Below are positions 1 through 64,000 of a DNA stretch of 64,000 bases, piece after piece (the stretch's first letter is position 1; each line of letters opens with the position of its first letter). Under the pieces are notes generated by a model. It did not search any database. It saw nothing but the letters and a program-made list of their open reading frames with translations, and was not told the DNA's origin. This DNA comes from Thainema sp. GTDB lineage: Bacteria > Cyanobacteriota > Cyanobacteriia > Phormidesmidales > Phormidesmidaceae. The position numbers and the translations under genes were made by a program. The stretch lies in the NCBI GenBank assembly GCA_052168235.1, contig JBQLZK010000039.1:1-64000 (forward strand). Reading direction: 5' to 3'.

Positions 1-91
1 CTGGATTTGGACTTAGCACTCTCAAGTCTCTATTTAGAATGCAATAGCCCTGGTTGTACGGCAGCCATTTCCAAATAAATATCGGGAATTA

Positions 92-544
92 ATGAACTAC
101 CTGGCTAGCGGTAGCTGGAAAGAAGCTGATCAGGAAACCGATAAGTTGATGCTGAAAGTAGTCGGTAAAAAAGCAGAAGATCGTGGTTACTTGGAGTTGG
201 AAGAGATTAAAAACTTTCCCAGTAAGGATCTCTTGCTCATTGATTATTTGTGGTTAAAATTCAGTGGCGGCAGATTTGGCTTTAGCGTTCAAAAGCAGAT
301 TTGGGTAGAAGTTGGCGGCAAACTAGACTTTGGCGAAGATGAGGATGCTGCGAGAACAGCATATCGGAAAATGAGTGCTCTCAATGGGTGGCGTCACAAA
401 AATGGAAATTACGCTAGCTATCCCGATCAAATAATTTTTGATTTTTCTGCACCAGTAGGGCACCTTCCAGTCTGCTCATATCGTTTTGGGCGGATTTCCC
501 GATCACTACTACATTTTTCTATGCTCTCTCATTCATATTTATAA
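92..544 (+). CDS. GUN4-domain protein (possibly 5'-truncated)
   Basis: Motifs WKEADQET, IDYLWLKFSGGRFGFSVQKQIW and APVGHLP match the GUN4-like domain; GUN4-like residues (KYREL) continue upstream of the ATG to an in-frame TAG at 35-37. Confidence 0.8.
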   Translation: MNYLASGSWKEADQETDKLMLKVVGKKAEDRGYLELEEIKNFPSKDLLLIDYLWLKFSGGRFGFSVQKQIWVEVGGKLDFGEDEDAARTAYRKMSALNGWRHKNGNYASYPDQIIFDFSAPVGHLPVCSYRFGRISRSLLHFSMLSHSYL

Positions 545-647
545 ACTGTAAAAGCTTCAGTTTGCTTCAGCATTCTCACGCTATGCAAACAAAAAGACCG
601 AGAATTGCTTCCCAGCCTTTTCGTAAGTTCAATATTTCGTTGATCGA

Positions 648-1664
648 TTAGTAGTCCGTTTCTTCTTCGTATTCAACCACCCGCTTACGTTCCAAGTTAA
701 CTGGCGGTCGATCCGAGGGATTGGATTCCGGCGTTTTCGCTTCGCCCCATACGTCCTCCGTCACGTCTTGATAATCCGATTGAGCCGGAGTTGCAGGCTC
801 ATCATCCCAGTTGCTTTCTTCCTCGTCCCAGTTACTCGCTTCATTCTGGGGCGGATAATATTCCGGCTCAGCCATATAAACGGGTTCCGGTTCCGGATAG
901 CTCGGCGGTGGTGGCTCCATCTGCTGGCGACGCTGCATCGGTTCCGGCTGTGGTTCCCAGCGTGGCATCGGCTCAGCATATTCCCGCTCCCGCTCCATCC
1001 GAATCGGCGGCGCTTCCCGCATCGGCGGTGCAGGCGTTTTCAAACCTGTCCCCAACTGATTTGCGGGCGGCGTTGGCATCATATAGTCGCCCATGTCATC
1101 ACGTTCCCAGGGCGGAGCGCTAATGCCTAGTCTTTCCAGGATGCCAACCGTGAGCTGCACCATCTTGTCTTCAGCGCCCTCGAATACGATTAGGCGATCA
1201 GGGCCGCTGCTGACGACTTGATCCACGGGTAGCTCATAGGTGCTGACTACCTGATCCGGAATTTGGGGATAGCCAACCGAAGCGATAATCAGCGTTTGCA
1301 GCTCTCCGGTGGCCACATCAAACTTGAAACCCCGTACTCGGCCAAGGGGTTCTCCATTTTCAGTAATCACCTCGCAGTTGATCAAGGTGTTATAAACCTC
1401 GACCACCATCGGGTCTTCCAGAATCAGGTCGTCGTCTACTAAAATTACGTCCCCGATTTGGCGGATTTCGCTGAGGGGCATAATCTGCATCGCGTTAGAT
1501 AACACACCCGACAGCATGTTCTCTCGGAGGCCCAGAGCAACTACCTCTTTGCGATCAATATCTACCCAGATCTGACTCACGATGCCCAGACGTTTGGCTC
1601 CGTCTCGGGTAACAACCTGAGTGCCCAATAAATCAGCGCGGTAGCGAATATATTCTGATGCCAT
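648..1664 (-). CDS. PRC-barrel domain protein
   Basis: Two PRC-barrel repeats (LLGTQVVTRDGAKRLG; LINCEVITENGEPLGRV) plus acidic/Pro-rich tail; sits downstream of smc as commonly seen in cyanobacteria. Confidence 0.85.
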   Translation of the reverse strand: MASEYIRYRADLLGTQVVTRDGAKRLGIVSQIWVDIDRKEVVALGLRENMLSGVLSNAMQIMPLSEIRQIGDVILVDDDLILEDPMVVEVYNTLINCEVITENGEPLGRVRGFKFDVATGELQTLIIASVGYPQIPDQVVSTYELPVDQVVSSGPDRLIVFEGAEDKMVQLTVGILERLGISAPPWERDDMGDYMMPTPPANQLGTGLKTPAPPMREAPPIRMEREREYAEPMPRWEPQPEPMQRRQQMEPPPPSYPEPEPVYMAEPEYYPPQNEASNWDEEESNWDDEPATPAQSDYQDVTEDVWGEAKTPESNPSDRPPVNLERKRVVEYEEETDY

Positions 1665-1799
1665 GTCCGAGTCCTAACCTCGAAATTAATCCTCTAAGTC
1701 CGTAGCTGGCTCAAAACTGGGGAAACGCTCCGACGAGGTATATCCCTCCGGCTTTGAGCAGTAAGATCTTGTTACCTATAATTCCACAATTTTACAGAA

Positions 1800-4700
1800 C
1801 TACACAGAAGCTTTCTCTTGCTGAAGGCTAATTCCCAAAACTTGGGTGTATGCCCCGCGAGCTTGAGTGACGCCAATTGTGCGTTCTGACGATTCAATCA
1901 TGGGTCGCCGCAGGCTGACAACAATAAATTGCGCTTGTTGAGCCTGGTGCTTGATCATTTTAGCTAATCGCTCTACGTTTGCCCCATCCAAGAACATATC
2001 TACTTCGTCAAACGAATAAAATGGTGACGGACGGTAGCGCTGCAGCGCAAAGATAAAGCTGAGTGCCGTGAGTGACTTTTCGCCCCCGGACATGGAAGCC
2101 AATCGGCGGACGGGCTTGCCTTTGGGATGGGCAATCAGGTTCAAGCCACCGCTAAACGGATCTTCTGGATTTTCCAGATCCAAATTACCGTCACCATCGG
2201 ACAGTTCAGCAAAGATCGCCTGGAAGTTAGTATTCACGGCATCAAAGGCTTCCCGGAAGGCTTGGCGGCGTAGGGTAGTGAAGTTTTCAACTCGGAGGAG
2301 TAGCTCCGTCCGCTCCTCTTCCAGCGTGGTCAGCTTTTGGCTCAGGTCTTCCAGGCGGGCTTGGGTACGGTCATACTCTTCCAAGGCCAGCATGTTGACG
2401 GGTTCCATTGCCTCCAATCGCCGCTGCAGCGATCGCAGTTCTTTCTGCAGTTCTTCCAAGGTTAAATCTTCAGGAATCTCCGGCAGCGGATCCGGTAATT
2501 CTGCCCGCTGAGCCGCTAGCTGTTCAACCAGTTCTGCCAGTTCCTGCTGGCGCTGCTGCTGGGATTCCGCTAGTTTTTCCTGCTGCCACTGGAGCTGCTG
2601 CTGCTGGGTTTGCTGATCCCGCAGTTGCCGCTCCTTCTGATCGCGCACCGCTTTTTCGGAAGCCAGGGTTTTGTCTAATTCTGCGATCGCACGCTTTGTT
2701 TCATCAATCCGCGCCTGGAGCTGCTGTTGCTGCTGAGTTAACTCAGTGGCTTGGCTGATCTGCTGAGTCTGTTGAGCGCGAATTGCTTGAATCTGGGCTT
2801 GGCCCTGCTGAATTTTTTCCTGGAGGCGCTGGGTTTGGTTTTCCAGATCTTGCGATCGCTGTTCAGCACTCCGTACAGCCAATTGGCGATTGCTCAGTTC
2901 GGTTTCCAACTGCCGCACTGCCGCTTGAATCTGCTGCCACTCGCTGTGGGTTTGCGACTGTTCCAAATCAGCTAGCACCTGGCGCTGCTGTTGGAGGTCA
3001 GTTTCCAATGCAGGCAGATTTGCCTCTAGCTGCTGGAGTCGTACCTGCGCCTGAGTTTGCTCTTGGGTAAACTGAGCAAGCTGCACCTGACCTTGACTTT
3101 GCTGCTCGGTCAACTGCTGAATTTGCGCGTCAAACTGCTGAACCTGTAGCTCCAGCTCACGGTGGGTTTGGCGCGCTTCCGTGATGCCCTGGCTGTATTG
3201 TTTGACGGCTGCCGTCGCTTTGTGAATCGCGTTTTCGCAGCGGATGAGAATTTTTTCGATTACGGCCAGCCGTTCCCGTAGCTGCATCGCTTCCTCGGAT
3301 TCGCCTGCTTCTACACGGCCAAAGTGCAGCGTTCCCTGACGAGCGTTAATGCTGCCGCCCGTCATTGCGCCGCTGGTTTCCAGCAGCTCTCCATCCAGCG
3401 TCACAATCCGATAGCTGCCCAAATTGCGCCGCGCTTCGGCAATGGATTCAAACACCACCGTGCCGCCAAATACATAGGCAAAGACATCCTGATAGCGGTC
3501 GTCGCACTCAATTAAGTTCTGGGCATAGTCAATAAAGCCTTCCGGACGCTGCCATGCCGCCACTTCTTGAAATCGAGGTGGGCGAATTTTATTTAGGGGC
3601 AAAAACGTGGCTCGTCCCGCCCGCTTTTGCTTCAGCAGCTCAATTGCCGCTGCGGCTACACCGTCATCTTCCACCACCAGATGGCCCAGTCGTCCCCCAG
3701 CCGCAATTTCTAGCGCCAGTTGATAACGCGGATCAACTCGACCTAGTTGCGCTACTAGCCCACAGATTCCCGGTAGCCCCGTCTCCAAAATTACGTTAGT
3801 GGCACGAGTACCCTGGCTTTCCTGCATGGCCTGGGTTTGCGCTTCCAGCTTGTCTAACTGCCGCTGCTTGTCCCGCTGCTCCTGGATCAGGCGCGTCTGG
3901 GTTTCTTGCTGCACCTGGAGTTCTTGCTCAGCGGCAGCGAGAGCCTGCGCTAAACCCTGCACCGTATTTTGTGCCCCACCAAGCTGATTATCCTGAATCT
4001 GCTTGCGCTGGCCTTCCTTGACGCTGAGGGTTTGAGCCAGCAAGCTTAAACTCTCGGTTTGCTCTTGAATTTTGATCTGAAGCTGATTGGTACGTTCCTG
4101 TAATCTCGCCTGCTCCGTTCGCTGCGGCTCAATCGTGCTCAGCAATGACTCGATCCGGTGACGTAGGTGAGTTTGTTCTTGTACCCATGCTTCTGAAGTG
4201 GCTGCGATCGCACTTACGGCTTCCCGCCGCTGCTCTAGCTGCTGCTGCACCTGATCGCGTTCAGCCTGAGCCGCTAGCCGCTGCTGTTCAACCTGACGCT
4301 GTTCCTGGATAATCCGCTCAATCTGCTGGGTATGTTCCTGAATCTCCTGCTGCGTCTTGGCAAGCTGCTCTGTCAGCTCTTGCTGCTTGGTTTTCCCCTC
4401 CTGCTCCTGCCGCTGAAGCTGGCGCAGTTCCGCCTCACGAGTTGCCAGGGCGGACTGGAGCGCCAAATGCTCATCTTCACCCAGCGCTTTGACGCGGACA
4501 TTGAGCTGTTCCAATTCCGCACTAGTTGCTTGAATCGTGGCCGACAGCGCCGCAAGCTGCTCCGCTAGTTCATTTAATGTTTTACGGCCAGCTTCTAGCT
4601 CTCTCTGAATCCGCTGTTCCCGTTTTTGCTGCTGCTGCCACTCCAGCACGCCTTCCCACTGGGCTTTTTCTTGCAGTTTCGCTCTTAGCTTTTGATATTT

Positions 4701-5546
4701 TTCGGCCTTGATCCGGTCTTGAGCTAAGCGATCGCGCTGGACAATCAGCTCTTGCTCGACGATGCGGAACCGCTCTTCGCGTTCTTTAACTTGATCGAGC
4801 TTGGAACGCGCCTGATCAATTTTGCGGTCAAATGCTGCCACTCCGGCTAGCTCATCGATAATCGTCCGTCGCTCACGGGGATTCATCGAAATGATGCTGG
4901 TGACATCCCCCTGGAGAACAATGTTGTAGCCTTCTGGATAAATGCGGAATCGCTGAAGCTGCTCATGCAGCTCCGTCATCGTACAGGGTTCGCCGTTGAT
5001 GTAGTAGTTCGACGTGTACGTTCCCTGCTGCGTTACCCGCAGTCGCCGCGTTACCGTCCATTCTGCTGCGGGATCTGTAGAGCTTTCGTCGTCGGAATTG
5101 CCATTGGATTCCGAGTCAGTATCGGCTGACACACCGTCAGCGCTGTGACCATTTTGCGAGTGGCCATTTTGATGTCCATTCTCCTGCGCCAACGATTCTG
5201 TTTCTGATTCAGCCGATTTCAATCCTTCAGCGTCACCTTGATCACGTTCCAGCGCTTCAATATCCCGCAGCGCATCAATTTCGTCGCTAATATCAAATGT
5301 AACCGTCACGCTGGCTTCGACAGTGGAACGACTACGGCTTTGGTTTTGGTTGACCAAATCCGGCAGACGTTCCGCCCGCATCCCCTTCGAGCTAGACAAG
5401 CCCAACGCGAACAGCAGCGCGTCCAAAATGTTTGATTTTCCTGACCCATTTGGGCCAGAAATCACTGTAAACCCAGGCAAAAACGGCACTGACGTTTTGC
5501 CGCCAAAGGATTTAAAGTTGCAGAGTTCGACACGCTTAACATGCAC
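1800..5546 (-). CDS. smc: Chromosome segregation protein SMC
   Basis: Walker A GPNGSGKSN, long coiled coils, hinge GRATFLPL, signature MSGGEKS, Walker B FDEVD. Confidence 0.97.
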   Translation of the reverse strand: MHVKRVELCNFKSFGGKTSVPFLPGFTVISGPNGSGKSNILDALLFALGLSSSKGMRAERLPDLVNQNQSRSRSTVEASVTVTFDISDEIDALRDIEALERDQGDAEGLKSAESETESLAQENGHQNGHSQNGHSADGVSADTDSESNGNSDDESSTDPAAEWTVTRRLRVTQQGTYTSNYYINGEPCTMTELHEQLQRFRIYPEGYNIVLQGDVTSIISMNPRERRTIIDELAGVAAFDRKIDQARSKLDQVKEREERFRIVEQELIVQRDRLAQDRIKAEKYQKLRAKLQEKAQWEGVLEWQQQQKREQRIQRELEAGRKTLNELAEQLAALSATIQATSAELEQLNVRVKALGEDEHLALQSALATREAELRQLQRQEQEGKTKQQELTEQLAKTQQEIQEHTQQIERIIQEQRQVEQQRLAAQAERDQVQQQLEQRREAVSAIAATSEAWVQEQTHLRHRIESLLSTIEPQRTEQARLQERTNQLQIKIQEQTESLSLLAQTLSVKEGQRKQIQDNQLGGAQNTVQGLAQALAAAEQELQVQQETQTRLIQEQRDKQRQLDKLEAQTQAMQESQGTRATNVILETGLPGICGLVAQLGRVDPRYQLALEIAAGGRLGHLVVEDDGVAAAAIELLKQKRAGRATFLPLNKIRPPRFQEVAAWQRPEGFIDYAQNLIECDDRYQDVFAYVFGGTVVFESIAEARRNLGSYRIVTLDGELLETSGAMTGGSINARQGTLHFGRVEAGESEEAMQLRERLAVIEKILIRCENAIHKATAAVKQYSQGITEARQTHRELELQVQQFDAQIQQLTEQQSQGQVQLAQFTQEQTQAQVRLQQLEANLPALETDLQQQRQVLADLEQSQTHSEWQQIQAAVRQLETELSNRQLAVRSAEQRSQDLENQTQRLQEKIQQGQAQIQAIRAQQTQQISQATELTQQQQQLQARIDETKRAIAELDKTLASEKAVRDQKERQLRDQQTQQQQLQWQQEKLAESQQQRQQELAELVEQLAAQRAELPDPLPEIPEDLTLEELQKELRSLQRRLEAMEPVNMLALEEYDRTQARLEDLSQKLTTLEEERTELLLRVENFTTLRRQAFREAFDAVNTNFQAIFAELSDGDGNLDLENPEDPFSGGLNLIAHPKGKPVRRLASMSGGEKSLTALSFIFALQRYRPSPFYSFDEVDMFLDGANVERLAKMIKHQAQQAQFIVVSLRRPMIESSERTIGVTQARGAYTQVLGISLQQEKASV

Positions 5547-5675
5547 GAGGGGGCAGCACCTCTCCGCTCAATAAAGTACAAATATACCACCCAGTTTAAC
5601 GGGTGACTCATATTTTATTCACAAATCCCCAAAAACTCCGATAAATTGTCCCGAATAGGTTAAGTAACGTAAAAA

Positions 5676-6449
5676 TCAGTACCCCACCAACTGTGCTGCA
5701 TCATTAAAAAAGCTCCGCGCCAGCCCCCACGTCACCAAGATTGCCGTCAATAAGTCCGCAAAGGTCAGCATGAACAGAATTAAAAGCTGATACAGCGCCG
5801 CATCCATTGGGTCAGCTCCACCCAGAATTTGTCCCGTGATAATGCCAGGTAGCTTGACAATGCCGACGATCATCATGGCGTTGATTGTGGGAATCAGTCC
5901 GGCTCGTATCGCCTCGCGGCGATATTGCGCGATCGCAACTTGAGGTGTGGCTCCCAAGCTCAAATGCGTCTCGATTTCTAGCCGATTATTGCGCAGGGTG
6001 CTAAATAGTCGCTCACCTGCGATCGCAGCTCCATTCATGGCGTTACCGAGGACAATTCCGGCTAAGGGAATAAAGTACTGCGGTTCGTACCAGGTATCAG
6101 GGCGCAGCACCGTCAGATTGGTGTAGGCCAGCGTTAACGCCGTTGCCGCCAATAGTGAACCCCAAATCATCGGCAAAAAGCGGGGAATCTTCTTGCTGAT
6201 CCGGTTACGAGTGACCAAGGCCGCTACTGACAACATCACCAGCACGACCAGAATGACCGCAACTGGGTTCCGCCACGCAAAAACAACCGCCAGCACGTAT
6301 CCCACGGCCAAAAGCTGCACAGTGGCCCGTACGGTAGCAATGATCAGATCCTTCTCCAGCTCTAGCCGCTGCCAAAGGGAAAGGCCAACTGCGATCGCAA
6401 TTAAGCCAACGGCCCAGGTTAACCGCACAGCATCCAATTCAATTAGCAC
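5676..6449 (-). CDS. fetB: UPF0014/FetB-family ABC transporter permease
   Basis: Motifs RATVQLLAVGYVL, PLAGIVLGNAMNG, LSLGATP, GIVKLPGIITGQILGG. Confidence 0.85.
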   Translation of the reverse strand: MLIELDAVRLTWAVGLIAIAVGLSLWQRLELEKDLIIATVRATVQLLAVGYVLAVVFAWRNPVAVILVVLVMLSVAALVTRNRISKKIPRFLPMIWGSLLAATALTLAYTNLTVLRPDTWYEPQYFIPLAGIVLGNAMNGAAIAGERLFSTLRNNRLEIETHLSLGATPQVAIAQYRREAIRAGLIPTINAMMIVGIVKLPGIITGQILGGADPMDAALYQLLILFMLTFADLLTAILVTWGLARSFFNDAAQLVGY

Positions 6450-6613
6450 AATTCTGTTCCTAATGTTGTTTCAAATCAGTTTTGATGGTTATGTGCTACT
6501 CTCCGGGCGGCACATCAACCATCAAAACCCATTAAAACAAAGCTGACAGACTACCAGTCGAGTTTCTCGTTTCCCTAAAAACAGTGAGAACAGGATACAC
6601 CGGCATCCTGCTC

Positions 6614-7210
6614 TCACTGCGCTTTCGCATCTTCACTGGTTCCTTCATCTTCATAGGATGTCGAATTCGGTTCAGGCGGTTCATCTGGGGCGCTTTCAGA
6701 TCCATTCTGGGCTGGCAGTGATGAGTGTTCTAGCTTGAGTTCTAGGCCTAACGCCTCATATTTTTCGCGGAGTACGGCTTCCAGGCGGCGAATTTCCTCT
6801 TTCTCTTTCTTCAGATTTTCTTCTAACTGCTGAATCTGATCCCGTCGCGCCTCCGTTTCCAGAACCCGCCGACCAATTTCTTGGCTCTGCAACGTAAGAG
6901 ATTGACGCCACTGCTCCGCGCGCTCAATTTCTTCCTGTAGCTGCTCTGGCGTAATGCCAATAGTTAAATACTCACCAAGTGTCTGCACGATCCAATCGGT
7001 TGCATCCCGCAGATTGCTGACTTTATCATCGTCAAGATCCAGGAGAACCAGATTGCCTTCATGTAGCGCATTTGCATCTGCTGCGGAGCAAGTTTCAGCG
7101 GGTTCCACTATTTCCCATGCATATTTGGATCGCTGACGAGCCAGCAATAACAGCTCTGCTTTGCCCAGCAAAGTTTTTCGTTGTATGCGAGCCAAATGCA
7201 GCATTGACAA
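6614..7210 (-). CDS. Conserved cyanobacterial coiled-coil hypothetical protein
   Basis: 198-aa ORF with the ERAEQWRQSLTLQSQE coiled-coil motif seen in cyanobacterial hypotheticals. Confidence 0.7.
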   Translation of the reverse strand: MSMLHLARIQRKTLLGKAELLLLARQRSKYAWEIVEPAETCSAADANALHEGNLVLLDLDDDKVSNLRDATDWIVQTLGEYLTIGITPEQLQEEIERAEQWRQSLTLQSQEIGRRVLETEARRDQIQQLEENLKKEKEEIRRLEAVLREKYEALGLELKLEHSSLPAQNGSESAPDEPPEPNSTSYEDEGTSEDAKAQ

Positions 7211-7790
7211 TAATCAAACCAAACGTTAGGGGAACCTAGAGAGAATATACTCTTCAACCATTGAACAGACAATGTTAAGCCGTATTAAGCTTTGGTAAAC
7301 CTGTTCCTTGTGCAGACAAAGCTAGAACATATTAAGTTGAAAATCTGAGATTGGCATTATTCTCTAGACAACTTTTTTGTTTTCAGCCTATTTAATCCTG
7401 TTCTGCTGGCGACTTGCCACTATTTTTCCCATTACGCAGGAAAAAGTCGCGATCCGAAAATTATGTGTCTTTGTTAAGGCTAAATCAAAAATCCAAATTA
7501 ACTGTCATGGCTCACTCATGACACACAAGCGTCATTACGACATACCTACTGCGGCCTAATTAAGCGACACCCTCGGCAGTCAGACTACGGTATGACAACC
7601 AAACGCGATTCTACCTAAATATGGGTCTTAGCGATTGATTCGTGTTCCGACTCAACTTCCAAACCAACAATCAACCGACCGATATATATAACCGTCGCCA
7701 CGTTGGTCGAGACATCTATGAAATCCAACATTTGAATGTTTTCAGAGTTTTCCAACGCCCTAATCAATGTGACTACTACTGCCACACGAT

Positions 7791-7838
7791 TCTGATTTCC
7801 GTGAAAGGCTCCTAGCACAGCCCTCCACGGAAATCAGA
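7791..7838. terminator. Long inverted repeat downstream of valS, possible terminator
   Basis: TCTGATTTCCGTG ... CACGGAAATCAGA arms with further imperfect inner pairing. Confidence 0.45.
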
Positions 7839-7893
7839 GAAACAATCATTCGAAATTCCCGGCTTGGATTCCGAACTGCATCCAGATAACAGC

Positions 7894-10632
7894 CTATAGA
7901 CGCGCTAGTCGATCGCGGAGAATCTCAGCTTGCTTTTCAGCTTCAGCTAATGCGTCCCGTGCACCCTGCACTACCTGTTCAGGAGCCTTTTCAACGAAGC
8001 TGGCATTATTTAACCGTCCGGATAGGGACTTGATCTCTGATTCAATTTTACCGAGATCTTTCTCTAGCTTGCCACGCAGAATCGAAACATCGACCACACC
8101 GGATAGTGGAATCAGCACCTGTACAGTACCGACAACGCCCGCAATCGTTTGCTGCTGGGGCGCGTCGTCAGCAGATTCTAAAATCTCCAACGTTTCGACT
8201 TTGGCCAAATCCTGAATGTAGGTTTCAGTTGCTGCGAGGATGTCGCGTTCGTGGTTGCGATCGCTCTGTAAAACGGCTTTCACTTTGACTGAGGGTTTAA
8301 TCCCCGCTTCGGCTCGCAGATTTCGCAGCACGCGCACTGCACCGATCAGCAGCTCAAACTGTTCTTCCAATTTTGGATCAACCCAGTCGGCTTTGACCTC
8401 TGGATAGGAGGCCAGAGACAGAAACTCGGCTTCATCTTCCACTTGATTGAGCGTGTGCCAAATCTCTTCCGTGATGTGCGGCATAAAGGGATGCAGCAGC
8501 TTGAGAATGCCGTCCAGGACAAATCCCAGGGTTTGCCGAGCCGCCTGCTTCGTGGCCGCATTGTCGCCGAACAGTCGTGACTTGACCAGTTCAATGTACC
8601 AGTCGCAGAAGTCACCCCAGGTAAAGTCGTACAGTTCCTTGGCTGCTTCGCCCATGCCGTAGGCATCCATATAGCGGCGGACAGTATGAACCGTTTGGAA
8701 ATAGCGCGACAAAATCCAGCGATCGCTCAGTTCCAGCGCCTCTGGATGAGCCGTCGGATCGCCAAGCTGAGCGGGTGGTTTGCCCTCCAGGTTCATCATC
8801 ACGAATCGAGCCGCATTCCACAGCTTGTTCGTAAAGTTACGCGAGGCTTCTACTGAAACGGACTCGTCTTTCTCACGGTCATACTCCAAGCGGACATCCT
8901 GTCCAGCACCCGCTACTTCGCGAATCAGGGTATAGCGCAGCGCATCGGTGCCGTACTTGTTGATCAGCAGCAGGGGATCGATGCCGTTGCCCTTGGACTT
9001 AGACATCTTCTGGTTGTTCTCATCCCGCACCAGACCGTGGATATAAACTGTTTCAAACGGCATTTTGCCCGTAAAGTGTCCAGCCATCAGCGTCATCCGG
9101 GCCACCCAGAAGAAAATGATGTCGAAACCCGTAACCAGCGTAGTGGTGGGATAGTAGGTTGCCAGATCCTTCGTCTGCTCTGGCCAGCCCATTGTCGAGA
9201 ACGGCCACAGCCCTGAGGAGAACCAGGTATCGAGTACATCTGGATCTTGCTCTAGCTGTACGTCCGCTCCAAATTTGGCCTCGGCCTGTTTACGGGCATC
9301 GGTTTCGTTCATCGCTACGATAAACGGTGTGCTATCGGTAATTTCGCCGCCCGTTTCACTGATGGCATACCAGGCCGGAATCTGATGTCCCCACCAGAGC
9401 TGACGAGAAATACACCAGTCGCGCAAGTTCATCAGCCAGTCGCGGTAAACCTTCGTCCAGCGCTCCGGCACGAAAGCAGGTGAATGCTGATCTTCCAAGA
9501 ATTGCAGCGCCCGACTTGCCAAGGGTTCAATTTTGACGAACCACTGGGTTGAGAGTAGCGGTTCGACAGGCACCTTACCGCGATCGCTATAGGGAACCGA
9601 GTGGCTGTAGTCCTCAATGCGAACCAAGAAACCCTCAGCGTCCAGCCGTTTGACGACGTTCTTCCGCGCTTCAAAGCGGTCTTGACCCTGAAAATCACCC
9701 GCATTCTCATTCAGGGTGCCGTCCTTATTCATGATCGTGATCATGGGCAAGTTGTGGCGCTTACCCATCTCGAAATCATTCGGGTCGTGGGCTGGAGTCA
9801 CTTTGACGCAGCCTGAGCCAAATTCCGGATCAACATACTCATCGCCAATCACCGGAATCTCCCGATTCATAATCGGTAGGCGCAGAGTTTTACCGATCAG
9901 GTGCTTGTAACGCTCATCCTTAGGATTCACCGCAACTGCCGTATCGCCCAGCATCGTCTCGGGTCGCGTTGTCGCCACTTCTACATAGCCGGAACCGTCG
10001 GTGAAGGGATAGCGGAAGTGCCAAAGATGGCCCTGCACTTCCTTATTTTCTACTTCTAAATCGGACACTGCCGACTGGCTGGCGGGGCACCAGTTGACCA
10101 TGTAATTGCCGCGATAGATTAGCCCCTCATCATAGAGCTGATTAAATGCAGTCAAAACCGCCTCCGATAGCCCCTCGTCCATCGTGAAGCGTTCCCGCGT
10201 CCAGTCCACCGACACGCCCAGCTTCCGGAGCTGATTCACAATGGTGCCGCCGGATTCTTCTTTCCATTCCCAAGCCTGCTGCAAATAAGCATCGCGTCCG
10301 ACCTCTTCACGGGTTTTGCCCTGCGATCGCAGTTCGTTATCCAAAATTGTACTTACCGCAATGCTGGCGTGGTCAGTACCCGGCAGCCAGAGAGTGTTGC
10401 GGCCCTTCATGCGGAAATAGCGCACAATTGTATCAATTAGTGCATTCTCGAAGGCGTGGCCCATGTGCAGGCTACCCGTCACGTTTGGCGGCGGAATCAC
10501 CACGCAAAACGGCTCACCGGGCGCATCCGGATCAGCTTTGAAGACTTCACGGTCTTCCCAATAGCGCTGCCATTTGGCTTCGGTTTCAAAGGGATCGTAC
10601 TGGCTGGGCAGGTTGGGAATGGTCGCAGTCAT
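7894..10632 (-). CDS. valS: Valine--tRNA ligase
   Basis: [13 protein letters not shown] (HIGH), [18 protein letters not shown]-terminal coiled coil. Confidence 0.98.
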
Positions 10633-10943
10633 AGAACGTTCGCAGAACAGTTAGTTAATAAAGATTAGCAATCAATTCAAACATCTATAACGTTATCGGA
10701 AATCGGCCAGAAAGCCCACGTCTGTTTGAGGAAGTAAAGCGTGAGGAGTGAGGAGTTATCGCTGTATCCACTTTGGTCAAGACATCTACGAGATCTAGCG
10801 TTTGAACGTTTGAACGTTTCCAGATTTTTTTGTCGTCCTACACCAACGTGACTACTGCCATAATTCAACACTCAAAACTCAACACTCAAAACTTCCGACT
10901 CCTCTACAGCTCCCTCCTCAACAATCAACCCAACCTCACCGCT

Positions 10944-12677
10944 TCAAATCTCCGCAAAAAACGTTCCATAGGCTGGCAGCTTTACCGTATCGCCTACAAC
11001 CTCAGCGACAGGTTCTCGAATGTGAAATACACGCTTCAAGGGGACACCATGCAGCTCATACTGGGCTGAGCGATCGCTAATGTTAAAAATACACAGCAGA
11101 CTTTGTTCCGCATAGCCCCGCTCAAAGGCGAGTAGTGGTTCCTCCGCTTCCAGCAGATTGAGCTGCCCAGCTTCTAAAGCGGGTTGATCCTTGCGCCAGT
11201 GCAGGAATTTACGCCAGGTATTCAGGATGGAATGGGGATCGCGGTGCTGACGATCAACGGCGCGATCGCAGTGGTGATCCGGTACTGGCAACCACGGCTT
11301 ACCCGTCGTAAAGCCAGCATGGGGCGCGTCCGCTGTCCAAGGCATCGGCGTCCGGGAGCCGTCTCGTCCCACGACATCTGGATAGAGAGCTTTACCAAAG
11401 GGATCACGGATCTGCTCAGGGGAAATATCTTCTGGAATCTGCGCCACTTTTAGCCCCAGTTCATCACCCTGATAGAGACAGAAGGCACCGGGCAAAGACA
11501 GCAGCAGCGCTGCCATCAGATGGTAGAACTCCTCTGGGTAGGGATTACCGTTGGCGTCTTTGCCTGTCCACTGCGATCGCAACCGACCGTAGTCATGATT
11601 ACCGACAATCCAGCAGGCTCCTCCGGTATCGAAATGCTCTACAACTCGCTGTAGGACATCGTGCATCAGCGTTGCTGTCATCGGTTGATTAACCAACAGC
11701 CCGCTGTGGTAGGCCATGTGGAGCCGAGCTTTGCCGTCTACATACTGGCTGGCTAACTGAATGGAGTCTTCGCACAGCGTCACTTCTCCCAGCGTCATCA
11801 CACCCGGATATTGATCCACCAACTCCCGAATTGGCTTGAGCAGATCCAAGGTTTCTGGACGGTTGAAGCTGTTACACAAAATCTGATCGGCGAGCGGATT
11901 ATCAGGTGGCACGCCATCGGGAGGAGAATCTTTTTCAGGCCGAGTTGGATTATCTCGCAGTTGTTCGTCGTGCAAAAAGTAATTGACGGCGTCAATTCGC
12001 AATCCGTCAATTCCAGCATCCAGCCAAAATTTTGCCCGCTCTAAAATTGCATCCACCACATCAGGATTATTCCAATTCAAGTCAGGCTGACTGGCTAAAA
12101 AATTGAAAAAGTAGTATTGTTCGCGCTGCGGTTCCCATTGCCAAGCGCTTTTGCCGATGAATGACGACAGCCAGTTATTGGGCGGCGAACCATCTGGTTT
12201 CGGATCGGCCCAAACGTACCAGTCTGCTTTGGGATTGTCTCGGCTCTGGCGGCTTTCTTGAAACCACGGGTGCTGGTCGGAGGTATGATTCCAGACCTGA
12301 TCGAGAATCACCTTTAGCTTCATGCCGTGGGCAATTTCTAAAAGCTGCTGAAACTGATCCATCGTGCCAAACGCTGAGCCGACGCACTGCATGTCGGTAA
12401 TGTCATACCCCAAGTCGTCCATGGGGGATTCACAGATTGGCGTTAGCCAAATGGCGTCAACATTGAGGCTGGCAACGTAGTTCAGTTTTTCGATGATGCC
12501 GTTCAGATCGCCTTTGCCGCTGCCCGTTGTATCAAAAAAGCACCAGGGCGAAATCTGATAAATAATTGCGTTTTGCCACCACTCGCCATCGTGAACCGCG
12601 TGGTTCGCATCTTCCCACTGCCACGCTCGTCGGTTAATAGTAGTGCTACGCCACCATGCTTTGTTTTTTGACTGCAT
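10944..12677 (-). CDS. GH13 alpha-glucosidase / oligo-1,6-glucosidase family
   Basis: WWQNAIIYQI, NHTSDQHPWF, QPDLNW, GLRIDAV (catalytic D), LGEV, GNHD, YQGDELG, RDGSRTPMPW. Confidence 0.92.
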   Translation of the reverse strand: MQSKNKAWWRSTTINRRAWQWEDANHAVHDGEWWQNAIIYQISPWCFFDTTGSGKGDLNGIIEKLNYVASLNVDAIWLTPICESPMDDLGYDITDMQCVGSAFGTMDQFQQLLEIAHGMKLKVILDQVWNHTSDQHPWFQESRQSRDNPKADWYVWADPKPDGSPPNNWLSSFIGKSAWQWEPQREQYYFFNFLASQPDLNWNNPDVVDAILERAKFWLDAGIDGLRIDAVNYFLHDEQLRDNPTRPEKDSPPDGVPPDNPLADQILCNSFNRPETLDLLKPIRELVDQYPGVMTLGEVTLCEDSIQLASQYVDGKARLHMAYHSGLLVNQPMTATLMHDVLQRVVEHFDTGGACWIVGNHDYGRLRSQWTGKDANGNPYPEEFYHLMAALLLSLPGAFCLYQGDELGLKVAQIPEDISPEQIRDPFGKALYPDVVGRDGSRTPMPWTADAPHAGFTTGKPWLPVPDHHCDRAVDRQHRDPHSILNTWRKFLHWRKDQPALEAGQLNLLEAEEPLLAFERGYAEQSLLCIFNISDRSAQYELHGVPLKRVFHIREPVAEVVGDTVKLPAYGTFFAEI

Positions 12678-12938
12678 ATTCTCTTACTACCAGTTCTACA
12701 CGTTAGCGCTAAGGGTGTGTTCAGTGCTGAGTCTGAGGATTAACCCAATCAAATCAAGCGCTAAGTAGACTCGCTATGAAGTCTGGATCATCGTGTAGTA
12801 AAGAGAGCTCGTTCACACTATTCATGTGATATAAATTGCGATCGCACTTAGTCTCTCTATAGTTAGAAACCAGTTAAGAACCACAACTTACAGCTGTTTT
12901 CAAATTGCATCCAATAATAAATGCCCAAAAAACCAAAC

Positions 12939-12966
12939 AAAAAAGGGCTATGACACGCATAGCCCC
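12939..12966 (-). terminator. Rho-independent terminator after the geranylgeranyl reductase-family gene
   Basis: Minus strand GGGCTATG-CGTGT-CATAGCCC followed by TTTTTT. Confidence 0.7.
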
Positions 12967-13023
12967 CGCTTGTTCTGGAAAGAAACGGTTTTTGAATTTG
13001 AGGATTGATGGGAACTGCTCAGC

Positions 13024-14151
13024 TTACAGCTTTACGCCAGGAATCTTATTCAGCCGAGCTGCAATCTTTTGGGACAGCTCAGCATAGCTGGTTTCGCCTG
13101 TGAGAACTTGACCCATGCGCTTGGTGGCAGCGGGACGCTTCAAGCCGACTTTGTAAGCAATTCCTGGCACCTTGTAGAACAGGCCAGAGATTTTCTTGGC
13201 GGTGTCTAAATTGCTGCCCCACTCACTGTTGAGGATCTGAGTGTAACCTTCGAGGGCATTGCTATTTCCGGCCAGTGCTGCATCAATCGCTTCAGCTGCT
13301 TTCACACCGCTAAACATAGCCGGACGAATGCCTTCACCGGAGAGTGGATCAACCAGGGCGGCAGCTTCTCCAGCCAGCAGCGCGTTTTGGGTGTGTAACG
13401 GTCGCTGTTCTTGCCAAAATGAGATCGGGTGACGATGAAGTTCGCCTGATCCTAATCCTAAAAAGGCAGCATAGTCAGTCAGTGGTTTTTGATAGTCGCT
13501 GGGCGCTTTGCCCCGGAAAGCGCAGGCCGAAATGGAGTAGCCATCTGCTTTTGGGAAAGCCCACAGGTTGCCGCTTTTCACTAAACCAATATCAAAGTGA
13601 GCGGTGGATGAACTTGCGCCTTTAATTTCCAGTACCTCTGCGTCTGTCGGTTCGGGCAGGTTGAACCCAAGCCACTTCGCCATCGGCCCTTTGGCCCCGT
13701 CTGCTGCGATCAGGTATTTCCCTTCAACCACACCATTCGAGGTGGTGACTTGCCAGTGGTCGGTGCTGAAGGAAATCCCAACTACTTCAGTGCGATCGCG
13801 CAGTTTTGCTCCCTTGGCTTGAGCCTGCTGCACCAGGAAATGATCAAATTTATCTCGCTCAACCATCCACATCGGTTCTGCGGTCGTCAATTGAGCTTCA
13901 ATGGGATCTTTACGCTGCCAGGTGTAGCGCACCTGATCTACCGTGCAGGAGATAACCGGACTGAAATCGAAATCAAACCACTGAGCGACAACAGGTGAAA
14001 CACCGCCGCTGCAAGGTTTGTATCGGGGTAGTGCAGCTCGTTCTACTAGTAAAACTGAATGACCTTTTTTCGCCAGATGATAAGCGGCTGATCCACCAGC
14101 AGGGCCTGCGCCTACGATAATACAGTCAAACATAGGGGGAGCTTCTCTCAC
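13024..14151 (-). CDS. Geranylgeranyl reductase-family FAD-dependent oxidoreductase (likely start ATG at 14133)
   Basis: GAGPAG FAD motif, PRYKPCSGG, LIAADG, GEAAALVDPLSGEGIRPA. Confidence 0.88.
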   Translation of the reverse strand: MREAPPMFDCIIVGAGPAGGSAAYHLAKKGHSVLLVERAALPRYKPCSGGVSPVVAQWFDFDFSPVISCTVDQVRYTWQRKDPIEAQLTTAEPMWMVERDKFDHFLVQQAQAKGAKLRDRTEVVGISFSTDHWQVTTSNGVVEGKYLIAADGAKGPMAKWLGFNLPEPTDAEVLEIKGASSSTAHFDIGLVKSGNLWAFPKADGYSISACAFRGKAPSDYQKPLTDYAAFLGLGSGELHRHPISFWQEQRPLHTQNALLAGEAAALVDPLSGEGIRPAMFSGVKAAEAIDAALAGNSNALEGYTQILNSEWGSNLDTAKKISGLFYKVPGIAYKVGLKRPAATKRMGQVLTGETSYAELSQKIAARLNKIPGVKL

Positions 14152-14559
14152 GGGATAAAGGACAGATACAGCGACAGATAGCGCATGTGCTTGTCACAAA
14201 GTAACCAAAGCAGAACCGAAAATTGCAGCTGAACTGGAGAAATTCATCGAGTTTTCATTTGTTTGGAAGGAGACAAACAAATTCTTTGAGATACGCTCAT
14301 ATCTTGTACCGTACCAAATTTGTTTTATAGCGATAGCTATATTGGTTAGGACGCGCGGCATCGCCGCGCTACAACAACGTCCGTGTCCCAACTTAGCTGG
14401 CTACAGCTACATCACAATGAACTTCAGTGTATACAGTACACAACAGAGTAGGATTTTGTATAACAAATATCAAAAGAGATACAAACTGAAACCGATAATC
14501 GGCGTACATTATGCTTGCTTTGAGAACGCTGTTGTTCATTGTTGAGATATTGGAAGACT

Positions 14560-15819
14560 ATGACTCATCATTCCCGCGATCGCATTTATTTCAAACGGCG
14601 ACAGGTTTTACAGGGAGCGGCAGGTTTTAGTGCAGCTCTATTACTGTCCAAGCTGACGGGTTGTGCTACAACGACGGATACTGGCGCAACGACCGATACA
14701 GGTGACGGTGCAGCGGCTTCGTCTGGACCAATCAAGCTGGGTCTAGTGGCGGCAGTCACTGGCCCATCTGCTGTCTCTGGTGAATCGATTACGCGGGGAT
14801 TAACCATTGCGCTGGAAGAAATCAACGCCAAGGGCGGCGTCATGGGTGGGCGACCGTTGGAATTGGTGATTCGCGATGATGAGTCTACCCCTGCCAAAGG
14901 AGTCGCGGCGGCGCGGGAACTGATTGAGCAAGAAAAAGTGGCGCTGGTATTTGGTGGACTAGATTCTCCGGTTTCGCTGGCGATGCTGCCTGTGTTCCAT
15001 GAGCTACAGGTGCCCTACATGGGCGTATGGGCAGCGGCGACGAACATTACCCGCAATGATTTTGACCCCAACTATGCCTTCCGCGTCTCGGCTAATGACA
15101 ACATCGTGGACAGCTATCTGTTGCGCTACGCCAAGAATGAAATCGGTGCCAGCAAAGTCGGCTTAGTGCTGATCAACAATCCCTGGGGTGAGTCGAACCA
15201 GGCGGGTTTTGAAGAGTGGGCACCGAAATACGACATCGAAATTGTTGGCATTGAGAAGTTTAATGATGGCGATACCGATATTTCGCCGCAGTTGGGTCGG
15301 CTTCAGGATGCTGGGGCAGAAGCGCTGCTGATGGTGGCTAATGCGGCTCCTTCTGCCCAGGCAATGAAGTCGCTAGTCCGGCTCGGTTGGGATGTGCCAG
15401 TTGTTTCCCACTGGGGGCCAACGGGCGGACGATTCCCAGAACTGGCGGGTCAAGAAGCGGCTGACCGGATTGTGTTTATGCAGACCTATAGCTTCTACGA
15501 TGCAGACGATCCGCTCTCAAAATCGGTCATGAGTAAGTTACAGGAAAAGTACAACGTGTCCGGGCCGCAGGATATTATCGCGCCTGTGGGAACCGCCAAC
15601 TCCTATGACGCGATGAATTTGGTGGCGCTGGCCCTCGATACCGCTGGCAGCACCGACGGGCCGACGCTGCGAGAGGCATTTTACAATTTGCCGACCTATG
15701 AAGGCTTGATTAAAACCTACGAGCAGCCTTTTTCTCCGGATAACCACGATGCTCTAAATGAGGATGACTATATCTTGGTGCAGTGGAAAGGTAATCAACT
15801 GGTGCCCTTTAAGGGATAG
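14560..15819 (+). CDS. Liv-type (HAAT) ABC transporter substrate-binding lipoprotein
   Basis: Twin-arginine-like leader KRRQVL, lipobox LTGC, EEINAKGGVMGGRPLELVIRDD; first ATG at 14560. Confidence 0.9.
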   Translation: MTHHSRDRIYFKRRQVLQGAAGFSAALLLSKLTGCATTTDTGATTDTGDGAAASSGPIKLGLVAAVTGPSAVSGESITRGLTIALEEINAKGGVMGGRPLELVIRDDESTPAKGVAAARELIEQEKVALVFGGLDSPVSLAMLPVFHELQVPYMGVWAAATNITRNDFDPNYAFRVSANDNIVDSYLLRYAKNEIGASKVGLVLINNPWGESNQAGFEEWAPKYDIEIVGIEKFNDGDTDISPQLGRLQDAGAEALLMVANAAPSAQAMKSLVRLGWDVPVVSHWGPTGGRFPELAGQEAADRIVFMQTYSFYDADDPLSKSVMSKLQEKYNVSGPQDIIAPVGTANSYDAMNLVALALDTAGSTDGPTLREAFYNLPTYEGLIKTYEQPFSPDNHDALNEDDYILVQWKGNQLVPFKG

Positions 15820-15824
15820 GCGCA

Positions 15825-16694
15825 ATGTGGTCTCAACTGATTTTGTCCGGGATTGCGGTCGGTAGCCTGTATGGGCTAGTGGCTTTGGGGTTTCAGATTA
15901 CCTACGCTGTTTCCAACACGATGAACTTCTCGCAGGGCGCATCGGTGATGGTGGGGGCCGTGCTGTGCTACAGCCTCAACATTACGTTTGGCGTTCCGGC
16001 TTGGCTGGCGGTGCCGATTACCCTAGTCGCTAGCTTCGGCTTAGGGTTACTGATTGAGCGGTTCGTCGTACGCCCCTTTGCCGAAGGGGGATCGAGTAGC
16101 TGGCTACTAACCACGATTGCCTTGGGCATCATCCTGGAAAACCTAGCCATGCTCACGTTTGGCAAGGAAACGCGGGGCTATCCTTCTGCCTGGGCCGAAA
16201 CGCCAATTCAGCTCCTGGGATTTGGTGTCTTTCCGGTCGAACTGCTGATCCCAGTCGTGGGCTTAGCGGTTGCGATCGCACTTCGCCTCTTATTCAATCG
16301 CACCCTCTTGGGTAAAGCTCTCCAAGCCGTCAGTGAGAGCCACAATACAGCGCGACTGATGGGCATTCCGGTGGAGCGGATGATTGCTTATACCTTTGGC
16401 ATTTCTACGGCTCTGGCGGCTTTGGCTGGGATGCTAATTGCTCCGGTCAGCAACGTCTCGGCCACGATGGGCATACTATTGGGGCTGAAAGCATTTGCCA
16501 CTGCTATTATCGGCGGTTTGGGTAATCCCTGGGGCGTGATGGTGGCGGGAATTATCTACGGACTTGTCGAGTCCGCGGCGGCGGGTTTGCTGGGCGGCAG
16601 CTACCGCGAAATTGTTGGTTTTGCGGTGGTCATTCTCATGCTGGCGCTGCGGCCCTACGGTCTGTTTGGCCAGGCTCAGGTGAAGAAGGTTTAA
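15825..16694 (+). CDS. LivH-like ABC transporter permease
   Basis: GSLYGLVALGF...NFSQG, GKALQAVSE...ARLMGI, KAFATAIIGGLG. Confidence 0.9.
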   Translation: MWSQLILSGIAVGSLYGLVALGFQITYAVSNTMNFSQGASVMVGAVLCYSLNITFGVPAWLAVPITLVASFGLGLLIERFVVRPFAEGGSSSWLLTTIALGIILENLAMLTFGKETRGYPSAWAETPIQLLGFGVFPVELLIPVVGLAVAIALRLLFNRTLLGKALQAVSESHNTARLMGIPVERMIAYTFGISTALAALAGMLIAPVSNVSATMGILLGLKAFATAIIGGLGNPWGVMVAGIIYGLVESAAAGLLGGSYREIVGFAVVILMLALRPYGLFGQAQVKKV

Positions 16695-16718
16695 AAATTC
16701 AGAGTTCAAAACAACATC

Positions 16719-19196
16719 ATGAACATTCGCGGCTGGATCGGAATCGGGTTATTGGCAGGTGCGATCGCAGCCACCCTGCTGGCCCCCAACACCTACTACC
16801 TCTACACCATCGGCATGATGGCTATCACCACAATGGTGGCGGTGGGACTGAATATCCTGGTGGGGCTATCCGGTCAGATCTCGATTGGTCACGCGGGCTT
16901 TTTTGCCATTGGCGCTTACGTTGCCAGCCTGCTAATGCTGGATGTTGAATGGTCATTTCCCCCAGCTGCGATCGCGGCCATTGTGGCAACCGCTGGCACA
17001 GGTGCAGCCCTAGCAGCTCCCGCTCTGCGCGTTACAGGGCCATACCTGGCGATGGTGACGATTGCCTTTGGCATCATTGTCGAACGGGTGTTAATCGAGT
17101 GGGTTGGACTGACGGGTGGCTTTGGTGGCCTGAGCAGCATTCCTAAGCCCGTGCTGTTCGGACTACAGCCTGCTCTGAAAGACGTGGTGCTGATCGCCGT
17201 CGTCATTGCCTTTGGCTCCCTCTGGTCGTTCGATCAGCTCAAATATCATCCCTGGGGCAAGGCGTTTCAAGCCGTGCGCGATGATGAAACAGCCGCTACC
17301 TCACTGGGCTTGAATCCTCTAGCTGTGCGAGTCGTGGCCTTTGCGGTATCTGCTGCCTTCACGGGTTTAGCCGGAGCCTTTTTTGCCTCCACGATTGGCT
17401 TTGTCAGTCCCGACAGCTTCACCCTGCACCGCTCAATCTTGTTTCTGCTGGTCGTCATTCTCGGCGGCATCGGCACCGCTGAAGGCGCACTCGTCGGCGC
17501 AATTGTGCTGGTGCTGCTGCCAGAGCTAATCAAAGACTTTGCCGATTATCAGCTTTTGATCTTTGGCTCCCTGCTGCTGCTGACGCTGTGGGTTGCTCCC
17601 GAAGGGTTAACCAGTCCCCTCAAGCGCTGGTTTGACCGCCAAGCTCCGGTTTATCCCCTGGAAACGCCCCCCGATATGCCGACGCTAATCACCCGTCACC
17701 ACACGGCAGCAGCGTTGGACGTGAAATCGGTCGGCATTCAGTTCGGTGGCGTCAAAGCGGTCACGGATGTCAGCCTTACTGCTCAACCTGGAACGGTAAC
17801 GGCTGTGATTGGCCCCAATGGCGCAGGCAAAACGACTCTACTCAATCTGATCAGCGGCTTCTATCAAACCCAAACCGGACAGATTCAGCTCGGTCAAACC
17901 GATCTAACCCGTAAATCGGGACTTGCGATCGCACGTGCAGGGGTTGGTCGTACCTTTCAAGCTACGCGGCTGTTTGATTCTCTATCCGTGATTGATAATC
18001 TGCGAGTCGCGGCTAAAGGTGCCCATCCCCGGTCAATCTTTTCGGCATTGGTGGGTCGCGGTAAAGCGCCCAGACAGCCGGAAAAAGCGCTGCTGGAAGT
18101 CTTGTCCTTCGTTGGGTTTAAAGGTGACGTACATCAAATCTCTGCTAACTTACCGTTTGTCGATCGGCGACTGGCGGAAATCGCCCGTGCGCTGGTACTG
18201 GGGCCACAGTTGCTGTTACTGGATGAACCTGCCGCTGGTTTGAGTAAAGACGACAAGCAAGCTCTGGCGAGCCTAATTCGCCGCATTGCCAGTAGCGGCA
18301 TTCCCGTTATCCTGATCGAACACGATATGGATTTGGTGATGGATATTTCCGATCAGGTCGTCGTGTTAGACAGTGGCGATCGCATTTGTGTGGGGCCACC
18401 TAAACAGGTGCAGCAAGATCCAGACGTTCTAGCCGCCTACTTGGGCATCGATTCGCCTGATCTGACTCGTCCTGCCGTTGTGCAACAGCAACCTTTGCTG
18501 CACATCCACCAGTTAGTTTCTGGCTATGACAAGCTGCAGGTGCTGAAGGAAATTGACCTGACGGTGAATGCAGGTGAATTAGTCGCGGTGATTGGGGCCA
18601 ATGGCGCGGGCAAAAGCACCTTGATGAAGTCGGTGACGCAGCTGATCCAGCCTTGGTCAGGAGAGATCACCTTTCAAGGCCAAGCGCTGACGGGAATTCC
18701 AGCCCATGACATCGGCAAGCAGGGCATTGTGTTGGTGCCGGAAGGTCGCCAGGTATTCAAGGAACTGACGGTGATTGATAACTTGCGACTGGGAGCATTC
18801 AATCGTCAGGATGATCAGATTGAGCTGGATATCGCGGCAGTACTCGATCGCTTTCCCCGTTTACAGGAACGGCGCAATCAAAAAGCGGGTTTACTTTCGG
18901 GTGGCGAACAGCAGATGCTCGCCATTGGTCGGGGTTTAATGGCTCGCCCTAAACTGCTGCTGCTGGATGAACCGTCTTTGGGTTTGGCTCCCAAACTGGT
19001 AACTGATCTCTATGCAACGCTGGCTCAGCTACGCGATGAAGGCATGACGATTCTGCTAGTCGATCAGATGGCAGGCTTGGCGCTGGCGGTTGCCGATCGG
19101 GCTTACTTACTCGAAACCGGGCAAGTGGTGCAGTCGGGAACAGGAGCGGAGCTTCAGCAGGATGATCAGGTGATGAGGGCGTATTTAGGGGCGTAG
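16719..19196 (+). CDS. Fused LivM permease + LivG + LivF ATPases
   Basis: N-terminal GLSGQISIGHAGF permease, then two ABC domains (GPNGAGKTT...LLDEPAAG; GANGAGKST...LSGGEQQML...LLDEPSLG). Confidence 0.9.
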   Translation: MNIRGWIGIGLLAGAIAATLLAPNTYYLYTIGMMAITTMVAVGLNILVGLSGQISIGHAGFFAIGAYVASLLMLDVEWSFPPAAIAAIVATAGTGAALAAPALRVTGPYLAMVTIAFGIIVERVLIEWVGLTGGFGGLSSIPKPVLFGLQPALKDVVLIAVVIAFGSLWSFDQLKYHPWGKAFQAVRDDETAATSLGLNPLAVRVVAFAVSAAFTGLAGAFFASTIGFVSPDSFTLHRSILFLLVVILGGIGTAEGALVGAIVLVLLPELIKDFADYQLLIFGSLLLLTLWVAPEGLTSPLKRWFDRQAPVYPLETPPDMPTLITRHHTAAALDVKSVGIQFGGVKAVTDVSLTAQPGTVTAVIGPNGAGKTTLLNLISGFYQTQTGQIQLGQTDLTRKSGLAIARAGVGRTFQATRLFDSLSVIDNLRVAAKGAHPRSIFSALVGRGKAPRQPEKALLEVLSFVGFKGDVHQISANLPFVDRRLAEIARALVLGPQLLLLDEPAAGLSKDDKQALASLIRRIASSGIPVILIEHDMDLVMDISDQVVVLDSGDRICVGPPKQVQQDPDVLAAYLGIDSPDLTRPAVVQQQPLLHIHQLVSGYDKLQVLKEIDLTVNAGELVAVIGANGAGKSTLMKSVTQLIQPWSGEITFQGQALTGIPAHDIGKQGIVLVPEGRQVFKELTVIDNLRLGAFNRQDDQIELDIAAVLDRFPRLQERRNQKAGLLSGGEQQMLAIGRGLMARPKLLLLDEPSLGLAPKLVTDLYATLAQLRDEGMTILLVDQMAGLALAVADRAYLLETGQVVQSGTGAELQQDDQVMRAYLGA

Positions 19197-19283
19197 AAGT
19201 GAGGTGTGAGGCGTGAGGGAGTGGGAGGGTAGGAGAGTGAGGGGGCAAGGGGGCTTTGGGGCTACAGTTGTTGAGAATGAGAA

Positions 19284-19760
19284 TTAAGGTTGCGCGGAAT
19301 GCTCGGGCTGTGTGGCGGATACGTGGGTGATGATGGATTCGACAATTTTGATCAGGCGGCGATGGGCTAGGTTTTGAATGATTTGCTGCTGCTGTTCGGG
19401 TGAGTTTAATCGCAGCGGCTCTAGGGTTTGGAGCGTAATTGTGCGGTATTGGCAGGCGAGGAGAATGGCGCGTTCGTCTGGTGTAATCGGTAAGCAGGCG
19501 CGGGGGCAGTCTAGCTTGAGGGTTGTTTTACCAAGCGGCGTAATGCTGAATCGCGTGACTTCAATGGTGTAGTTAACTAGACCTAGCTGCTGTAGGCGGC
19601 GACAAATGCGATCTCGCTTTGCAGCAGAAGTTTTGGGGTTAGGCTGAATCTGGTCAATTGAAGCGGTTTGATCCGGGCAAGCGAGCAGTTGCTGCATAAA
19701 CTTACGCTCAACAGCAGATAGCGTTACGGGGGCAGCGAAACTAGCCGTTGAGGGTTTCAT
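19284..19760 (-). CDS. Hypothetical protein, possibly tandem winged-helix
   Basis: 158-aa ORF with two similar wHTH-like segments (ICRRLQQLGLV; IIQNLAHRRLI). Confidence 0.6.
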   Translation of the reverse strand: MKPSTASFAAPVTLSAVERKFMQQLLACPDQTASIDQIQPNPKTSAAKRDRICRRLQQLGLVNYTIEVTRFSITPLGKTTLKLDCPRACLPITPDERAILLACQYRTITLQTLEPLRLNSPEQQQQIIQNLAHRRLIKIVESIITHVSATQPEHSAQP

Positions 19761-20033
19761 ACATAGCAGTAGTCATTTTAGTTGAGACATTCATCGAACG
19801 TTTATAACGTTGGAACGTTCTAACGTTTAAACGGTTTTAGAGTTTTCCGCGTTCTAACCAGCGTAGATATAGCAATAACTCAACACTCAACACTCTAAAG
19901 GCGAACAAACATACTCTTTCCCCTATCAAACCATCATGATTGCCTCACATCAAGCGATATACGGGTGAAAGTTACAGAATTTTTCGATAGCGTGGAGTGT
20001 GACAGCTGAGTCCTCTGCTGGAAACGACGCAAT

Positions 20034-20612
20034 ATGATTTTTTTAGAGCTTTTAGCGATCGCAATTGGTGTGGCTGTAGCCGGAACCCTGATGGTCGTTG
20101 GTTTAGTAGAAGCTCCTTGGCCTGTGCTGTTGGTATTGCTGCTGGCTGGGTTGTATTCTCTACAGCGCTTATCGACCCAGAATGAGGCGCTTGTCAACAT
20201 GATGGCAAAGCCGACAGTTGAAAAAACGGCACCTGAGCCTACGGAACATCAAGCTAAAAAGCTCGATTCTACAAAACTTAATCAGGTCGTAGCCAAGCAA
20301 GTTGATATGCGATCGCAGGATCAAATCGCAGCGGTTGCGAGTCAGGACACGGAAGCCGATCTCAAGTATCGCGGCGTTAGCTATCACCACGAGCAATCAG
20401 CGCTAGAGGCTTCTAGTCAAACAGCTAATCAACAAAATGGCGACTCTTCAACGCCCGTCAAAGGCAAATATCGTGGCCGAGACTGGCAGAGATTGACGGT
20501 CTTCGCAGATGAGTCTCAGATTCGCCCAACCGTTCGTTATCGCGGTCATCGGGTAGCCTCATTCAACCGATCTGATCCGTCAGATTCATCTTCAACAGAG
20601 TCTAAGTCATAG
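20034..20612 (+). CDS. Membrane-anchored DUF4278-like protein
   Basis: N-terminal hydrophobic segments; repeated LKYRGVSY / GKYRG / VRYRG motifs typical of DUF4278. Confidence 0.7.
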   Translation: MIFLELLAIAIGVAVAGTLMVVGLVEAPWPVLLVLLLAGLYSLQRLSTQNEALVNMMAKPTVEKTAPEPTEHQAKKLDSTKLNQVVAKQVDMRSQDQIAAVASQDTEADLKYRGVSYHHEQSALEASSQTANQQNGDSSTPVKGKYRGRDWQRLTVFADESQIRPTVRYRGHRVASFNRSDPSDSSSTESKS

Positions 20613-20632
20613 AATTTGGCTCGAATCTTTTA

Positions 20633-20673
20633 TAGAACAAAGGAGTTGCGCGCTGCGCAACTCCTTTGTTCTA
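20633..20673. repeat. Perfect 19-bp inverted repeat between convergent genes
   Basis: TAGAACAAAGGAGTTGCGC-GCT-GCGCAACTCCTTTGTTCTA. Confidence 0.9.
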
Positions 20674-20735
20674 AGTTCTAAGTTCTAACGTTCGATCGGG
20701 TCTCAACCAAAACGGCAACGGCTGCCTACTAATCG

Positions 20736-21293
20736 CTAGGCGGGCACAAATAAAGCGTCTTCTAGACGAGACAGGGCTTTATTTAGATCATCATTCAGGA
20801 TTTGCACATCAAATTCATCTGCGGCTTCGATTTCAGCTTGGGCTGTGGCTAAGCGACGTGCGATCGCAGGTTCAGAATCCTGGCCTCGACTGCGAATGCG
20901 CTGCTCCAATTCCGCCATCGACGGTGGACAGATAAAGATTCGGTAGGCTTCTGGAAACGTAACGGCAATTTGACGCGCACCCTGTAGTTCAATTTCGAGT
21001 ACGACCCACTTGCCTTCCTCAACTTTTTCTAGGACGGGGCGCTTGGGTGTGCCGTAGCAGTTACCCGCAAATTCGGCCCATTCCAGCAGTTCATCGTTCT
21101 GAACCATTTGCTGAAACTGCTCGCGGCTGACGAAATAGTAGTGTTGACCATGCACCTCGCCGGGACGAGGAGCGCGAGTGGTTGCTGAGGTGGAAAGATA
21201 AAGATCGGGATGGCGTTGCAATAGCGATCGCAGCAGCGTTCCTTTGCCAACGCCACTGGGTCCGGTAAGTACGATCAGTCTGCCCTTGCTCAT
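20736..21293 (-). CDS. gmk: Guanylate kinase
   Basis: GPSGVGKGT, SATTRAPRPGE, YGTP, LEIELQGARQI. Confidence 0.96.
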   Translation of the reverse strand: MSKGRLIVLTGPSGVGKGTLLRSLLQRHPDLYLSTSATTRAPRPGEVHGQHYYFVSREQFQQMVQNDELLEWAEFAGNCYGTPKRPVLEKVEEGKWVVLEIELQGARQIAVTFPEAYRIFICPPSMAELEQRIRSRGQDSEPAIARRLATAQAEIEAADEFDVQILNDDLNKALSRLEDALFVPA

Positions 21294-21528
21294 GATGCTC
21301 CGCTATTCAGGTTTGCCAGTTCAGATTTGTGGTGAGAAGACGAATAAGCCGACAGATAGAATCCATTGGTGCGATCGCACCGTTGATTTGCTTCAGTCTG
21401 TCGGCAAAATGTATACAAGTTAACTTATTTTAATCTTTTTCTTCCCGTTTGCTAAGATTTGGCCCCCGAATGACTCCAAATTGAGCCAATGGGGTGCTGA
21501 CGAAATATTGACTTTATTGTATTCAGTT

Positions 21529-21789
21529 TTATTCTGATGGAGCGTCTTTACTGATGACAAAGCGATGGGCAACGGTTTCAGGCTGAATCGCGGAGAGAAC
21601 AACATGGCCAGAGTCCGTAATAATCACCGCACGGGTACGTCGTCCATAGGTCGCATCAATCAGTTGGCCACGCTCTCGTGCATCTGAAATGATTCGCTTG
21701 ATGGGGGCCGACTCTGGACTCACAATGGCAATTACTCGATTGGCAGATACGATGTTGCCAAATCCAATATTAATGAGTTTGATATCCAT
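21529..21789 (-). CDS. remA: DUF370/RemA-family protein
   Basis: [28 protein letters not shown]...[12 protein letters not shown]; classical remA-gmk order. Confidence 0.92.
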
Positions 21790-22104
21790 ATATTTATAGG
21801 CGTCCTGTAGTCGCCGAGTCGATTAACAGCTAAGTCGCTATTTTGATTTTGAAAAAGTTTTTGGGTATGCCCCGAAGACAGGATGTTCCCTCTACTGTAA
21901 TCAATGTAAAAAAATCGATGGCGAAGAAACCAGCCAATAGTCGGAAGTTTCTGTGAAATTTGTAAATTTATGGCGTTTTAACCCCAAAAGTGGCCGAGAG
22001 AACATTCTGTGCCGTTAGAAATACCTGATCTGCCGAATCTGCGATCGCAGATCAAGTATTCGTCGCTAAGCTGAGATTTAGTGATCTGTGCAAACTGAAA
22101 CTGT

Positions 22105-22638
22105 ATGCCGCCTGACGATTCCGCCGCCGAATTTCCGATTCAAGCGACTCCTGGCCGTGACTTACAAAAACGCGATCGCAATGAGTCAGGATTAGCTCCA
22201 CTACTGCTGACGGTTGTGGAACTTGTACGGCAGTTAATGGAAGCTCAAGTGATTCGCCGCATGGAGGCCGAGCAGCTCAGTGAAGCCGATATCGAACGCG
22301 CGGCTGAGAGTTTACGCAAGTTGGAAGAGCAGGTGGTTCAGCTCTGTGAGATTTTTGACATTGATCCAGCCGATCTCAATATCGATCTGGGCGAATTTGG
22401 GACGCTGCTGCCGCGACAGGGCGCGTACTATCCTGGTGAAAAGTCAGACAGCCCCACCATTCTAGAACTGCTGGATCGGCTATTGCATACAGGTGTTGTT
22501 GTGCAGGGAGATTTAGATCTGGGCTTGGCTAACATCAATTTGGTGCACGCTAAGCTGCGCCTGATTCTTACATCTCAGCCCATCGAACCGCCTACGACAT
22601 CCTTTCCGCGTCCACCCTTACTTGAAAGCAACGATTAA
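22105..22638 (+). CDS. gvpK: Gas vesicle protein K
   Basis: GLAPLLLTVVELVRQLMEAQVIRRME...DLNIDLG plus C-terminal GvpA/J-like segment LLDRLLHTGVVV. Confidence 0.88.
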   Translation: MPPDDSAAEFPIQATPGRDLQKRDRNESGLAPLLLTVVELVRQLMEAQVIRRMEAEQLSEADIERAAESLRKLEEQVVQLCEIFDIDPADLNIDLGEFGTLLPRQGAYYPGEKSDSPTILELLDRLLHTGVVVQGDLDLGLANINLVHAKLRLILTSQPIEPPTTSFPRPPLLESND

Positions 22639-22685
22639 AAATGATCTTGCGGTCGGTATGGCACATACCGACCGCAAGATCATTT
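22639..22685. repeat. Perfect 22-bp inverted repeat between convergent gvpK and topA
   Basis: AAATGATCTTGCGGTCGGTATG-GCA-CATACCGACCGCAAGATCATTT. Confidence 0.9.
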
Positions 22686-22705
22686 CAAGTTGTCAGTTCG
22701 TCCAC

Positions 22706-25453
22706 CTAAGCGTCTTTTTGGGCGCTTGTTGACTTACTGGTAGACGACTTCTTCGTAGTGCCCTTGGTTGAGTTGTTAGTCGAACTCTTCTTGGCCGTTG
22801 AGCTTTTCTTGGTCGTCGAGCTTTTCTTAGTGGATGTACCCTTTTTCGCCGTTGACTTCGAGCCACTCGACTTGCGGCTAGAGGTGGACTTGGAGCGGCC
22901 TGATTTTTTGGTTGCCGCCTTCGCAGCTAGCCATTCCAGCGCCTCCTCCATCGTCACCTGCTCCACTTCCTTCCCTTCCGGAATGGAGGCATTGACCTTG
23001 CCGTGTTTGACATAGGCACCATAGGGACCATTGTAAATATTGACGGGTTCCTTATCTTCAGGATGCTCTCCCAACTCTCGTAAGGGGGTAGCTGACTTGC
23101 CGCGTCCCCGCCCTCGCTTGGGCTGAGCCAGCAGTTCCAACGCCCGATCCAAACCAACCGTCAGGACATCGTCTTCCTTCTTCAGTGAGCGGTAGTCTTT
23201 GCCTTCTTTACCCTGGTCGTGTACTACATAGGGGCCAAAGCGACCCAGCCCAGCCTGGATTTTAGCGCCCGTTTCCGGGTGGAAACCGAGTAGACGGGGC
23301 AAAGACAGAAGACCAACGGCCATTTCCAGGGTGACATCGTCTATGCTGGTGCCCTTGGGCAACGAGGCACGCTTGGGCTTGGGCTGTTCGTCAGTCACGT
23401 CTCCAAGCTGCACATAGGGGCCGTAAGCACCAATTAGTACATAAATGGGTTCGCCCGTTTCGGGATGGAAGCCGAGTTTGTCTGGGCCTTCAGTCTTTTG
23501 TCGCAGAATCGTCTCGACCTGTTCCGGATCGAGATCGGCTGGCGTGACATCTTTAGGTACCGAAGCTTTGACCGTTTCGCCCTCATTGTCAGCTTCAACG
23601 TAAGGACCATAGCGACCAATCCGAACTTTGGCTTCTAAGTCGGCTAGCTCCACCGTGCGGGCTTCATTCGGATCAATTTGATCTTCTCGGAGCTTGACCA
23701 GGTTCTCTAGTCCTTCATCCCCCAAATAAAACTGGTTGAGGTAGGGTAGCCAATCGGCTTCGCCCGTGGAAATTTCATCTAGTGTCTGTTCCATCCGAGC
23801 CGTAAAGCTAGGATCGACCAAATCAGGAAAATTCTTTTCCAACAAAGAGGTTACGGCAAACGCTGTGAACGTTGGTGCCAAACTGTTGTTGGCTAACTGG
23901 GCATAGCCGCGATCGATGATCGTGCCGATAATGCTGGCGTAGGTACTGGGACGACCAATGCCTTCACTCTCCAGCATTTTGACCAGAGACGCTTCCGTAT
24001 AGCGGGCAGGTGGCTGAGTTTCGTGCCCAACAGGTTCAAGTTCAGTACAGGAGGGATGGTCGCCTACTTTCAGAACTGGCAAAACCACTTCCTGATTTTC
24101 AATTGCCGCATCGGGATCATCCGAACCTTCCACATAGGCGCGGAAGAAGCCAGGAAAGTCGATCCGCTTGCCGGACGCGCGGAAGCCTGCATTGTCCACT
24201 TCCAGATGAACCGTGATGTGGGTTTGACGCGCTTCGGCCATTTGGGTGGCGACTGTCCGCTTCCAGATTAGGTCATAGAGCGACAGCTCACGACCGGATA
24301 AGCCTGTTTCTTGCGGACTACGGAAGGTGCTACCCGCCGGACGAATCGCTTCGTGCGCTTCCTGAGCACCCTTGCTCTTGGTAGCGTACTGACGAGATTT
24401 GGGGCTGAGGTATTCCTTACCGTATTTGCGCTCGACACATTCGCGAGCGGCTGCGATCGCTTGTTGCGATAAATGCACCGAGTCGGTACGCATGTAGGTG
24501 ATATAGCCTTGCTCGTACAGGTTTTGCGCTGTCCGCATCGTTTCTCGGGCGGAGAGGCGCAGCTTACGGTTCGCTTCCTGTTGCAGGGTTGAGGTGGTAA
24601 ACGGTGGCGAGGGTTTACGGGTCGAGGAGCGTTCTTCTAGATTGGCGACGCTCCACACGCCGCTCTCTAGCCGTGCCTGTAGGGCACGAGCCTGTTCCTC
24701 GTTGAGCAGAACAACGTTGCGACCTTCGGGAATTTTACCTGTGGCTTCGTCGAAGTCGCTGCCGTTGGCCAGTCTGATCCCATCCAGGGTCGTCAGCTTC
24801 GCTTCAAACGGAGCTTCATCTTTGAGCAGAGAGGCTTTCAAGTCCCAGTAGGAACCTTTGCGGAAGGCGCGGCGCTCCCGTTCCCGGTTAACCAGTAGGC
24901 GAACCGCTACCGACTGAACCCGACCAGCCGACAGTCCCCAAGCAATTTTCTTCCACAGCAGCGGCGATAGCGTGTAGCCCACCAGTCGATCGAGAATGCG
25001 GCGGGTTTCCTGCGCTCTGACCAACTGCTCGTCCACATGCCGGCAATTTGCGATCGCATCTTGGATCGCTTCCTGGGTGATTTCGTGGAACACCATGCGC
25101 TTGATCGGCACCTTGGGCTTCAGCAACTGGAGCAAGTGCCAGCTAATGCTTTCGCCTTCTCGGTCTTCGTCAGTCGCCAGCAGTAGTTCATCCGCCTCTT
25201 TCAGCGCTTCTTTCAGCGCCTTGACCACTTTCTTTTTATCTTTGGGTACGACGTAAATCGGCTCAAAATCAGCCTGGGGATTAACCCCAAGCTGTGCCCA
25301 CTCTTCCTTTTTCACAGCCGCTGGAATTTCGCTGGCTGACTGAGGCAAATCTCGGACATGCCCCATTGATGCCTCGACACGGTAGTTCGAGGGCAAATAG
25401 TTGCGGATGGTACGAGCTTTAGTTGGCGATTCGACAATGACGAGCTTTGACAT
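22706..25453 (-). CDS. topA: DNA topoisomerase I (type IA) with Topo_C repeats and Lys/Ser-rich tail
   Basis: [33 protein letters not shown] (catalytic Y), [15 protein letters not shown] repeats. Confidence 0.97.
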
Positions 25454-26183
25454 GGAATGGTGACGTTTTAAGGCAACGGCATTCAGCGGGATTGAGGATT
25501 CAAGAATCTAGCAGCAGATTCAGCGAGATGACAAACTGTGACTCTATTCGACTGAGAATTGAATCAAGCTATGTCTGATCCAGCATGAGCTGTTCGTTAC
25601 TCGGTTGAATGACCCCTGGGTGTCATTCATCTGCAAGCTGCGAGCAAACCAACCAGCATCTATCGCTGTTGAGCATGCGGCAGAACGCAGTGTATCTCAG
25701 AGAATCCTCAGAATTAATAACTCAGAATTAATAACATTGATAGCAGATCGGTAGCAGACCTGACTCAATGCCAGGGTAGAGCAATCTGAACAGGAGTAAA
25801 CCAATTAACCATCTCTATTAGCTGTAATACAGCGTTTAATGGCCGATTGACAACTTTAAGAGTTCAGCAGAGTTCAGCCTTGCTTAACGCAGTGGTAATT
25901 AATCCTTTTATAGCGGATTCCTTCCAGATGCAAGGTCAGGAAATCCGGCACTGCACCTTAAAGTTCCCTAAAGAATTGGGAAAAAGTCAGTGCTGTGCAA
26001 CGATTCTCATCGTTTGGCCGCGATAAATAAAAATGATGAAGCCAGTCAGAATCCCTAGTGGGATGACATTCCTCTATAGTCTGGGCAAGGATTACAAATC
26101 GCGTTAATATTGCCCAGTAGGATGCCAATGTGAAAGATTATTACAGGCAGCCGATTTGGCAGCGTTAGCTCGTTGGAACGAAT

Positions 26184-27779
26184 ATGGAATTTGTAAATAT
26201 TTCCTCGGCAACTCTCAATGCGGGCAGGATTCTGCCTGAGGGAATTGTAATTATTACACTCTTGATTGTGGTCGTAGGCGACTTGATTGTGGGGCGATCC
26301 TCGTCTCGCTGGACGCCTTATGTTGCGATCACAGGTCTCTTGGGTGCCGTGGGTGCCCTTTATTTTCAGTGGGACGTTAGCAATCCCCTTTCGTTTTTGG
26401 GCGAATTTAACGGCGATGCGTTAAGCGTCGCCTTTCGCGGCATCATCGCGCTTTCCGCAGCGGTGACGATTCTGATGTCGATTCGCTATGTCGAGCAGTC
26501 GGGGACTTCGCTAGCCGAGTTTCTCTCGATTTTGCTAACCGCAACGCTCGGGGGCATGTTTCTGTCCGGCTCAGATGAGCTAGTGATGGTGTTCGTCTCT
26601 CTCGAAACGCTCAGTATTTCCTCCTACTTACTCACGGGATATGCCAAGCGTGATCCCCGTTCCAATGAAGCCGCGCTCAAGTACTTGCTGATCGGTGCGG
26701 CCAGTTCGGCCATCTTTCTCTACGGTGCTTCCCTCCTCTATGGCCTATCCGGTGGGGAAACTCGCCTGACTGAGATTGCAGCCAGCATTTTGGCAGAACC
26801 GGGAGATGTCCCCATCGCCCTGGTGATTGCCCTGGTTTTTGTCATTGCCGGGATCGCCTTCAAAATCGCAGCCGTTCCCTTCCATCAGTGGACTCCTGAC
26901 GTATACGAAGGTTCTCCTACACCCGTAGTCGCGTTTCTATCTGTGGGTTCAAAAGCTGCTGGTTTTGCGCTAGCGATTCGTCTTCTGGTAACGGTTTTCC
27001 CGCTCGTATCGGATCAGTGGCACTTTGTCTTCACGGCACTGGCCATTCTCAGTATGGTGCTGGGCAACGTCGTGGCACTAGCGCAAAACAGCATGAAGCG
27101 GATGCTGGCCTACTCCTCGATTGGGCAGGCGGGCTTTGTGATGATTGGCCTGATCATCGGCACGGAAGCGGGCTACGCCAGTATGGTGTTCTACCTGCTA
27201 ATCTACCTGTTTTCCAACCTGGGCGGATTTGCCTGCGTGATTCTGTTCTCGTTACGCACCAATACCGACCAAATTGATGCCTACAGCGGCCTCTACCAGA
27301 AAGATCCGCTACTCACCCTGTGCTTAAGCATTTGCTTGCTGTCACTGGGCGGTATTCCACCGCTAGCAGGCTTCTTCGGTAAGCTCTACATTTTCTGGGC
27401 TGGCTGGCAAGCAGGCGCTTATGGCCTGGTTCTAATCGGCTTGATTACCAGCGTTATCTCGATTTACTACTACATCCGCGTCGTCAAGATGATGGTGGTG
27501 AAAGAGCCGCAGGAAATGTCAGAAGTGGTGAAGAATTATCCCGAAGCCCAATGGTCACTACCCGGAATGCGTCCGCTGCAAGTGAGTCTGGTACTGACGC
27601 TGATTGCGACTTCAATAGCCGGAATTCTGTCGAATCCGCTGTTTACCTTCGCCAATGACTCTGTGGTCAAATCGTCTCTGTTTCAAGCAACCTTGACACC
27701 TCCATCCGTTGAGGAGCCTGTAGCGGCTGATGCTGACACGATGAAGGCTATAACCACCGATATTTCGATGGAGCTTTAG
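26184..27779 (+). CDS. ndhB: NAD(P)H-quinone oxidoreductase subunit 2 (NDH-1)
   Basis: [60 protein letters not shown]. Confidence 0.96.
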
Positions 27780-27984
27780 GCGGAGTGAATTGGTTGATAG
27801 TTAGTCGTGCGGATGAAGTATTTAGTTTGCTTTTGATCCTGTAGCCCAGCACGGCAATGACTCAGCCTTTTGATATCCAATAGTTTTTGTAGAACTTTTC
27901 AATAGTTAACTCAATAATCAATAGAGGACTGTCTCGCTTGAGCACAGTCCTCCTTGTTTTCAGTGCTTTGTTAAATCCGTCATC

Positions 27985-30033
27985 ATGACCCTAGATAAAT
28001 TTCAACCCTTGGCCGCGATCGCAGTTACCCCTGCCGGAATTCAGCGGCTTTCCCCAGTCTGCCGTGGTGCTGAGATCCCGCTGTTCACCTCATCTGAATT
28101 GGCTGCTAGTGAAGCATTTCCGGTGCAGGCGTATGAGGCGGATTCGTTGCGATCGCACTTGGCCAACATTTGGTCAGACTATCGGGGGTTTGTCTTTTGT
28201 CTCTCGACGGGTGCAGTTGTGCGGCTGATTGCGCCGCTGTTGGAGCATAAGTCAACCGATCCCGCTGTGGTGGTTGTGGACGAAGCGGGCCAGTTTGTGA
28301 TTAGCCTCTGTGGCGGGCATCAGGGCGGCGCAGACCAGCTCACCCAGGTTTTGGCCCATCAGCTCCAGGCGGCACCTGTGTTGACCGGAGCGGCCAATGC
28401 TCAAGGATTTCCAGCGGTAGATACTTTGGGTGAGCCGTTTGGCTGGCAGCGCGGCAGTGGCAACTGGACGCAGGTGAGCGCGGTTGCGGCTCGTGGTGGC
28501 CAGATTGAGGTACTACAAGAAGCGGGAACGGACTTGTGGCGGACAAATTTGAGCGATCCCCATCCATTTCAGTTCAGTGATGAAGTCAATTCTGCAGATT
28601 CGTCGTCGCCTGAAGCGTCCGATTCCGAACCGTTATCTACTAAGCCCCAGGCTCGTAAGCCGCAGGCTCGCCTTTGGATTAGTCCCGTGCAGCGGCGCTT
28701 TGCCCCTGATTCTGACCCACCGAAAGCGCAGTGGCATCCACGGGTGCTGTGGGTTGGCATTGGCTGTGAGCGGGGCACCTCGCAAGCGCTGATTGAAACT
28801 GCGATCGCAGAAGTTTGTCGGGTCAATCACCTTTCTCAATATGCGATCGCAGGTGTGGCCACAATTGACTTGAAAGCCGATGAGATTGGACTGATCGACA
28901 CCTGCAGGGCGAATCAGTGGCCGCTGCGCTGCTTCTCAGCCGAGGATCTGAAGCAAATCGAGGTGCCAACCCCTTCCGATGTGGTGGAGCAGGCTGTGGG
29001 GACGCCTAGCGTAGCAGAAGCGGCTGCGATCGCAGCCGCTCGCTATCCAGTGGGTCAATGGGTTCCAACCCCAAATGCTCCAGGAGACGATACACCCCAG
29101 AACAATGGCCATCCTGACCAAGCCCAGGGCTCAGCCGCTTGGCTGCGGGTGAAGAAACAAATTGTGCGCGATCCCGACCAGCCAGGAGCCGTTACTGTTG
29201 CTATTGCCCAAGCGGAACAGGAATACACGGGGCGCAGTGGAGCGCTGTGGCTGATTGGCACCGGACCAGGGGCACTGGAGCAAATCACGCCAGCGGCTCA
29301 GGCGGCGATTGCGGCGGCGGATGCTATCGTGGGCTACTCGATGTACATCGACTTAATTCGGCCTCTGCTGCGTCCGGGACAGCTCATTGAAGCCCGTGCC
29401 ATCACGCAGGAACGCCAGCGAGCGCAGCGTGCAATTGAGCTGGCCCAGTGGGGCTTATCCGTTGCCGTAGTCTCCTCCGGCGACTGCGGCATTTACGGCA
29501 TGGCTGGGTTGGTGATGGAAGAACTCCAGCAGATGGGCTGGGACGGCAAAACGCCAGCGTTACAGGTCTTTCCGGGGATCAGCGCCTTGCAATCGGCTGC
29601 ATCCCGCGTTGGCGCACCGCTGATGCATGATTTCTGTGCCATCAGCCTGAGCGATTTGCTGACGCCGTGGCCCGTGATTGAGCAGCGGCTTCAGGCGGCG
29701 GCGGCGGCAGACTTTGTGGTGGCGCTCTATAATCCGCGATCGCAAAAGCGCACCAGCCAAATCGAAACCGCCCAGCACATTTTCTTACAGCATCGTCCAG
29801 CCACGACTCCGGTTGCCCTTGTTCGATCTGCCTATCGAGAGGATGAGGCGATTACGCTCACAACGCTGGCTGATTTCGCCCAGTGCCCAATTGACATGGT
29901 GACAACGGTGCTAATTGGCAACTCCAGCACCCGCCATCATGCCGACTGGCTGATTACACCCAGGGGCTACTTAGGCTTTCAATCCCCCAATTCCGAGCCA
30001 GCGGAATCAGTCCCAAAAAAAATTCCAAAATAG
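27985..30033 (+). CDS. cobJ: CbiG + precorrin-3B C17-methyltransferase fusion (cobalamin synthesis)
   Basis: CbiG motifs DPAVVVVDE...GGHQGGA, GIGCERG, TPSVAEAAA; CobJ motifs VSSGDCGIYGMA, GAPLMHDFCAISLSDLLTPW, TPRGY. Confidence 0.92.
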   Translation: MTLDKFQPLAAIAVTPAGIQRLSPVCRGAEIPLFTSSELAASEAFPVQAYEADSLRSHLANIWSDYRGFVFCLSTGAVVRLIAPLLEHKSTDPAVVVVDEAGQFVISLCGGHQGGADQLTQVLAHQLQAAPVLTGAANAQGFPAVDTLGEPFGWQRGSGNWTQVSAVAARGGQIEVLQEAGTDLWRTNLSDPHPFQFSDEVNSADSSSPEASDSEPLSTKPQARKPQARLWISPVQRRFAPDSDPPKAQWHPRVLWVGIGCERGTSQALIETAIAEVCRVNHLSQYAIAGVATIDLKADEIGLIDTCRANQWPLRCFSAEDLKQIEVPTPSDVVEQAVGTPSVAEAAAIAAARYPVGQWVPTPNAPGDDTPQNNGHPDQAQGSAAWLRVKKQIVRDPDQPGAVTVAIAQAEQEYTGRSGALWLIGTGPGALEQITPAAQAAIAAADAIVGYSMYIDLIRPLLRPGQLIEARAITQERQRAQRAIELAQWGLSVAVVSSGDCGIYGMAGLVMEELQQMGWDGKTPALQVFPGISALQSAASRVGAPLMHDFCAISLSDLLTPWPVIEQRLQAAAAADFVVALYNPRSQKRTSQIETAQHIFLQHRPATTPVALVRSAYREDEAITLTTLADFAQCPIDMVTTVLIGNSSTRHHADWLITPRGYLGFQSPNSEPAESVPKKIPK

Positions 30034-30035
30034 GG

Positions 30036-30064
30036 TTGACAGTGTTTTGAAGTTTTGTCATATT
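30036..30064 (+). promoter_or_regulatory. Sigma70-type promoter of tRNA-Gly(GCC)
   Basis: TTGACA (30036-30041), 17-nt spacer, CATATT. Confidence 0.7.
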
Positions 30065-30118
30065 AATAAAGCGCTCGGGACACGATGCGATGCACACGAG
30101 ACACGATGCGCTCCTGAT

Positions 30119-30190
30119 GCGGGTATAGCTCAGCGGTAGAGCGTCACCTTGCCAAGGTGAATGTCGCGCGTTCGAATCGCGTTACCCGCT
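30119..30190 (+). tRNA. tRNA-Gly (anticodon GCC)
   Basis: 72-nt cloverleaf GCGGGTA...TACCCGCT, anticodon arm CACC-TTGCCAA-GGTG, GTTCGAATC T-loop. Confidence 0.97.
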
Positions 30191-30196
30191 TAAAAC

Positions 30197-30228
30197 AAAA
30201 GGAGTCTTGCTGAGCAAGGCTCCTTTTT
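30197..30228 (+). terminator. Rho-independent terminator after tRNA-Gly
   Basis: AAAAGGAGTCTTGC-TGA-GCAAGGCTCCTTTTT. Confidence 0.8.
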
Positions 30229-30407
30229 GGATCTGAACACTTGATGAGAGGTACTCTCCCGCGATAGGTTTGACAGTTGAAATCACGAAGCGGGTTGACT
30301 TAGCGGAAGTCCGGTCGAAAGCCTACTTTATTGTTTATGCAATCCTAAGCAATAAATTGGGTTCTCATACACGGACGTGATTATAGCCATCAAGTACTGA
30401 GAAATTT

Positions 30408-31418
30408 ATGAGAACGCTGTATTTTCTGCTGCCTGGAACCGATGGCAAGTTTGCCTGTGGTGGACTATGGGCTGAACTGAAAACCTTCCGTTTGGCGCAG
30501 CAAATCTGTTCGGCTAAAGTCGTCACCTATCGGCAGCGAGAGACAGAGCATCCGTTTCTCCCGGACGTACTGAACGATGCATCGATTAGTCCAAACAATG
30601 CCATCTTTGTCGTGAGCTGGGGCTTTGATGTTGGCAAGCTGGTCAAATGGTTGAAGGGTTATCCGGTGGTGTATCACGCCCATAGCGCAGGCTATGGCTT
30701 TAACCTGCCCGCTAGCGTGCCGATTATTACCGTCAGCCGCAATACGCTTGGCTACTGGGGACAGCGATCGCCGCACTCGTTGATTTATTATTTGCCCAAC
30801 CAAATTTCCGACGAGTTTGAGGTGCAAAACTGCGATCGCACTCAGCGCGATATTGATGTCCTGGTACAGGCTCGCAAATCATCGGCATACCTGATGCAGC
30901 AATTAATTCCAGCCTTGGAAACTTGCTGCCGAGTGTTTGTCGTCAAGTCTTACGTTGAGGATCTGCCAGGACTGTTTAGTCGGGCCAAGGTCTATCTCTA
31001 TGATTCAGCCGAGTATTGGGCACAGCAGCGGGTGAGCGAAGGTTTTGGCCTCCAGCCAATGGAAGCAATGGCCTGTGGCTGTCAGGTGTTCTCTAGCGTC
31101 AATGGTGGCCTGTCGGATTATCTCGATCCGGGCTTTAACTGCTACAAAATCGCTGGCTACTCAACGGTTTATGATGTGGATCGGATTCTAAAGGTGGTAC
31201 AGGAAAACAGTGCCCCAAAGCTGCCAGCCGACTTTTTTGATGAGTATCGCACGGATAACATCCTGGCTCGACTGGAGGTAATTCTGCGGGAGGTCAACCA
31301 GTTCTTCGACCATGCGTCTAAGCATCCTGGTGATATCGCCCCTCTAACTCCCCTGCGTATCGCTCAATTGAGGGCGCGCAGACTGATAACCAAACTTCAG
31401 CAGAAAATCAGTCGGTAA
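30408..31418 (+). CDS. GT-B (family 4-like) glycosyltransferase
   Basis: EGFGLQPMEAMACGC motif. Confidence 0.85.
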   Translation: MRTLYFLLPGTDGKFACGGLWAELKTFRLAQQICSAKVVTYRQRETEHPFLPDVLNDASISPNNAIFVVSWGFDVGKLVKWLKGYPVVYHAHSAGYGFNLPASVPIITVSRNTLGYWGQRSPHSLIYYLPNQISDEFEVQNCDRTQRDIDVLVQARKSSAYLMQQLIPALETCCRVFVVKSYVEDLPGLFSRAKVYLYDSAEYWAQQRVSEGFGLQPMEAMACGCQVFSSVNGGLSDYLDPGFNCYKIAGYSTVYDVDRILKVVQENSAPKLPADFFDEYRTDNILARLEVILREVNQFFDHASKHPGDIAPLTPLRIAQLRARRLITKLQQKISR

Positions 31419-31636
31419 CAGTGATGTAACAGCAACAAGAGGTAAATAGATGGTCAAAAGTAGGTAAGTATGTGTTCCACTTGCTAAGTACTTATCGCTA
31501 TCCTTGTCTAGGCTGGACTATGAATGTTTTGAATAAGCAGCAAACCCGTTTTGCCAAACTGGCTTAGCCTAATGGCTAGCGTTATCAGTAATCTTCAACC
31601 ATTTTGAATACACATCAGCCACTTAATCAGCTACTT

Positions 31637-32344
31637 ATGCCTCAGATTACCCATATCATCTATGACTTTGACGGATTGCTGTTAGACACTGAGCCGATTC
31701 ACTGGCAAGTCAATGCCGATATTGCCAATCGCTATGGGAAAACGTTTGACCTGTCGGTTCACACCAAAATCATCGGTCGCACATCTCAAGATTCGGCGCA
31801 AATCATTATTGACATGCTGGGTCTGCCGCTCACCGTTGATAGCTATTTAGAGGAGCGGGACGGCATTATTTTTGATTTGTATCCACATGTTCAGCCGATG
31901 CCGGGAGCAATTGAGCTGACGCAGCATTTTTATAACGCGGGTATTCCACAAGCGATCGCAACTAGTTCGGCCCGCATGCGGTTTAACCGGAAAGTGCAGT
32001 GCTATGCGGATTGGCTCAAACTGTTTGACTGCATCGTCACGGGTGATGATCCGGCGATTGAGCAGGGGAAACCGGCTCCGGATATGTTCTTGATTACAGC
32101 AGAACGGATTCAGGCTAATCCAAAGCAGTGCCTCGTGTTTGAGGATTCTCTAGCAGGCGTCACGGCAGCTAAACAAGCGGGCATGTTTGTAGTGGCAGTG
32201 CCAGCTCCAGAACTAGAGGCAGATTTATTTCAGGAAGCTGACTTGGTACTGAGTTCCTTAGCTGATTTTCAGCCTGAACTTTGTAATTTGCCAGCAATAG
32301 ATTTAGCAGACGATGGTTACGAAGCTTCTTTAGTCAGTGGTTAA
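31637..32344 (+). CDS. HAD-superfamily phosphatase (subfamily IA)
   Basis: YDFDGLLLDTE, IATSS, GKPAPD, VFEDS; ATG at 31637. Confidence 0.92.
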   Translation: MPQITHIIYDFDGLLLDTEPIHWQVNADIANRYGKTFDLSVHTKIIGRTSQDSAQIIIDMLGLPLTVDSYLEERDGIIFDLYPHVQPMPGAIELTQHFYNAGIPQAIATSSARMRFNRKVQCYADWLKLFDCIVTGDDPAIEQGKPAPDMFLITAERIQANPKQCLVFEDSLAGVTAAKQAGMFVVAVPAPELEADLFQEADLVLSSLADFQPELCNLPAIDLADDGYEASLVSG

Positions 32345-32350
32345 ACCGTA

Positions 32351-33697
32351 TCATTCTGTTGTCTCGGATTCGGCGGCGGCGCGTTCTAAGCGGGTTTGAA
32401 CGTCTTCAATAGATGAAGTAGTGGATTGGGCTTCAGCAGCAGCGCGTTCTAAGCGGGTTTGAATATCCACGGCAGAGACGTCAGATTGCTCCTGGTTGTT
32501 GGCTTCGGCTTCCTTTAGCCGCTCTTGTTCTTCGCGGAGGGCTTTTTCGGGGGGTGGGGCAGTTGAGCCTTCTACTCCGTCAGCCACCACGGCAGTAGAG
32601 CCATCGGGCATCATAATGGTGGTTTCCTGATCGGCGATGGGATTGTAGAAAAATGATCCGGTTTGTGGTGGCAGAGAGGGATCGAGGACGATATCGACGA
32701 GGCTCTTGATCACGCCAATCAGGGGAATGGCGAGAATGACGCCCAAAAGTCCGGCGATTCTAGCTCCCAGGAGCAAGGCGGCGAAGATGACGACGGGACT
32801 CGATCCGGTGAGGTTGCCCAGGACACGCGGTGCGACTAAATTATCTTTCACTTGCTGAACTGCGATCGCAGCTCCCACCACCTGGATCGCGAGCCACCAG
32901 TCCAGAAAGGCAACGATGAGGCCGACTGTGCCAATGCCCAAGGTTGCGCCGATGAAGGGAATCACTTCCATTGCGCCAATGAATACGGCGAACAGCAGGA
33001 AGAACGGCACTTGCAGCCAGAAAAAGACAAAGCTGAGGCTGACGGCCATGAATAAGCCGAGTAGAAGTTGGCCAGAGACGAACTTCTGCAAATTTTGCTG
33101 GAGCGAGAGCGTCAGCTTGGTGCGGATGCTAACGGCAAACACCTGAATCAGACCGTGCCAAACCCGCTCCCCGTCCACCAGCATGTAGAACGAGATCACC
33201 AAAATTAGGATTAGATCCAGCACGCCATTGAACGTGCCCAGGACAAATCCGACGCTGCCTGATGCAATGCCCTGGAGCGGCTTTTGGAGCTGAGCCAGCA
33301 CCTGCTGCTCTAGTAGCGGCACGTCAATCGGCAAATTGTAGTACTCACTCAGTTGCTGGAGTTCGGTCAACTGCGATCGCGCTGACTCCAGCAGCGACGG
33401 TGCATTGTTAATAAACTGACGAGCCTGCTCAATGATGATCGGCAATAGCGTAATGCCAATAATCACCACAAAAAAACCAGTGGCAACATAGACAATCACC
33501 GCCGCAATATTACGGGGAAAAGCTGCCTGCAAACGCTTGACTGGGTAATTGAGGATAAAGGCAATCAAACCTGCTGTAATCAAAATGCTCAGCAGTTCGC
33601 CAATATAGCTCAGTAGATTCAACGTGGCCCAGCCAGCCAGCAGGACTAGCAGCCAGGTGATCAACGCTTGTTGCAGTGGAGAAAATACGCGATACAT
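32351..33697 (-). CDS. AI-2E family (UPF0118/PerM) transporter
   Basis: AFILNYPV, ISFYMLVDG, IPFIGA, QQVKDNLVAPRVLG; likely ATG at 33697. Confidence 0.88.
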   Translation of the reverse strand: MYRVFSPLQQALITWLLVLLAGWATLNLLSYIGELLSILITAGLIAFILNYPVKRLQAAFPRNIAAVIVYVATGFFVVIIGITLLPIIIEQARQFINNAPSLLESARSQLTELQQLSEYYNLPIDVPLLEQQVLAQLQKPLQGIASGSVGFVLGTFNGVLDLILILVISFYMLVDGERVWHGLIQVFAVSIRTKLTLSLQQNLQKFVSGQLLLGLFMAVSLSFVFFWLQVPFFLLFAVFIGAMEVIPFIGATLGIGTVGLIVAFLDWWLAIQVVGAAIAVQQVKDNLVAPRVLGNLTGSSPVVIFAALLLGARIAGLLGVILAIPLIGVIKSLVDIVLDPSLPPQTGSFFYNPIADQETTIMMPDGSTAVVADGVEGSTAPPPEKALREEQERLKEAEANNQEQSDVSAVDIQTRLERAAAEAQSTTSSIEDVQTRLERAAAESETTE

Positions 33698-33788
33698 ATC
33701 CGCGATTAGGGTATATACAATCAACAAAGAGTAATAATGCTATCGCCATACGACGGTCACATCATTACTCTAAATGGTGATACGAAAT

Positions 33789-33828
33789 GTGGGGCGAATG
33801 AGTTGCGATCGCAACTCATTCGCCCCAC
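33789..33828. repeat. Perfect 40-bp palindrome centred on a HIP1 site
   Basis: GTGGGGCGAATGAGTTGCGA|TCGCAACTCATTCGCCCCAC. Confidence 0.95.
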
Positions 33829-33880
33829 TCAATCGAATATGGTTCCCCTCTAACTTGCACCTTGCGCTTTGAGAACCCGA

Positions 33881-33923
33881 AACGGTTGTTTTGCCGCCGC
33901 TTCGCGGCGGCAAAACAACCGTT
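33881..33923. repeat. Perfect 20-bp inverted repeat with 3-nt loop
   Basis: AACGGTTGTTTTGCCGCCGC-TTC-GCGGCGGCAAAACAACCGTT. Confidence 0.9.
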
Positions 33924-33960
33924 CTGGGGTTTGGTGCAAGATGTAAGTCTAAGTTCTCGA

Positions 33961-34824
33961 TTAAACGGCTACTGGTGGCTGAGAATTGGCTTCTGCCATT
34001 GCTTCATGTTCAACCACAAACACGTTGGAATAGAGGTTGGCAATCACCTGTTGGCCCTGCTGGGTTAGCGACAGATAGCGCAGGCCATCTTTGATGTAGG
34101 GATAAACGCCGTTCCAGTAAAACTTGGGATAGTTCATCCGCAGGTCGCCGGGGTGCTGGTAGTTCAGCGCTTTATTCACCCCTGTTTCTTCAAACTCATA
34201 GAACAGGGCACCAATCTTCTTCAGGTAGCGCGGATCGCTGAGCTGACCAATCAGGTCAGAGGCACGAATCAAACCGGGGTAATTGACTGTATCCTGATGG
34301 TCTTCGGCTTTGGGGACTGGGAAGCGGGTCAGCTCAATGTTGTACTTAATCTGCTCGGCATCGATTAACTTATGACCACCAAAGCGCTCTTCGACGAACA
34401 GCTTGGCCCGATCGACATGGTAGGGCGTCAGGCTGGCATCGGATGAACCCGGCGGTAACGGCACCATTTCATCGCCGCGACCCGTTGAGTAGAGTCCAGG
34501 CCGATCATCCCGACAAACACCCTTGACATAGCCAATGTCGTGGCAAACCAGCGAGATGATGAAGTGCAGCCAGTCTTCGCAGGATACACCCCCTTCCCGG
34601 ATATGCTTGCCGCGCAAAATCTCCTGACCGACCAGAGCCACCAAAATGGTGTGCTCCACGTTGTGATAGAGGGCATCACTATTGGCAATGTTTTCTAAGG
34701 CCATACTTCCGGCCCAGGCAATGATGTCCTCATAATCAGGCTTCCAGCCACCGTACGTACGGCGATAACCGGATCGCAGCTTATCGACAAAGTTATCGAT
34801 TAGGAGTTCAGTTGCATTAAACAT
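33961..34824 (-). CDS. Cyanobacterial HD-domain metalloprotein (Npun_R2479-like)
   Basis: SDALYHNVEHT, CHDIGY, PYHVDR, ASDLIGQLSDPRY. Confidence 0.85.
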   Translation of the reverse strand: MFNATELLIDNFVDKLRSGYRRTYGGWKPDYEDIIAWAGSMALENIANSDALYHNVEHTILVALVGQEILRGKHIREGGVSCEDWLHFIISLVCHDIGYVKGVCRDDRPGLYSTGRGDEMVPLPPGSSDASLTPYHVDRAKLFVEERFGGHKLIDAEQIKYNIELTRFPVPKAEDHQDTVNYPGLIRASDLIGQLSDPRYLKKIGALFYEFEETGVNKALNYQHPGDLRMNYPKFYWNGVYPYIKDGLRYLSLTQQGQQVIANLYSNVFVVEHEAMAEANSQPPVAV

Positions 34825-35438
34825 GCTCTACGTCCACTTGCGCTAAGGGTAAGGATGAATCAAACCTTCAGGAACTAACTTTACAGTAGCCAAAATGAGC
34901 TACCCATCAGCAGATAAGAAGTATCCGTTGTTTGAGGCATTTAGCTTAAAGTGCCCAGGTTAGGCTGAGAAATTATAGACAAGCTGAGCCAGTCTGTTTT
35001 TCATTAAAACGAGACTGCGGCAAATATGCTGTGATATTCGTCAGTCTTAACAGTAATCTTCCGCAGGCGAAACATTCTGTATCCGGGCGACACAACGCAT
35101 TTGATCGCTCGCACCGTAGCATAGTGTTTAATATTTTGTTACATTAAAAATGTGGAAAACATACTTACCGGTTGGTTATTACAATAGTGGGGTGTTAGGA
35201 AGGGGTTTGAGGGGGTAGAGGACTGTAAAGGCTGTAGAGGGTTGTAAAGGGCTGTACAGGGCTGTACAGGTTTTGGGATTATCGAGGGGGGCAGGGAATT
35301 TTGAGAAGGGTGGTTCAGTTTTTTGGGATGTGAGTGGTAAAGGCGTGAGCCAAGAAATGTGCGATCGCGCTTTTCCACTCCAGGAAATAAACAATGGGTG
35401 GCGAGCAGTTCAGTGAGGCAACGTTAAGGGGGTAAGCC

Positions 35439-36779
35439 ATGAATGGGGCGGATGCATTAGAACCAAAGCAGTCAAATCAGCAGTCAGGCAAGCAGACAAA
35501 TGAGCCGTCGCAGGCTCAGCGCTTCGATGATGCAGTGCCATCTCGGGCGTCGAAGCGAGGCGGTGGGCTGCTGTCTGGTAGTCGAGGTGTCTTGTTGGGT
35601 GTGGGTGTGGGGGCTGTACTGACGTTTGTAGGATTGCAGTTTACTAAGCCTGCTGCCAATGAATCTGCTTCAGCACCCGCAGAAACTGAGCAGGTGGCGA
35701 GCCAGACGGTGACGGCAAGTCGCGTTCAGGAGGTGCCGATTAACCAAACCCTCAGCGCCACGGGCACGGTGGAAGCGATTGACCTGCTGCCGATTGCGCC
35801 ACGGGCTTCGGGGCTACAGGTGCAGCAGGTGCTGGTGGAAGAAGGCAATGCGGTGCAGGCGGGACAAACACTAGCTGTTCTAGACGATACGGTGCTCCAG
35901 TCGCAAATTCGGCAGGCGGAGGCTCAGATTGAATCGGCTCAGGCTGGCGTGCGGCAGCGGCAGGCGGCATTAGGCCAAGCTCAAGCTAGTCAGGCAGAAG
36001 CCCAGCGCAATTTTGAGCGCTATCAGACGTTGGCGAATGAGGGTGCTATTAGTCGCGAAACGCTGGATTCTAAAGTGACAGCAGCAGCAACGGCTCAGGA
36101 GTCCGTTAGCCTAGCTCAAGCCGATATTGCCAATGCTGAGGCGAGTGTCCGCAGTGCCGAGGCGAATTTATCTCAGTTGCGATCGCAATTGGATCAAACT
36201 CTAGTCGTTGCTCCGGCTGACGGTATCATTGCGGAAAAGATTGCCCGTGTTGGTAATGTTTCCTCGGCCTCTGATCCGCTGTTTACGCTGATTCGCGATG
36301 ACCTGCTGGAGCTACAGGTGAAAGTGCCGCAAACCAATTTAGCGCAAGTTCGCCTGGGTGCGCCCGTCAAAATCACCTCCAGTTCCGACCGTCGCCTTCA
36401 GCTTGAAGGTCGAGTTCGGGAAATTGCGCCGTTGGTTGATGCGAATACACGGGAGGCCACGGTCAAAATTTCGCTGCCGTCCTCACCACTGCTGCGGCCC
36501 GGTATGTTCCTGTCTGCCGAGATTGTCACCGAGCAGGGGCGGGGCTTTGCGATTCCGTCGGAAGCGGTGATGTCCGATAATAGCGGCGCATCCTTTATCT
36601 ATGCCCTGGATGTCAATAATGTGGTGGAGCGGCGACCGATTGAAGTGGGTGCTCGCCTACCGCAAGGTGATGGTGATGCCCAGGTTGAGGTCCTGAGCGG
36701 CTTGGGTTCGGGCGATCGGATTGTCGTCAAAGGGGCAGGCTATGTCCAAGAAGGCGATCGCGTCCGCGTAGCCGAATAG
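35439..36779 (+). CDS. RND efflux periplasmic adaptor (membrane fusion protein)
   Basis: TM anchor, lipoyl-like VLVEEGNAVQAGQTL, alpha-hairpin, APADGII, LRPGMF. Confidence 0.92.
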   Translation: MNGADALEPKQSNQQSGKQTNEPSQAQRFDDAVPSRASKRGGGLLSGSRGVLLGVGVGAVLTFVGLQFTKPAANESASAPAETEQVASQTVTASRVQEVPINQTLSATGTVEAIDLLPIAPRASGLQVQQVLVEEGNAVQAGQTLAVLDDTVLQSQIRQAEAQIESAQAGVRQRQAALGQAQASQAEAQRNFERYQTLANEGAISRETLDSKVTAAATAQESVSLAQADIANAEASVRSAEANLSQLRSQLDQTLVVAPADGIIAEKIARVGNVSSASDPLFTLIRDDLLELQVKVPQTNLAQVRLGAPVKITSSSDRRLQLEGRVREIAPLVDANTREATVKISLPSSPLLRPGMFLSAEIVTEQGRGFAIPSEAVMSDNSGASFIYALDVNNVVERRPIEVGARLPQGDGDAQVEVLSGLGSGDRIVVKGAGYVQEGDRVRVAE

Positions 36780-37017
36780 TTCCCAGGTCAGTTCTCTGCT
36801 TGTTTGCCGCTCTGGTCACTCGTCCTGTCCCTCTTCTCCAACTCTCGCCTTCATGAAGTTCAGCTACCAATCAATCCCCCTTGCTCTCCTGCCCCCATCC
36901 TCACACCATTAGTTCCACCTACTAACAAATTCCCCTGCTCCCCTGCTCTGATTCCCGCACCCATTGATCTACAGCGTCAGGGAAAACCATACAACTCTTT
37001 TTCTCCTCTCTTCACCC

Positions 37018-40000
37018 ATGTTTAACGTCTCTAACTGGTCGATTCGGCGTCCGATCCCAACCATTGTGCTGTTTCTCGTCCTCACGCTGGCAGGGTTGGT
37101 GGCCTTTGGCAATCTGGGAATTGACTCGAACCCCAATATTGATATTCCTGCCGTGAGCGTGACGGTAACACAGCCAGGTGCAGGGCCAGAAGAACTGGAA
37201 ACCCAAGTCACCAAAAGGGTAGAAGATGCCGTCGCGGGACTTGGTAATATTGACGCGATTAACTCCACTGTTAACGATGGCGTATCAACCACGGTGGTGC
37301 AGTTTCTCCTGGGTACCGACAGCGATCGCGCCACCAATGACGTGCGTAATGAGATTGCACAGATCCGCCAAAGCTTACCTGCCGACATCAATGAGCCGAT
37401 TGTGCAGCGTCTACAGTTTGAAGGCGGCGCAATTATGACCTATGCCGTCATCTCTGAGCAGCGCTCGGTGGAAGAACTGAGCGACCTAATTGACCGTACG
37501 CTCAGTCGCGAAATCCTAGCCGTAAAAGGCGTTTCGCAGGTGCAGCGGGTAGGCGGTGTCGATCGCGAAATTCGGGTTGATCTCGACCCCGATCGCTTGG
37601 AAGCGCTGGGAATTACCGCAACGCAGGTCAATGAGCAAATTCGCAATTTTAATATTGACTTGCCCGGTGGCCGAGTAGACATCGGCGGACAAGAGCAGGG
37701 CATCCGGACTCTAGGCAGCGCTGAAACAGTAGAGTCCTTGCGGAACTATCAGATTGTGCTGCCCAGTGGCGGCACGGTGCCGCTTTCCAGCCTGGGTGTG
37801 GTTGAAGATGGCTTTGCCGAGCAGCGTCAGTCGGCTCAGTTTAATGGTCAGCCAGTGGTTGCGTTTTCCGTGTTCCGGAGCACAGGCAGTACGCTGGTTT
37901 CCGTCGAAGAAGGCGTGCGCGACGTGGTGGCGCAACTCGATCAGACGCTGCCGGACGACATCAACCTAGAGTTAATCTTTACTGAAGCTGATTACATTCG
38001 CGAATCCTATCAAGCCTCAATTGAGGCGCTGATCATGGGGTGTGTCCTAGCTGTGGTCGTGGTTGGTATCTTTCTGCGGGACTGGCGAGCCACGCTGATT
38101 ACGGCAATGGCTTTACCCCTTTCGATTATTCCCACCTTTCTGGTCATGCAGGCGCTGGGTTATACGCTCAACAGCATGACCACTCTGGGTTTGACGCTGG
38201 CCGTTGGTAACTTGGTAGACGATGCCATCGTTGAAATTGAAAACGTTGAGCGCCATATGCGTATGGGCAAGCGTCCCTACAAAGCAGCGATGGAGTCTAC
38301 CGCCGAGGTGGGACTGGCCGTTTTGACCACTACCGCTACCATTGTTGCCGTCTTCATTCCCGTCGCGTTCATGGGGGGCATTCCGGGACAGTTCTTCAAG
38401 CCGTTTGGCGTGGTTGTGGCGGTTTCGACCATGTTCTCGACGTTGGTGGCGCGCCTGATGACGCCAATGATGTCGGCCTACTTGCTGAAGCCTAAACCTA
38501 AGCAGCAGCTTAGCTTAGCGAATGGTAACGGCAAGGTTAGCAGCCAATTCAGTGACTCATATAGTGAACTCTCTAATGGTCATACGAATGGTCAGCAAAA
38601 CGGTCATACAAACGGTAACGGCCACCATTCCAAGGGTCATGCTCAGACAGCCTATGAGGATGATTCATCCCTTACAGCTCCACCCACTAAACCCGGTCTC
38701 TATCCCTATCGTCGCCTATTAGACATCGCGCTGCGGCATCGAGTGACGACCCTGGCATGTGCGATCGCATTTTTTGTCGGTAGTCTAATGCTGGTGCCCT
38801 ATATTCCCACGAGCTTGTTTGATGGCGATGATCAGGGACTATCGAGCATTACGGTAGAGGTTCCACCCGGTTCCACAATTGAAGATACCCAAGCCGTGAC
38901 GGATCAAATTACGCAGATCCTGCTCGAAAACTCAGCCGTCAGCAGTATTTTGGCGACTGAAGGGACAGGCCAAGATGGGACAGGTGGTGCCGTCAATCGG
39001 GCTAAACTTTACGTCAATCTCAAACCTAAGAACGAGCGCGATCTGTCGCAGTTCGAGTTTGAAGACCAGACCCGCCAACAGTTTGAGCAGATCCCTGGTG
39101 CGCGGATTAGCTATGACAGCCAAGGTGCATCGGGTGACGGCAAAGATCTCAATATCGTCTTAAAAAGCGAAGATGCTGATGCGTTGCTGGCAACGGCAAA
39201 CCAGCTCACCCGCGAGGTACGCCAAATCCCTGGCCTGGTTGACGTGTCCTCTAGTGCCAGCTTGGTTAAACCAGAGATTCTGGTGATTCCTGACCCGGCA
39301 AGAGCGGCGGATCAGGGGGTTTCGGTACGTGCGATCGCAAATACGGCTTCCTTGGCGACCATTGGCGATAACGAAGCGAACTTGCCCAAGTTTGACCTAG
39401 CGGATCGGCAAATCCCAATTCGTATCCAGCTAGCACCAGAGTATCGCAATAATCCCGATACGATTCGCTACCTGAAAGTGCCGAGTGAGGACGGTGATCT
39501 CGTGCCCCTGTCTGCCGTTGCGAATATCGAGTTTGGTAGCGGCCCATCGCAGATTGACCGCTTTGACCGTTCGCGCCAAGTCTCTGTCGGTGCCAATCTG
39601 GAAGGCATTACGCTCGGACAAGGTTTAGCAGCGGTCAATGCGCTGCCGACGATGCAGAACCTGCCCGCTGGTGTCACCCAAGAACCCGCTGGTGACGCGG
39701 AGATTATGCGCGACATCTTCAGCCGCTTTTTGCTGGCGCTCGGTACGGCGGTGCTGATGATTTATTCGGTGCTGGTGCTGCTGTACAACAACTTCCTCTA
39801 CCCGTTCACGATTATGGTGGCGCTGCCGCTGTCGCTGGGTGGAGCGCTGACGGGTTTAATGATTACCCAAAAGTCGCTGGGTCTGTTTGCGCTCATTGGT
39901 ATCGTGTTGCTGATGGGACTGGTGACGAAAAACTCAATTCTGCTGGTGGACTATGCGCTGATGGCCAAGCAGCAGGGTAAACCGCTGACGCAAGCGGTCA

Positions 40001-40311
40001 AGGAGGCGGGAATTACTCGTCTACGTCCGATTTTAATGACCTCCATTTCGACGATTGCGGGGATGGTGCCCATCGCGATGGAGTGGGGGGCAGGCGGTAC
40101 GTCGCGCAGTCCAATGGCGATCGCAGTTATCGGTGGGTTTAGTACGTCTACGCTGCTGACGCTGGTTGTGGTGCCGGTGATCTTCACCTATGTGGATCGC
40201 TTCTATGATTGGCTGAAACAACTGGTTCGCTATGTTTCGGCCTCGCCGGATTCTCGCCAGCGACTAAATCGGAAGAAAATGCGATCGCAGCGTCTGCCGA
40301 TTGGGAAATAA
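37018..40311 (+). CDS. RND efflux transporter permease (AcrB/AcrD/AcrF family)
   Basis: WSIRRPI, GNLVDDAIVEIENV, GLVTKNSILLVD, RLRPILMTS; ATG at 37018. Confidence 0.95.
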   Translation: MFNVSNWSIRRPIPTIVLFLVLTLAGLVAFGNLGIDSNPNIDIPAVSVTVTQPGAGPEELETQVTKRVEDAVAGLGNIDAINSTVNDGVSTTVVQFLLGTDSDRATNDVRNEIAQIRQSLPADINEPIVQRLQFEGGAIMTYAVISEQRSVEELSDLIDRTLSREILAVKGVSQVQRVGGVDREIRVDLDPDRLEALGITATQVNEQIRNFNIDLPGGRVDIGGQEQGIRTLGSAETVESLRNYQIVLPSGGTVPLSSLGVVEDGFAEQRQSAQFNGQPVVAFSVFRSTGSTLVSVEEGVRDVVAQLDQTLPDDINLELIFTEADYIRESYQASIEALIMGCVLAVVVVGIFLRDWRATLITAMALPLSIIPTFLVMQALGYTLNSMTTLGLTLAVGNLVDDAIVEIENVERHMRMGKRPYKAAMESTAEVGLAVLTTTATIVAVFIPVAFMGGIPGQFFKPFGVVVAVSTMFSTLVARLMTPMMSAYLLKPKPKQQLSLANGNGKVSSQFSDSYSELSNGHTNGQQNGHTNGNGHHSKGHAQTAYEDDSSLTAPPTKPGLYPYRRLLDIALRHRVTTLACAIAFFVGSLMLVPYIPTSLFDGDDQGLSSITVEVPPGSTIEDTQAVTDQITQILLENSAVSSILATEGTGQDGTGGAVNRAKLYVNLKPKNERDLSQFEFEDQTRQQFEQIPGARISYDSQGASGDGKDLNIVLKSEDADALLATANQLTREVRQIPGLVDVSSSASLVKPEILVIPDPARAADQGVSVRAIANTASLATIGDNEANLPKFDLADRQIPIRIQLAPEYRNNPDTIRYLKVPSEDGDLVPLSAVANIEFGSGPSQIDRFDRSRQVSVGANLEGITLGQGLAAVNALPTMQNLPAGVTQEPAGDAEIMRDIFSRFLLALGTAVLMIYSVLVLLYNNFLYPFTIMVALPLSLGGALTGLMITQKSLGLFALIGIVLLMGLVTKNSILLVDYALMAKQQGKPLTQAVKEAGITRLRPILMTSISTIAGMVPIAMEWGAGGTSRSPMAIAVIGGFSTSTLLTLVVVPVIFTYVDRFYDWLKQLVRYVSASPDSRQRLNRKKMRSQRLPIGK

Positions 40312-40335
40312 TCTATAATGGCTATCCAAGCCATT

Positions 40336-40407
40336 GCGGATGTAGTTCAGTGGTAGAACGTCAGCTTCCCAAGCTGAATGTCGTGGGTTCGAGTCCCATC
40401 ATCCGCT
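40336..40407 (+). tRNA. tRNA-Gly (anticodon CCC); probable integration site of the downstream element
   Basis: 72-nt cloverleaf GCGGATG...CATCCGCT, anticodon arm CAGC-TTCCCAA-GCTG, GTTCGAGTC; TATAAT -10 box at 40314-40319. Confidence 0.97.
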
Positions 40408-40639
40408 TTCAAGTGATAAAGCCCATAATGCCTATTGTAGAACGGGTTCAGACATCAAGATGTTGATGAATTTTAAGAAATATGGCGATAGCGTTTGGTC
40501 ATATTGGGGCAGTTTGGGTGTAAAAACTGGTATAAAACTGGTATAAAATACCGGGCACGAAAAGCAGTCTGAAGGGGTCTGGAATAACCATCGGCATTGG
40601 TAAGGGTGCAGACAACACACTTTATTTTTATTCCGGACT

Positions 40640-41812
40640 ATGGCTAAAGGACAAGTCAAAATCGAGGTTTACGCTGAGCGCTTAAGATTACGGTGGAGCT
40701 ATCAGGGTAAACGCTATTGTTTATCTGTTGGTTTACCCGACAGTGTGATTAATCGTAAGGTTGCTTCTCAGAAGGCTCAGCAAATAGAGTTGGATATGCT
40801 CAGCGGCAACTTTGATCCAAGTTTGGAGAAATATAGACCCGAGTCGGTTTCCTCAACATTCCCACTAAAATCAAGAAGAGTAAACGGGAGTCAAACTTTC
40901 TCTGAGGTTTTTGAACAACACTGGGACGAGTTTGTAGACGACAAAGAGCAGCGGCTAGATAACCCGTTTACCATTGTCGCGATGTACAACCCGATTCCCA
41001 AAAAGGTGCGCAAGTTTGGCCGCCAGCTTATCAGCTCTCAGGAGGCCCAAGAGTTTATCCACTTTATGCTTCAGGATGCGGCCCCAGCAACAATTAAAAA
41101 GCATGTCATTATCTTGAACGATTTCGGCAACTGGGTTCAGCAACACAAGTTGGTGAATACCGATTGGGAAAATCCATTTGCTGGTTTAACGAAATTGTGC
41201 CGTCCAGTCCCCCCACTAAAAGCCCCGCCCTTTAGTGAAACAGAAATTCAGCAAATCATCGATCAGTTCCAACGAGATCGCTACTATGCCTATTACACGA
41301 ACTATGTTCGCTTCTTATTTATGACTGGTTGCCGAACAGGTGAAGCCATTGGATTGCAATGGAAACACATTCGTTATGACGGCTTAGAAATCACGTTCAA
41401 CGAAACTTTAGTGAGAAAAGGAACTGGAACAGCACGTTTGCGAAAGGCGACAAAAACCAACCGTTCTCGGACATTTCCTTGTAATTATGAACTCCAGTCG
41501 CTTCTGCTGTCTATTCGTCCTGAAGGCTACAGTCCCGATATGTTGGTCTTTCCAAGTCCCAAGGGTAAACCAATCGATGCAACCAATTTTGTCAACCGAG
41601 CATGGCTGAGCGTTTTGAAGAAGTGTGGAATGACAAAAGAGAATGGGCTATATCGAACTCAGTACAATACTCGGCATACCTTCATAAGCCATATGCTGGC
41701 CAAGGGAATGTCAGTGATTGAGGTCGCGAAGTTAACTGGACATGATCCTAAAATTTTGTTGGATCATTATGCTGGTTTGATTAACAAAATTGAGGTGCCA
41801 ACTTTTTTCTAA
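40640..41812 (+). CDS. Tyrosine recombinase/integrase with N-terminal arm-binding domain
   Basis: N-terminal RLRLRWSYQGKRYCLSVG...IELDMLSGNFDPSLEKY; catalytic TGCRTGE, YNTRHT, GH, DHY. Confidence 0.93.
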   Translation: MAKGQVKIEVYAERLRLRWSYQGKRYCLSVGLPDSVINRKVASQKAQQIELDMLSGNFDPSLEKYRPESVSSTFPLKSRRVNGSQTFSEVFEQHWDEFVDDKEQRLDNPFTIVAMYNPIPKKVRKFGRQLISSQEAQEFIHFMLQDAAPATIKKHVIILNDFGNWVQQHKLVNTDWENPFAGLTKLCRPVPPLKAPPFSETEIQQIIDQFQRDRYYAYYTNYVRFLFMTGCRTGEAIGLQWKHIRYDGLEITFNETLVRKGTGTARLRKATKTNRSRTFPCNYELQSLLLSIRPEGYSPDMLVFPSPKGKPIDATNFVNRAWLSVLKKCGMTKENGLYRTQYNTRHTFISHMLAKGMSVIEVAKLTGHDPKILLDHYAGLINKIEVPTFF

Positions 41813-41917
41813 TGGACTGTTAGTCTCCTCTAATCGAACCTGAGCATCTTTAAATAATTTGTTCCAATTTGATTCTGGTTACCCTAAATCATCAAGCAAC
41901 TAGGCAATCCGCAATGT

Positions 41918-42559
41918 CTACAGTTTTCGGCTGAACCAAACCACTTTACCCATAAGGCTGACGCTCAGAGACTGTTCTGATAGCTCTAGTGAGAAATTTT
42001 CATATGCAAGGTTATCACTCAGTACTCTCAGTGTATGTTCTGCGACATATTGCAGACGCTTAATCAAAATATGATCATCCAGTTTCAACAAGTAGATTCC
42101 ATGATTCACTGCAGTTAAGTCACGTTCATTTGTATTGACTAGAACCAGATCTCCCATCTGGAGTGTGGGTTCCATACTTTCGTCTAAAACCTCTGTCAAA
42201 AAAAGGTTTTCAAATGATTTTGGAAATTGCTCCTTTAGCCAGTCAGTGTCAAAGGCTAACGGACTCTTATAAGAGTACTTTTGAGTCAAAGCCTTAATTG
42301 AATCTTGTGTTGCGACTTGGCCAGCAGCCAGCCACTCCACACTGACGTTTGCTGTGCGAGCTATAGCGAGCAAAGCGGGGCGAGTGGGTTCGCTTTGGCC
42401 GCTGAGATATTGACGGAGTACGGTATCCGAAAATCCGCAATTTCTCGCAAAGCCTCGGATACTCTGATCACCAATCGCTTTTTTTAAGCGAGCTGGAAAA
42501 TCATTGACTTCAACTTTACTCGCTGGGTTGTCATCCGGGAATGAGTCACACATGGGCAT
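41918..42559 (-). CDS. XRE HTH + S24 peptidase-like (cI/LexA-type) repressor
   Basis: HTH SIRGFARNCGFSDTVLRQYLSGQSEP; S24 motifs ESMEPT, LIKRL, SDNLAY, GKVVW. Confidence 0.9.
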   Translation of the reverse strand: MPMCDSFPDDNPASKVEVNDFPARLKKAIGDQSIRGFARNCGFSDTVLRQYLSGQSEPTRPALLAIARTANVSVEWLAAGQVATQDSIKALTQKYSYKSPLAFDTDWLKEQFPKSFENLFLTEVLDESMEPTLQMGDLVLVNTNERDLTAVNHGIYLLKLDDHILIKRLQYVAEHTLRVLSDNLAYENFSLELSEQSLSVSLMGKVVWFSRKL

Positions 42560-42589
42560 GTTTAGGATTCAAGTTGCAATATATAGCTC

Positions 42590-42620
42590 TTGACGCTCGC
42601 GTTATTAATTGTTAGCGTCA
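42590..42620 (+). promoter_or_regulatory. Rightward promoter overlapped by an inverted repeat (candidate operator)
   Basis: TTGACG, 17-nt spacer, TAGCGT; TGACGCT (42591-42597) and AGCGTCA (42614-42620) are inverted repeats covering the -35 and -10 boxes. Confidence 0.55.
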
Positions 42621-42650
42621 TCCATATGTTGATGTTGCTAGGACAATTTT

Positions 42651-42980
42651 ATGCATGTCGAGGATATTAAAGCCGCTCTGCGAAAGCAGGGCTGGACCCT
42701 GGCCAGCATTGCAAATGAACTAGATATTGATCCATCAGCAGTCTCCCATGCTTTGACTCGACAACGATCACGTCGCATTGAACAGGCTATTGCCAGTAAA
42801 CTTGGCCGATCCCCTCAAGAGATTTGGCCCCATCGCTACCCGCGAGGAGCAGTAGACTATGACTCGATTTGTCAGCAAGCACGAAGCTATCCAGTATCTC
42901 AATCTCAGCGACTCGACTCTCAAGCGGTATCGTTCACAGGGGCAGCTTATCGAGGGTATCCATTGGGTTCGGATCAATAG
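42651..42980 (+). CDS. Ner/Nlp-family HTH transcriptional regulator
   Basis: EDIKAALRKQGWTLASIA...IEQAIASKLGRSPQEIWPHRY matches the phage Mu Ner/SfsB pattern. Confidence 0.85.
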   Translation: MHVEDIKAALRKQGWTLASIANELDIDPSAVSHALTRQRSRRIEQAIASKLGRSPQEIWPHRYPRGAVDYDSICQQARSYPVSQSQRLDSQAVSFTGAAYRGYPLGSDQ

Positions 42981-43113
42981 CCGCTGCATCCGGTACAACT
43001 TGGAATTGATTCAAGATTGGCTTCATAATCGCCATGATCCGGTGGCACACCAACGAGCCATCCATCTTTATCAATCCAGTTTGTTAAGTAATCAACGAAA
43101 ACCGTCTAAATGA
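42859..43113 (+). CDS. Excisionase/AlpA-like small DNA-binding protein
   Basis: EAIQYLNLSDSTLKRYR...EGIHWVRIN...RYNLELIQDW; GAGGAG SD at 42844-42849. Confidence 0.75.
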   Translation: MTRFVSKHEAIQYLNLSDSTLKRYRSQGQLIEGIHWVRINSRCIRYNLELIQDWLHNRHDPVAHQRAIHLYQSSLLSNQRKPSK

Positions 43114-43210
43114 GTATGTTCAGACTTGCGTTGAATACGTTAAGAGGCTTTTTTGCTCTCCTTTAATCATGTTGCTGATGATCGTTCGAGCGTACCTCAA
43201 CTGAGAGCGC

Positions 43211-43340
43211 AAAAAAAGACACCCCAATCTTTGAACATTAGGGTGTAACGCTTTTATTTAGTCTTTCAGCTGGGTTAATCAACAAGATGAAGGGGTTTTC
43301 CAGAACCTCTTCGAGACTCACCCTGCTCACAAATCTTGTG
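43211..43340 (-). ncRNA. Predicted antisense (counter-transcribed) RNA upstream of the replication gene
   Basis: Minus-strand TGGACA-N16-TATAGT promoter with TGn extension (43373-43346) and intrinsic terminator ACACCCUAAU-loop-AUUGGGGUGU-CUUUUUUU ending at 43211. Confidence 0.55.
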
Positions 43341-43457
43341 TTTCAACTATAGCAAAGTGACTTGAAATGTCCACTGCAAATTGATGAGTGTTGTCATGAT
43401 TGTACTGAACTAGCAGGTTGAGTTGGATGGCCCAGCTTCTCATCTCAGGAGCTGATC

Positions 43458-45809
43458 ATGGCACAGTATGTTTATTCGGGGCGAGCTCGCCCCTGCCCGA
43501 TTTGCGATCGCACCAAAGATGCCGATTGCCGATGGACGGATCAGGTGGTCTTCTGCCATACCCACATCGATCAGGATGCCGAGGTGGCGGGGTACATTTA
43601 CCGGGGTGCAACTGCAGACGGCATGTGGGGCCAGTATTTCCTAGAGACGGCTCCGACTGAAAAGCCCGTGCGTCCATCACGTCGCCAGGACTACTTTTAT
43701 CCCAACCGGGCTGGACAACCGCTGGTCAAAGTGACTCGGGTAGATCGAGGCACTGGGGCCAAATTTTTTATTCAATCTCACTGGAATGGTCAGCAGTGGA
43801 TTAAAGGACTGACACCCGAGATCCGGTTGCAGGTGTCAATCTACCGATATTCGGACGTGCAACGAGCCATTTCAGCCGGTCAACCCCTTTGGATGGTAGA
43901 GGGTGAGGGCTGTGCCGATGCCCTGTGGCAGATTGGGATTCCGGCAACGACCACATTAGGGGGTTCCAAGAAATACCGTAGCTACGGGGACTATACCGAA
44001 GACTTAAAGGACGCTTGCCTTGTTCTGTGCCCGGATCGCGATCAGGTGGGTTTGGCCCATATGGCCGAGGTTGCCCAAGATTTTCCTGCTGCCCAGTGGT
44101 GCTATCCCTATCCCGATAGTCTGCGCTGGCAAAACCTACCGAAAAGTGGTGGACTCGATATCGCGGACTGGATTGCCGATGGGGCAACAGCTGAGCAAAT
44201 TCGAGCGGCTGTTGGCCAACGGCGATCGTTCCCACTTGCGTCTTCGACATCCCCCAAATCACTCGATTTACCGTCGCTAGAAGAACAGCTCCGTCACTAC
44301 TTGGCCGCCGATCATTCAGAACTTGAGTTAGCTGCTCAGGTCTTACAGTGGCATCGCGAATCCGGACTCTCGGCTAAGGATCTCTGGAGCCTGGTTAAAC
44401 CGATTCAAGCTGAACTAGAACAATCAGAAGAGCGGTGCGATCGCCAAGCTGAGATTCAGCAATTGCTGACCATTAGCGACTATCAGCTGCAATTGGGCAA
44501 GTATCTTCACCCCGATTTAGCTCAACCGCTGGAGCAGATTGCCCACTGGATTGGCGCAACCCCAGCGGCCATGCTCGTGACGCTGTTGCCAGTAGCGGCT
44601 TCCCTTCTGCGAGTGGGAACTGAATTAGAAATTGATGCCGGTATGGGGTTCTCTGTGCCGCCCATTTTGTTCACCGGACTGGTGGCTCCCTCCGGCAGCA
44701 AGAAGAGCCCAATTCAGCGTCAGATTTTAGGCCCACTCTCAAAGCTACAAGCCGAAGCCGATCAGGACTATGAGTATACCGTCTCTGAGTATGAGATCAG
44801 CCTGCGCGACTGGGAACACACCAAAGGAGATGACAGAGGGCTGCGACCCAGGAAGCCGACGCCCAAGGACTATCACACCTCCGATGCCACCCGAGAAGCG
44901 ATCGCCCGAATTCAGTCTCAGCAACCTGAACGCGGCATTCTCGTGGCTCCAGATGAGCTAGCAGGATTATTCAAAGGCCAAAACCAGTATCGCAACGGAC
45001 GTGGCAACGACAAAGAGTCACTGTTAACCGCCTTTGATGGCGCTGGACTCAAAGTGGATCGCGCCAGCGGCATGCGGATCAGCATTCCCCGAACCAGCCT
45101 GAGCATTACCGGCACGATTCAGCCCGATGTTCTGCGAGAGATGATGGGAGATTTTTCCGATGCAAATGGGCAGTGGGCGCGGTTTTTGTGGTGTCTCCTG
45201 CCGCTCAAGCCTGCCCCCTTTCCTCGGCAAACGGTACGCTATGACATTTCAGAACGACTTTACTGTGTCTATCAGCGATTAGAGGACTTTCCCGCCAACG
45301 GCTATCGACTGACCCCAGAAGCCAAGACCCTATTTGCCGACTGGTATGACCGACTTGATCACCTGCGGGTGATGGAAACGCATCCGGGATTACAGGCGGT
45401 TTACTCCAAGATGCAGGGCTACACGGGGCGACTATCACTGATTTTGCACTGTGTGAATGCAGCGGTAGACGGATGTCTACCAGCAGACGCCGTTTCGGCG
45501 CAAACGATGCGGAGCACCATCAAGCTGGCACGGTGGTTTATGGGGCAAGTGAAGCTGCTGTATGCAGAAGGTGACACGGTAGATGGAGCGCTGGAGTCGG
45601 TCTATACGAAGTTGATTCAGCTCTCGCGGATGCGCGGCTGGCTGCGAGCAAAAGATGTACGCAATTACGAACGCAGCTTACGGAAGGCGAGTGCAGAGGT
45701 GATTCGTGCTCACTTTCGAGAGTTAGAAACAATGGGGTATGGAGAAACAGCTGGCGTCGGCAATCGGTTACAGTGGCGTGCAACGGTAGACACGGTAGAC
45801 ATCCGGTAG
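43458..45809 (+). CDS. Replication protein: Zn-binding + Toprim primase domain fused to DUF3987 P-loop domain
   Basis: CPIC...C...FCH, MVEGEGCADAL, CPDRDQVG, DIADW; APSGSKKSP, PDELAG, SITGTIQP; CAGGAG SD. Confidence 0.85.
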   Translation: MAQYVYSGRARPCPICDRTKDADCRWTDQVVFCHTHIDQDAEVAGYIYRGATADGMWGQYFLETAPTEKPVRPSRRQDYFYPNRAGQPLVKVTRVDRGTGAKFFIQSHWNGQQWIKGLTPEIRLQVSIYRYSDVQRAISAGQPLWMVEGEGCADALWQIGIPATTTLGGSKKYRSYGDYTEDLKDACLVLCPDRDQVGLAHMAEVAQDFPAAQWCYPYPDSLRWQNLPKSGGLDIADWIADGATAEQIRAAVGQRRSFPLASSTSPKSLDLPSLEEQLRHYLAADHSELELAAQVLQWHRESGLSAKDLWSLVKPIQAELEQSEERCDRQAEIQQLLTISDYQLQLGKYLHPDLAQPLEQIAHWIGATPAAMLVTLLPVAASLLRVGTELEIDAGMGFSVPPILFTGLVAPSGSKKSPIQRQILGPLSKLQAEADQDYEYTVSEYEISLRDWEHTKGDDRGLRPRKPTPKDYHTSDATREAIARIQSQQPERGILVAPDELAGLFKGQNQYRNGRGNDKESLLTAFDGAGLKVDRASGMRISIPRTSLSITGTIQPDVLREMMGDFSDANGQWARFLWCLLPLKPAPFPRQTVRYDISERLYCVYQRLEDFPANGYRLTPEAKTLFADWYDRLDHLRVMETHPGLQAVYSKMQGYTGRLSLILHCVNAAVDGCLPADAVSAQTMRSTIKLARWFMGQVKLLYAEGDTVDGALESVYTKLIQLSRMRGWLRAKDVRNYERSLRKASAEVIRAHFRELETMGYGETAGVGNRLQWRATVDTVDIR

Positions 45810-46349
45810 ACACCTATGTCTACCGCTAAAAATGTTGATATGTAAAGGTTTGAGCCAAACGGTAGACCGGTAGACAGGTTTTACACATCTAGAGTGTCAA
45901 AAAACTGTCTACCGGTCTACCGAAATCGCCAAAGTGCTTATGAATAAAAGGTTTTAGCCGATAGACGGAGTGTCTACCAAGCGTCTACCGCTGTCTACCG
46001 CGTCTACCGAAATGAATCATCATCATTCAAGATGTGACACCAACCTCAATTCTCGAACTTGAGTCATGTGATGTAGCCTTCCTCAACGTCATCCAGATCC
46101 GGTAATCGATCAAAGTAGCGCAATGGTAGACACGGTAGACATCCGGCAGACATGAGTGTCTACCGCTAAAAGCGCTGCTGTGTAAGGGTTTGAGCAAAAC
46201 GGTAGACCAGTAGACAGGTTTTGCACGTTTGAAGTCTTCCAAAAAGCGTCTACTGGTCTACCGAAATCGTCGAAGTAGTGATGAATAAAAGATTTTAGCC
46301 GGTAGACGGAGTGTCTACCAAGCGTCTACCGCTGTCTACCGCGTCTACC
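45785..46349. repeat. Two ~225-bp copies (offset ~340 bp) of a palindromic GGTAGAC/GTCTACC heptamer array; probable replication origin
   Basis: 13 heptamers per copy (45785-46008 and 46125-46349) in the same order and spacing; inner arms GGTAGACCGGTAGACAGGTTTT / AAAAACTGTCTACCGGTCTACC. Confidence 0.85.
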
Positions 46350-47082
46350 AACAATCATGACCTTGATAGAGAAAAGTTAGAGAAGCATAACCTGATCTCA
46401 ACCTCTCGCAAATTTGGGCCACGATGACGGTTTGCTCATCTCGTTGCGCCCTGATCGGCCGCTCAGTTCATCCCAGTTCCTAGAAGATTTTCCTCTTCTG
46501 CCAACGATCCGGTGCTGACCCGGTAGTGGACGCTACTGTAGACCTCCGCGTAAGTCTACGCAGATGATTACGTACTCCTGTCGCCGTCTGAATGCGTTGG
46601 AAGGCACAACCCATCGGCCTAGACTTCAGAATTTGATATGAACATTCGCCATTCTGATTTAGCAGCTTCAATATCTATAAACATCACGATTAGAGGTAGT
46701 TGATTTACTCAATTTCATCTTCATAATCTGACCTATATTATTAACTGAATATGAAAGTCACTAAAGTTACAAAGAGCTACTTGTATCTCCTGATTCAGAG
46801 TTAGAACTCAAAACTAATCGTCGTCATAAAACATACATATCTCACTTAATCTTCTGATTAGCACATCACGAATGTGATGAACATCACGCAAGGTTACAAA
46901 AGTTTTTGTTATTCGATTTCTCTGATTAAGCTGTGCATAGAACAGGCATAAATGCCAGATCAAAATCTGTCACTCGCCCTGATCAATTTTTGATCGTTTT
47001 CATCAACTATTTGCGCAGACGTTATCCATGTAATGGTTGATTGATGTGACCCTTAACTGAATGCAATCTGACCTGATTCAAG

Positions 47083-47655
47083 GTGACTCAAATGATCAGT
47101 CAGAAGCGGCTAACCGATTCAACCCCAATCTCACACTGGCCGGTTTGGCTTCCATCTGTTCCTGTTCCAATTCGGTCGGTGTCTCTATCCGTGTGGATAA
47201 CCCTTGTCCTCTGCAGCCTTGTCCTTACCGTCCGGCTGCATGGCGTTCTTTGTCTAGTTCCCCTGATGATGGCCAGCCTCAGCGGATTGAGCTGGAGGTC
47301 AGCTCAGTCTCGCCGCTGCCGACGGCGTTCCCGTTCCCTGCCTCGCTGGCTACCACTGGTTAGCTGGATTCTGCTTTTGTTACTCGTTCTGTTCGCATTG
47401 CCTGCCCAGGCTCAGTTTTTCGGTAATGCCGAAAACTGGATGCAAACCACCCTGGGCGCAAATACGGGTGATGCTATTCCGCTCGTCTTCAACGTTCTGC
47501 GCGGCTTGTTCCTCCTCTATGTGGGAATCTCGCTGGTGCGGGTGATCAATAGTGCTCGCAGCGACGAAGATTGGCAAACAATTGCGCGCACCCCGCTCAT
47601 TATTATCATCGCCGTCACCGCTGGCGACATTTTGACCACGCTGATTACCGGCTAG
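47083..47655 (+). CDS. Probable conjugative pilin (VirB2-like; first gene of MPF_C-type operon)
   Basis: Signal-like LPAQA|QFF followed by two hydrophobic segments; position before the VirB3/VirB4-like genes. Confidence 0.65.
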   Translation: MTQMISQKRLTDSTPISHWPVWLPSVPVPIRSVSLSVWITLVLCSLVLTVRLHGVLCLVPLMMASLSGLSWRSAQSRRCRRRSRSLPRWLPLVSWILLLLLVLFALPAQAQFFGNAENWMQTTLGANTGDAIPLVFNVLRGLFLLYVGISLVRVINSARSDEDWQTIARTPLIIIIAVTAGDILTTLITG

Positions 47656-47719
47656 AGTTGGGTTTCGATTCAGACCCAGGGTGCCGTTTCGATGCGTCCA
47701 GCCCTCCCATCCGCCATCC

Positions 47720-48076
47720 ATGCCATCTTCCTCCTTTCGTCCCGTCAACCCGATCTTAGGGGCACAGCCGCGTCTGGGGCCGATTCCCGCCGACCAGATT
47801 GTTCCCTGGTTCTGCATCACGGGCCTGTCCTACCTGATTGGTCGAGGCGTTGGCCTCAACTGGATTGCAATTGGCTTTCTGGCGGCTTGGGGCATGTCCA
47901 CCTGGTGGATTCTCACTGGTGGCCACAGCTGGACGTTTACCGCCAAATTTGTGCCGACTCCTACCTGGAGTCGCGGCTATGCCCGATATCTGAGGTTGAC
48001 CCAACATGAAACAGACCATCGGCAAACACCGACTGAAACTGGGCCGCCAGTTCATCAGCACCCTCACTCCCTTTGA
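47720..48076 (+). CDS. VirB3-like small membrane protein
   Basis: FRPVNPILGAQPRLGPIPADQIVPW, two TM segments, directly upstream of VirB4; ATG at 47720. Confidence 0.7.
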   Translation: MPSSSFRPVNPILGAQPRLGPIPADQIVPWFCITGLSYLIGRGVGLNWIAIGFLAAWGMSTWWILTGGHSWTFTAKFVPTPTWSRGYARYLRLTQHETDHRQTPTETGPPVHQHPHSL

Positions 48077-50816
48077 AGATGCCCTCCATCTAGCTGCCAT
48101 GCTGCGGATTGACCTGCGGGGGCGGCAGGTAGGAGCCTACGTGCTGGCGAAAGGCCAGAACCGAGAGCATCTCTGTATCGTTTTCGGCTTTGACTGTCGC
48201 GGCATTCATCCAACCCTGAACGATGAACAGGTTGAGACCGTCTTTAGCCAGCTCGAAGCCGGACTGAAAGACTTACCCGCCGGAGAGCGGCTGACGATTC
48301 ATCTTGGATCGGTGGCATCAGATCAAGCCCGCCAACTGGATCTGGCTCATCTGGTGGATGCAGCTCCGAGTAATCCCCTCAGGTTTCTCCTGACGGCAGA
48401 TCGGGCGCGCGTGCAGCAGCTGACGCAGCAGGGACTGCGCAAACCCAAGTTTCTGCGCCTGTATGTCACCTATACCGTTCACAGCGGTTCCGAGGGGGCT
48501 CAAGATCTGATTGAAAAGCTAATCGGTCGAGGTGAAACGCTGTGGAAGTCATTTACCGGAGAACTGCAGCAGGCCAAGAACCAGCGTCTACAAACCGTGC
48601 TTACCCAAGCCTTTACCGATGGCTTTCTGCTCTGGGAGCAGGTGCTGTCGAATAAAATGGGCCTCTCGGTGACGCCACTGGATGAAACCGAACTGTGGAC
48701 GCTGCTCTGGCAGCGTTTCAATACCAGCCGCCCGATTGATATCCCGCAGCTGATTCGCCTAGATGCTCAAGGACTACACGAGCAGGTGAATTCGGAGATT
48801 CACAGCACCACGCTGCTCACCCGAGCGGGGGTGCCCACCGCTGGCAGATCCTGGACAAAGGTCAACGGTCAGTACGTGGCTCCGCTGACGTTTCTAGAGA
48901 AACCCGGTGGCTGGGCCAATCCCTGGGCTCAGCTCCGCTATCTCTGGGACGTGCTGTCTCGGGACGCGGTGGTGAATACGGAGATGGTTTGTCAGCTGAC
49001 GCGAGCCAATGAGACGCTGGTCAAAACCACCGTGCAGCGAATGCTAAAGCAGTCGAATCTGACCGCTACGCTGGCCGAAGACAGCCACTCCGTTGATGTC
49101 GCTGCCGAGCTGAAGATGAAGCGCTCGATTGAAGCCCAAGCCGAGCTGTTTGAAGGAGCCCTGCCGATTCACACGGCGGTGGTCATGCTGGTACAGCGTC
49201 CCACGCTAGAGCAGCTGGATGAAGCCTGCCGCTATCTGCAAAGCTGCTTTCGTCGTCCCGCTTGGGTGGAGCGGGAACAAGACTATGCCTGGAGGGTGTG
49301 GCTGCAAACGCTGCCGATTGTCTGGGAAGCCTTGATGGCCCATCCCTTCAAACGACGACAGCTCTACCTGACGGGAGAAGTCCCTGGCTTGATGCCACTG
49401 GTGGTGACTCAACCCTGCGATACTCAGGGCTTTGAGCTAATTGCCGAAGAAGGGGGCCGTCCCGTTTATCTAGATCTGTTTACGCAGCACAAGAACCTGG
49501 GCCTGTTTGCCACCACTCGTGCAGGCAAGTCAGTGCTGGTGTCTGGGATTCTGACGCAGGCCCTGGCTCATCGCTTTCCAGTGGTGGCGCTCGACTTCCC
49601 TAAGCCGGACGGCTCATCTACCTTTACCGACTACACCCAATTTGTCGGTGGAGCCTATTTCGACATCTCACGGGAATCCAACAACCTGTTTGAACTCCCT
49701 GATCTCCGCCATCTGCCACCGGATGAACGCCAAACTCGGCTGGAGGATTTTCAATCGTTCCTGGAGTCGGCACTGCTGACAATGATCGTCGGCTCTAGCG
49801 CCAGTGGCTCGCTGATGACCCAGACGATCCGCTCCATCTTGGTGCTGGCATTGAATGCCTTCTTTGCCGATGCCCAGATTCAAACCCGCTACTGCAACGC
49901 AATGGCGGGCCGATTGGGCTCAGCGGCTTGGCAGGAGAGCCCAACGCTGGCTGACTTTTTGGCGTTCTGTACCCCAGAACAGCTCGATTTGCAGTCAGTC
50001 GGCGGCAACATTGAAGCCGCCCTGCAGATGATTGAACTGCGGCTGCGATTTTGGCTCTCCAGCCGCGTAGGACGCGCCATTTCAGCTCCATCGAGCTTTC
50101 CGACTGATGCGCAACTGCTGGTCTTTGCGCTGCGCAATTTAGCCAATGAGGAAGATGCTGCCGTGCTGGCGCTGTCAGCTTATGCAGCAGCCTTACGACG
50201 AGCCCTAGAAGCACCCGCCTCTATCTTCTTTATTGATGAGGCTCCAATTCTGTTTGAGTTTGATGAAATTGGCGCACTGATTGGCCGACTTTGCGCCAAT
50301 GGAGCCAAAGCCGGAATTCGAGTGATCATCTCAGCTCAAGATCCAGATACGGTGTACCAGTCGCCCGCCAGCTCCAAGATCTTTCAGAACCTCACAACGC
50401 GCCTAATTGGTCGCATCCAACCAACTGCGGTCGATAGCTTTGAGCGCATCCTCAAGTATCCGTCCAGCATCATCAGCCGTAACGCCAGCGAGAGCTTCTT
50501 TCCCAAACGAGAGGGACTCTACAGCCAGTGGCTCCTAGATCAGAACGGCCTGTATACCTACTGCCGCTACTATCCCGCCTTTGCCCAACTGGCCGCTGTC
50601 GCGAATAACCCCGATGAGCAGGCCACCCGTGATCTGGTACTCAGCCACGCCCCCGATCCATTTACTGGCCTGGCTGAATTTGCTCGGCTGCTGGTGTACG
50701 CCATCCAGTCCGGTGAGCCCCTCTCAGTCGTCACTGAACGCTGGTTGGCCGAGCGCAATCCCCACCCAGAAGTTCCGATTACCCAGCTCAAGTCGTTTCA
50801 CACAGGAGGTCACTGA
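48006..50816 (+). CDS. virB4: VirB4-like conjugation ATPase (cyanobacterial MPF_C type)
   Basis: 936 aa, Walker A ATTRAGKS, Walker B FFIDEAP, ANGAKAGIRVIISAQ. Confidence 0.85.
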   Translation: MKQTIGKHRLKLGRQFISTLTPFEDALHLAAMLRIDLRGRQVGAYVLAKGQNREHLCIVFGFDCRGIHPTLNDEQVETVFSQLEAGLKDLPAGERLTIHLGSVASDQARQLDLAHLVDAAPSNPLRFLLTADRARVQQLTQQGLRKPKFLRLYVTYTVHSGSEGAQDLIEKLIGRGETLWKSFTGELQQAKNQRLQTVLTQAFTDGFLLWEQVLSNKMGLSVTPLDETELWTLLWQRFNTSRPIDIPQLIRLDAQGLHEQVNSEIHSTTLLTRAGVPTAGRSWTKVNGQYVAPLTFLEKPGGWANPWAQLRYLWDVLSRDAVVNTEMVCQLTRANETLVKTTVQRMLKQSNLTATLAEDSHSVDVAAELKMKRSIEAQAELFEGALPIHTAVVMLVQRPTLEQLDEACRYLQSCFRRPAWVEREQDYAWRVWLQTLPIVWEALMAHPFKRRQLYLTGEVPGLMPLVVTQPCDTQGFELIAEEGGRPVYLDLFTQHKNLGLFATTRAGKSVLVSGILTQALAHRFPVVALDFPKPDGSSTFTDYTQFVGGAYFDISRESNNLFELPDLRHLPPDERQTRLEDFQSFLESALLTMIVGSSASGSLMTQTIRSILVLALNAFFADAQIQTRYCNAMAGRLGSAAWQESPTLADFLAFCTPEQLDLQSVGGNIEAALQMIELRLRFWLSSRVGRAISAPSSFPTDAQLLVFALRNLANEEDAAVLALSAYAAALRRALEAPASIFFIDEAPILFEFDEIGALIGRLCANGAKAGIRVIISAQDPDTVYQSPASSKIFQNLTTRLIGRIQPTAVDSFERILKYPSSIISRNASESFFPKREGLYSQWLLDQNGLYTYCRYYPAFAQLAAVANNPDEQATRDLVLSHAPDPFTGLAEFARLLVYAIQSGEPLSVVTERWLAERNPHPEVPITQLKSFHTGGH

Positions 50817-51539
50817 TGAAACCGAGCCTACGTTTAGCCGTTGTGCCCATCCTGGCCGCGACGGTATTCATCGCCCCCATCCGCGCCACAAGCGCTGCTC
50901 AAGTTGATACCACCGTTGACGGCATCTTCAACCTGTTCCGTCAGGCGTATGACGACGTTCATGCCTACATTGACCAAACGATCCAAGATGTCGTAACAGC
51001 GTTACCCGGAGAACTGGACAATGTCCTCAACGATGCCCTGGGCGAGTTGGGTTGGGTTGACCCGAATCAAATCCGAGCCCAGATCGCAGAGCAGCTCGCG
51101 ACACCCATCGACGGCGATCTGGCCCAGTCAGATCCCGTGTATGCCGCCGTTGAAACAGCTAACGAAATCGATCGGCAACTGACGCGAGCCCCAGGTAGAT
51201 GCCGTGCTCAGTCAAGACGGTCAAGCGAACACCCAGAACAAACTGACCTGGATGGAAACAACAGTCGATCAGATTCAGCAGCACGCGGATGCGGCTCAAG
51301 CGGCAGTTTCAACCCAGGATGCCATCAAGCAGATGGCGCAGCAAACGGCTCTCCAGTCAGACGTCCTGGGAGCCGTGCAGGCAGAACTGCTGCAGTCGCG
51401 CCAGGACGCGCAGCTAACCAATCTCAACCTGGCCAACCTGTCCCACAGCCTAGATCAAGAGACTCGGGCGCGTCGCCTGCAGGATTTAGGTAGCGCCCTC
51501 GACACGCTGCAGATTAGCAGTCAGGCTCGCTTATTTTGA
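50816..51539 (+). pseudogene. Secreted T4SS component (VirB5/TrbJ-like position) split by a one-base frameshift
   Basis: Removing one C from CCCC at 51189-51192 joins ORFs 50816.. and 51204..51539 into ...RQLTRAQVDAVLSQDGQ...; signal peptide at the N terminus. Confidence 0.7.
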
Positions 51540-51564
51540 CCGTTCAGCCCCAATCGCCCCACGG

Positions 51565-52668
51565 ATGATGTTTTTCTTTAGCGCCATTTCCATACTTGCC
51601 CAGCTGCCTCGCGACACCGCTGACATTATTGAAGGCGGTCAGGTCGCATCGGCAGCCGTGGCCGAGAGCTGGAATCAGCTATGGGAGAGCGTCTTACAGG
51701 GCGGGCTGTATTTTGCCCTAGCCCGAGTTGGCGTCCTATTTGCCGTAGCGACACTGCTGCTGTTTTTGACCCAGTGGACGCGGCAGATGATGGACGGCGA
51801 GAGCCCACGAGCCTACAGCGACTTCATCTGGCCGCTGCTGGTGATCATCTTGCTCTCGAATAACGGCAGTCGGCTGGCAGCCATCACGCTGGATCTGCGC
51901 ACCTATATCAACCAGGTAAATCAGGACGTTTTAGCCTACACGGCAGCCGATGTTGGACTGCAAGAAGCCTATCAAGCGGCTGTCTTGGAAGGCTCAGTTG
52001 AGCAAACCATTATCCAGCGACGCAACCAGTGCTACGAACTGCAGAATCCCGAAGAGCGAGCGAACTGCATTGAGCTGGCCGCCATTGAAGCCCGTGAGTT
52101 TATCGAAGACTATCGCGCTCGAACCGGCAATCCCAATGCCCTCTCGCGAGCCTGGGAAGCCGCACAAGCCGGGGAGAATCCCTTGGATGCTGGCCTGCGC
52201 TTTAGCGGTGCCGTCGTCGGCTCTGGGTTTCAAACCGTGACCCGAGGCATCTTGATGGCGCTGCATATTGCCTTTCAGTGGCTGATTGAAGCCTCCATGC
52301 TGCTGACCGCTACATTAGGGCCACTGGCAGTCGGTGGGTCGCTGCTGCCGGTGGGTGCGAAACCGCTGTTGGCCTGGCTGACGGGTTTCTTCTCGTTAGC
52401 GATTGCCAAGCTCAGCTTCAATATTCTCTCCGGGCTGGTCGCTCTAGCGGTACTGAATGCCGGAGATTCACATCCGCTGATTGCGCCGTTCTTTCTTGGC
52501 TTACTGGCTCCGATTCTCTCGCTGGCCCTGGCATCGGGTGGCGGCATGACCGTCTTCGGTGCGTTGACCAGTGCGGCTGGCGTGATTGCGGGCACCGGAG
52601 CCATGGGCGGTGTCGCTCGTGCACCTGGTTACGCAATGCGTCGCCGCGCCTATCGCCTGCGTCGCTGA
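51565..52668 (+). CDS. VirB6/TrbL-like polytopic membrane protein
   Basis: Several TM segments, Gly/Ala-rich C terminus, operon position. Confidence 0.72.
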   Translation: MMFFFSAISILAQLPRDTADIIEGGQVASAAVAESWNQLWESVLQGGLYFALARVGVLFAVATLLLFLTQWTRQMMDGESPRAYSDFIWPLLVIILLSNNGSRLAAITLDLRTYINQVNQDVLAYTAADVGLQEAYQAAVLEGSVEQTIIQRRNQCYELQNPEERANCIELAAIEAREFIEDYRARTGNPNALSRAWEAAQAGENPLDAGLRFSGAVVGSGFQTVTRGILMALHIAFQWLIEASMLLTATLGPLAVGGSLLPVGAKPLLAWLTGFFSLAIAKLSFNILSGLVALAVLNAGDSHPLIAPFFLGLLAPILSLALASGGGMTVFGALTSAAGVIAGTGAMGGVARAPGYAMRRRAYRLRR

Positions 52669-52689
52669 TCGACAGAGGAGGACATTTCG

Positions 52690-53427
52690 ATGGTGCAGTT
52701 AATTGAAAAGCGCAATACCCACTACCTGCCTCTGTTTGTCCTAGGCAGTGTTGGTCTGCAGCTAATCATGCTGGTGATGCTGTTCCGACAGGCCGGTGCG
52801 CTCAGTCGTCTCAGCCGCCAAGCCGCTCCCACACTCGTGCAGCTGCAGGATGGACAGGCAATTCGAGTGGGAGCGATGGCCGCTCAGGAGCGTGCCCCAG
52901 AAACGATTCGACGGTTTGTTAATGACACGCTGGTGCTGATGTTCAACTGGAGCGGCAGCTTACCGGCCACCACGGCTGAGCAGGCCCAGCAGCCCCAGCC
53001 GGATCCAGGACTGCCGGTTGAGGTCGAACGCGGTCAGCGCCAGGTCGCAACCGCCAGCTGGCAGGCCAGCTTTGCCTTCTCGGAAGACTTTCGCCCCGCG
53101 TTTCTCAAGCGAGTGGCGGAACTGACGCCGCCCGGTGTCTTCAGCGGCACCACGCAGGTGGTGATGGTGGTTAACCATGTGTCAGATCCCGTTGCTGTTG
53201 GAGAGGGACGCTGGCGCGTCACGGTTGTGGCGCATCTCTATGTCTTCGATGACACCAATGCGCTGGGTGAGGCTATTTCCTTTAATCGAGAAGTGTTTGT
53301 TGAAGCCGTCACCGCTCCAGCTATCCCGGAGGGCGATACGTCGCTGGAGCAGGCTATTTATCAGATTCGCCAAGCCGGACTACAAATCTATGCCATTCGA
53401 GAACTAGAACGGGAGGATTTGAAATGA
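52690..53427 (+). CDS. VirB8-like T4SS protein
   Basis: Single N-terminal TM followed by an alpha/beta periplasmic domain; GAGGAGG SD; operon position. Confidence 0.6.
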   Translation: MVQLIEKRNTHYLPLFVLGSVGLQLIMLVMLFRQAGALSRLSRQAAPTLVQLQDGQAIRVGAMAAQERAPETIRRFVNDTLVLMFNWSGSLPATTAEQAQQPQPDPGLPVEVERGQRQVATASWQASFAFSEDFRPAFLKRVAELTPPGVFSGTTQVVMVVNHVSDPVAVGEGRWRVTVVAHLYVFDDTNALGEAISFNREVFVEAVTAPAIPEGDTSLEQAIYQIRQAGLQIYAIRELEREDLK

Positions 53428-54911
53428 GTACACCTGACCCGCTCTGGGATGAGCCAGATATGGCGGACTTAGTCGGTCTGCAGCTGCCGGATGCGGCAGA
53501 TACAGATACCGAGGATGCGGCTCATCCGGTTAGTCCGACCGATTCATTACCTGCATCTGGGCCACTTCTAGATCCAGAGGATTTAGACGAGCAGGCGGTT
53601 GCAGGTCGGCATCGTTTATCGCTAGCCACTAATCCGTTTACCAAGCTGGGCATCGTCGCCGCTGGTACGGGGCTCGTGATTGGCGTGCTAGGAGTCTTCA
53701 CCCATAACGTTATGCAGAACAATCCCTCTCAGACCGCTCAAGAGGTAGACGCAGAGCGTGCCGAGCCTAGGGTTGAGGCTGAAGACTCCCTGACTCCGGA
53801 TGACCGGGGGCAACTGCTAACGGACTTGGCCCTGGGACAGCAGCAGGCAGAACTCAAAGCACTGGCTGAGGATCACCCTACCGTGCCAGCGACGGCTCCC
53901 CCCACGGAGAATCCGCCAGCCGGTGAAGCACCGACACAGCCTGTTTCCCCATCCCCTCAGCCTCAACCTGTCGTGTCGCGCTCGGTGCCTACTCCTGCAC
54001 CGCCTCGTCCGACTCTGACACCGATTGTCCCACCCATGGTTCAATCCAATCTTCCTCAACCTCAACCCGAACCGGATCCAATAGAGCAGCAGGAGCAGTG
54101 GCTGGCTCTATCCCAGGTGGGTAGCTATGGTCAAGGTGTTCCCCCTCGTTCCACTCAACCCAGTGATTCCGTTCCAGTGGCTCAATCGACTGAGTGGGAA
54201 CAGGCGGCCACACCACCTAGCCATCCTGCAATTAACGCTGCCGAAGAAGCCGCTATCTTGCAGGGCCAGCCCCTGCCGTCGTCATCTAGAACTCTAACCA
54301 CGGGTACTCAAGCCACCGCTGAGTTGACGACACCCTTGATCTGGACTGCCGCCATGGCAACGGAACGGCCTCAGGTGGTGGTGGAACTGACCGAGCCCCT
54401 GCTGACGGCGGAAGAGACAATTGTCCTGCCCGCTGACACACCGCTGGTAGTTCAGGTTGACGCCGTTGAGGAGAGTGGTTTTGTTCAGCTGCAGGTGGTG
54501 TCGTTCATCCAAGACGGCCAGGAGATGGCGCTACCAGCCGCAGCGATGCAGCTGCGCGGCCCAGACGGCACCCCACTTGTTGCTCAGCCGTATAGCGAGT
54601 CCAGCCCGGATCTGGTTGAGACCCTGCTCAGCCGGGCTGCCATCTCTGGCCTTGCCCGAGCCGCTGAGCTGATCAACCGACCGCAGTCCTCCACCGTGAT
54701 TTATGCAGCCGGAAGCCGCACGATTAGCCAAGAAAGTGGAGACCCCAATCTGTGGGCTGGTGTCCTAGAAGGCGCATTAGATCCGCTGATGGAGCAGTTG
54801 GCCGCCCAGAGCGATCCAAGGCCAGAGAACCCATTGGATCGCTTCCCGATTTGGTATCTGCCTGCCGGGACAGACGTGGACGTTTATATCCAGCAAACGG
54901 TGACGCTATGA
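53424..54911 (+). CDS. TrbI/VirB10-like protein
   Basis: TM, Pro-rich stalk, C-terminal beta domain ending WYLPAGTDVDVYI. Confidence 0.75.
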   Translation: MSTPDPLWDEPDMADLVGLQLPDAADTDTEDAAHPVSPTDSLPASGPLLDPEDLDEQAVAGRHRLSLATNPFTKLGIVAAGTGLVIGVLGVFTHNVMQNNPSQTAQEVDAERAEPRVEAEDSLTPDDRGQLLTDLALGQQQAELKALAEDHPTVPATAPPTENPPAGEAPTQPVSPSPQPQPVVSRSVPTPAPPRPTLTPIVPPMVQSNLPQPQPEPDPIEQQEQWLALSQVGSYGQGVPPRSTQPSDSVPVAQSTEWEQAATPPSHPAINAAEEAAILQGQPLPSSSRTLTTGTQATAELTTPLIWTAAMATERPQVVVELTEPLLTAEETIVLPADTPLVVQVDAVEESGFVQLQVVSFIQDGQEMALPAAAMQLRGPDGTPLVAQPYSESSPDLVETLLSRAAISGLARAAELINRPQSSTVIYAAGSRTISQESGDPNLWAGVLEGALDPLMEQLAAQSDPRPENPLDRFPIWYLPAGTDVDVYIQQTVTL

Positions 54912-55636
54912 ACAAACGATGGCTCATTGTCAGTTGGATTGGAGCGCTTGCCACCCTGAGCATAATGGTTCCAGCGGTTCAGGCGCAGTCCGTCCTTTCA
55001 ATCTCCGCCGACTCGGCTCAGGGGAGAGTGGGCAGCCGTTCTCCCGTGATTCACCTCTGGCCCGGCTATGGCACCAACCTTAGCTTTTTGCCCACCCAGG
55101 AACACATTGTCCAGGTGTGGATTGACGATCCGTCGCGGGTGGCACTGGCGTTTGATCAACCGCTGTGTCCAGCTAGTACCGAGTCGGACTGCGTCGCGGG
55201 TCGGCCATCGGTAATTCACCTCAGACGCATCCAGGGGCCAGCATGGGCGTACCTGCCGCGTGCTAGCGGTACGCTGCTGACGGTGATGACCGAAACGGCT
55301 GGGGGCGAACGGCATCTGTACACCTTTCAAATCGAATTCGATAGTGGTGAACCGGCCTATCACACGGTTGCCCTTCAGCCTGCATCACCGATTGATCCAA
55401 TCCTGGGGCCAAGTGATGTGCGTCGGGGTCTTCAGATCGCTGAATCTTGGCAGATGATTCGTCCGGGACAAGACCTGTGGCAGCGGCTGCATCGGTTTCT
55501 GACTCTCACCCGCAACGGGATACCCGTTCCAACTGCGGCTCAGCAGGCGGGTGTATCCGTTGCGGTGATTACTCGTCTCGCGGACTGGGGCGCTCAGGCC
55601 CGTGATGATTCACCGCCAAGTTCACCGGCTCGTTAG
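54908..55636 (+). CDS. VirB9-like T4SS protein
   Basis: ATG at 54908 overlaps the upstream stop (ATGA); signal peptide VPAVQA|Q; IHLWPGYGTNLSF...VWIDDPSR. Confidence 0.62.
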   Translation: MNKRWLIVSWIGALATLSIMVPAVQAQSVLSISADSAQGRVGSRSPVIHLWPGYGTNLSFLPTQEHIVQVWIDDPSRVALAFDQPLCPASTESDCVAGRPSVIHLRRIQGPAWAYLPRASGTLLTVMTETAGGERHLYTFQIEFDSGEPAYHTVALQPASPIDPILGPSDVRRGLQIAESWQMIRPGQDLWQRLHRFLTLTRNGIPVPTAAQQAGVSVAVITRLADWGAQARDDSPPSSPAR

Positions 55637-55659
55637 TTCTTCACTCGGGTAACCCCATC

Positions 55660-57375
55660 ATGATGGATGATCGCTCTCGATTCAGACGCCGATGGCTGCC
55701 AATCCTCAGCCTATTAGTGCTTACGTTCGTAATGACGGTGCACAGCTGGAACAGTTTACCGGCTCGCTCCAGTCCTCAACCCGATTTGCCTATCCCTGTT
55801 ATTCAGGACGAGGACGTTGGCCTCCGACCCGACTGGACTCAGATCACGTTGCGGTCGCTGCCTGCGATTGCGACATCGGGTTCGTTTGACGCACCGACTG
55901 ATCTGATCCATCAGCTGGGCTACGATCCCTCTCGACGCTGGCAGGCCGGTCAGACGGCTGATCAATACCTGCGCCTGGGCGATTTCCAGGACAGCTTTCA
56001 GCTGCAGCAATTGACGCTCTCCGACATTGCAGCCTTAGTCGGCCTGGATGAGCAGACCCTCCGTCTAGCCGATTTAGCGCTGCTGCGCTGGCAAACCCTC
56101 TCCGATCTGGTGCAGGCTATTCCGACTCTGGCCGATTGGCCCGTTGCACAAGTGACTCCACTGGCTGATGTATTGAAGGGCACAATCAACCTTCAGGGCA
56201 CAATTGCCGAGGTGATTCAGGATTCAGTCTTGGCTGACCTGAGCCTGGCAGAACTGAATCTGGAGTCGTATGCGCTGAGTGCCATCCCCGGACTGATGGA
56301 GACCCCCCTGGACGCCTTTCGAGATTGGCAGCGCTCGGTGATCGGCGACATTCCGGGTTTGGCAGATGTGCCCGTCGCGGCCTTTCCTCATCCCATGGTT
56401 GAGCCGGGAATGGTCATGGGTCGAGTAGACGTAGTGTTTGGCGCAGCCGAAAGCGAGCGCACGACAACGATCAGCGGCAGTGATGTAGACGGATTTGCGG
56501 TTCCCTGTCAGACCCGCTGTGCCCATCTCGAACTGAGCCAGCCAGAGTGGATCAAGGGCCGCCAGTGGATTTCCGGCCAGTACCAGCAGGTCAACGGCGG
56601 TCGAGGCGTCTTAGCTTCGGTCAATGGAGGACGTGAACCAACCGGGCGACATCCCTTTGGCCCCGCGTTTAAGGTGGTGGTGCTAGAGACCGATGAAGCC
56701 ACCGGTACGGCAGAAACGGGACTGTACTTCCGTTTCTGCGTGCGCAATTCAGTGGTAGATCTAGGCTGTACCCCCTACTTCATTGGCCCCGTGCCCTGGC
56801 TGCCGGTGCAGGAAGAGGGTTGGGTGCTTCTCGGTTCCTTGCAATCGGAACTCACAGAACTAACAACGACTGAATCAGCTGCCGCCGCTGGGGCAGCCAA
56901 CACCATTGAGAGGCCGTCTGACCCCATCGGCAAAGCCTTCCATCATCCTGACAGCGCGACCCGTCACTTTCGCCATCCGGCCCCTGGGGTTCCCGTAATT
57001 CGCTCCTTTGGCTATCGCACCCATCCCATCCACGGCGATCGCCGTCTGCATTCAGGCATTGATCTCGACACTCCGGCTGACACTCTGATTCGAGCCGCAG
57101 CGGGCGGTCAGGTCACCTTTGCTGGGGTGAGTGGGTCGCTCACCACCGGCTACGGCAGGCTCGTCATCGTCGATCACGGCCAGGGGCTAGCAACCTACTA
57201 CGCCCACCTCCAAGATGTTTTAGTGCAAGCGGGAGACCTGATCGCTCCGGGCGATCCGCTGGGACATTCGGACAGCCGGGCGGATTCAACCGAGCCCCAC
57301 CTACATTTCGAGGTGCGCCAAAACGGTCAACCGCAAAATCCAATGAGCTATTTCAGGGGAGGACAAGGGTCATGA
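55660..57375 (+). CDS. T4SS-associated protein with C-terminal M23 peptidoglycan endopeptidase domain
   Basis: HSGIDL (HxxxD), YYAHL, EPHLHFEVR (HxH), PQNP. Confidence 0.85.
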   Translation: MMDDRSRFRRRWLPILSLLVLTFVMTVHSWNSLPARSSPQPDLPIPVIQDEDVGLRPDWTQITLRSLPAIATSGSFDAPTDLIHQLGYDPSRRWQAGQTADQYLRLGDFQDSFQLQQLTLSDIAALVGLDEQTLRLADLALLRWQTLSDLVQAIPTLADWPVAQVTPLADVLKGTINLQGTIAEVIQDSVLADLSLAELNLESYALSAIPGLMETPLDAFRDWQRSVIGDIPGLADVPVAAFPHPMVEPGMVMGRVDVVFGAAESERTTTISGSDVDGFAVPCQTRCAHLELSQPEWIKGRQWISGQYQQVNGGRGVLASVNGGREPTGRHPFGPAFKVVVLETDEATGTAETGLYFRFCVRNSVVDLGCTPYFIGPVPWLPVQEEGWVLLGSLQSELTELTTTESAAAAGAANTIERPSDPIGKAFHHPDSATRHFRHPAPGVPVIRSFGYRTHPIHGDRRLHSGIDLDTPADTLIRAAAGGQVTFAGVSGSLTTGYGRLVIVDHGQGLATYYAHLQDVLVQAGDLIAPGDPLGHSDSRADSTEPHLHFEVRQNGQPQNPMSYFRGGQGS

Positions 57376-57890
57376 CCATTAAACGATATCTTCGACTTGC
57401 CGTACTGGCGCTTTCGATGGTGCTAATCAGCGTGATGGCGGTGGTGAACTGGAACCTGGCGCGGGCCGCTGACCCCATTCCCAATGCGGTCTATGCCTGT
57501 CTGCCGCCTGCGACGCCAAGCGCAACTCTATGGGGCGTCACCGAGACTGACCCTGATCGCTATTACCTAATCGGCGTGGGCGATGCCGACCGCTATCAGG
57601 AGCAGCTGATTTATCTAGATGCCCAAGCCACCTGTCGTTCGCTGCTTCCCGACGATGATCGGGTGCTCAGCCATTTCCTGCCTCTCCATCTGGCCCGCGA
57701 GTTAGCTCTACAGCGATTTACCCGTGTCTTAGATGAGCAGGGCGGACGTGATGCCTATCAGCGGCAGTTGACGGCCTATCTCACGGCAGCTCCCGATGGC
57801 ATTAACAGTGAATTTCCGCCGGAATACATCTGGGCACTCGAACAGCTGGGCCTTAAGCTACCGGTCGATCACTATGAGGTGCTGCCATGA
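57372..57890 (+). CDS. Exported hypothetical protein of the transfer operon
   Basis: Signal peptide (LARA|A), ATGA coupling at both ends. Confidence 0.7.
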   Translation: MTIKRYLRLAVLALSMVLISVMAVVNWNLARAADPIPNAVYACLPPATPSATLWGVTETDPDRYYLIGVGDADRYQEQLIYLDAQATCRSLLPDDDRVLSHFLPLHLARELALQRFTRVLDEQGGRDAYQRQLTAYLTAAPDGINSEFPPEYIWALEQLGLKLPVDHYEVLP

Positions 57891-59620
57891 CCGATCTCAA
57901 TACGACACAGCCAGCTGCAATCGAACAACCCGGTGTGGCGTCTAGTGGATCTCTAGCCCAGCTGGCCCATTCCCTCTACTCTCGCAACGGTCTGATTCTG
58001 CTGGGATGTGTGGCTCTAATTGCAATTAGCTCACGGCTGGGCCATCGCCGATCTGGAAAGCTGGCGACCAGCCGATTTGGCAGTCGCACAGAGAAAGCAG
58101 CGGCTCGTAAGCGAGCGGTTCATCAAATGGCCGCCCGCCAGCATAATGCGGTTGCACTCTACATTGGCCAGCTAACTCGACCCAGTGCGCCTCAGTCGAT
58201 TTATCTGCCAGACCTGCAGCGGGGAGTGGCCGTCTGTGGCGGGCCAGGCTCCGGTAAGACCTTTAGCGTTATCGATCCGTTAATCCGCTCCGCCTTAGAT
58301 CAGGGGCTACCGATTGTGCTCTATGACTTCAAGTACCCGACGCAGAGCGCTCGTCATGCCGCCTATGCCGCCCAGCGCGGCTATGAGGTGCGGGTCTTTG
58401 CGCCGGGCTTTCCAGAGTCGGAGGTCTGTAACCCCATTGATTTCCTGCGCAGCGAATCTGATGCCGAGATGGCCCGTCAGATTGCGACGGTGCTGAACAA
58501 AAACTTTCGCCTGATGACCCAGAGCAGCGAAGACGGCTTCTTTGCAGCAGCGGGCGATCAGCTGACGGAAGCCCTGCTGATGTTGGCTAAATCAACTCCC
58601 TACCCGGATATCATGACCGCTCAGGCGGTGCTGGGCCTAACCAATCTGGGCAATCGGATTGCAGCGGCTCAGATGCTCAACAGCTGGATTCGCGTGTCCT
58701 TCAATCAGCTGATTGGCGTCAAAGATGCCGAAAAAACGGCCAGCGGCATTGTCGGGAGCGCCAGCGAAACGTTTACCCGCTTCATGAAAGAAGGCGTCCT
58801 GGGAGCCTTCTGTGGTCAAACCTCACTGCCTTTGGATCTCCAGGGTAAGCAGCTGCTGATTCTGGGATTAGATCGGGAGCGGCGGGATGTGGTGGGGCCA
58901 TTAGTGGCCACAATTTTGCACATGCTGGTGACGCGCAATGTTGCCCAGCGACGCCGCGAACCGCTGATCGTCGCCATTGATGAATTGCCGACTCTCTATC
59001 TGCCGACGCTGGTACAGTGGCTGAATGAAAATCGCGAGGATGGACTCTCGGTCATCCTCGGCTTTCAAAATCTGGTACAGCTCGAAAAAACCTATGGCCG
59101 CGAACTGGCTCGCGCCATCCTGGGAGCCTGTGCCACCAAAGCCATCTTCAATCCCCAAGAGTATGAAGCGGCTCGCATGTTCTCTGACTTTCTCGGGGAT
59201 CAAGAGATTCGCTACACCCAAACCTCTCGCAATCGCGGTGGTGGCAAGACCAGCACGACGCGGTCTGAGCAGGAGCGGACGCGCAAGCTGTTTGAACCGA
59301 GCCAGTTTCTGCGCCTGCCGCCCGGCAAATGCATCCTGATTAATCCCGGATTTGCTTCCCGAGGGGAAGCGGCTATTCCCATCCAGCAGGCGATCCGGAT
59401 TCCGAAGGCAGACGTGCAGGCAATTGCCGCCAGTGAAGCCCTCTGGAGCAAGATTCAGGCCCGCTTGGTTCAGCGCAGTCCCCAACGGCTGGCCACCGCT
59501 GCGGATTTAGAGCAGCGCCGACAGCTGGTTGAAGCGATGCTGCCAGAACCCGCTGCCCCCGTTACATCGGCCTACCCAGATCCGGCGGGCCTGATCGATA
59601 AGTACAGCAGTTTGCTATAG
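57887..59620 (+). CDS. virD4: Type IV coupling protein (VirD4/TraD-like)
   Basis: N-terminal TM, Walker A GGPGSGKT, YDFKYP, Walker B VAIDELP, LGFQNLVQLEKTYG. Confidence 0.9.
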   Translation: MTDLNTTQPAAIEQPGVASSGSLAQLAHSLYSRNGLILLGCVALIAISSRLGHRRSGKLATSRFGSRTEKAAARKRAVHQMAARQHNAVALYIGQLTRPSAPQSIYLPDLQRGVAVCGGPGSGKTFSVIDPLIRSALDQGLPIVLYDFKYPTQSARHAAYAAQRGYEVRVFAPGFPESEVCNPIDFLRSESDAEMARQIATVLNKNFRLMTQSSEDGFFAAAGDQLTEALLMLAKSTPYPDIMTAQAVLGLTNLGNRIAAAQMLNSWIRVSFNQLIGVKDAEKTASGIVGSASETFTRFMKEGVLGAFCGQTSLPLDLQGKQLLILGLDRERRDVVGPLVATILHMLVTRNVAQRRREPLIVAIDELPTLYLPTLVQWLNENREDGLSVILGFQNLVQLEKTYGRELARAILGACATKAIFNPQEYEAARMFSDFLGDQEIRYTQTSRNRGGGKTSTTRSEQERTRKLFEPSQFLRLPPGKCILINPGFASRGEAAIPIQQAIRIPKADVQAIAASEALWSKIQARLVQRSPQRLATAADLEQRRQLVEAMLPEPAAPVTSAYPDPAGLIDKYSSLL

Positions 59621-59630
59621 GAGGAACTGA

Positions 59631-60083
59631 ATGACCCGAGAGATGCAAACGCCGCATCAGATGCTGGCTCAAACGCTCAGCGAACGACTGCCCGCCGAGA
59701 CGGTCACCGCTCTGATGGCTTATCCCGAAGTTGCCGCCGAGCTGGTGTCCCTATTAGAGGCTCCGCCCTTGGCGGCTGACTACGTGCCGCGTCAGATTGA
59801 GGTGCTCTTTGATGATGTCACCGTTCTGCAGTGGCAGGATGGCCAGCTCCAGTCTCACTGTCCCGATGTGGCGGCTGACTATCAGCCCGAGCGGATGGAG
59901 TGGCTCTTAGATGGTGAGACCGCCTATTTCTCAATTCAAGGGCTGGAGGTAATTAATCGTCTCACAACTCTACCAATACTTGCTCTGCACATTCTAGAAC
60001 CCTTCCAGGAGGACTTATGCAAGCCCCAGTCAATCCCGGTGAAGCCAAACAAATTGAACAGGACTATGCCCACACCACGCTAG
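59631..60083 (+). CDS. Hypothetical protein
   Basis: GGAGGA SD directly after the virD4 stop; internal duplication AADYVP/AADYQP. Confidence 0.7.
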   Translation: MTREMQTPHQMLAQTLSERLPAETVTALMAYPEVAAELVSLLEAPPLAADYVPRQIEVLFDDVTVLQWQDGQLQSHCPDVAADYQPERMEWLLDGETAYFSIQGLEVINRLTTLPILALHILEPFQEDLCKPQSIPVKPNKLNRTMPTPR

Positions 60084-61735
60084 CCGCAAGCGAAATAGCC
60101 ATGACGACGACTCAATCCACGGCGGATGCGGTTCATGCCTTTATTCAGACCCTGCGCGAGCGTCTTCAGGCGGCTCGGCCAGCGGAGAGCGATCAGGCAG
60201 CAGAGACGAGCGTCTCCACCCCTGAGGATTGGGTTGACGCCCCGACTCAGTTGCCGGAGCCGATCGAGATCAAGATGGGGCGGGAGATTGTCTACCGAGA
60301 CGGCTATGCCCACAAAGACCCGATCAATAAGCTCAATCCCAACACGCTGAAGCTGCTGCAGGCGGCAATTGATGCCTCGCCGTCTGAGGATGCGACGGCT
60401 ACTACTGAGATGAAAGGCACAATCAATATCAAGGCTGGAGATGATCTGGTATACCGGATGAGTCAAGGTACGGTTGAAACCAATCGGCTGCAGTCCAATC
60501 CGGTCGATTCGTCTGAGCCGGATCCGATAGAAACGACTCTACCCGCACCCGATGAACCGACTGTGCCGCTGGTTCAGGCAGAAGACGCGGTGCCGGTGGC
60601 TCAAGCTCCAGATCGTGACCCTCCACCCCCGTCAGTCGAACCCACTCCCTCTCCTGCGGTTGTTCAGGCAGAACCGACGATAGCTGTAGCGGATACAGCA
60701 CTAGCTTCTTCGGCTGACCCTACGCATTCCCCTCCGGTGGTTCAGACGGAATCAATGAGCCAACCTCAACAAGCAGTTGTAGAGGACACAGCGCCAGTTT
60801 CTTCCTCTGAGCCCGCTCATTCTCCTTCAGTGGTTCAATCCGCAGCGACAGTTCAACCTCAACAATCAACGGCAGCTCAGCCTCTGGCGCTGAGTTCCCC
60901 CAAGCTGGTCTCCATCCTGAACGTCCTGGAGCGTCAAAATCAGCAGGTCAAGCATCAGGCCGCTCGTAACTGGATGCAGCAGACGACCCGCATCATGCAG
61001 CGCTCCTCTCAGCAGGTTGCCGATCGGGTGGTGGCCATTGCCGCTCATATTCGCAGTCGCCAGGTGGCGGCAACAGCGGTGGATTTACTGCGCAAGTATG
61101 GTACATCCGAACGACCCGGTCGCGGCCTCTATCAGTCTGAGTCCTATACCCTGCGGGCCAGAGGTCGAATGATGACGATTGCAGATCGGGAAGGAACCGA
61201 ACTGATGATTGTACGCCAGACGCGCTGGGGACTCGATATCCTCAAAAACGATATGGGGGCTTCTCAAGAAGCTGAGTTTATGCGAGCCCGGCAGCAGATT
61301 CAGATTCAGGGCATTGATGGCCTTTCCTCAGAGCCGCCCCTGCGGGTGCGCCAGCTGGGTAATCTCGCCCCTGAGGGCGATCACGGCATTACCCGAGATT
61401 TGACAGCCTTGGCCCTAGCCCAAACGGCTCGCAAACTGCTGGATGTCACTGGCAGTCGGCCTAACATCCAGGGCAAGCGGGTCTTTCAGGGCGGCAGTCA
61501 GTATCGAATTGAGGAAACCCCCCATAGCCTCAAGGTGCAGACAACGGATCGGGGGGCCATTCTCAGTATTGACAATGGCAAAATTCACTCAGAGCTGAAG
61601 TCGCGCGATGTGGCCTACTTCCGATTTATTGATCGGGAGCTGAGTCGGGATCTGCAGGCGTCTGTCTCAACGAGCGTGACGCCGCTGAATCGGACGGCCC
61701 GATCTCGTCGAGCTGGGCTGGCTATGGGCGAGTAG
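60017..61735 (+). CDS. Hypothetical protein with Pro/Ser-rich repeated linker and Arg-rich C terminus
   Basis: AGGAGG SD at 60007-60012; repeats SVEPTPSPAVVQ / SADPTHSPPVVQ / SSEPAHSPSVVQ. Confidence 0.75.
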   Translation: MQAPVNPGEAKQIEQDYAHTTLAASEIAMTTTQSTADAVHAFIQTLRERLQAARPAESDQAAETSVSTPEDWVDAPTQLPEPIEIKMGREIVYRDGYAHKDPINKLNPNTLKLLQAAIDASPSEDATATTEMKGTINIKAGDDLVYRMSQGTVETNRLQSNPVDSSEPDPIETTLPAPDEPTVPLVQAEDAVPVAQAPDRDPPPPSVEPTPSPAVVQAEPTIAVADTALASSADPTHSPPVVQTESMSQPQQAVVEDTAPVSSSEPAHSPSVVQSAATVQPQQSTAAQPLALSSPKLVSILNVLERQNQQVKHQAARNWMQQTTRIMQRSSQQVADRVVAIAAHIRSRQVAATAVDLLRKYGTSERPGRGLYQSESYTLRARGRMMTIADREGTELMIVRQTRWGLDILKNDMGASQEAEFMRARQQIQIQGIDGLSSEPPLRVRQLGNLAPEGDHGITRDLTALALAQTARKLLDVTGSRPNIQGKRVFQGGSQYRIEETPHSLKVQTTDRGAILSIDNGKIHSELKSRDVAYFRFIDRELSRDLQASVSTSVTPLNRTARSRRAGLAMGE

Positions 61736-61737
61736 GG

Positions 61738-64000
61738 ATGAACGGGCGCATCTATCCCCAGCTGATTGATGCCTTTGCCCGTCAGTTTGACGCGGGGGGG
61801 CGTTTGGCCACCATCACCGCCGCTCGACAGCAGGCCGCTGAGGTGTTGGGCGAACCCGTAAAGCCCGGTACCCCCCTAGCCAAGCAGGTGGATGAAGCCG
61901 TGGAAGCAGCGGTGGTTCGGGCCGCACAGACCCTTCTGCGTACTTCGGCCACCCCGCATGATTGCTATGCGCGACTAGTCGATCTGCACGAGCGGCAACC
62001 GGCGCTCACGGTTCGCTCCTCTACCAGCGTCCTGCAGCAAGCCTACAGTACACCGATTCCGATTGCGTTTCTCGCCTCTACCCTGGCTGGGATCACCCCA
62101 GAGGCCACCGTGTATGAGCCGACGGCTGGACATGGCGCACTGCTGATCGGCACAGATCCGGCTCAGGTGACGGTAAATGAGATCAATCCAGATCGAGCCG
62201 CTGACCTCCGTGCCCAGGGCTACACCGTCACTCAGTTCGATGCTAGTGAGTACCAGCCTAACCAGCAGCATGATGTCATCATCTGCAATCCCCCCTTTGG
62301 CTCCATCAAAGACGAACAGCTCCACACTCGCCGCTTCCCCATGGCTGACACCTGGACGACCCAAATCGACCAGGTGATTGCTCTGAGGGCGCTAACCGTG
62401 ATGAAACCCGAGGGGCGAGCCGTGCTGATTCTCGGCGGGAAGCGAGGCCATGAGGAGGAACTGCGCTCGCAGCGTTATAACACCCGTGAAAGTCGCGCCT
62501 TCTACTACCTCCTGTATCAGCAGTATCGGGTCACGCAGCATTTGTCTATTTCAGGAGACCTCTACCGCAAGCAAGGCGCAGGCTTTCCCATTGATCTAAT
62601 TGTCATTGAAGGAAAAGGCCCCTCTGATCGACCGTTGCCCGCTGCCCAGGTGCCATCCATCTATCAAACGTTTGCCGAACTTAAGGAGCAATTGCCTCAT
62701 GAATCCCGCCGACACCCACACCCAATCTCGCTGGATTTATCCCTTCATGACCTCCCACTATCCCACCTTTCCCCATCTTTGGCAGCCGGAGGCAATGGGA
62801 GTGTTATTTATCGTCAAAGTGCCGCCCGATCTAGAGAGCCTGCAGGAACCCACCTATCTAGCCCTGATGCAGACGCGCTTAGACCAGCTGATTCAGGACT
62901 GGGCAGCGGCAACGTCTCAAATCGAAACTCAGCAGCGACTCGCAACCCATCTCAGTCAGCTGGACTCCGCTCAGGAAATCCCTCTATGGGAGCGGGACGA
63001 AGATTTGGAATTCGCCCTAAGCCAGTGGCGACAGCAGTGGAGCGAGACCTTGATCCTCAGCAACTGGCGGTTTCGGGATCGGATGGCGCACTACGGCCTG
63101 ACCTTTCCAGCAGTACCGATGGCACCGAGTCACCCCAGTCATCCCGACGCTCTGGCCCTTCACAACGAGACCACCCTGGAGGACTGGCTCAGCAACCTAA
63201 CTCTGTAACGCTTCACCCAGAGGCTCCTATGAATACCTCGCTTTCATCTGCCACACCTGAAACTGGGTCGGCAGACGCCTACGATATCCAGCCCCGCCAG
63301 GTGCCCTATGTGCCCAAAAGCAAGGGTTCTTCTACCCAAACGCTGATTCCCTGCAATATGGCCAGTGCAGCTCAGCAAGCCCTCGACCAGTTCGAGCAGC
63401 AGCATGGCGATATTGATGTCTATCTGGCTACCCGGTTAGGTTACGGCTCCGTTGCAGAGCTGCACCAATACTTCAGTGCCGAGCAGGTGGATGCTGCCGC
63501 CCTGGCGATCGGCAACCTGGAACAAGGGGCAGGCTTCATCACTGGTGATCAGACCGGCATCGGTAAGGGGCGTATCTGTGCCAGCATCATGCGCTATGCC
63601 CAGCAGCAGGGCAAAATTGCCATCTTTATCACCAAAGACAAGCCCCTCTATGCCGACATGATGCGCGATGTGGGCGATATCGGGATACGGCAATTTACGC
63701 CTTTCATCACCGACAGCAGCACTGAAATTCCCCTGGCCAACGGAGCTGCCTTGAAGACGGCAGGAGCAGCGAAGCAAAAAGAAGAGATGCAGGCGCTGAT
63801 ACAACAGGGCAATCTGGGACATTACAGTGCTGTCTTTACCACCTACAGCCAGCTGCAGACGGTAGGGAAGAAGGAACCGCTGAGACGGAATTTCCTACGA
63901 AAACTGGCTCCCCAGGCGATTCTAATTCTGGATGAAGCTCACCAAGCGGGCGGCAGCAAAGGGGGTTGGAAAGAAGCGGAACCTCCGGATCGGGCCGACT
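61738..64000 (+). CDS. Large N6-adenine methyltransferase + strawberry-notch-type SF2 helicase (DarB-like), 3' end outside the window
   Basis: Manual translation from ATG 61738 has no stop up to 64000; YEPTAGHGAL (motif I), ICNPPFG (62287-62298), GDQTGIGKGR (63544-63573), FTTYSQL, ILDEAH (63931-63942); absent from the ORF track because it is unterminated. Confidence 0.88.
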   Translation, partial: MNGRIYPQLIDAFARQFDAGGRLATITAARQQAAEVLGEPVKPGTPLAKQVDEAVEAAVVRAAQTLLRTSATPHDCYARLVDLHERQPALTVRSSTSVLQQAYSTPIPIAFLASTLAGITPEATVYEPTAGHGALLIGTDPAQVTVNEINPDRAADLRAQGYTVTQFDASEYQPNQQHDVIICNPPFGSIKDEQLHTRRFPMADTWTTQIDQVIALRALTVMKPEGRAVLILGGKRGHEEELRSQRYNTRESRAFYYLLYQQYRVTQHLSISGDLYRKQGAGFPIDLIVIEGKGPSDRPLPAAQVPSIYQTFAELKEQLPHESRRHPHPISLDLSLHDLPLSHLSPSLAAGGNGSVIYRQSAARSREPAGTHLSSPDADALRPADSGLGSGNVSNRNSAATRNPSQSAGLRSGNPSMGAGRRFGIRPKPVATAVERDLDPQQLAVSGSDGALRPDLSSSTDGTESPQSSRRSGPSQRDHPGGLAQQPNSVTLHPEAPMNTSLSSATPETGSADAYDIQPRQVPYVPKSKGSSTQTLIPCNMASAAQQALDQFEQQHGDIDVYLATRLGYGSVAELHQYFSAEQVDAAALAIGNLEQGAGFITGDQTGIGKGRICASIMRYAQQQGKIAIFITKDKPLYADMMRDVGDIGIRQFTPFITDSSTEIPLANGAALKTAGAAKQKEEMQALIQQGNLGHYSAVFTTYSQLQTVGKKEPLRRNFLRKLAPQAILILDEAHQAGGSKGGWKEAEPPDRAD
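62699..63208 (+). CDS. Probable nested gene (169 aa) in the +1 frame of the methylase-helicase linker
   Basis: AAGGAG at 62683-62688, ATG at 62699; amphipathic Trp/Leu-rich product while the host frame is S/G/P/R-rich over the same span. Confidence 0.6.
   Translation: MNPADTHTQSRWIYPFMTSHYPTFPHLWQPEAMGVLFIVKVPPDLESLQEPTYLALMQTRLDQLIQDWAAATSQIETQQRLATHLSQLDSAQEIPLWERDEDLEFALSQWRQQWSETLILSNWRFRDRMAHYGLTFPAVPMAPSHPSHPDALALHNETTLEDWLSNLTL

Follow-up and report, generated by a model that had tools for sequence, protein, structure and literature searches.

What does a duplicated, palindromic array of short repeats do at the very end of a replication gene in a cyanobacterial mobile element? The question is raised by a 64,000-nucleotide stretch of Thainema sp. 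DNA (hereafter the window), for which an earlier note had described two arrays of ~225 bp starting inside a rep gene and had proposed that they are binding sites for the Rep protein and a candidate dual origin. We think it quite likely, from comparison of sequences and by analogy with known systems, that the array serves an integrative conjugative element as its vegetative replication origin, recognised by the element's own Rep and belonging to the self-loading primase-helicase type of SaPIs and PICIs. The second copy of the array is another matter, and we treat it separately below.

The features on which the argument draws are collected in Table 1. A tRNA-Gly gene is followed by a module consisting of an integrase, a divergent repressor, excisionase-like small HTH genes and rep, and the integrase-repressor-HTH gene order before rep is retained in close relatives. 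Since type IV secretion genes lie downstream of this tRNA-adjacent module, the element that bears rep is, judging by its gene content, conjugative and of the integrative conjugative element type. Its right end is probably beyond the window; a search for att sites found, downstream within the window, no sequence of at least 13 nt repeated from the tRNA region. No relaxase family was found among the window ORFs scanned, and no packaging genes were detected in the window.

Table 1. Features of the element and of the rep-array region, in window coordinates.
Feature	Position	Strand	Remarks
tRNA-Gly(ccc)	40336-40407		left end of element
Tyrosine integrase	40640-41812	+	
HTH+S24 repressor	41918-42559	-	
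HTH_35 gene	42651-42980	+	
HTH_17 gene	42859-43113	+	
rep, primase-helicase-type replication protein (P0001)	43458..45809	+	783-aa ORF, Pfam DUF3987
Rep N-terminal Zn-ribbon/Toprim-like (primase-like) region	43458..44252	+	residues 1-265
Rep C-terminal domain	45603..45791	+	residues ~716-778; ~65 aa; inferred iteron-recognition domain
Isolated GGTAGAC-N4-GTCTACC palindrome inside rep	45464..45481	no strand	exact-match search
Array copy 1	45785..46008	no strand	13 heptamer sites: 12 exact GGTAGAC/GTCTACC, 1 variant
Centre of symmetry	45860..45922	no strand	inner >> and << sites around 31-nt stretch 45876-45906
Inter-copy spacer	46009..46124	no strand	46100-46123 (last ~24 nt) similar to the rep 3' end ahead of copy 1
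Array copy 2	46125..46349	no strand	13 sites: 10 exact, 3 single-base variants
Extra degenerate pair	46537..46560		TGTAGAC at 46537(+), CGTAGAC at 46554(-)
VirB4/TraC-like	48006-50816	+	
TrbI/VirB10-like	53424-54911	+	
M23 peptidase	55660-57375	+	
VirD4-type coupling protein	57887-59620	+	

The heptamer GGTAGAC occurs 30 times as an exact match across the window, where 3.8 are expected (100 dinucleotide shuffles gave 3.80 on average and at most 10, and none reached 30), and 22 of the 30 fall within 45785-46349, split 12 and 10 between copies 1 and 2. A site map allowing at most one mismatch yields 13 sites in each copy, in the order that the earlier note had given: >>> < (36 nt) >> (31 nt) << (38 nt) > <<<<, where > is forward and < reverse. 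Most sites of the left half are thus forward and most of the right half reverse, each outer cluster containing a single inverted site, and sites inside one cluster are spaced by 8-13 bp. The imperfect inverted repeat character claimed for the unit is seen in its central arms (28 nt, 45860-45887 and 45895-45922), which are 89% complementary. Copies 1 and 2 are direct repeats with a period of 340/341 nt and an identity of 82-90%. The variants are GATAGAC at 45960 in copy 1, missing from the earlier list, and GGCAGAC at 46145, AGTAGAC at 46209 and AGTAGAC(-) at 46248 in copy 2. The G+C content is 0.32 in the 31-nt centre (45876-45906), our candidate melting region, and 0.33-0.37 in the 36-38-nt spacers, as compared with 0.55 in rep; these AT-richer stretches are short (31-38 nt) and their AT-richness is moderate.

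A few observations concern the surroundings of the arrays. The additional GTAGAC...GTCTAC pair reported downstream of copy 2 is present, and the region around it (46350-47060) is not conserved among relatives. The isolated palindrome inside rep had escaped the earlier note, and the same pair is found at the equivalent position in one relative (L001). Scanning the region for promoters and terminators gave a yield no higher than in shuffles, and two sub-threshold Rfam matches to microRNAs on the central hairpin were dismissed as chance look-alikes.

The Rep protein has a single Pfam match, to DUF3987 (residues 368-703, E = 6e-50), with a Walker A lysine (K416) and Walker B residues (D499/E500) that are invariant in 25 homologues; one member of the family, with Walker A/B motifs, is reported to be a 5'-3' helicase (PMC11724360). 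The N-terminal region contains further invariant residues (C13, C16, E148-G149-E150, D193/D195), finds look-alikes in the Toprim_2 and Zn_ribbon_DnaG clusters of a language-model atlas (score 0.95), and retrieves phage primase/helicase genes in tblastn. Pfam gave no Toprim match for this region at E <= 10, so that the Zn/Toprim-like label is best taken as a lead, short of a family assignment. In sequence searches, no significant match among solved structures was obtained with the N-terminal 265 residues, with a whole-Rep profile, or with the C-terminal 118 residues and a profile of 49 C-terminal domains. Pfam gave only mixed, sub-threshold HTH-type matches for these 49 domains and no Rep_3 match for Rep, and the atlas a single lead (0.84) from the C-terminal domain, to MCM winged-helix domains. 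The gene and the array overlap physically: the first heptamer begins 25 nt before the rep stop codon and, as the earlier note had read it, the protein ends in ...ATVDTVDIR with its TAG (45807-45809) within the third heptamer.

Is this arrangement peculiar to the window? Among close relatives (21 examinable loci, Rep 75-82% identical), the same GTAGAC array is found at the rep 3' end in 21/21, starting ~14 nt ahead of the point where the protein match ends and with the order >>> < >> << > <<<. When 22 arrays from relatives are compared with copy 1, heptamer columns are 87% identical and spacer columns 56%, a difference equalled in none of 5000 random placements. The base preceding GTAGAC shifts in concert within an array, being T at 8/11 sites in L015, A at 14/15 in L040 and G at 12/12 in copy 1 of the window.

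The earlier note had asked whether homologues of the DUF3987-primase are followed by similar arrays with protein-specific heptamers, and such arrays, each with its own motif, were indeed found at the same place. We scored 58 loci, 20 close and 38 distant, the latter at 30-50% identity; the most repeat-dense 400-bp window of the locus lies at the rep 3' end in 45 of them (20/20 close, 25/38 distant). In a further six of the distant loci at least 10 copies are present at the rep 3' end and are outscored by another array in the same locus, and 7/38 have no clear array. The motifs are locus-specific and 6-9 nt long (TGGTGACA, GTGGACA, TATCCACA, TGGGGACA, CTGCTGACA, ATTAGAC, GTTGTAGGTG and others), and all distant ones retain the layout of a forward cluster and a reverse cluster. 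Rep homologues are also present on cyanobacterial plasmids, of which 6 of the 11 examined have clear arrays at the rep 3' end. Two of these six are of ~7 kb: a 7.6-kb plasmid of Oscillatoria PCC 7112 (GTCCAC, 12 copies) and a 7.0-kb plasmid of Microcystis NIES-2549 (GGTGAC, 16 copies), in both of which, as in Scytonema and Planktothrix plasmids, the array adjoins the end of rep homology. Three further plasmids have weak or atypical arrays, and the two most distant homologues (Crocosphaera 51142 plasmid A and a Picosynechococcus 8807 plasmid) no clear array. Three co-resident Crinalium plasmids carry three different motifs; the cumulative GC skew has an extreme less than 1 kb from the array in one of the three.

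The motif changes with the Rep C-terminal domain and not with the helicase domain. In pairs whose helicase domains are 80-100% identical, C-terminal identity is 87% when the motif is the same (n=32) and 59% when it differs (n=11). L051 and L059 have helicase domains that are 96% identical, C-terminal domains that are 59% identical and different motifs, whereas L051 and L068, with helicase domains only 86% identical, share 95% of the C-terminal domain and the motif. This would be expected if the C-terminal domain, as we infer, recognises the iterons. It should be kept in mind that this domain physically adjoins the array, so that recombination of the whole block could yield such co-variation by linkage alone.

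The proposal of iteron-like sites for Rep in a P4/PICI-like origin thus has strong comparative support, in the 21 relatives, in the homologues with motifs of their own and in the co-variation of motif and C-terminal domain; the Toprim label, for its part, rests on conserved motifs and atlas look-alikes. The origin would work as follows. Rep would combine in one polypeptide an N-terminal Zn/Toprim-like primase region, the DUF3987 ATPase and the C-terminal domain of ~65 residues. After excision, probably controlled by the S24 repressor, the C-terminal domains would settle on the 7-bp sites; because the sites of both halves are directed towards the centre, a pair of Rep oligomers would sit face to face across the AT-richer centre and spacers. 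The oligomers would then open the duplex and, needing no separate loader, load themselves as helicases, and synthesis would be primed by the primase region of Rep. What the sequences show is the anatomy of the array, its conservation, the presence across the family of arrays with protein-specific motifs and the co-variation of motif and C-terminal domain; binding, melting, self-loading and priming are deduced. As the candidate origin begins within the final codons of rep, protein and site would be inherited, or exchanged, as one specificity cassette.

This scheme resembles that of PICIs and SaPIs, whose origins are described as lying directly 3' of pri/rep, as having an AT-rich region flanked by two sets of 5-7-nt iterons in opposite orientation, and as being bound by the C-terminal winged helix of Rep, pri-rep-ori replicating autonomously (PMC6092414, PMC9371898, bioRxiv 10.64898/2026.10.17.759575); their Pri-Rep proteins are said to be distantly related to P4 alpha (PMC6092414). 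The likeness to these accounts extends to the order of int, repressor, xis- or AlpA-like gene, (pri)rep and ori, to the position of the origin directly 3' of rep (the array being at the rep end in the window and at the same place in all 21 relatives), and to short iterons arranged as two sets of opposite orientation, a set also containing some inverted sites; the DNA between the sets of the window is AT-richer than rep, though over a much shorter stretch. The Rep of those islands is a helicase, sometimes fused to a primase, that also acts as initiator and has its own specific iterons, as is predicted for the window Rep. There are also clear differences. The helicase is described as SF3 or MCM-like there and is of the DUF3987 family here; the AT-rich stretch of SaPI5 is given as roughly 100 bp, as against 31 nt at 32% G+C in the window; the window array overlaps the coding end of rep and is duplicated; and the element has a cyanobacterial host and carries conjugation genes instead of genes for phage packaging or interference.

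Phage P4 offers a second comparison. The P4 alpha protein unites primase, helicase and a C-terminal origin-binding domain in one polypeptide and recognises short iterons in both orientations, which form two separate clusters, ori and crr, kilobases apart and both needed in cis. The window resembles P4 in having such a polypeptide (its C-terminal domain being a candidate for origin binding) and two clusters on one replicon, but its copies are 340 nt apart and its helicase is of a different family. Since a second array occurs in only 2/21 relatives besides the window, the family evidently works with one, unlike P4 with its ori and crr. In classical iteron plasmids, extra Rep-binding clusters lying beyond the minimal origin (such as incA of P1 and incC of F) can set copy number and incompatibility by titrating or handcuffing Rep; their initiators are winged-helix Rep_3/RepA proteins without helicase or primase, and their iterons are direct repeats of 17-22 bp, whereas the window has 7-bp repeats in both orientations. 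Finally, in the archaeal plasmid pRN1 the gene for ORF904, a multifunctional Rep with primase and helicase, is directly followed by an essential origin sequence (PMC4234260), but the primase of ORF904 is of the prim-pol (AEP) type and its helicase of SF3, and the abstract does not describe the 166-bp origin as a heptamer array (PMC4234260).

What, then, of the second copy? The earlier note's "dual origin" is not established, 19/21 close relatives having a single array; from this we conclude that the second copy is not part of the basic mechanism and is dispensable for the family. Copy 2 is, by its sequence, a later, lineage-specific tandem duplication comprising ~26 nt of the rep 3' end and the array: its identity is 86% with copy 1 and no higher than 74% with the other arrays compared, and the decayed rep 3' end said to precede it is present but weak (18/26 nt match, collinear with the array, at a score attained in 12 of 1000 shuffles). 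Copy 1 would then be the ancestral, rep-contiguous candidate origin. In L005 and L008 the second array is preceded by ~55 nt of the rep 3' end at 90% identity.

It may well be asked whether tandem duplication, or recombination at a hot spot of cargo insertion, simply left copy 2 behind without a function, so that only copy 1 matters. We find this less likely than not, but take it seriously. Besides the single array of most relatives, it would accommodate the high variability of the DNA downstream of the array, where relatives have toxin-antitoxin genes, a DUF499 gene, or T4SS genes at differing distances, and the independent recurrence of array duplications or expansions (different junctions in L005/L008, a half-array repeat in L043, 84-nt units in L080). 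It sits less easily with the pattern of divergence: as the earlier note had stated, copy 2 keeps its heptamers while the spacers diverge more, the copies differing at 4/91 heptamer columns (4%) and 27/133 other columns (20%; Fisher p = 6e-4). Copy 2 has three changes in 91 heptamer positions where drift at half the spacer divergence predicts ~9 (binomial P = 0.014), and two of its three variants (AGTAGAC, sites 6 and 7) match states common among relatives. Gene conversion could also be a source of conservation in copy 2. The retention of its heptamers suggests that copy 2 is probably still bound by Rep, and in our opinion it is most likely an extra Rep-binding locus, serving as a second initiation site or as a determinant of copy number or incompatibility.

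The arrays could also be bound mainly by another small protein of the element, an RHH/HTH protein or a PF03693 antitoxin, and act as partition centromere, operator or copy-control site. We consider this unlikely, although short-repeat arrays can belong to small regulators and several facts invite the idea: a ParE/PF03693 pair lies directly 3' of the array in at least 11 close relatives, and Microcoleus-type loci have, 500-1250 nt downstream of rep, a small conserved ORF with a further, different array around it. In pMBL6842, moreover, 6-nt origin iterons are bound by the PF03693 antitoxin PrpA (PMC7848731). Yet rep is the only gene always found with the array, which always abuts or overlaps its 3' end; the motif tracks the C-terminal domain of Rep; and plasmids of ~7 kb have the array without recognisable partition genes. 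While relatives have an antitoxin beside the array, the window lacks a toxin-antitoxin pair, no credible small ORF lies next to its arrays, and ParE/antitoxin remnants sought after copies 1 and 2 gave only scores within or near the shuffle range (tblastn E >= 16). As PrpA is reported to compete with Rep on an origin (PMC7848731), the precedent supports the origin reading and does not replace it.

Least probable, and in our view very improbable, is that the palindromic unit acts as a DNA structure, an oriT-like or single-strand-origin hairpin used during type IV single-stranded transfer: the 233-nt unit folds strongly as single-stranded DNA (-61.7 kcal/mol, z = -12.5, none of 200 shuffles being as stable), the element encodes conjugation genes and the primase-like domain of Rep could prime on a hairpin, but the same arrays occur on plasmids typed as non-mobilizable and without relaxase genes, no relaxase or nic-like context lies beside the array in the window, and consensus folding of 24 aligned arrays finds only heptamer-to-heptamer pairs (covariation term +0.11 kcal/mol) and no co-variation in the spacers, hence no sign of selection on a stem, for which reason we dropped a conserved hairpin as main explanation.

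How does a Rep-recognised origin of this kind relate to what is known in cyanobacteria? CyRepA1/A2 and CyRepX1/X2 are reported as experimentally supported plasmid Reps with helicase-type domains, which also have chromosomal homologues (PMC10079941, PMC9978351, bioRxiv 10.1101/2023.10.09.561360). We rejected an identity of the window Rep with either group, CyRepA being described as DUF3854 plus DEXDc and CyRepX as DEXDc/HELICc, where the window Rep has DUF3987. For pSYSA, priming by an mRNA/antisense RNA pair upstream of the rep gene has been proposed. The word "iteron" is absent from PMC10079941, PMC9978351 and bioRxiv 10.1101/2023.10.09.561360, and the literature on DUF3987, cyanobacterial plasmid iterons, cyanobacterial ICEs and pANS yielded no description of this replicon class, in a search that was thin on subscription journals and did not include older work on small plasmids (pDU1, pANS and others). 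Origins of this kind are known from phage satellites; for the large cyanobacterial plasmid and island family outlined here they appear not to have been described.

We would tentatively go further, and suggest as a fair conjecture rather than a probable conclusion that Reps made of a Zn/Toprim-like region, DUF3987 and a C-terminal domain, with a palindromic array overlapping the gene 3' end, define a large undescribed class of cyanobacterial replicons, common to plasmids both small and large and to conjugative or defence islands integrated at tRNA genes. Together with the array, the C-terminal ~65 residues of Rep would be an exchangeable specificity cassette that makes replicons mutually compatible (compare the three Crinalium plasmids), and duplicated arrays and PF03693 antitoxins would be copy-number or incompatibility devices on the excised element.

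If the origin reading is true, it extends the design of the self-loading primase-helicase origin to the DUF3987 helicase family and to conjugative elements. The pair of Reps with nearly identical helicase domains and differing C-terminal domains and iterons represents a natural experiment on the co-evolution of initiator and origin specificity, and the duplicated array gives a handle on whether an excised conjugative element has its copy number tuned by additional origins. There is also a practical side, as few cyanobacterial plasmid origins are defined and vector tools are scarce (PMC10079941). Our analysis predicts a compact cassette of rep and a ~225-bp origin, from whose natural specificity variants (different motifs of 6-9 nt, each with the C-terminal domain that matches it) sets of compatible shuttle replicons could be built.

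The window contains 30 copies of the heptamer GGTAGAC, against a mean of 3.8 and a maximum of 10 in 100 dinucleotide-preserving shuffles, and 22 of the 30 occurrences lie between 45785 and 46349. With one mismatch allowed, this stretch resolves into two units of 13 sites (copy 1 and copy 2), both in the order that an earlier note had read: three forward sites and a reverse one, then a 36-nt spacer; two forward and two reverse sites on either side of a 31-nt centre; and, after a 38-nt spacer, one forward site and four reverse ones. Heptamers within clusters are spaced by 8-13 bp. One unit repeats the other directly with a period of 340 nt (82-90% identity), and each is indeed the imperfect inverted repeat described in that note, with central arms 89% complementary; folded as single-stranded DNA, the whole unit reaches -61.7 kcal/mol (z = -12.5). 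The G+C of centre and spacers is 0.32-0.37, versus 0.55 in rep. The note was also right that gene and array overlap: the product, Rep, ends in ATVDTVDIR, the first three heptamers form the last rep codons and the TAG stop lies inside the third. The decayed rep 3' end that it placed ahead of copy 2 can be seen as a resemblance of the 24 nt preceding this copy to the rep 3' end preceding copy 1 (18/26 nt identical, a score reached in 12 of 1000 shuffles). The extra degenerate pair that it mentioned exists, and an additional GGTAGAC-N4-GTCTACC palindrome lies within rep (see table).

Coordinates and contents of the features discussed (L numbers denote loci with rep homologues; other positions are those of the window)
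Feature	Position	Content
rep	43458-45809 (+)	783 aa
Palindrome within rep	45464-45481	GGTAGAC-N4-GTCTACC
Copy 1	45785-46008	12 exact sites, 1 variant
Copy 2	46125-46349	10 exact sites, 3 variants
Extra degenerate pair	46537/46554	
Region between copy 2 and first conjugation-region ORFs	46350-47060	711 nt, 41% G+C
tRNA-Gly genes	30119-30190; 40336-40407	anticodons gcc; ccc
Large ORF 3' of coupling protein gene	61738-63999, continuing past window end	N6-methyltransferase-like and helicase (ResIII/DEAD/AAA_34) matches
ParE/PF03693 pair	L005:10560-11820; L008:10560-11134	
ParE/PF03693 pair, same position	L002, L004, L009, L012, L013, L017, L021, L025, L038	
rep CDSs running past the homology end	L081 4504-7383; L083 13096-16254; L084 35038-38337; L085 2116-5085; also L086-L090	
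7.6-kb plasmid	Oscillatoria PCC 7112	GTCCAC x12
7.0-kb plasmid	Microcystis NIES-2549	GGTGAC x16
Other four clear-array plasmids	two Crinalium, one Scytonema, one Planktothrix	

Scanning one genome per species gave 80 loci with rep homologues. A GTAGAC array with identical site order is present in all 21 loci having a 75-82% identical Rep and sufficient downstream DNA, and starts about 14 nt upstream of the end of the protein match. Across the arrays of 22 non-identical relatives, identity to copy 1 is 87% in heptamer columns and 56% in the remaining columns, a gap that was not reached once when 13 heptamers were placed at random 5000 times. Most close relatives have a Rep of 801 aa that reads through four heptamers; in the window a 10-nt deletion moves the stop forward. 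Several genomes carry two or three elements with the same array (L011, L017 and L018 in Nodosilinea sp. AN01ver1; L012 and L022 in Leptolyngbya sp. CCNP1308; L003 and L007 in Nodosilinea sp. LEGE 07298), and if they were excised simultaneously, competition between such co-resident elements for the same Rep would be expected.

For the distant homologues, 58 of the 80 loci were scored, sixteen being omitted for a match not reaching the C-terminus or for a contig end, and six more for a locus length below 4 kb. In 20/20 close and 25/38 distant loci, 45 of the 58 in all, the rep 3' end is where the densest 400-bp repeat window of the whole locus falls. The earlier note had proposed such a check, and homologues do carry arrays at this place with motifs of their own. 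Six further distant loci have at least 10 copies there, with a different array elsewhere in the locus scoring higher; a clear array is absent in seven of the 38. The repeated words vary by locus (TGGTGACA, GTGGACA, TATCCACA, TGGGGACA, CTGCTGACA, ATTAGAC, AATAGACA, GTTGACA, GTTGTAGGTG and others), and the arrangement, forward cluster first and reverse cluster second, recurs despite these differences. Among 11 complete plasmid records, clear arrays abut the end of rep homology in six, weak or atypical ones occur in three, and none was found in the two most distant homologues (26-30% identity); Crinalium PCC 9333 harbours three related plasmids with three different motifs. The rep CDSs annotated in public plasmid records extend several hundred bases past the homology end, through the arrays; these extensions may be artefacts of annotating repeat DNA that has no stops. 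In four loci (L027, L060, L063, L067) the word repeated at the rep 3' end is (G)TATCCACA, which resembles the DnaA-box consensus, and this likeness raises the question of whether some family members might recruit host DnaA. Microcoleus-type loci (L028, L029, L033, L051, L060, L068, L072) have a second array of a different motif, (T/C)TAGACA, 500-1270 nt past the point where rep homology stops. This array flanks a small, conserved ORF that begins VSTMSQSQVVSFRASGHFLNWIE, with a coiled-coil-like ORF next to it, and is possibly a separate operator or centromere.

Rep itself has a Pfam DUF3987 domain (residues 368-703, E = 6e-50). Among 25 homologues K416 and D499/E500 do not vary, in keeping with Walker A and B motifs, and neither do two cysteines, E148-G-E150 and D193-x-D195 in the N-terminal third. 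Pfam calls no Toprim domain in Rep, even at E <= 10, while a language-model look-alike search with residues 1-265 leads to Toprim_2 and DnaG zinc-ribbon clusters (score 0.95) and tblastn matches Rep to phage primase/helicase genes; we therefore regard "Toprim" as a supported lead for the N-terminus and not as a family assignment. The N-terminal 260 or so residues reappear (45-63% identity, homologue hits P0054-P0120) joined to at least five other ATPase/helicase domains, namely VirE/VapE (PF05272), AAA_25 (PF13481), DnaB_C (PF03796), DUF5906 (PF19263) with D5_N, and DUF927 (PF06048); to judge from these matches, the primase module has evidently been extensively shuffled in cyanobacteria. An identity of Rep with CyRepA/CyRepX, of which CyRepA constructs have been put into Synechococcus elongatus PCC 7942, was rejected on domain content.

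Homologues range from 783 to about 1100 aa. At the C-terminus Rep has a conserved domain of ~65 residues, past which the tail is encoded by the iterons (TVD = ACG GTA GAC; KVD, KID, SVE and VVG in other lineages). For the fold of this domain, sequence searches of PDB and Pfam yielded no significant match, at best sub-threshold hints of an HTH type. Where helicase domains are 80-100% identical, these C-terminal domains are 87% identical if the motif is common (n = 32) and 59% if it differs (n = 11); the gap is also seen in the 50-80% bins and is absent below 50%. L051 and L059 share 96% of the helicase domain and 59% of the C-terminal domain, with motifs CCGACA and GACTAC, whereas L051 and L068, at 86% and 95%, have a common motif. 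The base preceding GTAGAC shifts in concert within an array: T in 8/11 sites (L015), A in 14/15 (L040), G in 12/12 (copy 1). Such a pattern would be predicted if one binding domain and its sites co-evolve. As the array directly adjoins the coding sequence of the C-terminal domain, block exchange would couple domain and motif whatever the function.

What might such an array do? Three reports on the SaPI/PICI phage-satellite islands (PMC6092414, PMC9371898, bioRxiv 10.64898/2026.10.17.759575) describe an ori immediately 3' of pri/rep, with 5-7-nt iterons, six to twelve in number, that make up two opposed sets, some inverted sites within a set and AT-rich DNA between; a winged helix at the Rep C-terminus recognises the iterons, Rep self-loads as a helicase, and pri-rep-ori suffices for autonomous replication. 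One DUF3987 protein was shown to be a 5'-3' helicase pairing with a primase (PMC11724360). From the match in anatomy between the array and this ori, closest in position and iteron layout, and from the DUF3987 helicase, we infer a Rep-driven origin, which by analogy would work like that of SaPI/PICI. Rep would bind the heptamers, two Rep oligomers would form on opposed array halves, the AT-richer centre or spacers would melt, and the primase region would prime synthesis. A classical iteron plasmid origin was rejected for this array. The palindrome seems to be a symmetric placement of sites and not a selected hairpin, since predicted pairs in 24 aligned arrays are heptamer-heptamer only and the spacers lack covariation.

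The earlier note had proposed copy 2 as a possible second origin or a titration/incompatibility site. Copies 1 and 2 are 86% identical, at most 74% identical to any other array compared, and thus each other's closest relatives. Only two of 21 relatives have a second array (L005 at 1659 nt, L008 at 973 nt), which is preceded by a toxin-antitoxin pair (ParE/PF03693) and by ~55 nt of the rep 3' end; as the junctions in the window differ too, its duplication is either separate from theirs or has since been homogenised. Partial duplications occur in L043 and L080. Comparison with the toxin-antitoxin cassette of relatives did not show the DNA between the copies to be a remnant of it. Copy 2 differs from copy 1 at 4/91 heptamer positions versus 27/133 elsewhere (p = 6e-4), and two of its three "variants" are states common in relatives; by this measure it is not decayed and, its heptamers being kept, is probably still a Rep-binding locus. 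A second array is, on the distribution observed, not required in the family. Copy 2 may act as a firing origin, may reduce copy number through titration or handcuffing, or may be neutral.

The ParE toxin (PF05016)/PF03693 pair lies directly 3' of the array, convergent with rep, in L005, L008 and nine other loci, and the window is without it. A PF03693 antitoxin, PrpA, is reported in PMC7848731 to bind the iterons of an origin and to set the copy number of a plasmid.

Gene and arrays sit in an integrative conjugative element, the host being a filamentous cyanobacterium. On the 5' side of rep lie tRNA-Gly(ccc), a tyrosine integrase (starting 233 nt past the second of two tRNA-Gly genes), an HTH+S24 repressor in divergent orientation and two small HTH genes; the 3' side has an M23 peptidase and genes resembling VirB4, TrbI and VirD4. 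The scanned ORFs of the window gave no match to a relaxase family. The integrase/repressor/HTH/HTH/rep order is conserved in close relatives, downstream content being variable; the nearest Rep relatives are from Nodosilinea, Leptolyngbya, Leptothoe and Halomicronema. The region following copy 2 (46350-47060) has no credible ORF and is unconserved in relatives, except for 37 nt near 47064-47100 matching L001. The left half of the element is PICI-like in organisation, but its Rep has another helicase domain and conjugation genes stand in place of packaging genes, so that it is not a member of the SaPI/PICI family.

In the literature on cyanobacterial plasmids and islands we found neither DUF3987-type Reps nor their arrays described, older subscription literature lying outside this scope. 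We think that the array itself is of moderate interest; it is of greater interest as an entry to what may be a widespread class of cyanobacterial replicons, whose specificity cassette would be swappable.

Follow-up and report, generated by a model that had tools for sequence, protein, structure and literature searches.

A probable same-strand gene nested in the inter-domain spacer of a cyanobacterial methylase-helicase gene

The locus and its host gene

The window, that is, the whole stretch of 64,000 nucleotides that was analysed, ends within a long reading frame on the forward strand. This main ORF starts with ATG at 61738, stays open to the window end and terminates in the contig at 68397, giving a protein of 2219 aa. 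A sequence-only reading of the window had placed within it an open reading frame of 169 aa in the +1 frame, together with several short motifs, a Shine-Dalgarno (SD) sequence and a downstream ATG, and all of these features are present in the sequence at the coordinates given for them. The features of the locus are as follows.

61738..64000, + strand: 5′ part of the main ORF, from the ORF listing and Pfam; polyvalent protein of the MTase / strawberry-notch-type helicase kind
61738..62697, + strand: conserved N-terminal region and MTase domain of the main protein, from alignment A3; under main-frame purifying selection
62683..62688, + strand: Shine-Dalgarno sequence AAGGAG of the proposed nested gene, 10 nt before its ATG and within the main-frame Lys-Glu codons of the motif ELKE
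62698..63279, + strand: main-frame inter-domain linker, about residues 321-514; open but unconserved as protein
62699..63208, + strand: proposed nested gene in the +1 frame, for the 169-aa acidic protein P0001; ATG at 62699, TAA at 63206-63208
63219..63231, + strand: candidate re-initiation site, with AGAGG at 63219-63223, 5 nt, and the main-frame ATG at 63229 (Met498)
63280..64000, + strand: start of the conserved helicase part (QPRQVPYVPKS...), with the P-loop GDQTGIGKGR and DEAH; from A3 and Pfam AAA_34, ResIII and DEAD

The main protein carries an N6-adenine MTase N-terminal to an SF2 helicase on one polypeptide (Pfam N6_Mtase, UPF0020, AAA_34, ResIII and Helicase_C_4). Its Pfam matches are of the N6-MTase type at residues 163-232, AAA_34 at 596-848, Helicase_C_4 at 1038-1264, DUF6908 at 1723-1829 and MutS_I at 1869-1943, and the motifs NPPFG, GIGKGR and DEAH are legible in the translation. 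The start ATG is located 2 nt past the stop of the upstream gene and has a poor SD of its own. A T4SS coupling protein, an M23 peptidase and a Prim-Pol are encoded by the neighboring genes, whose cistrons are tightly coupled, and homologues of the main gene are found on cyanobacterial plasmids, one of them typed MOBF; Synechococcus sp. NIES-970 (plasmid3) and Leptolyngbya sp. NIES-3755 are culturable strains with a homologous plasmid. Like the DarB-type dyad of polyvalent proteins (Iyer et al. 2017, PMC5512222), the host gene joins an N6-adenine MTase to a strawberry-notch SF2 helicase, has a MutS-I domain and belongs to a conjugative element. The same paper mentions a paucity of polyvalent proteins in cyanobacteria, and the word "overlapping" has 0 occurrences in it. 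Judged by its sequence, the main gene is a DarB-like MTase-helicase dyad of the polyvalent type on a conjugative element, and by analogy its protein would have anti-restriction activity and would be delivered alongside DNA. A crude scan of 61300-63500 for promoters and terminators gave no match and no promoter-like site inside the main gene. Thus, within the reach of such a scan, nothing points to a separate transcript.

The nested frame and its product

The nested ORF is 510 nt long, lies on the same strand as the main gene and is placed wholly inside the spacer between the two domains. Its product, P0001, has a pI of 4.85 and a net charge of -12. All 45 tabulated members of the small-protein family are likewise acidic (pI 4.1-5.0, net charge -5 to -17) and contain 6-10 Trp, and 15 residues are invariant. 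The AF2 model of the small protein is a confident fold (pLDDT 86.5, pTM 0.84). No match to the small protein was obtained in Pfam, PADLOC or NCBIfam, and the best hit in PHROGs had an E of 0.084. Fold searches gave nothing convincing (best E 1.1 in Foldseek against the PDB, best Z 4.3 in VIA, best E 0.96 in BFVD), and the ESM Atlas had no usable match. As far as the model indicates, the nested product looks like a real protein that is acidic, confidently folded in prediction and without family. Complex predictions that paired the small protein with the MTase (residues 1-325) and with the helicase (residues 505-905) scored 0.00 in runs without controls, which counts neither for nor against an interaction.

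Conservation across related loci

A six-frame search with P0001 yielded matches in 49 of the 173 genomes of the cyanobacterial family, with E down to 4e-98, identity ranging from 88% to about 30% and frames open for about 160-200 aa. The database proteins related to P0001 number 35, are 101-171 aa long and have no Pfam domain, and a profile of the small protein matched 83 clusters among 1.84 billion representatives, with nearly all of these clusters at 57-218 aa. The set of 68 related loci takes in other cyanobacterial families and also paralogues in which the identity of the big protein is only 38-48%. Throughout this set (68/68) the small ORF is nested in the one host gene, and it is never free-standing. 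The main frame is free of stops over the small ORF in 67 of the 68 loci, and not one of the 68 has an open third frame, which carries 5-20 stops in each of 67 loci and 85 over the 1962-codon fused frame of the remaining one, L023. The small frame itself closes with a stop in every locus except L023, in which the small ORF is fused to the helicase.

The probability of such an arrangement was estimated by shuffling the synonymous codons of the small ORF 5000 times in each of nine divergent representatives. Between 2 and 6 main-frame stops were expected, just 0.02-8.3% of the shuffles left the main frame without any, and the third frame was never stop-free; hence, the double-open arrangement is beyond chance. 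The eight most distant nested ORFs (alignment A2, L061-68) match the rest of the family weakly (hhalign E 0.0043, probability 8%), and their homology to it leans mainly on the same place, frame, length and order of motifs. A fold model of these from the 8-row alignment has a pLDDT of 49.1 and is too poor for comparison with the A1 model. In two proteobacterial homologues the spacer is much shorter and contains no +1 ORF: between aligned blocks it measures 27 residues in Vogesella, compared with 195 in the window protein, and 112 in Cupriavidus, compared with 231.

Standard gene callers had been expected to drop the nested ORF. This expectation is borne out by plasmid records: the ORF is unannotated inside the big CDS in two of them, and a third lists only the big CDS under the match.

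Selection in each reading frame

Between the MTase and the helicase, the main frame reads as a sequence rich in S, P, A, G and R, which includes ...SGLGSGNVSNRNSAATRNPSQSAGLRSG..., and residues 321-500 of the main protein have a pI of 9.9 with 16.7% Ser. In alignment A3, there is no conservation at columns from about 346 to 545, which hold the main-frame linker. Selection was compared by NG86, whose dN/dS is biased where genes overlap, among loci that are related and not independent; with these limits, the main-frame dN/dS from 15 loci (105 pairs) was low in both the MTase part (0.11-0.29) and the helicase part (0.01-0.06) and reached 1.35-2.2 over the small ORF. For the same pairs, the +1 frame gave values above 1 in the MTase part, 0.19-0.28 over the small ORF and above 2 in the helicase part, and sliding windows confined the low +1-frame dN/dS to the small ORF. 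Six groups of loci gave, over the small ORF, 0.17-0.52 in the small frame, 1.3-1.9 in the main frame and 1.1-1.3 in the third. At 73% nucleotide identity, the translations agree at 72% of positions in the small frame and at 47% and 48% in the main and third frames, respectively, so that the main-frame identity over the nested ORF is the same as that of a closed frame.

Comparison of the loci shows that, at the level of sequence, purifying selection leaves the main frame and acts on the +1 frame precisely within the bounds of the small ORF. The +1 ORF is kept and the main-frame linker is unconserved, which is the reverse of the pattern that the sequence-only reading had named as evidence against a nested gene. 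On these comparisons, the main-frame linker is an out-of-frame shadow of the nested gene, kept open and unconserved as protein. Over the nested gene, all that selection demands of the main frame is that it stay open, which keeps the MTase and the helicase in one polypeptide.

Start signals and a candidate restart

The nested ATG is kept in all of 40 loci and AAGGAG in 37 of them. The main-frame residue over this ATG varies (His, Asn, Asp or Tyr), always with a codon of the form xAT followed by G. Since the SD overlaps the conserved main-frame ELKE, part of its conservation could stem from the main protein. The Lys codon of ELKE is, however, AAG in 40/40 loci against 56% AAG among the Lys codons across these ORFs, and its Glu codon is GAG in 37/38 against 52% overall; the adjoining Leu codon varies freely. 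Such frozen synonymous sites speak against the constraint of the main protein on ELKE as the whole reason for the conservation of the SD. In the distant loci L063-68, an SD-like GAGAGG and an ATG are present at the nested ORF. In many loci, the small frame has a stop downstream of the SD, 2-3 codons short of the conserved ATG, and entry by frameshift is thereby excluded in those loci. By this comparison of sequences, the nested gene is shown to have its own conserved start signal, AAGGAG-N9-10-ATG.

It had also been suggested that translation restarts shortly after the nested stop to give a helicase-only form, and the site of this putative restart is only partly conserved. A main-frame ATG occurs 2-29 nt past the small stop in 30 of 37 loci, and in the window AGAGG precedes ATG 63229, which is 20 nt past the stop. 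However, the near-stop ATG is missing from L024-27, where the next ATG is 104-110 nt away, is replaced by GTG in L036-38, and is missing from seven of the eight distant loci (L062-L068 among L061-68), and the SD-like motif before the restart ATG is limited to the closest relatives. By chance alone, an ATG at so short a distance has a probability of 4-19% at each locus, and the loci with one form only a handful of related groups. A helicase-only product from ATG 63229 is thus a possibility suggested by the sequence in the lineage of the window, and is no family-wide feature.

The best explanation and its alternatives

It is very likely, from the sequence comparisons, that 62699-63208 is a real same-strand +1 gene nested in the gene of the 2219-aa MTase/strawberry-notch helicase of a conjugative element. 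This agrees with what the sequence-only reading had proposed, given a protein kept from 88% to about 30% identity, a dN/dS of about 0.2 and the conserved SD and ATG. That the +1 ORF is instead a non-coding accident of composition in a low-complexity linker is extremely improbable. Linkers tolerate change, alternative frames can open by chance, and the small protein has no match in Pfam, PHROG, PADLOC or NCBIfam; yet a chance ORF is at odds with a protein still conserved at about 30% identity, with a dN/dS of about 0.2 that no other frame shows over this span, with the retained ATG and SD and with the confident fold prediction, and the non-coding behaviour belongs to the main frame, not to the small one. 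It was rejected on the conservation as protein, the frame identities and the dN/dS. Another explanation is recoding, by which ribosomes would shift +1 near the SD and -1 on the way out, and the small sequence would be a domain of a single giant polypeptide. Internal SDs are able to promote frameshifting, prfB and dnaX being examples. Fused forms do occur in databases, namely P0083 (MTase with the small protein), P0100 (small protein running into the main frame) and L023, but each is a single record and they are best read as indels. Recoding would also make the open main frame needless, yet it is stop-free in nearly all loci where several stops are expected. The stops 2-3 codons upstream of the conserved ATG, the invariance of this ATG and the closure of the small frame in all loci but L023 speak against it as well. 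Double frameshifting was rejected on the open main frame, the upstream stops and the invariant ATG, and is considered highly improbable. The reading of the locus as three separate genes was likewise rejected.

The remaining alternatives concern what the nested ORF is for. It could be purely regulatory, its termination merely delivering ribosomes to ATG 63229 and its peptide being irrelevant. The frequent main-frame ATG shortly after the small stop would fit this, as would the AGAGG 5 nt before ATG 63229 in the window. The dN/dS of about 0.2 would be out of place in an irrelevant peptide, and so would the 15 invariant residues, the conserved acidity and the confidently predicted fold. The near-stop ATG is lacking in the two groups and the distant loci mentioned above, is carried by few related groups and has an appreciable chance expectation at each locus; such a role is therefore very unlikely. 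Less improbable, but still unlikely, is that the nested product acts alone and without the giant enzyme as partner, for example as an acidic DNA mimic of the ArdA/Ocr type against recipient defences. All 45 tabulated members are acidic, but the charge density of the small protein is below that of ArdA/Ocr. DarB, the archetype of the dyad in the host gene, is an anti-restriction protein (PMC5512222), and anti-defence genes cluster on conjugative elements (PMC11541004). No ArdA/Ocr match appeared in Foldseek or VIA, which does not prove absence, and the strict nesting in 68/68 loci, never free-standing, argues for a tie to the host gene.

Possible expression and function of the pair

As for the nested gene itself, both proteins would be made from one operon mRNA. 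Ribosomes that start at 61738 would traverse the spacer and produce the giant enzyme, and other ribosomes would start at the strong internal SD and produce the acidic protein of 19 kDa. The latter would probably be in excess, because the SD of the giant gene is weak and its start is coupled. With low confidence, the small acidic protein is taken to be an accessory factor of the giant DNA-binding enzyme. By analogy with the small acidic chaperones of other T4SS substrates, it may chaperone or inhibit the giant enzyme and so restrain it in the donor. VirE1 of Agrobacterium is a small acidic chaperone of this kind, of about 7 kDa and encoded upstream of its DNA-binding T4SS substrate VirE2. In both cases a T4SS element has a large DNA-binding protein and, in cis, the gene of a small acidic one, and the translation of the two is linked. 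Unlike virE1, the small gene described here is nested and not upstream; no likeness in sequence or fold was found, and binding is putative.

Nesting would make the two genes inseparable. A joint scenario can be drawn, although it is rather improbable as a whole: the linker would be the shadow of a gene for a new fold, either born there or captured, and the locus would make three products, namely the full methylase-helicase, an abundant acidic partner that masks or chaperones the enzyme in the donor and, by termination-reinitiation at 63229, a lineage-specific helicase-only form. If this three-product reading were true, nesting would enforce co-inheritance and a fixed ratio of expression.

Comparison with known overlapping genes

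Few long overlapping genes are known from bacteria; most of them are antisense, they are contested and of narrow taxonomic range, and annotation pipelines forbid them. A close parallel is Rz/Rz1 of phage lambda. Rz1, with about 60 codons, is wholly contained in the +1 frame of Rz, is read in the same direction and has start signals of its own, and both spanin products are made and work together. The same-strand +1 embedding with own start signals is common to both cases. In contrast, the embedded gene here has 169 codons in a host of 2219 codons, and the overlapped host segment is without amino-acid constraint; the products are partners in lambda, and here the partnership is only putative. In Bacillus subtilis, comS is a same-strand, out-of-frame ORF of less than 50 aa nested in srfA with an internal start. 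GndA, inside gnd of E. coli, has the same arrangement and is also below 50 aa (PMC11230408). Compared with these two, the present protein has 169 aa, is predicted to be folded and is kept across several cyanobacterial families.

Long antisense overlapping genes of E. coli and Pseudomonas aeruginosa are described in PMC8850804, PMC7103648 and PMC9927249 as excluded by annotation pipelines and as evolutionarily novel; they rest on expression data, and purifying selection is among the support claimed for them. The gene in the window differs from them in being same-strand, deeply conserved and known from a clean swap of selection between frames, by sequence alone. A literature search, mostly at the level of listings and abstracts, found no paper describing the nested gene. 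On the comparisons presented here, the locus is an uncommonly clear example in bacteria of a single piece of DNA that codes for two proteins, on the same strand and over 510 nt, with conservation across several cyanobacterial families and paralogous elements. The swap of selection together with the frozen start signals makes it a strong and easily testable model for how two proteins share DNA, how a multidomain protein tolerates an imposed spacer and how such pairs originate. The small protein can be removed cleanly by changing its ATG to ACG, a single substitution after which the main-frame codon still specifies His (CAT to CAC). An acidic protein without family or annotation would join the toolkit of conjugative elements, inside a type of gene linked to anti-restriction. 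For annotation, the comparisons suggest that at least 67 loci carry a real gene that is left out by standard callers.

Probable nested gene and its host

The window covers bases 1 to 64,000 of contig C39. The host gene encodes a strawberry-notch-type methyltransferase-helicase, and the nested open reading frame (ORF) lies within the linker between its two enzymatic domains.

Features of the host gene (2219-aa protein, Pfam domains) and of the nested ORF
61738 (ATG) to contig position 68397, past the window end, plus strand: main ORF
Residues 163-232: N6-adenine methyltransferase signatures
Residues 596-848: AAA_34, strawberry-notch helicase domain
Residues 1038-1264: Helicase_C_4, strawberry-notch helicase domain
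Residues 1723-1829: DUF6908
Residues 1869-1943: MutS-I domain
62683-62688: Shine-Dalgarno (SD) sequence AAGGAG, 10 nt before the small ATG
62699 (ATG) to 63206-63208 (TAA): small ORF, +1 frame, 169 aa
63229: main-frame ATG after AGAGG, 20 nt past the small stop

The last three features, as well as a low-complexity main-frame stretch, had been described in the sequence-only reading and are all present in the window; the stretch is rich in S, P, A, G and R. Its central proposal, that the linker carries a nested gene, is very probably correct, as indicated by the conserved +1 protein, the swap of dN/dS between frames, the conserved ATG and AAGGAG, and the nesting in 67 of 68 loci.

The cistrons around the big gene are densely packed, and since a type IV secretion coupling protein, an M23 peptidase and a Prim-Pol are among them, the locus is regarded as a conjugative element. 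The big gene starts 2 nt past the upstream stop with a poor SD; start/stop junctions throughout the operon are of 4 or 2 nt. The two ORFs upstream, 59631-60083 and 60017-61735 (plus strand), are read in different frames and share 67 nt; the 572-aa one has a middle part rich in Pro, Ser and Ala and no Pfam match.

Selection on the two frames

In a locus with 73% nucleotide identity to the window, amino acid identity is 72% in the small frame, against 47% in the main frame and 48% in the closed third frame. Across six groups of loci, Nei-Gojobori dN/dS over the small ORF is 0.17-0.52 in the small frame, 1.3-1.9 in the main frame and 1.1-1.3 in the third, values from a method that is biased in overlaps and from loci that are relatives rather than independent samples. 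In sliding windows (15 loci, 105 pairs), selection swaps cleanly between frames along the big gene: main-frame dN/dS is 0.11-0.29 in the methyltransferase part (+1 above 1), 1.35-2.2 over the small ORF (+1 0.19-0.28) and 0.01-0.06 in the helicase part (+1 above 2). An alignment of 27 big proteins agrees with this swap, both flanks being conserved and the linker unalignable. The comparison of frames in homologous loci that had been suggested thus finds purifying selection in the +1 frame, with main-frame values above 1.

Conservation of the nesting

With the small ORF setting the orientation, we compared 68 loci, of which 40 come from the same family and 6 from other families, 20 are paralogues in which the big protein is only 38-48% identical, and 2 are annotated plasmids. 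The big-protein frame is the small frame minus one in every locus and is stop-free across the small ORF in all but one, and the third frame has 5-20 stops there in each of these 67. When the small ORFs of nine divergent representatives were shuffled among synonymous codons (5000 trials each), the main frame stayed open in only 0.02-8.3%, so the main frame is actively kept open.

The exception, L023 (G007:C1:6928000-6940000), is a second copy within one genome. Close to the end of its small ORF (~4106-4607) the frame shifts by one base, which joins small-protein residues 1-149 to the helicase in a 1962-aa frame from the small-ORF ATG, and the methyltransferase frame ends; the third frame has 85 stops over the 1962 fused codons. 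This fusion may represent natural variation, a pseudogene or an indel from long reads. Two database proteins are similar one-off frameshift forms: in P0083 the methyltransferase is fused to the small protein, and in P0100 the small protein reads on into the main frame. In L004 (G020) and L022 (G009) the small ORF is intact and the break in the big gene falls outside the overlap, at a stop just upstream in L004; in L022 the main frame is open for 273 aa only and the SD has decayed to AAGGGA.

Eight distant paralogues (L061-68) are out of reach of the profile A1, built from 37 members of the small-protein family. They have a +1 ORF of 176-186 codons in the same position, its motifs in the same order, preceded in six (L063-68) by GAGAGG-N9-ATG. 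Homology of these ORFs to the A1 family is likely yet unproven, because profile-profile comparison gives E 0.0043 and a probability of only 8%. The window's own genome carries the entire arrangement once more, as a distant copy (contig C15, 31243-31632, minus strand; loci L051 and L059), with a big protein 42% identical and a 158-codon +1 ORF matching A1 at E 8e-8 (1e-10 in a separate HMM search).

Start signals and expression

The small ATG is found in 40/40 loci, and the main-frame codon holding its first two bases varies (CAT, AAT, GAT, TAT). The hexamer AAGGAG, present in 37/40, overlaps the main-frame motif ELKE. Its Lys codon is AAG in 40/40 loci, against 56% of Lys codons across these ORFs, and its Glu codon is GAG in 37/38, against 52% overall, whereas the adjoining Leu codon appears as five synonyms; the SD nucleotides themselves are thus selected, beyond the motif. 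In many loci entry by frameshifting is excluded by a small-frame stop two or three codons upstream of the ATG, which speaks for independent initiation. No promoter-like site was found within the big gene, and the simplest reading is that a single mRNA would serve two sets of ribosomes, one for each gene, with initiation more frequent on the nested gene.

The reading had further proposed a restart at ATG 63229 giving a helicase-only product. A main-frame ATG does lie 2-29 nt past the small stop in 30/37 loci. In L024-27 the next one is 104-110 nt away, L036-38 have GTG instead, and among L061-68 only L061 has such an ATG. An SD-like motif precedes it in the window, as in the three relatives closest to it, and is absent in the large g12 group. 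Because the ATG is missing in some groups, would fall so near the stop by chance in 4-19% of cases per locus, and is carried by loci of only a few related groups, the window's lineage may make a helicase-only isoform, but the restart is not a defining feature of the family.

The small protein

With the 169-aa product as query, a six-frame search gave matches in 49 of 173 same-family genomes (E down to 4e-98, identity 88% to ~30%, frames open for ~160-200 aa), and in a phylum sample of 401 genomes there were matches in 8, spanning four families. In the protein database there are 35 relatives, 101-171 aa long; each is either unnamed or labelled "hypothetical", and a Pfam domain occurs in none of them. 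Against 1.84 billion representatives, A1 found 83 clusters, nearly all of 57-218 aa. The alignment shows 15 invariant residues and clear motifs, and all 45 tabulated members are acidic and Trp-rich (pI 4.1-5.0, net charge -5 to -17). From this alignment AlphaFold2 built a model that is mostly helical and confident (pLDDT 86.5, pTM 0.84). The peptide taken for globular and helical thus belongs to a conserved family, outside known ones: it matched no Pfam, PHROG, PADLOC or NCBIfam model, and its fold resembled nothing convincingly among solved structures (Foldseek, PDB, best E 1.1), viral predicted structures (BFVD, best E 0.96) or in VIA-align (best Z 4.3).

Origin and annotation

In two homologues of the big protein on proteobacterial plasmids, the gap from the aligned methyltransferase block to the helicase block is far shorter: 27 residues against 195 in the window's protein for Vogesella (NZ_CP085531.1), and 112 against 231 for Cupriavidus (NZ_OP484953.1). 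Neither has a +1 ORF at the spacer, which argues that the ~170-residue spacer and the nested gene go together. Both look like a cyanobacterial addition, and the nested gene may have been born in an expanding linker or captured.

The expectation that gene callers would drop the small ORF is supported. In two plasmid records it is unannotated within a CDS named "strawberry notch C-terminal domain-containing protein" or "putative helicase", and in a third the sole CDS under the match is "helicase domain protein". The few NCBI-named copies are called "hypothetical protein". One of them, P0028, equals the L022 small protein in length, pI, charged residues and Trp count, a hint that callers do pick up the ORF where the host gene is a pseudogene.

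Comparison and possible function

Same-strand embedded genes are known from Rz1 in lambda Rz and comS in srfA, and the present case is the same kind of phenomenon. No description of this nested gene was found in the literature searched. What is new is the overlap's length and depth of conservation in bacterial, non-phage DNA, a host segment that is a pure out-of-frame reading used as inter-domain spacer, and a small-protein family without any relative.

Our best guess is that the small protein assists the giant DNA-binding enzyme as an accessory factor, perhaps by chaperoning or inhibiting it in the donor, because its ORF is confined strictly to one host gene, it is acidic, its strong SD stands beside a weakly initiated giant gene, and export of the giant protein is probable. 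The main alternative is that it acts independently as a DNA-mimic anti-restriction factor. Export of the giant protein draws on the polyvalent-protein concept (PMC5512222; the word "overlapping" is absent from that paper) and leans also on a faint C-terminal likeness to Prim-Pol. The last ~70 residues of the giant protein are faintly colinear with the last ~70 of the downstream Prim-Pol, RQFRGKTYALTQTPERLIVR versus RRVQGRQYQIAAEGPMLTVK (BLASTP E 3.8), the compared stretches being 12949-13395 and 13395-14798 of L002, on the same contig (C39) beyond the window.
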